Source: a virus (lineage: Duplodnaviria > Caudoviricetes). Taken from it: DNA of 35,482 nt. How positions within the stretch are numbered: the stretch's first letter is position 1; each line of letters begins with the position of its first letter. The notes beneath the pieces were generated by a model that saw nothing but the letters and a program-made list of their open reading frames with translations, was not told where the DNA came from and did not search any database. The stretch lies in IMG/VR virus record IMGVR_UViG_3300025270_001763, positions 1 through 35,482 of that record. The stretch is one strand, 5' to 3'. This document shows, piece after piece, positions 1-35,482 of this stretch. The position numbers and the translations under genes were made by a program.

Positions 1-1
1 G

Positions 2-202
2 CTGGAAGATTCCAAGCAGACATTTATAGGGTGGGTTACTGATTTAATGGTAAACCCCGAAAAGAGACACGAGCTTGGGATGGAGATGGAGAAAATGCGT
101 TTAGCAATGGATAAGGAGAGGGAGACATTATCTGAATGGCATCAATATGAAGATAAGGTTATTGATCAACCATTTTTAACTCCTGATTCGGTAAAAGAAT
201 GA
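2..202 (+). CDS. Hypothetical protein, 5'-truncated C-terminal fragment (LEDSKQTFIGW...YEDKVIDQPFLTPDSVKE)
   Basis: Open frame from position 2 to TGA at 200-202, which overlaps the next ATG (ATGA). Translated by hand. Confidence 0.75.
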   Translation: MEDSKQTFIGWVTDLMVNPEKRHELGMEMEKMRLAMDKERETLSEWHQYEDKVIDQPFLTPDSVKE

Positions 203-987
203 GGGGTAATCGACCAATGTATGAAAACGCAAGAAAAATTATGCTGCCATCTATGCATCGCAGTGGCCATCATGCTATTGCGGTATGGCTTTTACATCAG
301 GCTGAAGGAGTAGATAAGTTTGATATTAAAACTATGACTGAGTGGTGGTTCTATTTGAAAGTTTCAAAGGGAATAAATTTTATGTTCAATAACCCCTTGA
401 AAAAGGAACAAAAAGACAGGAGCAAGTTTAATGGTATCATGAGGGGAATCTGGGATGGAACTATGGCTAGGGTTGAAAATTGTGACCCTAAAGATACCAA
501 GCTTTTTATTGGAACTCATGAGCGCGAAACCTTAAAAGAAGTTGCTTGGCACTGTGGAAAATCAGATATCTTCTATAAAACAGACATGGTTTTAGTAATT
601 AGGAGCTTTCACAACTGGGTTGCAAGCTGTGTTCGAAAAAAAGACACCGAAGAGAAAGACATAGATATTTATATTGATCATTGTAAACACGCGCTTGATG
701 AAACAGTACCGCACATTCTCTATGATAGGTGGTTCACCAGCAAAGAATACAGAAAAGAAATAACTGACTCTCTTGGTTTACATTTTACAGACGCCGCTCT
801 TAATCAAGCATCTCCGTTTGGAGGCGGGAGTTCCTTTGATGCACTGGTTTATTTGAAGAACGCTAGTGAGATGGATGTTTTAAATAGGTATAAGCAGATG
901 GAAGATAACGAAGATTATCAACAGATTATTCAAAATAACGAAGAGGCTATAGACCTCAGTAACCAATTATTCGGGAAAGCATTATGA
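199..987 (+). CDS. Sulfotransferase-like protein (alternative start ATG 217)
   Basis: N-terminal MHRSGHHAIAVWL resembles the 5'-PAPS-binding loop; RSFHNWVAS resembles the 3'-phosphate-binding R-x7-S motif. Confidence 0.6.
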   Translation: MRGNRPMYENARKIMLPSMHRSGHHAIAVWLLHQAEGVDKFDIKTMTEWWFYLKVSKGINFMFNNPLKKEQKDRSKFNGIMRGIWDGTMARVENCDPKDTKLFIGTHERETLKEVAWHCGKSDIFYKTDMVLVIRSFHNWVASCVRKKDTEEKDIDIYIDHCKHALDETVPHILYDRWFTSKEYRKEITDSLGLHFTDAALNQASPFGGGSSFDALVYLKNASEMDVLNRYKQMEDNEDYQQIIQNNEEAIDLSNQLFGKAL

Positions 988-1490
988 CTAAACACGCACT
1001 CTTTTTAAAATGGTGGCTATTTTTTACAGCCGTATGTGTAGGTTTTATTTACGCGATTAGTGTCGGCGCTATAGAAACCTTATGGGATAAAGATGCGACC
1101 AAGCTCAGTTTTGTCCTGTTGGTCTTGTTTGGTTCTGTGTCGGCATGGTGTGGTTACAAGACGTGGATGCTTAGTAGATTTCTTGACAGTGGAAGAGAGG
1201 ATGAGCATCTTGTTGAAAAGATAGATCATCTTATAGAAGTAGGTTGGTTCGCTAGTGATTTGTGCCTAACGGTAGGAATGATAGGAACCGTATCCGGTTT
1301 TATTATGATGCTTTCTGGGTTTTACACTGTAGATGTTTCACAGATACAAACCATTCAGGAATTAATAAAGCAGTTAGGCGCAGGTATGTCCACAGCATTA
1401 TATTCGACGCTAGTGGGTTTAATTTGTAGCGCTCTCTTAAAGATTCAATATTTCAATTTGAACCAAGCAATAGATAGAATCAGAAAATGA
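984..1490 (+). CDS. MotA/TolQ/ExbB proton-channel family membrane protein
   Basis: Two N-terminal hydrophobic helices, then LTVGMIGTVSGFIMML and GMSTALYSTLVGL, matching the two conserved channel helices and both conserved Thr residues. Confidence 0.9.
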   Translation: MTKHALFLKWWLFFTAVCVGFIYAISVGAIETLWDKDATKLSFVLLVLFGSVSAWCGYKTWMLSRFLDSGREDEHLVEKIDHLIEVGWFASDLCLTVGMIGTVSGFIMMLSGFYTVDVSQIQTIQELIKQLGAGMSTALYSTLVGLICSALLKIQYFNLNQAIDRIRK

Positions 1491-2089
1491 AAAGAGAATA
1501 CCACACCAACTTAGCGTTTCTGGATGTCCTGTTTAACACGCTGCTATGCTTTGCGGCGCTGTTCGCCATGTCTTTTATCTTGATCAATCCGTCGAAAAAA
1601 GACAACAACGTAGTTGAGAAGGGTGAGTTTGTAATAGTAATGACATGGCCGAAAGAGATGGATAATGATGTAGATATCTATGTTGAAGATCCAGAGGGTA
1701 ATTTAGTTGCTTTTATGAGACGAGAAGAAGGATTGATGCATTTAGACAGAGACGATCTGGGAAGAAGAAACGATGTAGTTCAGACAGAGTTCGGTGAAAT
1801 TGAATACGATGAAAATAGAGAGATAGTCACCTTAAGAGGAATTATGCCCGGCGAATATGTGATTAATGTACACATGTATATGAAAAGAGAAGAGAGCCTG
1901 TTGACACCGGTAACTGTACAGCTTGATAAGATTAATCCCTATTCGACAGTTATGATAAAGAGAGTAACATTGGGAGTTAGTGGAGAAGAGAAGACGGCTT
2001 TCAGGTTTATCCTAAATAACGATGGCGATGTAGTAGAAATCAATGAGTTACAAAAAACTCTAGTGGAACAACAAGGACCAACACTATGA
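1487..2089 (+). CDS. ExbD/TolR/MotB-like single-pass partner with a YfaP/DUF2135-like extracytoplasmic domain
   Basis: NLAFLDVLF places Asp13 at the start of a TM helix as in ExbD/TolR. W-x6-DVDIYVEDPEG...LDRDD...E...PGEYVINVHMY resembles the YfaP-like beta domain. ATGA overlap with the ExbB-like gene. Confidence 0.7.
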   Translation: MKREYHTNLAFLDVLFNTLLCFAALFAMSFILINPSKKDNNVVEKGEFVIVMTWPKEMDNDVDIYVEDPEGNLVAFMRREEGLMHLDRDDLGRRNDVVQTEFGEIEYDENREIVTLRGIMPGEYVINVHMYMKREESLLTPVTVQLDKINPYSTVMIKRVTLGVSGEEKTAFRFILNNDGDVVEINELQKTLVEQQGPTL

Positions 2090-2700
2090 GCATTGCGTTA
2101 ACCTTTTTTATTATTAGCAGTTTACTGCTCTGGATTGTTATCGGATCTAAGGGCCACTGGGGATTAAAAGCGGCTACAATTGCTTTTGTTCTATATTTTT
2201 GTTTATCAATCAACCTTTCCTTGAGCAACTTGCTGGGTTGGCCTTCAGACCAATCCCTGCCTGAAGAATTTCAGGTACACTGGATTGAGATAAAAGAGCC
2301 GAATAAAAGAACAGGCGATAAGGGCTGTGTCTATGTATGGGCTACTGGTAGCGAGGGGGAACATCACAAAAAGGACGGCTGGAGAACCTTACTTGTGTAT
2401 TTTCAAAATTACGATCCCACGGAGCCTAGAGCTTATAGACTTAATTACTCAAGAGAGTTGCACGAAAGATCACAAGAAGCCTTGGGTAAAATTAAAAATG
2501 GAGAAGCTGTCGGAGGTAAAAACAAAGGGCGGGGTAAAGGCAAGGGCAAAGGCAAGGGTGAAGGCGACGGTAAAGGTAAGGGTAAAGGGAGGGGAGATGG
2601 AAAAAACGGAAAAGAGGGCGGCGGTAGTTTGAGCAATAGTGACGATATCATTTTTCATGACTTGCCCCCATCTAAGCTTCCAGACAAGGTTACAGAATGA
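2086..2700 (+). CDS. Membrane protein (two N-terminal TM helices) with Gly/Lys-rich low-complexity linker
   Basis: Hydrophobic N-terminus, LGWP motif, (GK)n tract, short Pro-containing C-terminus. ATGA overlaps on both sides. Confidence 0.8.
   Translation: MSIALTFFIISSLLLWIVIGSKGHWGLKAATIAFVLYFCLSINLSLSNLLGWPSDQSLPEEFQVHWIEIKEPNKRTGDKGCVYVWATGSEGEHHKKDGWRTLLVYFQNYDPTEPRAYRLNYSRELHERSQEALGKIKNGEAVGGKNKGRGKGKGKGKGEGDGKGKGKGRGDGKNGKEGGGSLSNSDDIIFHDLPPSKLPDKVTE
2512..2625 (+). repeat. Degenerate 6-nt repeat (GGY-AAR) encoding GKGKGKG...
   Basis: ggtaaaggcaagggcaaaggcaagggtgaaggcgacggtaaaggtaagggtaaaggg, with varied synonymous codons. Confidence 0.85.
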
Positions 2701-3710
2701 AAAAGAAGGCGATTATATTTGGCGTCACAGGACAAGACGGTTCTTATTTATCAGAACTGTTATTAGAGAAGGACTACTATGTTATAGGTGTTTCCAGAAG
2801 GACTAGTACGTCAAATACGTCCAGAATTGATCATTTGCTTGAGAACAAAGATTTTATCGTTGAGAGCGGGGATGTTTTAGACTTCGCAAATATTTATGAT
2901 ATTCTATGGAGACACCACGCCGACGAAGTGTACAACCTAGCGGCCCAGTCACATGTTGGAATTTCTTTTAAACAACCTCTTGTAACTTGGGACATTACGG
3001 CTAAGGGGTGTTTAAACGTTTTAGAGGCTGTAACCAAGCTCAGCAGAAAACCTAGATTTTATCAGGCTAGCTCAAGTGAAATGTTTGGTGATCAATATAC
3101 CACTTCCGAATCTGGAGATAAATATCAATCAGAAGACACGCTTTTTAACCCCCAGTCTCCGTATGCAGTAGCTAAACTTGCCGCGCACAAAATGACAGAG
3201 CTTTACAGAAAGACACACGATTTACATGCAAGCTGCGGCATATTGTTTAATCATGAGAGTGAGCGCAGGGGTGAGAATTTCGTAACCAGAAAGATCTCTA
3301 AGTACATTTCCACGTTTGATCCCCTTGGTCCAAACCTATACCTAGGAAACCTCGATTCATGTAGAGACTGGGGCCATGCTAAAGATTATGTCCGAGCCAT
3401 GTGGCTTATGCTGCAACAGGATAAACCGGATACATATGTTATCGCCACAGGGGTTACTCATTCCGTAAGAGATTTTGTTAGAGAAGCCTTTAAGTGCGTG
3501 GGCGTAGACGATTATGAGAAGTTTGTCGAGATAGACCAAAAACAAATCAGACCTTCCGAAGTCCTGTATTTAAAAGGAGACTGTTCTAAAGCAAAGGAGG
3601 CGATAGGGTGGATGCCAGAGATTTCATTTGAGGACTTGGTATCAATTATGGTTCAACATGATATAGCGAGAATAACAAATGACACACAAGCCACTTATTC
3701 TGTCAAATGA
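2697..3710 (+). CDS. gmd: GDP-mannose 4,6-dehydratase
   Basis: GVTGQDGSYL, NLAAQSHV, YQASSSEMFG, SPYAVAK (YxxxK), GILFNHESERRGENFVTRKI and RDWGHAKDYV are all Gmd signature motifs. Confidence 0.96.
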   Translation: MKKKAIIFGVTGQDGSYLSELLLEKDYYVIGVSRRTSTSNTSRIDHLLENKDFIVESGDVLDFANIYDILWRHHADEVYNLAAQSHVGISFKQPLVTWDITAKGCLNVLEAVTKLSRKPRFYQASSSEMFGDQYTTSESGDKYQSEDTLFNPQSPYAVAKLAAHKMTELYRKTHDLHASCGILFNHESERRGENFVTRKISKYISTFDPLGPNLYLGNLDSCRDWGHAKDYVRAMWLMLQQDKPDTYVIATGVTHSVRDFVREAFKCVGVDDYEKFVEIDQKQIRPSEVLYLKGDCSKAKEAIGWMPEISFEDLVSIMVQHDIARITNDTQATYSVK

Positions 3711-4599
3711 TGAAATTGTAGAGATTATTACAGTTCAAGAATGCATGGACATTGTGGAGAAGTTATTTGAAAATCTAGAGGATTCTCAAATGCCGCCTAA
3801 GATTTATCTGGATATTCCAGATGGAGATTTTAGAGCCATGCCAGCAATAGTGGGTAATACGGCTGGAATCAAATGGTGCGGAGTACATTTAGACAAAACA
3901 AGAAAAAAAAGAAAGATTAACATTTTTGCCAAGGTTTTGATTAACGATGTTGATTCTGGAAAACTTCTAGCGATCATGGATGGGGAAAAGATTACAGCTA
4001 TTAGGACCGCTGCCGTTACCGGAATAGCCACTAAATATTTATCGAAGAAAGACGCGAGCATTGCTGCATTTATTGGGTGTGGTAATCAAACTCAATATCA
4101 AATTCAGGCGGTATGCCACGCTAGAAAGATAAAACAAATTAGACTTTTCGATTTTGATTATACTCGATGTGATATATTGAAAACTTATTTTTCCAAAGAT
4201 TACGACGTTGTTATTTGTGATGACGGCGAAGAATGTATAAAGGGTGGAGATATTATTACAACCTTAACCCCTTCTGTTTACGGGTTTGTAAAACACGATT
4301 GGTTAAAAAGCTCGGTACATATTAATGCTATTGGCGCAGACGCTCAAGGAAAAAGAGAGCTAGATTTATCTGTATTAGACGGCATGAGTTTGGTAGTATA
4401 TGATAATTGGGAACAGTGTTCACATTCTGGAGAGATCCAGTATGTGGACTATAAGGATAAGAAACAGCCATGGGTATCTTTAGGTGATATTGTTTCGGGA
4501 AAAGAGGAAGTCAGAGGAGATCAGATTCTATTTGATGCTACTGGACTGGCCATAGAAGACGTGGTTACCGCTAGACATATTTACGAAAAGGTTAAGTAA
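3679..4599 (+). CDS. Ornithine cyclodeaminase/mu-crystallin family protein, resembling archaeal-type alanine dehydrogenase
   Basis: QMPPKIYL, GDFRAMPA, GIKW, ITAIRTAA, FIGCGNQ, HINAIGAD..GKRELD and FDATGLAIED. Confidence 0.9.
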   Translation: MTHKPLILSNDEIVEIITVQECMDIVEKLFENLEDSQMPPKIYLDIPDGDFRAMPAIVGNTAGIKWCGVHLDKTRKKRKINIFAKVLINDVDSGKLLAIMDGEKITAIRTAAVTGIATKYLSKKDASIAAFIGCGNQTQYQIQAVCHARKIKQIRLFDFDYTRCDILKTYFSKDYDVVICDDGEECIKGGDIITTLTPSVYGFVKHDWLKSSVHINAIGADAQGKRELDLSVLDGMSLVVYDNWEQCSHSGEIQYVDYKDKKQPWVSLGDIVSGKEEVRGDQILFDATGLAIEDVVTARHIYEKVK

Positions 4600-4619
4600 T
4601 CCAAAAGAAGGAGAGAACT

Positions 4620-5096
4620 ATGAACAAGAGTACTGGAATAGTGTATCTTATTATGGGGATTTTGTCTGTTGTGTTGGGATACGATATATATTTGCAGCAT
4701 CAAACACAATTGGTTACAGCTAAATATTATAGGACTGTGATCGATCAACAGGAAGCCGCGATTAAGAAGCACCAAAAGAGTGAACAGTTTGTTACAGAAC
4801 ACGTTGAAGATATATACAACCTGTTTGTCTTGGATTCGGTTAGGGGGTATGTTACTATGGATACATTGATTCGTGTATTTCATTACGCTAAGCCCCACAA
4901 GAGTCCGGTTTATAACTGTCCTGAGTGTGAGGATATAAGGAAGAAGGGTTTGCCGAACAAGCAATTACCGGGAGAAAGACTTAAACTTCCACAAAACACA
5001 AACCCAGAAAGAACTGCCGATGTACTACAGGGTTCACGTAGACATGTCAAAAATTCTGAAGGATATGAAGCAAGCAGGAGTGAAGTCTCACAATAA
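4620..5096 (+). CDS. Membrane-anchored hypothetical protein with H-x4-H-x6-CxxC cluster
   Basis: AAGGAG RBS, N-terminal TM helix, short coiled coil, HYAKPHKSPVYNCPEC. Confidence 0.7.
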   Translation: MNKSTGIVYLIMGILSVVLGYDIYLQHQTQLVTAKYYRTVIDQQEAAIKKHQKSEQFVTEHVEDIYNLFVLDSVRGYVTMDTLIRVFHYAKPHKSPVYNCPECEDIRKKGLPNKQLPGERLKLPQNTNPERTADVLQGSRRHVKNSEGYEASRSEVSQ

Positions 5097-5268
5097 ACTT
5101 GAAACTATACTTCGAGTCAATGCTAAAGATCCAGATATGGCGTGTAGTTTAGCCGTGGAAAAGGTATGTCAGGATATAGTCAAAGAAAGAGAGACTACTC
5201 GATTTAAAGAGATCGCAGATAAGGCAAGGCACGTTATCTCCGTTACGAAAATTAGAAGAACGAATTAA
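5020..5268 (+). CDS. Small hypothetical protein
   Basis: 82-aa ORF filling the gap before the HNH gene; overlaps the previous ORF by 77 nt. Confidence 0.6.
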   Translation: MYYRVHVDMSKILKDMKQAGVKSHNKLETILRVNAKDPDMACSLAVEKVCQDIVKERETTRFKEIADKARHVISVTKIRRTN

Positions 5269-5277
5269 GACTTAACA

Positions 5278-5544
5278 ATGCGAAATTTTGACGATCCGGT
5301 ATACAAAGACTGGCGAAAAAAAGTATTCAAGCGGGATGGTTATGCCTGTCAAATGCCGGGGTGTCAAGCTTCAAAAACTAGAATTAATGCCCATCATATT
5401 AAAAAATGGGCCAGTTCACCTAGTCTGCGTTTTGAGCCTATAAATGGAATTACCCTGTGCTGGAAATGCCACAAAAAAGTTACGGGTGTCGAAGAACAAT
5501 ACGAAGGTCTGTTTTTACAGATAGTTTATCAAAATGAATTATGA
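5278..5544 (+). CDS. HNH endonuclease (packaging-associated, HK97 gp74-like position)
   Basis: WRKKVFKRDGYACQMPGC...AHHIK...NGITLCWKCH; located two genes before terL. Confidence 0.92.
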   Translation: MRNFDDPVYKDWRKKVFKRDGYACQMPGCQASKTRINAHHIKKWASSPSLRFEPINGITLCWKCHKKVTGVEEQYEGLFLQIVYQNEL

Positions 5545-6025
5545 TAAATACGAGATAATAAGAGACACCAGAGAAAAACACGGGTGGGATTTTGAATCAT
5601 TCGACAAGTGCAAAGGTGTTATACAGAAGGGCTTAAAAACGGGTGACTATACCATAAAAGGTTTAGAGCCTGTTGTATGTATAGAACGAAAGGCCAGCAC
5701 CCGTGAGATTTCCATGAACCTAGGAAAAGAAAGATCTAGGTTTCTAGCAGAGATAGAGCGAATGTCTGAGTTTAGGTGGGCTTATATCGTTTGCGAGTTT
5801 TCTGTCAATGACCTCATGACCTTCCCTAAGAATTCTGGTATTCCACAGCGTAGATGGAAGTACACAAAAATGAACGGTAAGTTCATGTGGAAGCAGCTAT
5901 GTGAGTTTAAGGAAAATTACAACGTGGAAACTTTGTTTTGTGGAAATAGGATTAAGGCGGAAGAAAAAGTAATGGATATCTTTGAGGAAATAACCGAGAG
6001 GCTGGACTATGAAGAACAGCAGTAA
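5534..6025 (+). CDS. ERCC4/XPF-family nuclease domain protein
   Basis: DTRE...LKTGDYT...IERKA matches the GD-xn-ERK motif. Confidence 0.85.
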   Translation: MNYDKYEIIRDTREKHGWDFESFDKCKGVIQKGLKTGDYTIKGLEPVVCIERKASTREISMNLGKERSRFLAEIERMSEFRWAYIVCEFSVNDLMTFPKNSGIPQRRWKYTKMNGKFMWKQLCEFKENYNVETLFCGNRIKAEEKVMDIFEEITERLDYEEQQ

Positions 6026-7979
6026 ATTAATTAAGGATGCTTGGTTAAATATTGATGTGCCAGATGAATCTCGACTATTTAACCCTCTAGATTTTAATCG
6101 TGAAGATTTTCATCTAAAATTGACTTGGCTTATGATGCAGCCAGAATATTTCTATTTCATTTGTAAAGAGATACTCAATGTAGAATTGCTACCTGTACAA
6201 GCTTTAATGCTTCAAGAAATATGGCAAAGAAAATTTCCTATGTTGATTGCTTCTCGTGGCTTTGGAAAATCTTTCATACTATCGGTCTATGCCATCTTAA
6301 GAGCGCTTATAATGCCGGGTCGAAAAATTATTGTTGTAGGCGCGGCGTTTCGTCAATCAAAAATCCTATTTGAATATATGGATACCATATGGAAAAATGC
6401 TCCTTTATTGAGAGACATTGTTGGACCTAATGGTGGTCCACGTCGTGATGTAGACATGTGCAGAATGAATATTGGGTCTAGTACCGTAACCTGCTTACCT
6501 TTAGGGGACGGGTCAAAGATCAGAGGGCAGAGAGCAAATGATATTATTGCTGACGAGTTCGCTTCTATACCAAGAGAAATTTTTGAAAACGTTGTGGCTG
6601 GTTTCGCTGCTGTTACCGCTTCACCGGTAGAAAATGTAAAATATATAGCGTCAAAGAAAAGGGCTGAAGAATTAGGTCAAGAAATACAACTAGACGATGA
6701 TGAAGTTTTATCTCACGGTAACCAAATTATTTTATCAGGAACTGCTTTTTATGATTTTAATCACTTTGCAGAATATTGGAAAAAATGGCGAAGTATTATT
6801 CAAAGTAACGGAAACGCGAAAAAACTGCAAGAGATTTTTGGAGGTGAAGAAATTCCTCATGGGTTCGACTGGACTCAGTATAGTATAATCCGAATTCCGT
6901 TTGAGCTTTTACCGCAGGGGTTCATGGACGATGCACAGGTGGCTAGATCAAAAGCTACTGTACACTCTGGTATTTATGAGATGGAATTTGGCGCTTGTTT
7001 TTCTAGCGATAGCAATGGGTTCTTTAAAAGATCGCTGATTGAGTCCTGCGTAGCTTCGCCAGAGAATACTATTACTTTTCCAAGCGGAGAAGTGAAATAT
7101 CATGCAATAACAAAAGGAAATCCTGATATAAAATATGTCTATGGCATAGACCCCGCCTCCGAGGTAGATAACTTTAGTATTACAATAATAGGACTATGGC
7201 CAGACCATAGAAGAATTGTTTATTGCTGGACTACAACTAGAACAGACCACAAAGAGAAAATCAAGGCCGGGCTGGTTAAGGAGACGGATTTTTATTCTTA
7301 TTGCGCTAGGAAGATCAGAGATTTAATGAAGGTGTTTCCATGTGCAGAAATTGCCATGGACGCTCAGGGCGGCGGCATAGCCGTCATGGAGGCTTTGCAT
7401 GACAAAGATAAGATACAAGAGGGTGAAGTTGCCCTGTGGCCTACAATAGACGAAGACAAGGAAAAAGATACCGATGGAGAGCCGGGTCTTCACGTTTTAG
7501 AAATGATACAATTTGCAAAATCAGACTGGGTAGTTGAGGCGAATCATGGCATGCGTAAAGATTTTGAAGACAAAGCGCTTCTATTTCCCTATTTCGATTC
7601 CGCAACAATTGGGCTGGCTATTTCCGATGATAAAATCAAAGACAGAAAATATGACACGTTAGAAGATTGTGTTATGGAGATAGAAGAGTTAAAAGATGAA
7701 TTATCTATGATTATTATGACACAAACTACAACAGGTCGAGATAAATGGGATACTCCTGAAGTTAAAATAGCCGGTGGAAAAAAAGACAGGCTGCGTAAGG
7801 ATAGATACAGCGCATTACTAATGGCGAACATGTCTGCTAGAACTATACAAAGAACCCCAACACCGCCTCCTTTTGAACATCTAGGAGGTTTTGCAACATA
7901 TATAAAGAATCAAGATGATGGTCCAGATTTTGTTGGTCCCGCATGGTTCACAGAAAACATGAGGGGAATTTATGATTAA
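6009..7979 (+). CDS. terL: Terminase large subunit
   Basis: Q-motif (LLPVQ), Walker A ASRGFGKS, IRGQRA, Walker B IIADEF, coupling motif LSGTA, RNase H-like nuclease YGIDPA...MDAQGGG...KDRYSA. Confidence 0.95.
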   Translation: MKNSSKLIKDAWLNIDVPDESRLFNPLDFNREDFHLKLTWLMMQPEYFYFICKEILNVELLPVQALMLQEIWQRKFPMLIASRGFGKSFILSVYAILRALIMPGRKIIVVGAAFRQSKILFEYMDTIWKNAPLLRDIVGPNGGPRRDVDMCRMNIGSSTVTCLPLGDGSKIRGQRANDIIADEFASIPREIFENVVAGFAAVTASPVENVKYIASKKRAEELGQEIQLDDDEVLSHGNQIILSGTAFYDFNHFAEYWKKWRSIIQSNGNAKKLQEIFGGEEIPHGFDWTQYSIIRIPFELLPQGFMDDAQVARSKATVHSGIYEMEFGACFSSDSNGFFKRSLIESCVASPENTITFPSGEVKYHAITKGNPDIKYVYGIDPASEVDNFSITIIGLWPDHRRIVYCWTTTRTDHKEKIKAGLVKETDFYSYCARKIRDLMKVFPCAEIAMDAQGGGIAVMEALHDKDKIQEGEVALWPTIDEDKEKDTDGEPGLHVLEMIQFAKSDWVVEANHGMRKDFEDKALLFPYFDSATIGLAISDDKIKDRKYDTLEDCVMEIEELKDELSMIIMTQTTTGRDKWDTPEVKIAGGKKDRLRKDRYSALLMANMSARTIQRTPTPPPFEHLGGFATYIKNQDDGPDFVGPAWFTENMRGIYD

Positions 7980-7981
7980 AA

Positions 7982-7991
7982 GGTGTATTAT
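7982..7991 (+). promoter_or_regulatory. Putative late promoter motif GGTGTATTAT
   Basis: One of four intergenic copies of GGTGTAT(A/T)(A/T)T; upstream of portal. Confidence 0.6.
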
Positions 7992-8039
7992 AGTATGAAC
8001 AATCCAATTGTCAATTGAACTGATAGGGAATCAATCGAA

Positions 8040-10274
8040 ATGCCAAACAATATTCCAGACCAAGACAGGGCCGAAGCCGCATTTGTTACTTGGAGTGACG
8101 AGTCTAGCAAAGAGCAGGCGCTTGCTAATGTGCAAGGCATCCTTGACGATTATGACGGCATACAGAGATCTTCAGCCTATGCTCGTAGATCTTTTCTTGA
8201 TATAGAGCCGAACATTTCTGTTAGAACCGGGTTTGACAGACGTGATTATGACAGATTTAGAAGCGGCGAATCGGTTCCACAAAAACAAAAAGACGCTATA
8301 CGTATGTGTATGGCAGCTTATGATCGCGTCGGTCTTGTTAGAAACGTTATCGATTTAATGGGTGATTTTGCATGCCAAGGAATTAACTTAGTCCATCCTA
8401 ACAAAAGGATTGAAAAATTTTACAAGGCTTGGTTTATCAGGATAAATGGCAAGGAAAGGTCGGAACGGTTTTTAAACCTTCTTTACAGGACGGGTAATGT
8501 AATTCTCAAAAGAAGAACCGCCAAGATAACTAAAAAAATAGAAGAGGAGCTTAGAAGATCGTCTGGAAAAGCCGACATAGTTCCAGAGTCTATCAAAATA
8601 AACAGAAGAGAGATACCTTGGAAGTATGATTTTCTCAACCCGATGTCCGTAGAGGTATTAGGCCAAGAGCTTGCTACCTTTGTTGGCAAGCCGCAGTTTG
8701 CTTTAAAGATATCCAATCTTCTAAAACGACATATTACAAACAGCAGCAAAAATCCCTATCACCAAAGATTGCTAGCTCAACTACCTGCCGATGTTCTCAA
8801 GGCGGTGAAGCAGGGGATTAGTATTCTTCCATTAGACGTAGATAAAACCTCCGTGTTCTATTACAAAAAAGATGATTGGCTAACATGGGCCAACCCTATG
8901 ATTTACGCCATCTTGGACGATATTTTAATGTTGGAAAAAATGAAGTTGGCAGATATTTCTGCTTTAGACGGGGCTATTTCTAATATTCGACTTTGGCGGA
9001 TCGGAGATTTAGAGAATAAAATTCTCCCCACCAAGGGTGCGATTAACAAGTTAAGAAACATATTGGCTGGAAATGTTGGCGGGGGCACAATGGATCTGGT
9101 ATGGGGTCCAGAAATTGATTTTAAAGAATCAAACACTCAAGTCTACAAGTTTCTTGGGTCTGAAAAATATCAACCGGTTCTTACCAATATCTATGCTGGG
9201 CTGGGCATCCCTCCTACTCTGACGGGCCTAGCAAGCGGAGGCAGCGGTGGATTTACCAACAACTTCATCTCTCTTAGAGTTTTACTTGAGAGGTTGGAGT
9301 ACGGTAGAAATATACTGATGACCTTTTGGCGTCAAGAAATAGAGATAATCCAAAAGGCGATGGGTTTTCGTTTTCCCGCGACTGTGCATTTTGATCAAAT
9401 GACTTTATCTGATGAATCCTCAGAAAAGAATCTTTTGATTCAGTTAGCAGATAGAGACATCATTAGCGCCGAGACTGTTCAAGAAAGGTTTGGAGAAGTG
9501 CCGGATATCGAGAAAATTAGAATCAAGCGTGAAGCTAAAGAGCGTCAAAATGAGAGAATGCCTCAGAAATCTGGTCCCTATCATAATCCACAGCACCTTA
9601 ACGACCTTGAAAAGATTGCCTTACAAAAGGATCTTATTGCTCCAGAAGATGTAGGAATTGTGCCTTGTGATGAAACTGGAGATCATCCCTTTACCGACCC
9701 TGATGACCGACGAAGCGATCAACAAATTCAAGAAAAGAAGGAGGAGGTTCAAGACAAGCAAGACGAAAGAGACCAAAAGAAATTTGACAATCAGCAAAAA
9801 CAAAACCCGCCAAACGAAGGGTATAACCCCAAAGGCAGGCCGGAAGACGGCAGACCTAAAAACGCTAAAGATAAAACGAAGAGAAAGCAAAAAGAGGTTA
9901 AGCCGCGCGTTGCCGCAAGTACTGATTTTGCCAATACGCTTTTATGGGCTACTAAAGCCCAGAAGCAAATCTCAGATATTGTTAATCCCGCATTACTAGC
10001 GCACTACGGTAAGAAAAATCTTAGAGCATTAACCAAGCAAGAGACCGACGAAGCGGAGTATATTAAGCTGTGTGTGTTATCCAACATCTCACCCTTCGAC
10101 GAAATCGATGCTCGTACTGTCAAAAGTATTTTAGACCAGAATCTAAAAGCTGACCCTGCTTTAATTTCACTTATATCTAGCATCAATAACGACTTTGTTG
10201 AAGCTAATATTAGAAATCCCAGCCTCGAAGAGTCCCGCCAGATCCAGATTTCTGCATACGCAATATCTCGTTAA
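8040..10274 (+). CDS. Portal protein
   Basis: Lies between terL and the protease. Portal-like features include LVRNVIDLMGDF, IYAGLGIPPTL, and a charged/Pro-rich tail with a GRP motif. Confidence 0.85.
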   Translation: MPNNIPDQDRAEAAFVTWSDESSKEQALANVQGILDDYDGIQRSSAYARRSFLDIEPNISVRTGFDRRDYDRFRSGESVPQKQKDAIRMCMAAYDRVGLVRNVIDLMGDFACQGINLVHPNKRIEKFYKAWFIRINGKERSERFLNLLYRTGNVILKRRTAKITKKIEEELRRSSGKADIVPESIKINRREIPWKYDFLNPMSVEVLGQELATFVGKPQFALKISNLLKRHITNSSKNPYHQRLLAQLPADVLKAVKQGISILPLDVDKTSVFYYKKDDWLTWANPMIYAILDDILMLEKMKLADISALDGAISNIRLWRIGDLENKILPTKGAINKLRNILAGNVGGGTMDLVWGPEIDFKESNTQVYKFLGSEKYQPVLTNIYAGLGIPPTLTGLASGGSGGFTNNFISLRVLLERLEYGRNILMTFWRQEIEIIQKAMGFRFPATVHFDQMTLSDESSEKNLLIQLADRDIISAETVQERFGEVPDIEKIRIKREAKERQNERMPQKSGPYHNPQHLNDLEKIALQKDLIAPEDVGIVPCDETGDHPFTDPDDRRSDQQIQEKKEEVQDKQDERDQKKFDNQQKQNPPNEGYNPKGRPEDGRPKNAKDKTKRKQKEVKPRVAASTDFANTLLWATKAQKQISDIVNPALLAHYGKKNLRALTKQETDEAEYIKLCVLSNISPFDEIDARTVKSILDQNLKADPALISLISSINNDFVEANIRNPSLEESRQIQISAYAISR

Positions 10275-10304
10275 TTTGGATAATTTTGATTTATTTTTCA
10301 TTCT

Positions 10305-10314
10305 GGTGTATATT
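10305..10314 (+). promoter_or_regulatory. Putative late promoter motif GGTGTATATT
   Basis: Copy of the repeated motif, upstream of the GAGGTG RBS of the protease gene. Confidence 0.6.
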
Positions 10315-10329
10315 TTATAGAGGTGAAAC

Positions 10330-11865
10330 ATGACAGTAAAAATATTTCAAGCCGAAGTAGACGCCGGTATAGAAGATTTAATCCGGTCTAACGCTAGCTT
10401 CGCTTATTCTTCCTTAGCTACACCCTATTCTCCTGACAACGCAGAAGAGGAAAAGGCTAAATTATTAGCGTTTAGTTCCGAAGCAGGGTCCAACCCAGAT
10501 CAATTTGATCTCTATTATTTAAACTCGGTGTTGGTTTCAACGGGCTGGAATAAGAACGACGACGTTTTCGACATAAGGGAAGTTTGGGAGGCGAGAAATA
10601 CTCCAGAAGATAAACAGTTCAATTTTATGCATGATGAAAGTGATATCATAGGGCACATCACTGGAAATAAAGTGATTGATAAAAACGGGATGGACATTTC
10701 AGACGAAACAAGCTTTGATCAACTTCCAGACAAATTTGATATTGTTACCAGCGCCGTTCTCTACAATAGCTGGGCCGACCCAGAGCGTAAAATGAGAATG
10801 GATAGTATAATTGAAGAAATTGGACAGGGTGACTGGTTTGTTAGTATGGAATGTCTTTTTAGGGGCTTTGATTACGCGGTTGTTAATCCAAAAGGCCAAC
10901 ATAAAATTATTGCCAGAGATGAGGACTCTGCCTTTTTGACTAAGCATCTTAGAGTATACGGGGGAGAAGGAGAGTATGAAGGACATAAATTAGGCAGATT
11001 GCTCAAAAACATTTCTTTTTCCGGTAAGGGTTTGGTGCGAAACCCGGCAAATCCCAGAAGTGTTATTCTGAATAATCTAAATGCGTTTCGTGGAAGTAAA
11101 ACCTATTCAATATCTCATTCTGATATAAGGGAGAATGTAGCAATGGCTAACGAAGATCTGTTGCAAAAGCAAATTGAGGAACTAAAGTCAGATTTAGCTC
11201 AGGCTAAAGAAGATGCAAAGTCTCTCGAAGAAACAGTAGCGGCAAAGAAAGATGCCGAGTCTCAGGCTCGCGTCGAATCTTTTGAAGCTACTATTACTGA
11301 AAAGGATCAGGCTATTGACGGTCTGTCCAATGAACTTCAGGTTGCTCAAGAAGCACTCGCTTCCTCAAAGGAAGAGCTTGTTGCTAAAGACGAAGAGCTA
11401 ACTGAAGCTAACAGCAAGATTCAGGCTCATGAAGCCGAGTTCAAGACCATGCTCCGTAAGGCAGCTTTGGTTGAGGCGGGCCTTGAGGGTGAAGACATCG
11501 AGACAGCTTTAGAGAAGTTCTCTGATGCTGCTGATGACATCTTTGACGAAGTTGTATCTCTTTATTCTAAGATGAAGGGTAATCCCTTCTTCGACAAGAA
11601 GAAGAAGAAAGACGACGAAGAAGAGAAAGACGCTGACGCTTCTTCAGAGGCAGAGGTTGCAGAAGAATCAGACGACACAACTGATTCTACAGACGAGGCT
11701 GATGTCGAAGCCGATGCTGAAATTCTGGAAACAGCCGAAGAAGACGAAGAGATTGCTCTTACAGACACTGGTGATACTGATCTAGTAAATGAGACCAGAG
11801 CGGGTGTCAGTGACTGGCTTTCTAAGAATGTTCTTCATACCACAGCGGGCTTAGAAGAAAATTAA
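10330..11865 (+). CDS. Prohead protease fused to scaffold
   Basis: FNFMHD..IIGHI (His), VSMEC (Ser) and GLVRNPAN in the N-terminal half; acidic coiled coil in the C-terminal half. Confidence 0.82.
   Translation: MTVKIFQAEVDAGIEDLIRSNASFAYSSLATPYSPDNAEEEKAKLLAFSSEAGSNPDQFDLYYLNSVLVSTGWNKNDDVFDIREVWEARNTPEDKQFNFMHDESDIIGHITGNKVIDKNGMDISDETSFDQLPDKFDIVTSAVLYNSWADPERKMRMDSIIEEIGQGDWFVSMECLFRGFDYAVVNPKGQHKIIARDEDSAFLTKHLRVYGGEGEYEGHKLGRLLKNISFSGKGLVRNPANPRSVILNNLNAFRGSKTYSISHSDIRENVAMANEDLLQKQIEELKSDLAQAKEDAKSLEETVAAKKDAESQARVESFEATITEKDQAIDGLSNELQVAQEALASSKEELVAKDEELTEANSKIQAHEAEFKTMLRKAALVEAGLEGEDIETALEKFSDAADDIFDEVVSLYSKMKGNPFFDKKKKKDDEEEKDADASSEAEVAEESDDTTDSTDEADVEADAEILETAEEDEEIALTDTGDTDLVNETRAGVSDWLSKNVLHTTAGLEEN
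11143..11865 (+). CDS. Nested in-frame scaffold protein (MANEDLLQKQ...)
   Basis: Internal AAGGGAG RBS 9 nt before an in-frame ATG, exactly at the protease/coiled-coil boundary. Confidence 0.6.
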   Translation: MANEDLLQKQIEELKSDLAQAKEDAKSLEETVAAKKDAESQARVESFEATITEKDQAIDGLSNELQVAQEALASSKEELVAKDEELTEANSKIQAHEAEFKTMLRKAALVEAGLEGEDIETALEKFSDAADDIFDEVVSLYSKMKGNPFFDKKKKKDDEEEKDADASSEAEVAEESDDTTDSTDEADVEADAEILETAEEDEEIALTDTGDTDLVNETRAGVSDWLSKNVLHTTAGLEEN

Positions 11866-11908
11866 TGAGATTTGAGTCTCATCCAAACTCTTAAAAGGAG
11901 ATAAACAA

Positions 11909-12418
11909 ATGGCTTTAAAAGCTGATCGACACGAACTCGATACTGACATTTCTTTTTTCTATAACGAAGGCACTGCCGAGCGCGGCGGCGTTGTAGTTCT
12001 AGATACCGTTGGTTCTGGTGCCGCCATGGATCAGGCTGGTGCAAAGGTTAAGTATGCCGTTGCAACAAACGCTCTGTTCCCGGTTGGTATTCTACTCAAC
12101 GACGTTGTTAATCTTGACCTTACTCGTCAGCATATCAACTGGCATAAGGACGAGGTCCAAAAGGGCGGTAAGGTTACCGTTCTCAAGAAGGGTTGGGTTG
12201 TGACCAACCTGATTGCTGGTACTCCAGCCGCTGGACTTGGCGCATTCGTAGACGACGGCACTGCTGGCTATATCGCCACAGCCGCCGAAGTTGCTGATGG
12301 TAAGTACATCCAGATTGGCCGTTTCATGTCCACTAAGGACGAAGATGGTTACGCCAAGGTGGAAGTCAACCTGCCGATGCCAGTTGATAATGATGCTGCT
12401 GCATCAGCACCAGAGTAA
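11909..12418 (+). CDS. Head decoration/cement-like protein
   Basis: 169 aa, Gly/Val-rich beta protein between scaffold and capsid genes; strong AAGGAG RBS. Confidence 0.65.
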   Translation: MALKADRHELDTDISFFYNEGTAERGGVVVLDTVGSGAAMDQAGAKVKYAVATNALFPVGILLNDVVNLDLTRQHINWHKDEVQKGGKVTVLKKGWVVTNLIAGTPAAGLGAFVDDGTAGYIATAAEVADGKYIQIGRFMSTKDEDGYAKVEVNLPMPVDNDAAASAPE

Positions 12419-12451
12419 TCTAAACAACTAACCTGAAAAGGAGTAACGATA

Positions 12452-13459
12452 ATGAGTAGAATGACTAGACCAGACGAGCAATTTCTTGATCTTCTCAAGC
12501 GCTCAGGTAGTGCTGATAAGACGGAAGCTCTTGTTGCCCAACACGAATTGGCTCAGGCTCTTGAAATGCCTCTTCGTCAGGGTGTTCTAATTGGTGATGT
12601 TCTTGACGGCATTTTCGAAAGAATGGCCGTTGAACCCGGTGCAAGCGTAGAGTTCCCTCTGGATCTCCTCGCCCCCGGTGAAGAGAACAGCCATGTGGCA
12701 TATACAAATCCCGGTCATGGCCGCATTCCTGAGCGAGCCGTGGAAGGCGATTATGTTATGGTTCCTACTTACACGGTTGCAAGTTCAATCGACTACCTCT
12801 TGCGTTATGCAAGAGAAGCTCGTTGGGATATTGTTGGTCGTGCTATGCAGGTTCTTGAAGCTGGCTTCGTCAAGAAGATGAATGACGATGGTTGGCATAC
12901 GCTGCTCGCCGCTGGCGTTGATCGCAACATCCTCGTTTACGATGGTGATGCTGCTAATGGCCAGTTTACCAAGCGTCTAATTTCACTCCTCAAGACCGTC
13001 ATGCGACGTAATGGTGGGGGAAATACAGGTTCTGTCCGACGTGGTAGCCTGAGTGACGTATATCTTAGCCCGGAAGCTCTCGAAGACATCCGTAACTGGG
13101 GTCTTGACCAAATCGACGAAGTCACTCGTCGTGAGATCTATCTGGCTGGCGATGGCGATGCTGTTATCACCCGTGTCTTTGGTGTAAACCTTCATGACAT
13201 GGATGAACTTGGTTCTGGTCAAGAATACCAGACGTTCTATGCAGATCAGTTGGCTGGCACACTTCAGGGTTCCGACTCTGAACTGATTGTTGGTCTTGAT
13301 CTAAATGGTAACGACAGCTTCGTTATGCCCGTTAAGCAGGAAGTCCAGATCTTTGAAGATGATGCCCTCCATCGTCACCAAAGAGCCGGTTTCTACGGCT
13401 GGGCCGAACTAGGCTTCGCCGTGCTTGACAACCGACGTATTCTTCTGGGTTCATTCTAA
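12452..13459 (+). CDS. Major capsid protein (HK97-fold expected)
   Basis: 335 aa, canonical position, AAGGAG RBS, C-terminal GFYGWAELGFAVLDNRRI pattern, followed by a strong terminator. Confidence 0.88.
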   Translation: MSRMTRPDEQFLDLLKRSGSADKTEALVAQHELAQALEMPLRQGVLIGDVLDGIFERMAVEPGASVEFPLDLLAPGEENSHVAYTNPGHGRIPERAVEGDYVMVPTYTVASSIDYLLRYAREARWDIVGRAMQVLEAGFVKKMNDDGWHTLLAAGVDRNILVYDGDAANGQFTKRLISLLKTVMRRNGGGNTGSVRRGSLSDVYLSPEALEDIRNWGLDQIDEVTRREIYLAGDGDAVITRVFGVNLHDMDELGSGQEYQTFYADQLAGTLQGSDSELIVGLDLNGNDSFVMPVKQEVQIFEDDALHRHQRAGFYGWAELGFAVLDNRRILLGSF

Positions 13460-13483
13460 TCCATTAAGACTATTTCGCATTAT

Positions 13484-13521
13484 AGAAGCCGCCCTCAATA
13501 TTTTGGGGGCGGTTTTCTTTT
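13484..13521 (+). terminator. Intrinsic terminator after the major capsid gene
   Basis: AGAAGCCGCCCTCAA / TTGGGGGCGGTTTTCT inverted repeat followed by a T-run. Confidence 0.9.
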
Positions 13522-13525
13522 ATAT

Positions 13526-13535
13526 GGTGTATAAT
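13526..13535 (+). promoter_or_regulatory. Putative late promoter motif GGTGTATAAT
   Basis: Immediately after the terminator and before the fibre gene cluster; contains TATAAT. Confidence 0.7.
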
Positions 13536-13568
13536 ATTGTGGATTTGTCTATATAAATAGGACACAAA

Positions 13569-13841
13569 ATGACCAAAAGAACAAAAACAGATTTAGTATC
13601 CAATGTGATTAACACATTGTTGCTAGATAATGACGGAGGAGAAATCAGTCCAGAAGATCTAAGGACTGGTTTTATCGACACCGCTGATTCTGTTGTTTTT
13701 TGGGACAATACAAAACCGGCAAGCGCAACTGCGTCATGTACTGTCGGAGAAGTAAAAATTGCTGCTACAGATACAATATATCACTTGTATGTTTGTGTAG
13801 CAACCGATACATGGCGAAGGGCCGAATTAGGTAGTTTCTAA
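13569..13841 (+). CDS. Small virion appendage-like protein
   Basis: N-terminal DNDGGEISPEDLR..DS motif shared with the 20939 fibre; C-terminal PASATASC..G..LYVCVATDTWRR motif common in phage fibre-type proteins. Confidence 0.65.
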   Translation: MTKRTKTDLVSNVINTLLLDNDGGEISPEDLRTGFIDTADSVVFWDNTKPASATASCTVGEVKIAATDTIYHLYVCVATDTWRRAELGSF

Positions 13842-13857
13842 CGTAGGAGAATAAATT

Positions 13858-14304
13858 ATGTCAGATGCCATGAGCAATTATCTTGAAAGTGAGGTAGTCG
13901 ATCATTTATTTAGGGCTGGTACTTTCGCAAAGCCCTCTGCAATTTATATAGGATTAATAAGATTTTATGAAGCAAGCAAGGTAGAAACTTTTACTGGAAC
14001 TACTGTTGGCCCAAAGGAGCTAGGGGCAGCAGGTGACACCGCTCTTAGTTATGCTAGAGTGACTGTTACTCAAAATGATAGCACTTGGTCTGCTGCAACT
14101 GCTGGTGGAGCAACTTCAAATGCTGGTGATATTACTTTTAATACCGCTACTGGAGACTGGGGTATGGTTTCCGGTGTGTTTGTCGTAGACGCCTCCGGGG
14201 GCGGAAACCTCCTTTTGCACGGAGCTTTAACTACCGCCAGAGATGTAAAAAGTGGCGACGTTTTCAAATTTAACGCTGGCGATTTAGACGTTACATTTAC
14301 ATAA
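13858..14304 (+). CDS. Virion structural protein (SNYLE...YAR...WG...GNLL..GAL...GD family)
   Basis: Recognisable conserved phage structural family; AGGAG RBS. Confidence 0.75.
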   Translation: MSDAMSNYLESEVVDHLFRAGTFAKPSAIYIGLIRFYEASKVETFTGTTVGPKELGAAGDTALSYARVTVTQNDSTWSAATAGGATSNAGDITFNTATGDWGMVSGVFVVDASGGGNLLLHGALTTARDVKSGDVFKFNAGDLDVTFT

Positions 14305-14331
14305 ACTCTATTTCCTGAACGGGAGGCTATA

Positions 14332-15369
14332 ATGGCTCTAGCCTTAGCAGATAGAGTTAAAGAAACTACCACTACAACTGGAACGGGCACGATTAGTCTC
14401 GCTGGGGCTGTAACTGGATTTCAACCATTTGTAGCTAGCGTAGGAGACGGTAATACTACATACTACGCACTCGAAGATACCAACGGTACGGGCTGGGAAG
14501 TCGGCCTTGGCACTGTTACCGACGCATCTCCAGACACCCTTTCTCGCGCCACTATTTTAGACAGTAGTGTTCAGGCAACCGCGACTCTTACATTTGGCGA
14601 TACGGAATTTGATGATGTCAATAACGGAACTCTTGCGCTGATAGACACTGTTGGCTTAAGCAAAACCTATACAATCAGGAATGATTACGGAGCGACGGGG
14701 GCGACAGAATATAACGCTGGCGGATCAAGAGGGGCTGCTGCCGCAAACCTTGCGCAAGCCGTGGAAAGTTCTAATGGGCATAACGGAACTATCTACGCCA
14801 TGGACAGTTCCAATGTGCGCTTCTCGTCGGGTGGATACGATTTCTCAGACGGCGTGGTTAACTTCAAACAGGCTACAGGCGGCACGGTAGGAAATACTAC
14901 TATCACTACAGCAGCCAGCTTCGATAGCTGCACTGATGTAAATGTTGGGTCTGCCTTTACAGGAGGCGGCGGCTCTGCTATCACCCTCAGTTCAGGCACC
15001 CATTCTGTGTTCTGCACATACCCAGCCAATAAAGCTGTTTTCCTCGATGCAAACGGCGCCACCGAGATCACTCTTTCTAAATCACCGATCATACCGTACA
15101 CGACAATCACTGGGGATACAACAATTACAACCGCCAACGTGGTTGTTTTTGCAAACGCTACTAGTGGATCAATAGATGTAACTATGTACGCGGCAACTTC
15201 AAATGGAGGAAGGACTGTAACTATTAAGAAGACGGACAGTAGCTCCAATACTGTGAGCATTCTTAGGGCGGGAAGCGAAACTATAGACGGAGCAATTTCT
15301 GCGACACTATACCACCAAAACGAGTCTGTAACTTTAGTCTCAGATAACAGCAACTGGTTTATTGTCTAA
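14332..15369 (+). CDS. Virion fibre/appendage protein (MALxLADRVKETTTTTGTG family) with inserted module
   Basis: Conserved N-terminus, WEVGLGT and VFCTYPA motifs; GGAGG RBS; Thr/Gly/Ser-rich. Confidence 0.8.
   Translation: MALALADRVKETTTTTGTGTISLAGAVTGFQPFVASVGDGNTTYYALEDTNGTGWEVGLGTVTDASPDTLSRATILDSSVQATATLTFGDTEFDDVNNGTLALIDTVGLSKTYTIRNDYGATGATEYNAGGSRGAAAANLAQAVESSNGHNGTIYAMDSSNVRFSSGGYDFSDGVVNFKQATGGTVGNTTITTAASFDSCTDVNVGSAFTGGGGSAITLSSGTHSVFCTYPANKAVFLDANGATEITLSKSPIIPYTTITGDTTITTANVVVFANATSGSIDVTMYAATSNGGRTVTIKKTDSSSNTVSILRAGSETIDGAISATLYHQNESVTLVSDNSNWFIV
14569..14967 (+). repeat. ~133-aa inserted module, copy 1 (VQATATLTFGDTEF...AFTGG)
   Basis: About 70% aa identity to 22112-22519 by manual alignment; exact DNA blocks aagcaaaacctatacaat and tcagacggcgtggttaa are shared. 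Confidence 0.92.
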
Positions 15370-15411
15370 CTTCTACAAATATACAGTCACCAAATAAATT
15401 GGAGTAATAAG

Positions 15412-17514
15412 ATGTCATATAGCCCAAAAGCCTTTGAAATTACAACTCTAGGGACATCGCAAATTGGGAAGTTTATCAGTACGCATGGCACTACTGGCGA
15501 TGTAATTATACCAGATGATGATAAGTTCTCGTTTGGTACTGGAAGCGATGCTTCTATTTACTTCGACGCAACCAATTTGGTCATCGCGGATGAGAACATC
15601 CCTGTTCAGATAGGCCATTCTTCTAGCACGGTTACAATTGCCGGTAACCTTACAATTAACGGAACTACAACCACTGTTAATTCTACAACTCTAACTATTG
15701 ATGATAAGTTGATTGAGCTTGCTCATTCACCTTCTGGTTCCGAAGGAGCCGATACCGATATAGACGGTGGCGGTATTATTCTTAAGTCTTCTGATAGCGA
15801 TAAGAGTATTACTTGGGTAAACTCTACCGACTCTTGGACGTTTGACCAAGGCATAGATGTTTCTGACCTTAACATCATCAACGTTGGGGATATAGACTGT
15901 GATAGCATTAGCATCGCTGATGCCGCTGTTGGTCTTAACATTGCTTTCGGTGGGAACACTGGCACAAATAAGATTACCCTGACAGACAATCTCGCTGACG
16001 CTTTAAACATCACTGAAGGAAGCAATTCCTACATGAAGTTTATAACCGCCGACTCTGGCTTTCCTACAGTTACATTCGGTGTTGACGACACCGGGGTTGA
16101 TGTAAGGCTCTATAGCGCTACCGCCAGTGAGGGTGTTCTATATGACGCTTCTGAAGATGAACTGGCTCTTCTACTCACAACGAAATTGAAATTTCATGAT
16201 GTCGGTGGCGACGAAGAAATCTTTGCTTCTGCCAATGGTCATCTAGAAATCAACGCTGGGACCACGTTGGACATAACCGCTCCAACGGTAGATATCAATG
16301 CTTCCACTGGTGTCACAATCGACACAGATACAGTTACTGTTGCATCGGCTAATTCAACAGATCCGGTAATGATACTTAAAAACACGAATACTGACGCCAA
16401 CGGCGCTAGGCTTCGTTTTGTTAAAGATGCTGGGGAAGCCGGTGCTGCTAGTGACATATCTGGACTTATTGAATTCTACGCTGATGATGCTTCTCAAGAC
16501 CAAGTATTGTTTGCCAAGGTAGAAGCCGCAGTTGCCGTCCACACAAACGGTCAAGAGGGTGGCAAGCTAACTCTTGGCGTTGCGTCTCATGACGGAGAAA
16601 TGAATTCAGGTCTCATACTGACAGACGGTAGCGCGGAAGACGAAATTGATGTTACCGTTGGTAATGGAACTGCTTCAGTAACAACCGTTGCTGGTAATCT
16701 TACTGTAACTGGTGATGTGACAATTAGCGGTGATGACCTGACAATGGGAACAAACACCGATAAATTCATATTGGTAGCAGACGGTACGAATTTCAATTCG
16801 GTATTATCTACTGGTGATGTAATCATATCTAATGATGGTTCATCCGCCATACAAGCAAATGTTGTAGATGGTACTCATATTGCCCTTGGCTCAGACGAGC
16901 AGGGCGACATTATGTATTACGATGGCACAAACTGGGCAAGACTTGTTCATGGGACAGACGGACAGTTCTTAAAGACGCAGGGTGATAGTGCTAATCCGGT
17001 TTGGGCGGCAGCGACAGTTAGTAGTCTTGCTTGTGACGACCTTAGTGTAGGTGACGCGGCTGTCACGGTTTCCACTAGTGTTGGTAATATCACTATTGAA
17101 ACGCAGGCTACTGATACCGACATTATCTTCAATGTAGACGATGGCGGCTCTCAAATTACTGCTTTAACTCTTGATGGTAGTGACGATGGCGCAGCCATAT
17201 TCAAGAGTACCATAAAGGGTACTGTGTTTAAGCCTGCGGTTGAAGTAGTTTCTAGCGCCAACGTAACAGTCAGTAAAGGCCATACCGCAATTACTACCGC
17301 TGGTTCAAACAGAACCGCTACTATGCCAGAAGCGACTGCTGCACTTGTAGGTGCTACATACACCATTAAAAAAGTAGACAGTGGTTCAGGCAATATTTCT
17401 GTTACAGCGGAGGGTGACGGTCTTATTGATGGTGGAGCAACCGTTGTGCTTTATCATCAATTTGAAAGTGTCACGGTAGTTTGTAGAGCCGCCGACGTTT
17501 GGGACATTGTATAA
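15412..17514 (+). CDS. Fibre-like virion protein (700 aa)
   Basis: GNLTINGTTTTVNSTTLTIDDKLIEL, GDIMYYDGTNWARL..GTDGQFLK..ANPVW fibre motifs; C-terminal IKKVDS...IDG...ESV...W module. Confidence 0.8.
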   Translation: MSYSPKAFEITTLGTSQIGKFISTHGTTGDVIIPDDDKFSFGTGSDASIYFDATNLVIADENIPVQIGHSSSTVTIAGNLTINGTTTTVNSTTLTIDDKLIELAHSPSGSEGADTDIDGGGIILKSSDSDKSITWVNSTDSWTFDQGIDVSDLNIINVGDIDCDSISIADAAVGLNIAFGGNTGTNKITLTDNLADALNITEGSNSYMKFITADSGFPTVTFGVDDTGVDVRLYSATASEGVLYDASEDELALLLTTKLKFHDVGGDEEIFASANGHLEINAGTTLDITAPTVDINASTGVTIDTDTVTVASANSTDPVMILKNTNTDANGARLRFVKDAGEAGAASDISGLIEFYADDASQDQVLFAKVEAAVAVHTNGQEGGKLTLGVASHDGEMNSGLILTDGSAEDEIDVTVGNGTASVTTVAGNLTVTGDVTISGDDLTMGTNTDKFILVADGTNFNSVLSTGDVIISNDGSSAIQANVVDGTHIALGSDEQGDIMYYDGTNWARLVHGTDGQFLKTQGDSANPVWAAATVSSLACDDLSVGDAAVTVSTSVGNITIETQATDTDIIFNVDDGGSQITALTLDGSDDGAAIFKSTIKGTVFKPAVEVVSSANVTVSKGHTAITTAGSNRTATMPEATAALVGATYTIKKVDSGSGNISVTAEGDGLIDGGATVVLYHQFESVTVVCRAADVWDIV

Positions 17515-17530
17515 TTTATGAGGTCGTAAA

Positions 17531-18790
17531 ATGGTGCAATCAATAACGCTACAAAACGTAGCAGATACCGCTATCGTCAATAACGATATATTGGGGCAGA
17601 TTTGTTTTGCCGCCCCAAATGAATCTAGCGGTACTGATTCGATTTTAATCTCTGCGTCTATTTTTGCTAGGTCGGAAGGAACTTTTGCAGCGGATAATAA
17701 TGCTACAGAACTGGTATTTACAACGGCGGCTACTGAATCAGCGGCCCCCGGAGCTACTAATTATGACATGACCCTTAGTTCTGCTGGAGTTCTCACACTT
17801 ACTGGTGCTATCGAGCTAGGCCATGCTTCGGATACTACGCTTGCAAGAGCGTCATCGGGTGATTTAAACGTAGAAGGGAACCTTATTTATCGAGCAGGGG
17901 GAACCGATGTTCCTGTGGCAGACGGTGGCACTGGAGTTTCAACCCTCACGGATGGCGGAATTTTATTAGGTTCGGGGACTGGCGCTATTACGGCGCTAGC
18001 AGTTTTAGGCGATGGTGTTATCGTAGTTGGCGACAATTCCACCGACCCCACGACAATTACCGCATTCACTGCCTCAGACGGAGTTCTTAAACATGAAGTT
18101 GGCGGGCTGGAACTCGACATATCCGGTATTGCTATTGGCGATGTAATAGCAGGCACGGGCACTGGGGCGGCTGGTATTGTCACCTCCACCGGGCATGCCG
18201 ATGGCCAAGTTCTTACCTTGCAGGCCGATGGAACCGCTGACTGGGAAGCCGCTTCTGGAGGTGGTGGTAGCGGCGATGTTTCTGCCGGAAGCAACTTCAC
18301 AACCGCTGGTGTGATCATGGCCGCTCATGGTGACGACAAGACCATCGACGAACCCAACACACTCCTAACCACTGGCGGTGAGGCGATGCTTGTTAGTTCT
18401 GCAAACACAACTTCGTTTGCTGTTGATGGCGCAGATGGGGACGGTAACTGTGCTTGGACATTTACTGCGGGAACTGGCGGCGCTGGCAACAATAATCAAG
18501 CTTCTATAAAAGTTATCGCTGAATCTTCCGCCAACGCAAATATATATCTAGGTGATGCCACTTTACCAACCATAGGTGGAATCAAATACAAAAACTCTAA
18601 TGACTCAATGCAGCTTGTAACAAACAATGCTATTGCGGTGGCTATTGACTCTGATAAAATTGTTGATTTTAAGAGTGGCGTAATAGATAATTCAGCGGAA
18701 AATTATAATGCTGGAACCAACGTTCTTAAGATAAAGGTTGGGGGAACAGATTATTGGCTTACCCTTCTCGAAGAAGGAGGTGGTATGTAA
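17531..18790 (+). CDS. Fibre-like virion protein (419 aa)
   Basis: DVPVADGGTG, GQVLT..ADGTADW and GGGGSGDV fibre-shaft motifs. Confidence 0.78.
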   Translation: MVQSITLQNVADTAIVNNDILGQICFAAPNESSGTDSILISASIFARSEGTFAADNNATELVFTTAATESAAPGATNYDMTLSSAGVLTLTGAIELGHASDTTLARASSGDLNVEGNLIYRAGGTDVPVADGGTGVSTLTDGGILLGSGTGAITALAVLGDGVIVVGDNSTDPTTITAFTASDGVLKHEVGGLELDISGIAIGDVIAGTGTGAAGIVTSTGHADGQVLTLQADGTADWEAASGGGGSGDVSAGSNFTTAGVIMAAHGDDKTIDEPNTLLTTGGEAMLVSSANTTSFAVDGADGDGNCAWTFTAGTGGAGNNNQASIKVIAESSANANIYLGDATLPTIGGIKYKNSNDSMQLVTNNAIAVAIDSDKIVDFKSGVIDNSAENYNAGTNVLKIKVGGTDYWLTLLEEGGGM

Positions 18791-19038
18791 TGATAACAAC
18801 AATTCATGTAGATAGAGATAGAATAGTTTCCAATCGTGACAAATATAATAAACCTGTATTTATTGTTGAAAAAGATGGGGTGATTTTACTTGAAGCTGAT
18901 AAGATCGAGATACTTGGACCTTCAAAGTTGGTATATCAACCCGATAATCCTCACCCAGTCTTGAGTGAAAGATATGATAATAATCGCTCTGTAAGGGCTT
19001 GGATTGAAACAGAGTCTGAAGTAATTAAAACAAAATAG
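18790..19038 (+). CDS. Conserved small phage hypothetical protein (IHV...GP..LVY.PD.P...AWIET); likely start ATG 18790
   Basis: TAATG overlap with the previous stop and GGAGG upstream; in frame with track ORF 18754..19038. Confidence 0.7.
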   Translation: MITTIHVDRDRIVSNRDKYNKPVFIVEKDGVILLEADKIEILGPSKLVYQPDNPHPVLSERYDNNRSVRAWIETESEVIKTK

Positions 19039-19047
19039 GAGAATATA

Positions 19048-19419
19048 ATGGCGGAAATAACAGCTAATTTTGGCGGTAAGAATATAACGATTACTTATCC
19101 AGATGATCTTCTGGGCAAAGCGGAGGAGGCGTTTGTAGCAATGAATCCTTCTACATGGGATACCGCTGTGGTACACAAGAAAAGTACAATGACAATAGAT
19201 GATCAAGATGAAAGCGAAATAGATCTTACCGATGAACAAATATCTGAGCTAAAGTATGATTTTACTGTGGGTTGTATTTTGAGCTATGTAAAGAGAACAA
19301 TAAAATCCTATGAGACGCAGTTGGTTGTACAGCAGGCTAAAAATACTGCCGATGAAGCATTAAATCAAATCAATGTAGATATTGAAGATGGTGGCTCTTC
19401 CGGCCCGTCCTTTGTCTAG
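19048..19419 (+). CDS. Hypothetical acidic protein, possibly a fibre assembly chaperone
   Basis: AGGAG RBS; small helical protein following fibre genes. Confidence 0.6.
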   Translation: MAEITANFGGKNITITYPDDLLGKAEEAFVAMNPSTWDTAVVHKKSTMTIDDQDESEIDLTDEQISELKYDFTVGCILSYVKRTIKSYETQLVVQQAKNTADEALNQINVDIEDGGSSGPSFV

Positions 19420-19435
19420 AATGTAGGGGTATCAT

Positions 19436-20110
19436 ATGCTAGGCTTTCATGCGTTTAGCGAAGCCCCGATTTCTGATCTGGTAGGGGATATCAAAACTGG
19501 CAGTGCGTCACTATCCAGCACATTGACAGTTGATGCTTTCGCGCCGCTTCAGTCCTTTAAGGCATCTATACAAACCGACTGTAGTATTGTTAGCGATGGG
19601 TTGGTCTTAAAGCTTGGACAGACTGACATAGTAGCTGCGAGCAATCCGTTTGATTCCGGCTTTAATTACGGATTCCAGTTTGGGGGAACCGCATTAAAGG
19701 GTATCGGTACGATTAGGCAGAACGAGCTTAATTGTACGGCTACCATTGCGGCTGACGGCACTGTAATATTGGGCGATGTCACTTTTGCGGGACTTGCCAC
19801 TTTACAAAGTCAAACGAATTTTACTGGAAAAAGTGTATTATTAACTAGTGGGAAGGTCGGGTTTAATCTAGGCGGCGGCGGCAGATTTGATTCAGCAGTA
19901 CTCACTAGCGTCTTTGAAGCAGCAGATACTGTATTATTTACTTTGTATCTCGATAAAGGCGTGGACCTATCTAGTTATATTGACAAAGAAAGACTACTGA
20001 CTCTATATACAGATAAATCATTAACTTCAAATCTTTATGTTGATAAAAACCTCTCTTCCAGCAAATATGTAGACAAAGCACTAGAACAAATCTTGGTGAG
20101 AGAAAGATAA
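19436..20110 (+). CDS. Virion structural protein (MLGF..FSEAPIS N-terminus) with C-terminal YxDK repeats
   Basis: N-terminal motif typical of phage appendage proteins; five 10-aa repeats at 19946-20077. Confidence 0.7.
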   Translation: MLGFHAFSEAPISDLVGDIKTGSASLSSTLTVDAFAPLQSFKASIQTDCSIVSDGLVLKLGQTDIVAASNPFDSGFNYGFQFGGTALKGIGTIRQNELNCTATIAADGTVILGDVTFAGLATLQSQTNFTGKSVLLTSGKVGFNLGGGGRFDSAVLTSVFEAADTVLFTLYLDKGVDLSSYIDKERLLTLYTDKSLTSNLYVDKNLSSSKYVDKALEQILVRER

Positions 20111-20418
20111 TGCCAGCAAACGAAATACATGTAAATGATGTCGGAACCCTGTTTACTCTCACTATAAAAGACGGAGATAGCGCGGTTAATATTTCTTCTG
20201 CAACGACAAAAAAGATTATTATCAAAAAGCCATCTGGAACAAAACTAACATATAGCACCGCGTTTGTTTCTGATGGTACTGACGGCAAGATGAAATACAA
20301 CGCTGTATCGGGAGACCTTGATGAAGCGGGAACTTATAAATTACAGTCATATGTAATAATTTCTGACGGCACGTTTTACACAGATATAACCTCATTTAAA
20401 GTTTATAGAAACCTGTAA
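20110..20418 (+). CDS. BppU-N/Ig-like adaptor protein
   Basis: NDVGTLFTLTI...KKPSG...DGTDGKMKY...DLDEAGTY pattern. Confidence 0.62.
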   Translation: MPANEIHVNDVGTLFTLTIKDGDSAVNISSATTKKIIIKKPSGTKLTYSTAFVSDGTDGKMKYNAVSGDLDEAGTYKLQSYVIISDGTFYTDITSFKVYRNL

Positions 20419-20429
20419 GGAGGTGGTCC

Positions 20430-20939
20430 ATGACTTGGCAAAATGAGATGTCCTTGATTGTTCGCCATCTGATTAACGATCTGGATTCTTCTAGCTACAC
20501 CTTTACTCACGACAGAGTAGAAGAATCCATTTTGGTAGCCACACAACTCATGTTAAATGAGATAGATTTTGAGCAAACATACACAGTAGATGTTGACTCC
20601 TCCTCTTTATCCCCTGATCCCACTACGCTTTCCAACAAAGACGACCCCTTTATTACTTTGGTCTCTCTGAAAACAGCACATTTGCTGCTGGGCAGTGAAA
20701 TTAAAACTAACTCTCTTAATGCTATCTCTTTGAAAGATGGGCCATCTTCTATCGATCTTAGGGGTATAGTGCAAGGATTAAAGATACTATACGAAGACTT
20801 AGGCGCAAGGTATGAACATGCGAAGCTAGCTTATCAAATGGGCACCAGTGCAGGACAAGCTATACTTTCGCCCTACTCTCCGGGTAGTGACGCGGTGTCT
20901 AGAACAAATCTCTCAAGTAGATTAGGATGGTTTGAATAA
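20430..20939 (+). CDS. Head-tail connector/adaptor (neck) protein
   Basis: Helical N-terminus VRHLINDLD..YTF, ISLKDGPSSIDL hairpin, 169 aa; AAGGAGGT RBS. Confidence 0.65.
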   Translation: MTWQNEMSLIVRHLINDLDSSSYTFTHDRVEESILVATQLMLNEIDFEQTYTVDVDSSSLSPDPTTLSNKDDPFITLVSLKTAHLLLGSEIKTNSLNAISLKDGPSSIDLRGIVQGLKILYEDLGARYEHAKLAYQMGTSAGQAILSPYSPGSDAVSRTNLSSRLGWFE

Positions 20940-23620
20940 TGACCGAATATACCTATTCATCTCTTAAGAGCCAGCTAGAATCTGCCTTTGCGGACAATAG
21001 CGATGGTGGTATTACCGCGAAAATTTTGCGGGACAATACTATACATATTATTGATTCTATCGTGCCAATTATGGCGAGTGGCACCGATAACTATTTTAAG
21101 AATGACATTGATCTTAGAGATGCTAGTGTTACCACGGCCAACGCGCCTATCGGTAAATTATATGGTCAGTGGAATGACAACAATGTTGCTGCGATTTGTT
21201 TCTTAACAGGGGATGACACTACCAATAAAGATGATGGGTCTATACGTTTTTTCACATCCCCTTCTGGATCAGCTAGTAGTTCAGGCGGGCCGGATTTGGT
21301 GCAACGGATGGCCATTGAATCCAACGGTCAGGTAAATATATACGGAAGTGGAACAAAATCTCCTGCGTTATATTTACAATCGATACACGGCTCTGGATTA
21401 AACCTATTATTAGATGGTTCTACTAAAGATATTGCAGTTCCAGATGGAAGCAGATTCGAATTAGGACACTGGAATGATACAAGCTATACCTTTACTGAAA
21501 GATTAACAGTTGATTCTAAAGGCCGGTTTGGGTTTGGTATAGCCCACCCAGAAGAGCCGTTTCATGTTAGAGCGTCTGGAAACTCTATTAGGTTCGATTC
21601 CAAAACAAGCTCTACTAATCAGGCTGCCGTACTTCTAAATAAATATGCCGGTGGATCTACAACTTACGGATACAACGATCTATATGCCGGTTTTGGTTTA
21701 GGGGTTCATACCGTAGGTAGTGGTCATGGATACCTATTTGTCGGTTTTGACCGAAACAGAGATTCCAAAATTGCTGGTACTGAAGCCACTTTTGTTATAG
21801 ACAGCGGCGGTAAGGTTGGAATTGGTAATAGATCGCCTAGCGAAAGACTTGTAGTAGGCAATGATCTTGGAAAAATTTCAAGTAGTGGAACAGCCTTTGT
21901 TGTTGGTTCAACCCATGGTCCCTCTCAAATTATTATGGGTTCTGGAGCCGCAGACCCTAACCGTTCAAACTACTCAACGTTTGCATGGGAAGGTGATAAA
22001 AATAGACTAATCTTGAGCACTAGACGCGATTTCAAGAAAAGGTCTGACCAACTAGTCTTGGACGCAGTTACCGGTAATGTAGGCGTAGGTACTTCTGGAG
22101 TCTTTCCGAAGGTTCAGGGTCCAGCTACCGCTTCATTAACCTTTGGAGATACCGAGTTTAATGACGTTAACAGTGGTACAATTGCCCTGATAGATTCTGC
22201 GGGAACAAGCAAAACCTATACAATTAAGAACGATGCTAGTGCAGCGGGTGGTACGTCAGAATTCAATGCTGGAGCAAGCAGGGCCGCTGCTGCTGAAAAC
22301 CTTGCCCAAGTAGTCGAGGGCGCCAACGGTCATAACGGAACAATTTATGCCGCAGACAGTGCCGGTGTTAGATTTTCGACTGGTGGTTATAGTTTTTCAG
22401 ACGGCGTGGTTAAACTTACTCAGGCTGTAGCGGGCAATGCAGGAAATACTGCTATTACTACCGCTGCAAGTTTCGATAGTTGCACCGATGTAAACGCGCC
22501 GGGGTCTTTCACCGGGGGCCGCGACGGCACTGCCTACTGGAACCCCAGTTTTAAACTTCATGTTCTGGAGAGTGGAAACGCTCATTTTGGCGTAGAGAAT
22601 GCAGCAAATACTTCTTCAGCCGTATTTATTGGTAAGCAAACTAGCGCAAGTGGCACTTTGGCTGGTAGATGGTCCTCTATAGGATATCCAACCAACAATG
22701 ATGTTCTTAAGATTAACAACTCAGGCTCTTTAGCCACTAGTCACATAAGTATTAATTCTGTCGGCAGGGTTGGTATTAGTACAGATTCACCATATAGTGC
22801 CGCCTCAAACGGCACTGACAAACTGCATGTTTATGGTGATAATACCGGTTTAATTGTTGGTAACCCAACAGGCGGGTCTTCCGCTTTGAGATTGTTCGGC
22901 TCTAGAGTTTCTGCCACTTCTTCAAACGACACCGCATTTATCCAAGCTGGAACTTCTACTGCGGACACAAGCGCCAAGCTGAGAATTACTAGATTCGATA
23001 GTGATGACGCTAATCTTCACAAATTTGATGTATATGCTCTCAGCAGTACATTTCATGGCTCTGGGATTTTCAATACGGCAAGGTTAAATAGCGGAAACCT
23101 AGTTCTGAATGATGGGTGGATTAGCAACGATGGTGGAAATGAAGGTATAAGAGTTGATAACACTGGTCAAGTGGGCATAGGGGTTGCTGCTCCAAGCTAT
23201 CAACTTGAATTAAGTACCAATTCTGCCGCTAAGCCCACCAGTACTTTATGGACCGCTACTTCAGATGAAAGAGTGAAAGAAAATATAGAATCAATAAACA
23301 GTGAGGCGGCCCTAGACAAGATTATGGATTTGAGACCTGTCAGTTTTAATTTCATTGATGAATACTGTAACTGTCATAGTTTGGAAGAGGGTAGTACGCA
23401 TTACAACTTTATTGCACAAGAAGTTGCCGATGTATTTCCAGAATGTGTTGTGGAAGTTGGGCAAGATTTGCTCGACCATGATACTGGAGAAATTATCGTT
23501 GAAAACATGAAAGGGTTAGACTCTCATGCGATTAATATTCATATGCTATCAGCAATTCAAGAATTAAAGATACAGTTGGATGCAGCAAATGCAAGAATCT
23601 CACAATTAGAAAGTAATTAA
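20939..23620 (+). CDS. Fibre/spike protein with C-terminal intramolecular chaperone (peptidase S74)
   Basis: Repeated G.VGIG...P...L.V motifs; SDERVKENI (Ser at 23261)...LRPVSF...FIAQEV..VFPE followed by a terminal coiled coil. Confidence 0.9.
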   Translation: MTEYTYSSLKSQLESAFADNSDGGITAKILRDNTIHIIDSIVPIMASGTDNYFKNDIDLRDASVTTANAPIGKLYGQWNDNNVAAICFLTGDDTTNKDDGSIRFFTSPSGSASSSGGPDLVQRMAIESNGQVNIYGSGTKSPALYLQSIHGSGLNLLLDGSTKDIAVPDGSRFELGHWNDTSYTFTERLTVDSKGRFGFGIAHPEEPFHVRASGNSIRFDSKTSSTNQAAVLLNKYAGGSTTYGYNDLYAGFGLGVHTVGSGHGYLFVGFDRNRDSKIAGTEATFVIDSGGKVGIGNRSPSERLVVGNDLGKISSSGTAFVVGSTHGPSQIIMGSGAADPNRSNYSTFAWEGDKNRLILSTRRDFKKRSDQLVLDAVTGNVGVGTSGVFPKVQGPATASLTFGDTEFNDVNSGTIALIDSAGTSKTYTIKNDASAAGGTSEFNAGASRAAAAENLAQVVEGANGHNGTIYAADSAGVRFSTGGYSFSDGVVKLTQAVAGNAGNTAITTAASFDSCTDVNAPGSFTGGRDGTAYWNPSFKLHVLESGNAHFGVENAANTSSAVFIGKQTSASGTLAGRWSSIGYPTNNDVLKINNSGSLATSHISINSVGRVGISTDSPYSAASNGTDKLHVYGDNTGLIVGNPTGGSSALRLFGSRVSATSSNDTAFIQAGTSTADTSAKLRITRFDSDDANLHKFDVYALSSTFHGSGIFNTARLNSGNLVLNDGWISNDGGNEGIRVDNTGQVGIGVAAPSYQLELSTNSAAKPTSTLWTATSDERVKENIESINSEAALDKIMDLRPVSFNFIDEYCNCHSLEEGSTHYNFIAQEVADVFPECVVEVGQDLLDHDTGEIIVENMKGLDSHAINIHMLSAIQELKIQLDAANARISQLESN
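22112..22519 (+). repeat. ~136-aa inserted module, copy 2 (VQGPATASLTFGDTEF...SFTGG)
   Basis: Paralogous to 14569-14967. Confidence 0.92.
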
Positions 23621-23632
23621 TGGGAGAAAATA

Positions 23633-23872
23633 ATGGCTATAGTTCAGAAAATCATTAGTGGCAACGATGTTAAAAACGGCAACGTTTTGGTACAATCTCC
23701 TAGAGGTACGGCCACAACGTTAGCCGGGGCAAACGAAAGAGTTGGTTCAAATTATACAATCGATGCTCCTTTCACTGACGAGAGAGACAAAACTGCCTTA
23801 GCAACGTTAGACGCTAGATATGACGCTTTCTTTGACGCTCCTCGTTATTATACTGGTGACGCAATCACGTAA
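23633..23872 (+). CDS. Small hypothetical protein
   Basis: GGGAG RBS; 79-aa ORF filling the intergenic gap. Confidence 0.65.
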   Translation: MAIVQKIISGNDVKNGNVLVQSPRGTATTLAGANERVGSNYTIDAPFTDERDKTALATLDARYDAFFDAPRYYTGDAIT

Positions 23873-23886
23873 CAGAGGCGGTATAC

Positions 23887-24378
23887 ATGGCTATCAATTT
23901 ACCACCCACCGCTTTTTCTAAATTCAATGAAGCTATCAAGCTTTTTGAAAAAACCGCAACTTTGGTTTATCCAGAGAAAAAAGAGCGGTGTGGCAATTGC
24001 ATAACTAATACTATGGGAGGAAGGTCTTCCAACTTCTACAGGACTGGTGGACCCACGCCATTTGATAGAGGATCTATTTGTCCTTTATGTAATGGTGAAG
24101 GTTTTAAACTGATAGACGCTAAGGAATCCGTTCAGCTTAGAATTTATCACAGAAAAAGGGACTGGGTCGATGTTGGTATCCAAGTAGATACTCCTAACAA
24201 TGTTATCCAAACCGTTGGATACATGTCTGATTATACCAAGCTAACCAAAGCTAAAGAGCTACTAGTTGACATAGGCGGATATAATCAAGTGAGATATAAA
24301 AGACTTGCCGAGCCTTTTGTTCAGGGGTTTAAACAAAACCCGGTACAGTATGTTGTGATATTTTGGGAGACGGTTTGA
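23887..24378 (+). CDS. Putative head-closure/neck protein with Zn-finger
   Basis: CGNC...CPLCNGEG; position among the neck genes. Confidence 0.55.
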   Translation: MAINLPPTAFSKFNEAIKLFEKTATLVYPEKKERCGNCITNTMGGRSSNFYRTGGPTPFDRGSICPLCNGEGFKLIDAKESVQLRIYHRKRDWVDVGIQVDTPNNVIQTVGYMSDYTKLTKAKELLVDIGGYNQVRYKRLAEPFVQGFKQNPVQYVVIFWETV

Positions 24379-25052
24379 TGGCGGGCAAAGTTTCTATATC
24401 TCTAGTCGAAAGTCAAAAGCAGATAGAAGTTCTTATTCTACGAGAACTAGTTAAAATAGTTGAGCCAATATTTAAAAACGCCGTGAAACCAGTTCAAGAA
24501 GGAACAAGAGAAATTATTTATAGCGCAATTATAGGCTCTGAAGAGATGAGATCTCTAAGAGAGGGGGTTTTGCGGTGGGATTTTGGATTAACTTCTAGTC
24601 AAGCTACAAACGCCGTGGAAATTTTTGCGGGGGGAGTATCCGAAAGTGTAAATGTCGAATTAAAACCGATTAGACTCACCGGGAAAAACGCTAGCGGAGG
24701 TTTGGTAATCACCGTACAACCAAACTCATTTGAAAATATCCCCAAAATATCAGTCCCGTGGAAAACAGAAGGCATTCCTCCTTCTGTTAATGATCTCCTA
24801 TTAAAATACGGTGACGGTTTTGTGGTTTTTGATTACGATATCGAGTACGGGTCTTTTGACGGCTCTAGAAGCGGAGGGGCAAGAATGGTCGAGAATGAAG
24901 GATCATCTTGGGGGGTCTCATCAGGACTTTCAAGGGTTCCGCCGGGATATGCGGGCAACCCCTCAGATAATTTTATAACTAGAGCGATTGACAATAAAGT
25001 TACAGAGTCAAAGATAGAAAAAGTTATTCTGTCTATCCTAGGGAAACGATAA
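24378..25052 (+). CDS. Putative neck/tail-completion protein; likely start ATG 24378
   Basis: TGATG overlap with the previous stop and GGGAG upstream; C-terminal GxxxDNFITRA resembles tail-completion proteins. Confidence 0.5.
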   Translation: MAGKVSISLVESQKQIEVLILRELVKIVEPIFKNAVKPVQEGTREIIYSAIIGSEEMRSLREGVLRWDFGLTSSQATNAVEIFAGGVSESVNVELKPIRLTGKNASGGLVITVQPNSFENIPKISVPWKTEGIPPSVNDLLLKYGDGFVVFDYDIEYGSFDGSRSGGARMVENEGSSWGVSSGLSRVPPGYAGNPSDNFITRAIDNKVTESKIEKVILSILGKR

Positions 25053-26089
25053 TGCCACACGGTGAAAACGAATTAAAAGGCTTCGGTGACGTAGGCGACT
25101 CTACGATTACTACCGTTATACAAGACAACCTAGTGGAATTTTTTGACTGGGGATTACTAGAAAAGGGAAACTTTTTTAATATTTCCATTCCGTCTTCGGG
25201 ACATTACGGAGGAAGTAAACACAAGTTAAGATTGGTGGATGACCCAAGATATAACAGTGGTCAGGTGTGGGAGGGATTTAGGTCAAATTGGGTATGGCAG
25301 AGCGGCTTGTCGTTCAATAGACAGCCAAAAGTGATACAAAAGCAATTAGAAGATGCTACATATCCCCTGTCCAAGAGACTCCCCGGAGTTTCTGGGGTTT
25401 TTGTTGGTGGTGAATTTAGACCAGCTTCCGGGGTTGGCCCATATGCCCATCACATAGATCACCCCAGAGGGCGGGTTATATTTGACACAGCAATATCGAC
25501 AAGTAGTGATGTACAAGCAGAATTTAGTTACAAATGGATCAATGTAACCAGAGCTAATCATCCATTTTTCAGAGAAGTGCAATACCGTTCTCAAAGAGCA
25601 GATCGAGATTTTAACTTCACCGGTTCTGGAGACTGGTCGCAACTTACTGAAACCCGCTTACAATTACCGACCATAGCTATAGAAATGGTTACCAAGCGAG
25701 AGATGACCCCGTTTCAATTGGGTGGGGGACAATATGTCACTACCGATATTCTGTTTCATGTTTTGGCGGAAACAGAGTTTACTAGAGACAAAATGTTAGA
25801 CATAGTCTCACTTCAGAAGGATAGAAAAATTACCTTGTTTGACCCAGACAGAATAGGGAGGAATGACGCTTATCCCTTAGACTGGAGAGGATCTCCTAAA
25901 TCCAACTCCTTGAGATATCCAGAATTAGTGGCACCTAGCGCGGATGGGGGGTACGATTTTAACCCCCATACGCGATCTGGTCATGTAAGACTCAAGGATA
26001 CAAATATTACTGCGGTATCCGCTATAAACCCTAATTTATACCATGGTGTAGTAAGAACTTCAACCGAGGTAATTTTACCGGGAATATAG
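25052..26089 (+). CDS. Putative tail terminator/completion protein
   Basis: LQLPTIAIE...PFQLGGG...DILFHVLAE...RD pattern; directly precedes the tail tube gene. Confidence 0.6.
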   Translation: MPHGENELKGFGDVGDSTITTVIQDNLVEFFDWGLLEKGNFFNISIPSSGHYGGSKHKLRLVDDPRYNSGQVWEGFRSNWVWQSGLSFNRQPKVIQKQLEDATYPLSKRLPGVSGVFVGGEFRPASGVGPYAHHIDHPRGRVIFDTAISTSSDVQAEFSYKWINVTRANHPFFREVQYRSQRADRDFNFTGSGDWSQLTETRLQLPTIAIEMVTKREMTPFQLGGGQYVTTDILFHVLAETEFTRDKMLDIVSLQKDRKITLFDPDRIGRNDAYPLDWRGSPKSNSLRYPELVAPSADGGYDFNPHTRSGHVRLKDTNITAVSAINPNLYHGVVRTSTEVILPGI

Positions 26090-26095
26090 TTTTTT

Positions 26096-26105
26096 GGTGT
26101 ATAAT
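26096..26105 (+). promoter_or_regulatory. Putative late promoter motif GGTGTATAAT
   Basis: Identical to the 13526 copy; upstream of the major tail gene with an AAGGAG RBS. Confidence 0.7.
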
Positions 26106-26143
26106 ACCATAGCAAATAGCCTTTCGCAAAGGAGAGAAAACAA

Positions 26144-27256
26144 ATGGCACTAGCAGCAAATGACAATAGAAGAGTTTTTTGGGCTTGTACATCCGTATCG
26201 TTCTGTGTTCACGGTCAGGAAGTCGATAACGCGCATGCTGGCGGGGGAACCGACTGCCAAGTGGCGTATGGTGTACAGAGCGTGGGTGTTACAACAACTT
26301 TTAACCTTGAACAAGTATTCGAATTAGGTCAAATTGGAATCTACGAAAACGTAGAAGAAGTTCCCGATATCGAAATAACTATAGAAAAGGTACTGGATGG
26401 CAGTTACCTACTTTACGATCTAGCTACGCTAGGGGGCACCGGCGGAAACGTTCACATGGTGAATGAGGCCAACGCTAGAAAAGACGTGTATTTCCTGATC
26501 TCAGATGAGGTAGATGACTCTGTTAACAAGCACGGAATGATTTGTTATTGTTCTGGCATGTATGTTTCTTCATTCAGCTACACGCTTCCAAACGAGGGTA
26601 ACTGTACAGAATCCATAACCCTTGTTGGAAACGACAAGTTGTGGAAATCCGGCGCTAAGCATCGAGGGACAGGTCACGGAGGAGCCGCCGGGGGCGCGGC
26701 TGAAGACGCTAATCGTCTTGATCATATCTCTGCCGTTCACGGCACTGCTGTCACAAACAATTTTGGTGATATTGGTTCAGAAGACGTGCCCGGCGCTGAT
26801 GGCATTCAAAGACGTGAAAACGTTAACCTGACAGCCAGCATTCTTCCAGATGACATTTTTGGCGTTACTGCGAATGCTGCGGGTGGAGCAAATAACGATT
26901 TTGTTCACCTCAACAGTATCAGCATTAACGGCGATCTTGGTAGAGAAGCTATTAATGAATTGGGCAGCAAGCTTCCTTACTACAGATATGTCACCTTCCC
27001 AGTTGAAATCGGTTGTGACATTGAAGTAACTACAATTTCTGGTGACTTGGTTGATGCTGGTAGTCACAGAGATAACTTGAACAATCAGAGAATCTTTATT
27101 GAGTTGACTGATAGCACCTATCTGGATCTTGGAACCAAAAACAAGCTACAAAGTGTAACTTACACGGGAGCCAGTACGGGTGGTGAAAATGCTACCGTTA
27201 CATATAGCTATCAAGGATTCAATAGTTTCACCGCTAACGGGCCAAGCACCGCGTGA
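26144..27256 (+). CDS. Major tail (tube) protein
   Basis: GVQSVG.TT.FNLEQVFELGQ and later REAINELG (two tube-like halves); own promoter motif, strong RBS, downstream hairpin. Confidence 0.75.
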   Translation: MALAANDNRRVFWACTSVSFCVHGQEVDNAHAGGGTDCQVAYGVQSVGVTTTFNLEQVFELGQIGIYENVEEVPDIEITIEKVLDGSYLLYDLATLGGTGGNVHMVNEANARKDVYFLISDEVDDSVNKHGMICYCSGMYVSSFSYTLPNEGNCTESITLVGNDKLWKSGAKHRGTGHGGAAGGAAEDANRLDHISAVHGTAVTNNFGDIGSEDVPGADGIQRRENVNLTASILPDDIFGVTANAAGGANNDFVHLNSISINGDLGREAINELGSKLPYYRYVTFPVEIGCDIEVTTISGDLVDAGSHRDNLNNQRIFIELTDSTYLDLGTKNKLQSVTYTGASTGGENATVTYSYQGFNSFTANGPSTA

Positions 27257-27267
27257 TCGGTAAATAA

Positions 27268-27344
27268 TTAAGAGTCAGTGCGTGTTGCGATAGCCCAAAA
27301 TATTGATAAAACGGATAGGCAAGTGGACGTGCTGACTTTTTTAA
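27268..27344 (+). terminator. Long hairpin with U-tract after the major tail gene (terminator/attenuator or structured RNA)
   Basis: AAGAGTCAGTGCGT pairs with ACGTGCTGACTTTT (14 bp, 3 G-U); inner TTGC/GCAA helix. Confidence 0.65.
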
Positions 27345-27423
27345 CTCTATAGGGAATTGTATTGGAAAAGGAAAAGGACCATGAAGATGACTCATTTAGA
27401 ATTCCCGTTAGTAAGCGTCTCAA

Positions 27424-28461
27424 ATGAAACCTTATGAGCGGGAATTTTTTATAGCTAGGATATACGCGGGGTATTTGGTTTATAAATCAAATGCCGGTTA
27501 TGATTTACATATTCATTCCCCGACAGTAACTGAGAAATACAAATCTCATATGGCTTATCAAGAAGCCTATAATTTAGCTATTATTAATAATGTATTTACC
27601 GAAGAGGACATGTTTAATATTCTTTACGAGAATAATTTTTGGAATAATAGACATGAGCGAATTTTGAAGACCATACAAGAAGATATTGAAAAATTAAAAG
27701 TTGGTATATTTAAAGCGGGATTTAAAAAAGAACTACAGTCGAACATAAGAAAAAATCTACGAAGAGCAGAAGAAAAATTAGGAGAACTGTTTAAACGAAA
27801 ACATTCGTATTCATTTGTTACATGCGAAGGCTATGCTACTGCTGAACAAACTAAATGGATTGTTAAAAATACCACTCGTTATATAGACGGTTCTCCCTAT
27901 GATTGGATTGATGAAGATGTTTCTGGTTTGACACATTTTTATCAACAAGAACAAATATCAGATAAGAACTTAAGAGAAATCGCAAAAAGTCCAGAATATA
28001 GACATATTTGGTCCTCTTCTAAAATCGAAGGAAAAATTTTTAACAAAAGTGGATTTGAAATGAGTGTAGATCAAAAGACTTTAATAACCTATTCTTCAAT
28101 GTATGATAATGTTTATGAATCTATGGATTGTCCCTCAGATAGTGTAATAGACGACGACGATGCGTTGGACGGCTGGTTTATAGTGCAAAGAAAAAAGAGA
28201 GAACAGCAGACTAAAGAAGCGGGAATGGATGATATAACAGGTGCAGATATGGGTAACGCAAATGAAATTTTTGTAATGACAGACGATGCCAAAAGCGTGT
28301 ATGAACTTAATGACCCAATCTCCAAAGGAATTGTAAAAAGTAGAAGGGAACAAGTTGAAGAGCAAGGCGAAGTTAAATATCAGAACTTTGGAGATGTTAA
28401 ACGTGAAATACAAATGCAGGCGGCTAGACAGCAATCTACAACTCTAAAAGGAAATAAATAA
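27424..28461 (+). CDS. Hypothetical protein, putative tail assembly chaperone
   Basis: Position between tube and tape measure; YDNVYES.DCP...IDDDDALDGW resembles the C-terminal part of tail chaperones. Confidence 0.55.
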   Translation: MKPYEREFFIARIYAGYLVYKSNAGYDLHIHSPTVTEKYKSHMAYQEAYNLAIINNVFTEEDMFNILYENNFWNNRHERILKTIQEDIEKLKVGIFKAGFKKELQSNIRKNLRRAEEKLGELFKRKHSYSFVTCEGYATAEQTKWIVKNTTRYIDGSPYDWIDEDVSGLTHFYQQEQISDKNLREIAKSPEYRHIWSSSKIEGKIFNKSGFEMSVDQKTLITYSSMYDNVYESMDCPSDSVIDDDDALDGWFIVQRKKREQQTKEAGMDDITGADMGNANEIFVMTDDAKSVYELNDPISKGIVKSRREQVEEQGEVKYQNFGDVKREIQMQAARQQSTTLKGNK

Positions 28462-28841
28462 TGGATGATAACTTTCAGGATCTAGTGAGGCAGTCTGAGG
28501 ATTTTAAGCGTGTAAAACAAGATAGGTATTTAGACTCTTCTAAAGACAGGCTATTAAAGATAGGAAAGAAAAAAATTCAGACTACTATGATTGGTGCCCT
28601 GAGTACTATAGAAGACAAGTTTGGATTTTTATGGGGGAAAGACACGGATGGCGATTTAGCCCCGGAACAGCAACATATGAAAGATTTGTATGAAGAAGTA
28701 AGGTCAGAAATTTTGGACAGGGGAAATAACCAAATGCGTAATTTGGAGGCTGAATTTGCACAATACAGCATTAAATGGTTAAGATATTCTTTTCAACTTC
28801 CGGTAGCACCGGTAAAACAAACCGTAACAGATATGGACTAA
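28461..28841 (+). CDS. Hypothetical protein
   Basis: 126-aa helical ORF; TAATG overlap. Confidence 0.7.
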   Translation: MDDNFQDLVRQSEDFKRVKQDRYLDSSKDRLLKIGKKKIQTTMIGALSTIEDKFGFLWGKDTDGDLAPEQQHMKDLYEEVRSEILDRGNNQMRNLEAEFAQYSIKWLRYSFQLPVAPVKQTVTDMD

Positions 28842-28851
28842 GGAGGAACGA

Positions 28852-29784
28852 ATGGCTGATGACACGAAAAAAAGAGAAACTGTAGAATCTGAAGATTCTA
28901 ATGGTAATAAGGTAACCGTTGTGGTTCGACCCCCAACCGCGAAAGATAAAAACGGGGCACAACTACAATACCTAAAGTCCTTCAGGCAGGCTTTAGAAAG
29001 CGGGGCAATTTTGAAGCAAAAGCTTGATGACCACCTTCAAGAACAGGGTGTCTGGGACGAAGCTAAACAAAAAGAGTATGAAAAGGTCTTGAAGACTATC
29101 AACGAGGGTGAACGAAAGCTTCAAAAGGGTGGTATTAAGCTTGAAGAAGCTAAAGCGCTTGCCTTTTCTATGAAGGAAGCACGGCTTGAGTTTAGAGCAT
29201 TAATAGCGGAAAGAAGTGTGATGGACGCCAACACCGCTGAAAGTCAGGCAGACAATGCTAGTTTTGATTATTTAGCTTCTGTTTGTATTATTGACTCTAA
29301 AAACCAACCTATTTTTAGCAGTCTTGAGGAGTATCAAGATAACGGAGATGAACCATATGTTGCTGCTGCCGCAGGAAAGCTGGCAGAAAAGCTCTATAAG
29401 CTTGATCCAAACTATGACAAGGGATTGCCAGAGAACGAGTTCCTAGTTAAATATAAGTTTGCAGACGAAGAGCTAAGGCTTATAAATAAAGACGGCAGTT
29501 TCGTGGACGATGAAGGCCGTCTTGTAAATGAGGAGGGTCGATTCGTTGACGAAGAGGGTAATTTTGTCGATGCCGAAGGTAATCCAGTTACTGAAGAGGG
29601 GAAATACAATAGTGAGTTTTCTCCCTTTCTAGATGACGACGGTAAGCCAATCGTTGAGACAGAGGAAGAACCAGAAGTAACTGGTGATATTTCAGAAGAT
29701 GAGGGAGAGGTTGAAAAAAAAGCTGCTCCCAAGAAGAAAAAGAAGGTTGCAGAAAAAGTAGAAGCAGAAGTATCTGAAGGCTAA
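28852..29784 (+). CDS. Putative tail assembly chaperone with acidic 7-aa repeats
   Basis: AAGGAGG RBS; directly before the tape measure; (F/L)V(D/N)xEG repeats at 29479-29604. Confidence 0.6.
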   Translation: MADDTKKRETVESEDSNGNKVTVVVRPPTAKDKNGAQLQYLKSFRQALESGAILKQKLDDHLQEQGVWDEAKQKEYEKVLKTINEGERKLQKGGIKLEEAKALAFSMKEARLEFRALIAERSVMDANTAESQADNASFDYLASVCIIDSKNQPIFSSLEEYQDNGDEPYVAAAAGKLAEKLYKLDPNYDKGLPENEFLVKYKFADEELRLINKDGSFVDDEGRLVNEEGRFVDEEGNFVDAEGNPVTEEGKYNSEFSPFLDDDGKPIVETEEEPEVTGDISEDEGEVEKKAAPKKKKKVAEKVEAEVSEG

Positions 29785-29797
29785 AAACAATACGGTT

Positions 29798-29851
29798 AGT
29801 GGGCATGCTGGATAGCGTATTTTATAACGCTCCCGGTATGTCCATTTTTTT
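29798..29851 (+). terminator. G-U-rich hairpin with U7 tract just upstream of the tape measure gene
   Basis: AGTGGGCATGCTGG/CCGGTATGTCCATT plus AGCGT/ACGCT inner helix, followed by TTTTTTT. Confidence 0.75.
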
Positions 29852-29865
29852 AGAGAGCCTAAACA

Positions 29866-32800
29866 ATGGCAGGTAAATTTGTTTTAACCGCCGAGATTAA
29901 TCTTCAATCTCCTAAAAACCTGAGCAAGGTAGCCTCCGACATAAATAAGGCGTTAGGGGGATCTGCTACCATTAATGTAGACGTTAAGGGTAGTGGTAAA
30001 TCAGCAGCACAATTGAAGCGTATCGAAACGCAGACCAAAAAGGCCGGTGAAGCAGCAAAACAAGCTGGTAGTGACTTTACGAAACTAGGAAGGTCTTTAA
30101 GTGAGGCTGTAGTTTATATCGCCAAATACGATGTGGCTAGACGTATTGTGGTGGCTTTTTCTAATGCCGTAAGGAATGCTACTAGTGAGGCGGTCAAGTT
30201 TGAAAGAGAGCTAATTAAAGTATCTCAAGTAACTGGAAAAAGTATTGAGGACTTGAGAGGGCTGACTAGGGAAATTACCAGATTGGCTGTAGGCTTTGGC
30301 GTTTCCTCTAAATCCCTTATTAAGACCACTCGTATATTGGCTCAAACCGGGTTAACCGCTAAGGAAACTAGGTCGGCTTTAGAAGCTCTAGCAAAAAGTA
30401 CTCTAGCTCCCACTTTTGATGACATTACCAGCACGGCAGAAACTAGTATCGCTGCGATGTCTCAGTTTGGTATAAAAGCTAAAGAGTTAGAAAAATTGCT
30501 AGGACGTATTAATGCAGTGGCCGGTAAGTTTGCTGTTGAGGCTGGTGATATCGGTGTTGCTATTAGAAGGGCCGGTGGAGCATTCAAATCTGCTGGTGGC
30601 GAAATAGAAGAATTGATTGCGTTATTCACTTCTGTGAGAAGCACCACGCGAGAAACGGCAGAAACTATCGCAACTGGTTTCAGGACCATTTTCACTAGGA
30701 TGCAAAGACCTTCAACTATCCGATTCTTAAAAGAGTTTGGGGTTAATTTACAGAATTTAGAAGGAAAGTTTGTTGGTCCTTATGAAGCTGTTAGAAGATT
30801 AAATGTTGCGTTGAAAGGCTTAGACCCAAGAGACGTTAGGTATTCTCAGATAGTTGAACAGCTTGGTGGTTTTAGACAGGTATCTAAAGTTATCCCATTA
30901 ATTCAGCAATTCGACAAAGCTCAATCGGCTCTTAATGTTACAATGAAGGGTGGAGGATCTTTAGCGAAAGACGCTCAAACTGCACAAGCTTCCCTAGCTG
31001 TTCAATTTACAAAAACTAAAGAATCTTTTACGGCATTGATAAGAGAGATTTCAGAAGACAAGGCTCTCAGGGGAATGATTGATATAGCCTTAAAGATGGC
31101 TGAAGCCTTTCTTAATGCTGTCAAGGCCATTAAACCTCTTATACCTCTTTTACTTGCGATGTCGGCTATCAAATTAGGCGCGGGTGTTGCTAGCTTTGTC
31201 GGGGGAAGAGCAGGAAGAGGTAATAGACCAAGAGGGGGCGCTATACCCGGAGTGTTTGGGTTTAGTAAAGGGGGTTTCGTTCCCGGTAAAGGCAACAGAG
31301 ATACTGTGCCTGCAATGTTGGAACCGGGTGAGTTTGTAGTTTCTAGAAGGGGCGTTAGTTCTGTTGGCGCCGGTGCCCTGCAAGGGATTAATAGGTATGC
31401 GGGTGGCGGGAGGGTTGTTCCTGTAGGCGGCAAGGTACAGGGGTTTAAATCGGCTACTGTGCAGAGAAGTGTTCGTACCCCGGATAAAAAACAGCATGGT
31501 AAGAGTGCAGATGCCCTTTTTAATGCAGCAGAGCACGTATTTAATCCAAATGATAGCGTAAGGTTTAGGTTTACTAATACGCCATACAATGCAGATGTAG
31601 CGATAGGCAGTATTCAGTCTAAAAAGAAAGCAAAGTTGGCTCAGGAATTTGCCTATGGGAATATTCGTACTCGTGGAAGGGCATACGAAGAAATACTTAT
31701 TGGCGATAAAAAGATGGAGAAATCGAGTGATACAGGTGGGAGCAAGCCATTTGATGGAAAAATGGGCAGTGGTTGGATAGAAGCTAAAAGCCGCACGGGT
31801 AGCTCATCACGTTTGTTCTCAGAAGTAGGCGGTAAGGCCCTTCGGCAGAAGTTGATAGGCAATAGAAAAATAGGAAAAATGACAGCAGCCGCAGAAAATA
31901 TCCTGCTTAAGGAGATGACTGTACAATTGTATAGAGACGATCCCACAGTAAGCAGGGGAGGTATGAGAAAAAAACTTAAAGATTTCAAGAACTCTAGAAG
32001 AGGACGGGAATTAGGATTTGCGGGTACTAAAAGGACTAAAAAAGCGAAAGGGGGAGCGATTGGTGGTGGTGGTGGCGATACCGTACCAGCCTTGTTGACC
32101 CCCGGTGAGTTTGTAATTAATAAAAAATCTGCTGGAGCTTATGGTTACAGTAACCTTGGCGCTATTAATAGGTATGCTGGTGGCGGTGTCGTTAGCGGCG
32201 GTAAACATCGCTACGCAAGTCCACCCCCGACAAGAACCCCGATGCAAGCCAGACTACTCGAAGCCCAAAAGTTAGGCCAAAAGGTGGAGAAAACCAGCGA
32301 TGTCTTCTCAAACACCCGGAAAAAACTCGACACTCTCGGAAACGAGTTCGATAAAGTAGCTCAAGAAATGAGAGAGTTGACGGATGCTAGCGGTGAGCTA
32401 GTATTTACCGAAGAGGATATAAATAGAGAAGCAAGCAAACTAGTGACACAGATAAAGAAAGAGGCTAGAGCAAGAAAAGACGGTACGGAAACTAGCAGGA
32501 AAACCATTACTAGCGAAAGACTGCTTGCCGGAAGCAATAAGAAATTAGAAGCAGAGCGTAAAAAGGCCGATCCGGCCACGGGTGCGGGGCAAAGGGGAGT
32601 TAAAAGGGGTGTAGATATTACTTCTACGCTTTTTCTTGCTTCTGCTATATCAGCAACTGTTCAAAGCTTTGTCGATGTCGATAGTGCGACGGGTAAATTT
32701 GTTACGTCATTGACTTCTATTATTACAACGTTTGGCACCCTGTTGGCTGTTACTACAATGCTGATAGGATCGAAAATAGCTGAAAATGCGATTACGAAAG

Positions 32801-35482
32801 CAGCAACCTTCTTGAAGGTGAGTGAGAATAACGCTAGTGCGTTTAAGTCATTTGCCCCGGCTGTAATTGCTGCTGCCTTTGCTGCGTGGCAGCTTGGTCG
32901 GGCAATGTCGGCAGCAGCAGATGCAGCGGCTGCCAAAGCCGTTATGGAATCTAAGACTGAAAAAGAATTACAGAGAAGGGTGGCGGAACAAGACACTGAG
33001 AAAAAGAAAGCCGGGGCTGTTTCAGGTGCGGGTATCGTCGGGGGTATCGCACTCCTTGCTGCTATAGCAGGGCCTGTTGGCTGGGTCGGTGGGGCGATTG
33101 TCACTGCTCTCGGGGCGGCTGTTGGTGCCATTATTGGTTGGACTACGGCTGCGGATACATCAGCAATAGTAATGGAAACGAGGTTTAAAAAAGCTGGGCA
33201 AGAGATAGAGAAGAATCTAGACAAAGTAATTAGCGGAGAGAAAGAATTAGGGGAAGTAATAGGTAAAATTAATGACGATCTGAAAATACAGAAGGGGACT
33301 GGGCACACAGACGCTACTGCTGATAAAAATAGACTAGAAAAATTTACCAAGGCGTTGGAAGTAGATTTTGCCAAGAGAATCAAAAATATAGCAATTCCAG
33401 AAGACCTTATTATTACTAACTTGGGGGATGTTAAATCGTCTTCTGAACTGCTATCTGCTCAACAAGAAAAAAGTGCAGGAGTCGTAAAACGTTTTGTAGG
33501 TAACTTTGGGAAACATATTGATGAAGTAGCTAAATCTCAAGGAATATCTAGCAGAGAGTATATAGCTGCTTTACACAAGCAGTCGGCGGAAGCAACTGAA
33601 GCAGCATTTATTCAAGCGAGACTAAACAAAGCCTTGAGAGAATCGGCTGAGTTTGCTCAAGACGCTGCTAATGTTTCTGGTGCTTTAAGAACGATGTCTC
33701 AAGATATTTCTAAGACTACAGAAACCCTGCTCTTCTTTGCGTCGGGACTTGGACAGCTTGGAGACAGATTTACTTCTCCAGCAATAGCGCAACTTACAGA
33801 GATAACAAAGAAGCCAGAAGACATATTAGACATGAAGGTGTTCAATAAAGAGGTTGAGCGTAATGCCAACTTCTTAAAACGATCAGGGCTAAAAGAAGAT
33901 TTTGTTAACAAGCTAACAAATAACACTAAAGCAGCCGCTAACGCAATTGCGAACTTACCTAATGCTATCCGCGCAGTTAGTGGAGATGTTGATAAACTTG
34001 GAAAAGAAGATTTTGCAACCAAAGTACTAAAAGGGCTTAATCTAGGTAAAGAATCGACGGTTATTAAACGACAATTGGAAGTAAAAATTTTGCAAATGTT
34101 AGGTGTCGATAGTAAACGTAAGCAATTTACAAATAGACCTGAACTCGCCGCTAAGGAACTTGGAGAGGCTCTTCAAGGTACATTCGAAGCCCAGCAGGAA
34201 GCTGCCAATCTCCAGAACAAACATAACCAAGTTTTGCAGCAGTTATTTGCGAAACGGATTGAGCTAGAAAGTAATGTTACTGAGAAACAGAAAGCAGTTT
34301 TGGATTTGGAAGATGCGAGATCGGAAAAATTGGCTAAGCTTTCTGGCAGAGAGCGGACTCTGGAAGAATTAACGAATCGTAGAGTAGAAAGGGCTAGAAA
34401 GCTACTTGGAAAACAAACCACTACCGATAATAAACCGATTGAGATGTCGGTAGCTTCCTTAATAAACCGATATAAGAATCTTAGAGAACAGATAGACGCA
34501 AACCAAGTATCTTTGTCAAACAATGATGAGAAGTCCAAAGCTATACGAGACCGTACAGTTGAACAAATCGCACAACTTAAGCGTGCATCAGCAGCGTTGA
34601 AGGAGCTAGGAGATACCAGTAAAGAAGTTGCCATCTTAGAGAAGAAGCGAGCTAAAGAATCAGGTGTAGGAAAGCAAAAACGAGACTTTTTGTCGAACTT
34701 AGTTTTTGGAAGTGACAAGCAACGCAGGGAGGGTGCAACAGCCTTAAGGATTACTAAAACGATACAAAACAATACAGTATCCGCGCTTGGACAGATAGCA
34801 GAAGGCACGCAAAGAGGGAAGGGTGGTCAATTTAGAGGAAGGCTTGGGCAAGCTAACGTAGGTGGATTATCAGGGATACCGCAAAGTAGAAGGGGCGTGG
34901 GACGACAGACCTTCCAATCTCTGGGCGAAGTTCCAATTTTTGGAGAGCTAAACGACTTCGGATTACAATTGCTTCAATTGGGTAACATCCAAGAGAAAGA
35001 GGTAAGAGAGACATTAAAAGCCCAAGGTGCGGTATTCAAAGAAGTTAAAGGGATTTTCACTCTGATAAAGAGACCGCAGGCTACCGGCCAACAGGCAGAA
35101 CGTCTTGCAATGGTCACTGAGCTTAACAAGATAGTCCCCGGCGGGATAACTGTCGAGCAGGCTAGCGCTATTGTGGGTTCAACTACGGAAGAAGTAAAAT
35201 TACTTACTAAGATCAGAGACCTTCTGGATCAGCCAATCGAAATTGCACAGTTTGAAGAGCTTTTGGCTCGACAGGATGTTAAAATATTTAGTGGGGTAAT
35301 TGAAACTCAAAATGATAGATTCTTGCGTTCTCTGGAAAGGCTTTTTAAACAGGTGGACGCAAGAAGAGAACAGAGACTATTAGCTACAGATGAAGGACAA
35401 CTGAGACAAGCTAAAGCGGTGGTAGGCTTATTTAAGGGTCTAGACAAGTTTGTAACGGCAGATACGGGAGGGGGGGCAAGGG
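29866..35482 (+). CDS. Tail tape measure protein, 3'-truncated (>1870 aa; absent from ORF track because its stop lies outside the window)
   Basis: ATG 29866 (MAGKFVLTAEINLQ...). Tape-measure domain (FERELIKVSQVTG...AETIATGFRTIFTR...QLGGFRQVSK), DTVPAxLxPGEFV repeats, hydrophobic Ala/Gly segments at about 32600-33150, long coiled coils. Confidence 0.93.
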   Translation, partial: MAGKFVLTAEINLQSPKNLSKVASDINKALGGSATINVDVKGSGKSAAQLKRIETQTKKAGEAAKQAGSDFTKLGRSLSEAVVYIAKYDVARRIVVAFSNAVRNATSEAVKFERELIKVSQVTGKSIEDLRGLTREITRLAVGFGVSSKSLIKTTRILAQTGLTAKETRSALEALAKSTLAPTFDDITSTAETSIAAMSQFGIKAKELEKLLGRINAVAGKFAVEAGDIGVAIRRAGGAFKSAGGEIEELIALFTSVRSTTRETAETIATGFRTIFTRMQRPSTIRFLKEFGVNLQNLEGKFVGPYEAVRRLNVALKGLDPRDVRYSQIVEQLGGFRQVSKVIPLIQQFDKAQSALNVTMKGGGSLAKDAQTAQASLAVQFTKTKESFTALIREISEDKALRGMIDIALKMAEAFLNAVKAIKPLIPLLLAMSAIKLGAGVASFVGGRAGRGNRPRGGAIPGVFGFSKGGFVPGKGNRDTVPAMLEPGEFVVSRRGVSSVGAGALQGINRYAGGGRVVPVGGKVQGFKSATVQRSVRTPDKKQHGKSADALFNAAEHVFNPNDSVRFRFTNTPYNADVAIGSIQSKKKAKLAQEFAYGNIRTRGRAYEEILIGDKKMEKSSDTGGSKPFDGKMGSGWIEAKSRTGSSSRLFSEVGGKALRQKLIGNRKIGKMTAAAENILLKEMTVQLYRDDPTVSRGGMRKKLKDFKNSRRGRELGFAGTKRTKKAKGGAIGGGGGDTVPALLTPGEFVINKKSAGAYGYSNLGAINRYAGGGVVSGGKHRYASPPPTRTPMQARLLEAQKLGQKVEKTSDVFSNTRKKLDTLGNEFDKVAQEMRELTDASGELVFTEEDINREASKLVTQIKKEARARKDGTETSRKTITSERLLAGSNKKLEAERKKADPATGAGQRGVKRGVDITSTLFLASAISATVQSFVDVDSATGKFVTSLTSIITTFGTLLAVTTMLIGSKIAENAITKAATFLKVSENNASAFKSFAPAVIAAAFAAWQLGRAMSAAADAAAAKAVMESKTEKELQRRVAEQDTEKKKAGAVSGAGIVGGIALLAAIAGPVGWVGGAIVTALGAAVGAIIGWTTAADTSAIVMETRFKKAGQEIEKNLDKVISGEKELGEVIGKINDDLKIQKGTGHTDATADKNRLEKFTKALEVDFAKRIKNIAIPEDLIITNLGDVKSSSELLSAQQEKSAGVVKRFVGNFGKHIDEVAKSQGISSREYIAALHKQSAEATEAAFIQARLNKALRESAEFAQDAANVSGALRTMSQDISKTTETLLFFASGLGQLGDRFTSPAIAQLTEITKKPEDILDMKVFNKEVERNANFLKRSGLKEDFVNKLTNNTKAAANAIANLPNAIRAVSGDVDKLGKEDFATKVLKGLNLGKESTVIKRQLEVKILQMLGVDSKRKQFTNRPELAAKELGEALQGTFEAQQEAANLQNKHNQVLQQLFAKRIELESNVTEKQKAVLDLEDARSEKLAKLSGRERTLEELTNRRVERARKLLGKQTTTDNKPIEMSVASLINRYKNLREQIDANQVSLSNNDEKSKAIRDRTVEQIAQLKRASAALKELGDTSKEVAILEKKRAKESGVGKQKRDFLSNLVFGSDKQRREGATALRITKTIQNNTVSALGQIAEGTQRGKGGQFRGRLGQANVGGLSGIPQSRRGVGRQTFQSLGEVPIFGELNDFGLQLLQLGNIQEKEVRETLKAQGAVFKEVKGIFTLIKRPQATGQQAERLAMVTELNKIVPGGITVEQASAIVGSTTEEVKLLTKIRDLLDQPIEIAQFEELLARQDVKIFSGVIETQNDRFLRSLERLFKQVDARREQRLLATDEGQLRQAKAVVGLFKGLDKFVTADTGGGAR
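31261..31416 (+). repeat. Tape-measure repeat copy 1 (FSKGG...DTVPAMLEPGEFVV...INRYAGGGRV)
   Basis: Manual translation; DNA attaataggtatgcgggtggcgg nearly identical to copy 2. Confidence 0.85.
32041..32193 (+). repeat. Tape-measure repeat copy 2 (KAKGG...DTVPALLTPGEFVI...INRYAGGGVV)
   Basis: Manual translation; DNA attaataggtatgctggtggcgg. Confidence 0.85.

What the first reader, a model, noticed from the sequence alone, without database searches (positions are those of the whole stretch)
984..2700. Phage-encoded Ton/Tol-like ion-motor triplet (ExbB-like + ExbD-like/YfaP-domain + GK-linker membrane protein)
Seen: three genes joined by ATGA overlaps. Gene 1 keeps both ExbB/TolQ/MotA channel helices (GMIGTVSG; TALYSTLVGL). 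Gene 2 has the Asp at the start of its single TM helix (AFLD13VLF). Gene 3 has TM anchors and a long (GK)n spacer. Established: ExbB-ExbD, TolQ-TolR and MotA-MotB are 5:2 ion-driven motors that need this Asp and act through a third transducer (TonB/TolA); the ZorAB anti-phage motor is also related. Atypical here: the partner carries a YfaP/DUF2135-like domain instead of an ExbD or OmpA-like domain, and the putative transducer is Gly/Lys-rich rather than Pro-rich. Inference: a self-contained viral membrane motor, possibly for superinfection exclusion, nutrient uptake, PMF manipulation or counter-defence. I know of no characterised function for it.
Basis: partly seen in the sequence, partly recalled or inferred. 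Interest (0 to 1): 0.85.

Follow-up and report, generated by a model that had tools for sequence, protein, structure and literature searches.

The report
Phage-borne minimal three-part membrane motor
A marine phage carries three overlapping membrane genes that travel as one unit through many unrelated phages and, in bacteria, often sit beside PQQ alcohol-dehydrogenase genes; they likely form an unnamed, stripped-down ion-driven motor with a predicted calcium-type metal-binding head that would do mechanical work in the host periplasm.

Summary
The three ORFs, their ATGA overlaps, the ExbB/MotA channel helices and Asp13 are real. The trio is obligate: 84 of 88 phage loci and 74 of 80 bacterial loci hold all three genes in order, including isolated Rhizobium phages of four kinds; all three genes are under purifying selection. 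Gene 1 is a four-helix MotA/ExbB-family subunit lacking a cytoplasmic torque domain. Gene 2's head is predicted TerD-like (Z 9.9) with invariant acidic residues, not a DUF2135 member. Gene 3 is not TonB/TolA-like: no SHLS motif in 163 homologues; two membrane helices plus a predicted OB fold, the GK tract being a variable loop. It is not phage-only: 9 of 300 sampled genomes carry it and all 9 encode PQQ alcohol dehydrogenase (background 64 of 300); phage loci have no PQQ genes. Best reading: a metal-binding, ion-driven periplasmic remodelling motor, serving lanthanide/calcium-PQQ enzymes in bacteria and acting on envelope proteins in infected cells; the phage role is untested. The scan found this trio before on other DNA (three notes). 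Ten literature searches found no description. New variant of a known kind; interest 0.68.

The parts
984..1490 (+). Gene A: MotA/TolQ/ExbB-family subunit, 168 aa, four hydrophobic segments (residues 12-30, 38-56, 93-111, 134-152), very short cytoplasmic loop
   Evidence: PF01618 over cut-off; profile's best solved match is a MotA, E 6.1e-7; family hydropathy
1287..1289 (+). Thr102 of A, equivalent by motif to ExbB Thr148
   Evidence: Thr in 82 of 85 phage and 68 of 78 bacterial copies, Lys in 10 bacterial; ExbB residues named essential in PMC12905483
1407..1409 (+). Thr142 of A, equivalent by motif to ExbB Thr181
   Evidence: Thr in 85 of 85 phage and 78 of 78 bacterial copies
1487..2089 (+). 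Gene B: single membrane helix (residues 8-32) with Asp13, then a periplasmic beta-sandwich
   Evidence: AlphaFold2 model, mean pLDDT 88.4; one hydrophobic segment
1523..1525 (+). Asp13 codon of B, the predicted ion-binding residue (ExbD Asp25 equivalent)
   Evidence: Invariant in 136 of 136 rows of alignment A6; 88 of 88 and 79 of 79 loci
1616..2071 (+). Predicted TerD-like head of B (residues 44-195) with invariant W54, D61, D63, D89, D90, G92, E112: a likely Ca2+/lanthanide site
   Evidence: Foldseek E 1.4e-4 to 2qng; VIA-align Z 9.9, rmsd 3.5, 128 aligned to 2qz7 and Z 9.2 to Ca-binding TerD 2kxt, next row 6.1; conservation
2086..2700 (+). Gene C: two-helix membrane hairpin (residues 2-49) plus periplasmic domain
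   Evidence: AlphaFold2 model, mean pLDDT 77.7; invariant K28, G51, R115 in 61 rows
2260..2667 (+). Predicted OB-fold barrel of C (residues 59-194)
   Evidence: Strand order b1-b2-b3-helix-b4-b5; the rows that span this region are OB folds as I recall them (eIF5A, SSB, Rvb DII, SilF, Teb1), best Z 6.0, rmsd 3.4, 75 aligned: modest scores
2524..2646 (+). Gly/Lys-rich loop of C (residues 147-187), unstructured and variable
   Evidence: Low pLDDT; 0-49 aa in homologues; a natural variant lacks 6 bases at 2545

Best explanation
The three genes are a conserved unit that likely builds a minimal ion-driven inner-membrane motor of the MotAB/ExbBD kind, whose predicted metal-binding head and OB-fold third subunit would do mechanical work on periplasmic proteins of the infected cell. 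Shown: the three genes, their linkage, the conserved Asp/Thr channel residues, the absence of a large cytoplasmic domain in A, and the tie of bacterial copies to PQQ dehydrogenase genes. Predicted: B's TerD-like head and C's OB fold. Inferred: five A surround two B helices; ions pass through Asp13 and the Thr102/Thr142 ring and turn the B pair; with no cytoplasmic torque surface the output must be periplasmic; Ca2+ or a lanthanide bound by D61/D63/D89/D90/E112 gates or is carried by the head; C sits at the rim as the fixed arm that holds a client. In bacteria the likely client is the lanthanide/calcium-PQQ dehydrogenase pathway (loading, stripping or handing on metal in a compartment without ATP). 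In phages, which carry no PQQ genes nearby, the same force generator would act on envelope proteins, most plausibly opening clients for a periplasmic protease or wall hydrolase, to shut out later phages or prepare the envelope. I put the motor identity at about 0.85, metal binding at about 0.7 and the whole account at 0.4.
For: Motor residues. Obligate trio: 84 of 88 phage loci, the 4 others cut by a contig end; 74 of 80 bacterial loci; A and C of 7 of 7 Rhizobium-phage regions match profiles built without them. Selection. Folds; TerD's two Ca sites are given in PMC8779313 and its W..DLD..HxGDN..DDE motifs line up by eye with B's invariant residues. PQQ link: 40 of 80 loci have a PQQ-system gene within the fetched flank, 11 of 25 sequence groups; pedC, a SoxH-like gene, a beta-propeller gene or the dehydrogenase itself abut A with gaps of -4 to 11 bases in 11 loci of 4 groups; 9 of 9 strong carriers against 55 of 291 non-carriers have TIGR03075, Fisher p 5.7e-7, 3e-4 with five similar rows merged; 12 of 22 neighbouring dehydrogenases show the D-x-D motif that PMC11996626 treats as lanthanide-diagnostic. 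A copy from the phage side of the tree sits beside the PQQ ABC genes in MarineAlpha6-type genomes, so phage-type copies can fill the same place. Envelope links in phages: trypsin-like protease just upstream in 6 of 6 16-3-like cassettes and in L020; C runs in frame into a phage lysozyme in 5 contigs; the 16-3-like cassette follows the endolysin on the same strand.
Against: No complex, ion flux, metal binding or phenotype has been shown. The TerD link rests on fold only: profile comparison of B with five TerD-family sequences is not significant (probability 0.7%) and the ligand mapping is by eye. C's OB scores are modest (Z 4-6) and an OB fold tells no function. Half of the bacterial loci have no PQQ-system gene in the flank (40 of 80), including whole groups next to trehalose or housekeeping genes, and 55 of 64 PQQ-dehydrogenase genomes manage without the trio. 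Five bacterial copies (L174-L178) lack Asp at the aligned position and have Lys at residue 17, and ten have Lys for Thr102. The protease and lysozyme links each come from one to three phage lineages; most phage flanks are unrelated metabolic or unknown genes, and this window has neither a protease nor a lysis gene beside the trio. The fused lysozyme has its own ribosome-binding site and ATG, so the fusion may be a lost stop codon.
Confidence: 0.4

Rival explanations
1. Auxiliary metabolic cassette: the phage carries the trio to keep the host's lanthanide/calcium-PQQ alcohol oxidation, and so its energy supply, running during infection.
For: Strong PQQ link of bacterial copies; the phage-side MarineAlpha6-type copy (56-58% identical to B) lies beside PQQ ABC genes; phage flanks are host-like genes such as GDP-mannose dehydratase, GlpX, DnaK, ClpS.
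Against: No PQQ-system gene in 88 phage loci or this window. In the family of the genome holding a 16-3-like prophage only 2 of 151 genomes have B, both in 16-3-like cassettes, so those hosts seem to have no resident system to top up. Phage copies are more diverse than the sampled bacterial ones and do not nest among them, unlike a recent capture. Temperate 60-kb phages keep all three genes.
Confidence: 0.2
2. Calcium-gated ion leak rather than a force generator: the complex senses periplasmic metal or envelope damage and lowers the membrane potential, for superinfection exclusion or lysis timing, in the manner of ZorAB or a pinholin.
For: A has almost no cytoplasmic domain (141 aa in some phages); position after the endolysin in 16-3-like phages; C-lysozyme fusion; weak ZorA profile matches over the shared helices; ter genes are tied to phage inhibition in the abstract of PMC8123226.
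Against: Thr ring and Asp are kept as in working motors; a leak does not explain a conserved third subunit or operon fusion with PQQ ABC genes in bacteria; in P10VF and RHph_N3_19 the trio lies among replication genes; ZorA scores are far below cut-off (24.8 against 500).
Confidence: 0.2
3. Alternative Ton-like energiser: ABC powers outer-membrane uptake (lanthanide chelate, PQQ) through TonB-dependent receptors or the DUF3108-like lipoprotein encoded after C.
For: Two TonB-dependent receptors directly upstream of A in L106; a lipoprotein-like fourth gene follows C in 31 of 80 bacterial loci; 5 of 5 small trio genomes tested have receptors.
Against: C lacks SHLS and a long Pro-rich stalk, and its domain sits about ten residues from the membrane; the same 5 genomes have 2-5 ordinary ExbD/TolR genes each; receptors did not appear among the 45 commonest neighbour clusters; the fourth gene is absent from all 88 phage loci.
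Confidence: 0.12
4. Non-conducting scaffold: a degenerate motor that only anchors a metal-binding domain in the periplasm.
For: Five copies lack the aligned Asp, ten have Lys for Thr102.
Against: Asp13 is kept in every phage copy examined (88 of 88) across sequences only about 30% identical.
Confidence: 0.08

Closest known systems
ExbB-ExbD-TonB and TolQ-TolR-TolA
   Same: Channel helices with two threonines, a single-helix partner with the N-terminal Asp, a third membrane protein in the same operon.
   Different: A has four hydrophobic segments and almost no cytoplasmic domain; B's head is a TerD-like beta-sandwich, not the ExbD/TolR fold; C has two helices, no SHLS motif, no Pro-rich stalk and a predicted OB fold.
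MotA-MotB / PomA-PomB flagellar stator
   Same: Four-helix A subunit (best solved-structure match of the A profile is a MotA); Asp helix.
   Different: No torque-generating cytoplasmic interface, no OmpA-like wall-binding domain, an extra subunit, no flagellar neighbours. The phage motA/motB pair of PMC8290583 has a wall-binding MotB and is a different thing.
ZorA-ZorB (Zorya)
   Same: Same helix pair; phage-conflict setting.
   Different: No long ZorA tail, no OmpA-like ZorB domain; carried by the phage rather than against it.
TolQ-like + transpore-helix vWA motors (PMC12204202, section 8)
   Same: Precedent for a TolQ-like pentamer whose Asp-helix partner carries a non-ExbD periplasmic domain, predicted to rotate directly.
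   Different: There the head is vWA, usually as a gene pair; here it is TerD-like, with an obligate two-helix OB subunit, and common in phages.
TerD (tellurite/stress, Ca2+-binding)
   Same: Predicted fold of B's head and the pattern of acidic residues.
   Different: TerD is a soluble protein as I recall it; B is membrane-anchored with a hairpin insertion; sequence profiles do not match significantly.
CcmE (recalled)
   Same: Membrane-anchored periplasmic OB fold that ferries a cofactor: a model for what C may do.
   Different: C has two helices and its C-terminal consensus has no His/Tyr haem motif; CcmE was not among the listed fold matches.

Membership tests
MotA/TolQ/ExbB family (gene A) | Pfam PF01618 over the curated cut-off | tested here: met
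   34.9 bits against 22.9
MotA/TolQ/ExbB family (gene A) | Two pore-lining threonines in Gly-rich helices | tested here: met
   T102 82 of 85 and T142 85 of 85 phage copies; G98, G101 invariant
5:2 ion-driven motors | Partner with one membrane helix and a conserved Asp near its start | tested here: met
   D13 in 88 of 88 phage and 79 of 79 bacterial loci; not aligned in 5 of 11 further genomes
5:2 ion-driven motors | Pentamer:dimer assembly and ion flux | not testable with these tools
Ton / Tol-Pal | Transducer with SHLS motif in a single helix (PMC12905483) | tested here: not met
   0 of 163 C homologues have S-x3-H-x6-L-x3-S; two helices
Ton / Tol-Pal | Long Pro-rich or helical stalk and TonB/TolA C-terminal domain | tested here: not met
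   Domain begins about ten residues after helix 2; Gly-rich tract is an internal loop with no Pro in this copy
Ton / Tol-Pal | ExbD/TolR periplasmic domain on the Asp-helix subunit | tested here: not met
   PF02472 hits only 5 of 136 rows, best E 0.001; the model is an all-beta sandwich closest to TerD
Flagellar stator MotAB | Cytoplasmic torque-generating interface in A (PMC12505986) | tested here: not met
   About 35 residues between segments 2 and 3 here, nearly none in 16-3-like copies
Flagellar stator MotAB / ZorB | OmpA-like wall-binding domain on B | tested here: not met
   No such match for B in Pfam, NCBIfam or PADLOC; predicted fold is a beta-sandwich
Zorya | ZorA with long cytoplasmic tail | tested here: not met
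   A is 141-249 aa in 85 phage copies; ZorA model 24.8 bits against 500
Zorya | zorC/D/E effectors in the operon | tested here: inconclusive
   Only four window proteins were scanned against PADLOC; flanking genes identified by Pfam are unrelated
YfaP / DUF2135 | PF09906 over cut-off | tested here: not met
   15 bits against 22; 10 of 136 rows at E up to 0.1
TerD | TerD fold | tested here: met
   Top two of 48,161 chains, Z 9.9 and 9.2, next 6.1; five Foldseek rows with E under 0.001, four titled TerD-like or SAV2460
TerD | Sequence family membership (PF02342) | tested here: not met
   No match for B; not among the 25 of 64 families shown for 136 rows; profile comparison probability 0.7%
TerD | Ca2+ ligands at residues 40-42, 78, 79, 89 (PMC8779313) | tested here: inconclusive
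   W54 and D61/D63 align with TerD W29 and D40/D42 in the weak profile alignment; D89/D90/E112 mapped by eye only; geometry not measured
Transpore-helix vWA motors | vWA domain on the Asp-helix subunit | tested here: not met
   No vWA match for B; all-beta model

The most novel reading that the evidence does not exclude
This is a virus-native class of 5:2 ion motor: an ATP-free, metal-gated protein remodeller of the periplasm that phages of many types use on the infected cell's envelope, and that bacteria have domesticated at least twice to load lanthanide or calcium into PQQ dehydrogenases.
Probability: 0.2. Interest if true: 0.92.

Novelty: new variant of a known kind. Interest (0 to 1): 0.68.

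Why it matters
Known MotAB/ExbBD-type motors drive flagella, outer-membrane uptake, envelope upkeep, gliding or anti-phage defence, and are cellular. Here a motor-like unit with two unclassified partners is kept by lytic and temperate phages and by about 3% of sampled genomes of one large phylum, where it tracks lanthanide/calcium-PQQ enzymes. If real it adds a branch to the 5:2 motor family, gives phages a way to tap the proton-motive force directly, and offers a candidate for how metal is handled for periplasmic quinoproteins. It is testable now: cultured phages (16-3, P10VF, RHph_N3_19) and cultured bacteria (Ideonella paludis, Thiothrix eikelboomii, Azohydromonas sediminis) carry it.

Tried and rejected
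Complex prediction (2 A + 2 B + C, C scored): no answer, score 0.03; the job was unlike the tool's calibration and is used neither way. Search for longer fused forms of C (390-2000 aa): none, weak evidence; the 300-aa lysozyme fusions lie below that range. tblastn of A and C against cultured phages: no match, yet profile searches find them, so these blanks were sensitivity limits. PHROGs has no family for A, B or C of this window above weak hits, and none for 11 Rhizobium-type A/B/C proteins; NCBIfam none for a bacterial A, B, C at 1e-8. ESM Atlas: only unnamed clusters for C, no usable named hit for its domain. B against TerD profiles: not significant. One search compared two alignments sharing rows and is circular; one search's scores for L023-L029 were circular too and are replaced. 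The IQ-TREE run did not finish; trees are FastTree only, unrooted, with long-branch warnings, and rows were the best 80 of each collection, so direction of transfer is not shown. Promoter and terminator scans equal chance (15 against 15.8; 3 against 3.7). Expression: no RNA holder listed; two guessed-RNA runs gave only short pieces. pqqC in 3 of 5 small trio genomes: no sign that the trio replaces PQQ synthesis. The La-repressed MotA/TolQ/ExbB genes MEALZ_3990-3991 (one passage of PMC6277846) could not be tied to this trio. Idea that the GK tract binds nucleic acid or wall by charge: rejected, as 46 of 87 phage loops are net acidic.
Full report
OBSERVATION. The window is a 35.5-kb piece of a tailed phage: PHROGs matches for terminase, major head protein, tail fibre and tape measure, all on the + strand. 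Eighteen public runs hold half or more of the sampled words of 900-2800, labelled marine or aquatic; six may be the source of this DNA. The three ORFs are as described: A 984-1490, B 1487-2089, C 2086-2700, each in an ATGA overlap. A passes PF01618. B and C match no family over cut-off in Pfam, NCBIfam, PHROGs or PADLOC.

AN OBLIGATE TRIO IN PHAGES. B has 1,216 homologues at 90% clustering among 1,308 candidates and 1,735 clusters at 50%. In IMG/VR 182 of 189 pattern matches were confirmed and 80 kept; with the first scan and seven GenBank regions I examined 88 phage loci. Eighty-four hold A, B and C in that order; three lose A and one loses the end of C at a contig edge. A-B gaps are 30 bases or less in 79 of 85 loci and B-C gaps in 78 of 87. 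Among cultured phages B occurs in 29 records, all Rhizobium or Sinorhizobium phages. I read seven regions: P10VF (Pootjesviridae, 156 kb), RHph_I1_18 (171 kb), RHph_N3_19 (69 kb) and four temperate 16-3-like phages; all genes there are annotated hypothetical or by number. Their A and C match profiles built without them (A: E 7e-13 to 9e-8; C: 9e-9 to 3.5e-4 among 2,684 ORFs; profile-profile probability 96.7-98.4%). In the 16-3-like phages unrelated genes and homing endonucleases sit between A, B and C, yet all three persist. dN is well below dS in 12 of 12 pairs for each gene, for example 0.032 against 0.57 for A and 0.09 against 0.57 for B between this window and L002. Flanks vary: GDP-mannose dehydratase, glycosyltransferases, GlpX, DnaK, ClpS, ClpP, many unknowns (70 flanking proteins scanned), so the trio moves as a cassette.

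SUBUNIT A. Four hydrophobic segments, best solved match a MotA (E 6.1e-7), then ZorA, PomA and TolQ. Thr102 and Thr142 correspond by motif to ExbB Thr148 and Thr181, which PMC12905483 calls essential together with ExbD Asp25 (passages read). Conservation: T142 85 of 85 phage and 78 of 78 bacterial copies; T102 82 of 85 and 68 of 78, with Lys in ten. An Asp (D37) between the first two helices is also nearly invariant. The loop that in MotA carries the torque interface (PMC12505986, passages) is about 35 residues here and almost absent in 16-3-like copies; bacterial copies have a longer one. Inference: phage copies have no cytoplasmic output.

SUBUNIT B. Model pLDDT 88.4: one helix (8-32) and a beta-sandwich. 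Asp13 is invariant in 136 aligned rows (fragments left out of that alignment). In the fuller count it is present in 88 of 88 phage loci, 79 of 79 bacterial loci, 142 of 150 representatives (the other eight unaligned there, most being N-terminal fragments) and 6 of 11 further genomes; the five exceptions (L174-L178) are one group with Lys at residue 17 and an Asp four residues earlier. The head is closest to TerD: Z 9.9 (2qz7, rmsd 3.5, 128 aligned) and 9.2 (2kxt), next 6.1, of 48,161 chains; Foldseek E 1.4e-4. PMC8779313 (passages) lists TerD's two Ca2+ sites. B's W54, D61, D63, D89, D90, G92 and E112 are invariant or nearly so in all sets and fall in the same order as the TerD motifs read from L181-L183. 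The profile comparison itself is not significant (0.7%), so this is a predicted metal site, not family membership.

SUBUNIT C. Model pLDDT 77.7: helices 2-20 and 25-49, then b1-b2-b3-helix-b4-loop-b5. In the second-look alignment the rows spanning 57-199 are proteins I recall as OB folds, best Z 6.0; scores are modest. The GK tract is the b4-b5 loop: median 31 aa in phage (0-49) and 20 in bacterial copies, net acidic in 46 of 87 phage copies, five or more GK in 15 of 87 and 0 of 75; no SHLS in 163. A natural variant lacks one GK unit. C is therefore not a TonB/TolA-type transducer.

BACTERIAL COPIES AND PQQ. The genome scan stopped at 600 matches (574 confirmed, about 800 estimated); the best 80 are mainly Alpha-, Beta- and Gammaproteobacteria, 74 with all three genes. 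An earlier scan note pointed to PQQ neighbours and I tested it. Neighbour clusters include PQQ dehydrogenase, TIGR03863 and TIGR03861 ABC parts, a TIGR03866-like propeller, PedF, SoxYZ-like and SoxH-like proteins and a sigma-54 activator. Forty of 80 loci, 29 of 49 long ones and 11 of 25 groups have such a gene; in 11 loci of four groups one abuts A within -4 to 11 bases. Of 50 trio genomes (50 of the 80) 41 have TIGR03075 over cut-off. In an even sample of 300 genomes from the phylum of G026 (centre left out), nine have a strong B with A and C, and all nine have TIGR03075, against 55 of the other 291 (p 5.7e-7, or 3e-4 with five similar rows merged). Two distant copies in that sample (G211, G310) lack the enzyme; G310's lies in a 16-3-like prophage. 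Twelve of 22 neighbouring dehydrogenases show the D-x-D motif, five have D-x-T, five gave no match to my pattern; PMC11996626 (passages) treats the extra Asp as lanthanide-diagnostic; I did not measure the background rate. Against a strict tie: 40 loci have no PQQ gene nearby and most PQQ genomes lack the trio. A DUF3108-like lipoprotein gene follows C in 31 loci and is absent from phage loci.

TREES. FastTree, midpoint-drawn, long-branch warnings. For B, 59 phage rows and four 'cell' rows form one starred set; of the four, L163 is a near copy of phage L085 with phage neighbours, L112 and L097 are short contigs of unclear nature, and L089 stands for the MarineAlpha6-type copies that lie head-to-head with the PQQ ABC genes. 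For A and C, 42 bacterial rows form one starred branch apart from the phage rows. So the phage family is old and diverse, not a scatter of recent captures from PQQ clusters, and a phage-side copy has been placed at a PQQ locus. No root, so the donor is not shown, and sampling favoured near relatives of this window.

WHAT THE PHAGE DOES WITH IT. No PQQ-system gene is found in 88 phage loci or the window. In the family of G310 only 2 of 151 genomes carry B, both in 16-3-like cassettes. Hints point to the envelope: a trypsin-like protease with an N-terminal hydrophobic stretch lies just upstream in all six 16-3-like cassettes seen and in L020, and one is annotated 2.3 kb downstream in RHph_N3_19; the 16-3-like cassette follows the endolysin on the same strand; in five contigs of one T4-like lineage C continues in frame into a phage lysozyme that keeps its own ribosome-binding site. 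Single bacterial loci add an L,D-transpeptidase (L189), an OmpA-domain gene (L097) and two TonB-dependent receptors (L106). Each hint is thin, and this window shows none of them: its neighbours are an unknown gene, GDP-mannose dehydratase and ornithine cyclodeaminase.

MECHANISM. I commit to a minimal ion-driven motor whose work is periplasmic and metal-linked: ions through Asp13 turn the B pair in an A ring, the TerD-like heads bind Ca2+ or a lanthanide, and C is the fixed OB arm holding a client. Bacteria would use it for PQQ-enzyme metal handling, phages for envelope proteins. Motor identity about 0.85, whole account 0.4; rivals are a metabolic cassette (0.2), a gated leak (0.2), a Ton-like energiser (0.12) and a scaffold (0.08).

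WHAT IS IN PRINT. Ten full-text searches gave no description of this trio; the library lacks most subscription papers. Nearest precedent: TolQ-like genes paired with Asp-helix vWA proteins (PMC12204202, section 8 read whole plus passages). PMC8290583 (passages) reports phage motA/motB and 70 marine viral contigs with motA or motB; its supplementary table, which I did not open, may include members of this family under the motA label, as may the 272 generic transporters of PMC12505986. Three earlier notes of this scan describe the same trio on other genomes; they are not independent support.

VERDICT. Real, conserved, unnamed; a new variant of the 5:2 motor kind rather than a member of Ton, Tol, Mot or Zorya. 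Interest 0.68.

Noticed in passing
L074:2768-3661, L084:2645-3553, L085:2454-3356, L086:2382-3278, L083 (cut): Subunit C runs without a stop into a phage lysozyme that has its own ribosome-binding site and ATG: a membrane-anchored and a free lysozyme could both be made.
   Followed up: partly
L174-L178 (G316, G312, G334, G217, G106): A bacterial group whose B lacks Asp at the aligned position and has Lys at residue 17; in L187 the trio runs into a metallophosphoesterase and a Ser/Thr kinase-Usp gene. Possibly another ion or a sensor.
   Followed up: partly
L136, L138, L150 and others: Ten bacterial A subunits replace the first pore threonine with lysine.
   Followed up: no
L114:9104-9832 and 30 other bacterial loci: A fourth, lipoprotein-like gene (weak DUF3108-like match) directly after C, absent from phage loci.
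   Followed up: partly
L189 and L190 (G301): One genome has two trios 40 kb apart: one after an L,D-transpeptidase and before a vWA-FHA protein, the other near aldehyde oxidoreductase and PQQ dehydrogenase genes.
   Followed up: partly
L106:2716-7281: Two TonB-dependent receptors lie directly upstream of A on the same strand.
   Followed up: no
L163 (Chloroflexota bin), L112: Contigs filed in bacterial bins whose genes are near copies of phage loci; L163 is probably a misbinned T4-like phage piece.
   Followed up: partly
window 199-987: 262-aa gene overlapping A with no family match; its HRSGHH stretch recalls a sulfotransferase P-loop (from memory); kept upstream of A in L001-L004.
   Followed up: no
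window 2697-4599: GDP-mannose 4,6-dehydratase and ornithine cyclodeaminase/mu-crystallin genes follow the trio; the dehydratase follows C in about 20 related phage loci.
   Followed up: partly
window 8040-28838: Most virion-region proteins (for example 8040-10274, 14332-20939, 23887-29784) have no PHROG match: an unclassified large tailed-phage group; close relatives lie on 161-174 kb contigs (L003, L012).
   Followed up: no
L066, L069, L088; L073-L087: ClpS directly follows C in three phage groups and ClpP lies near A in six groups; may only reflect common cargo of large marine phages.
   Followed up: no
L027:2243-3001, L028:3535-4077, L029:2252-2989: Homing endonuclease genes inserted between the trio's genes in 16-3-like phages without breaking them.
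   Followed up: no
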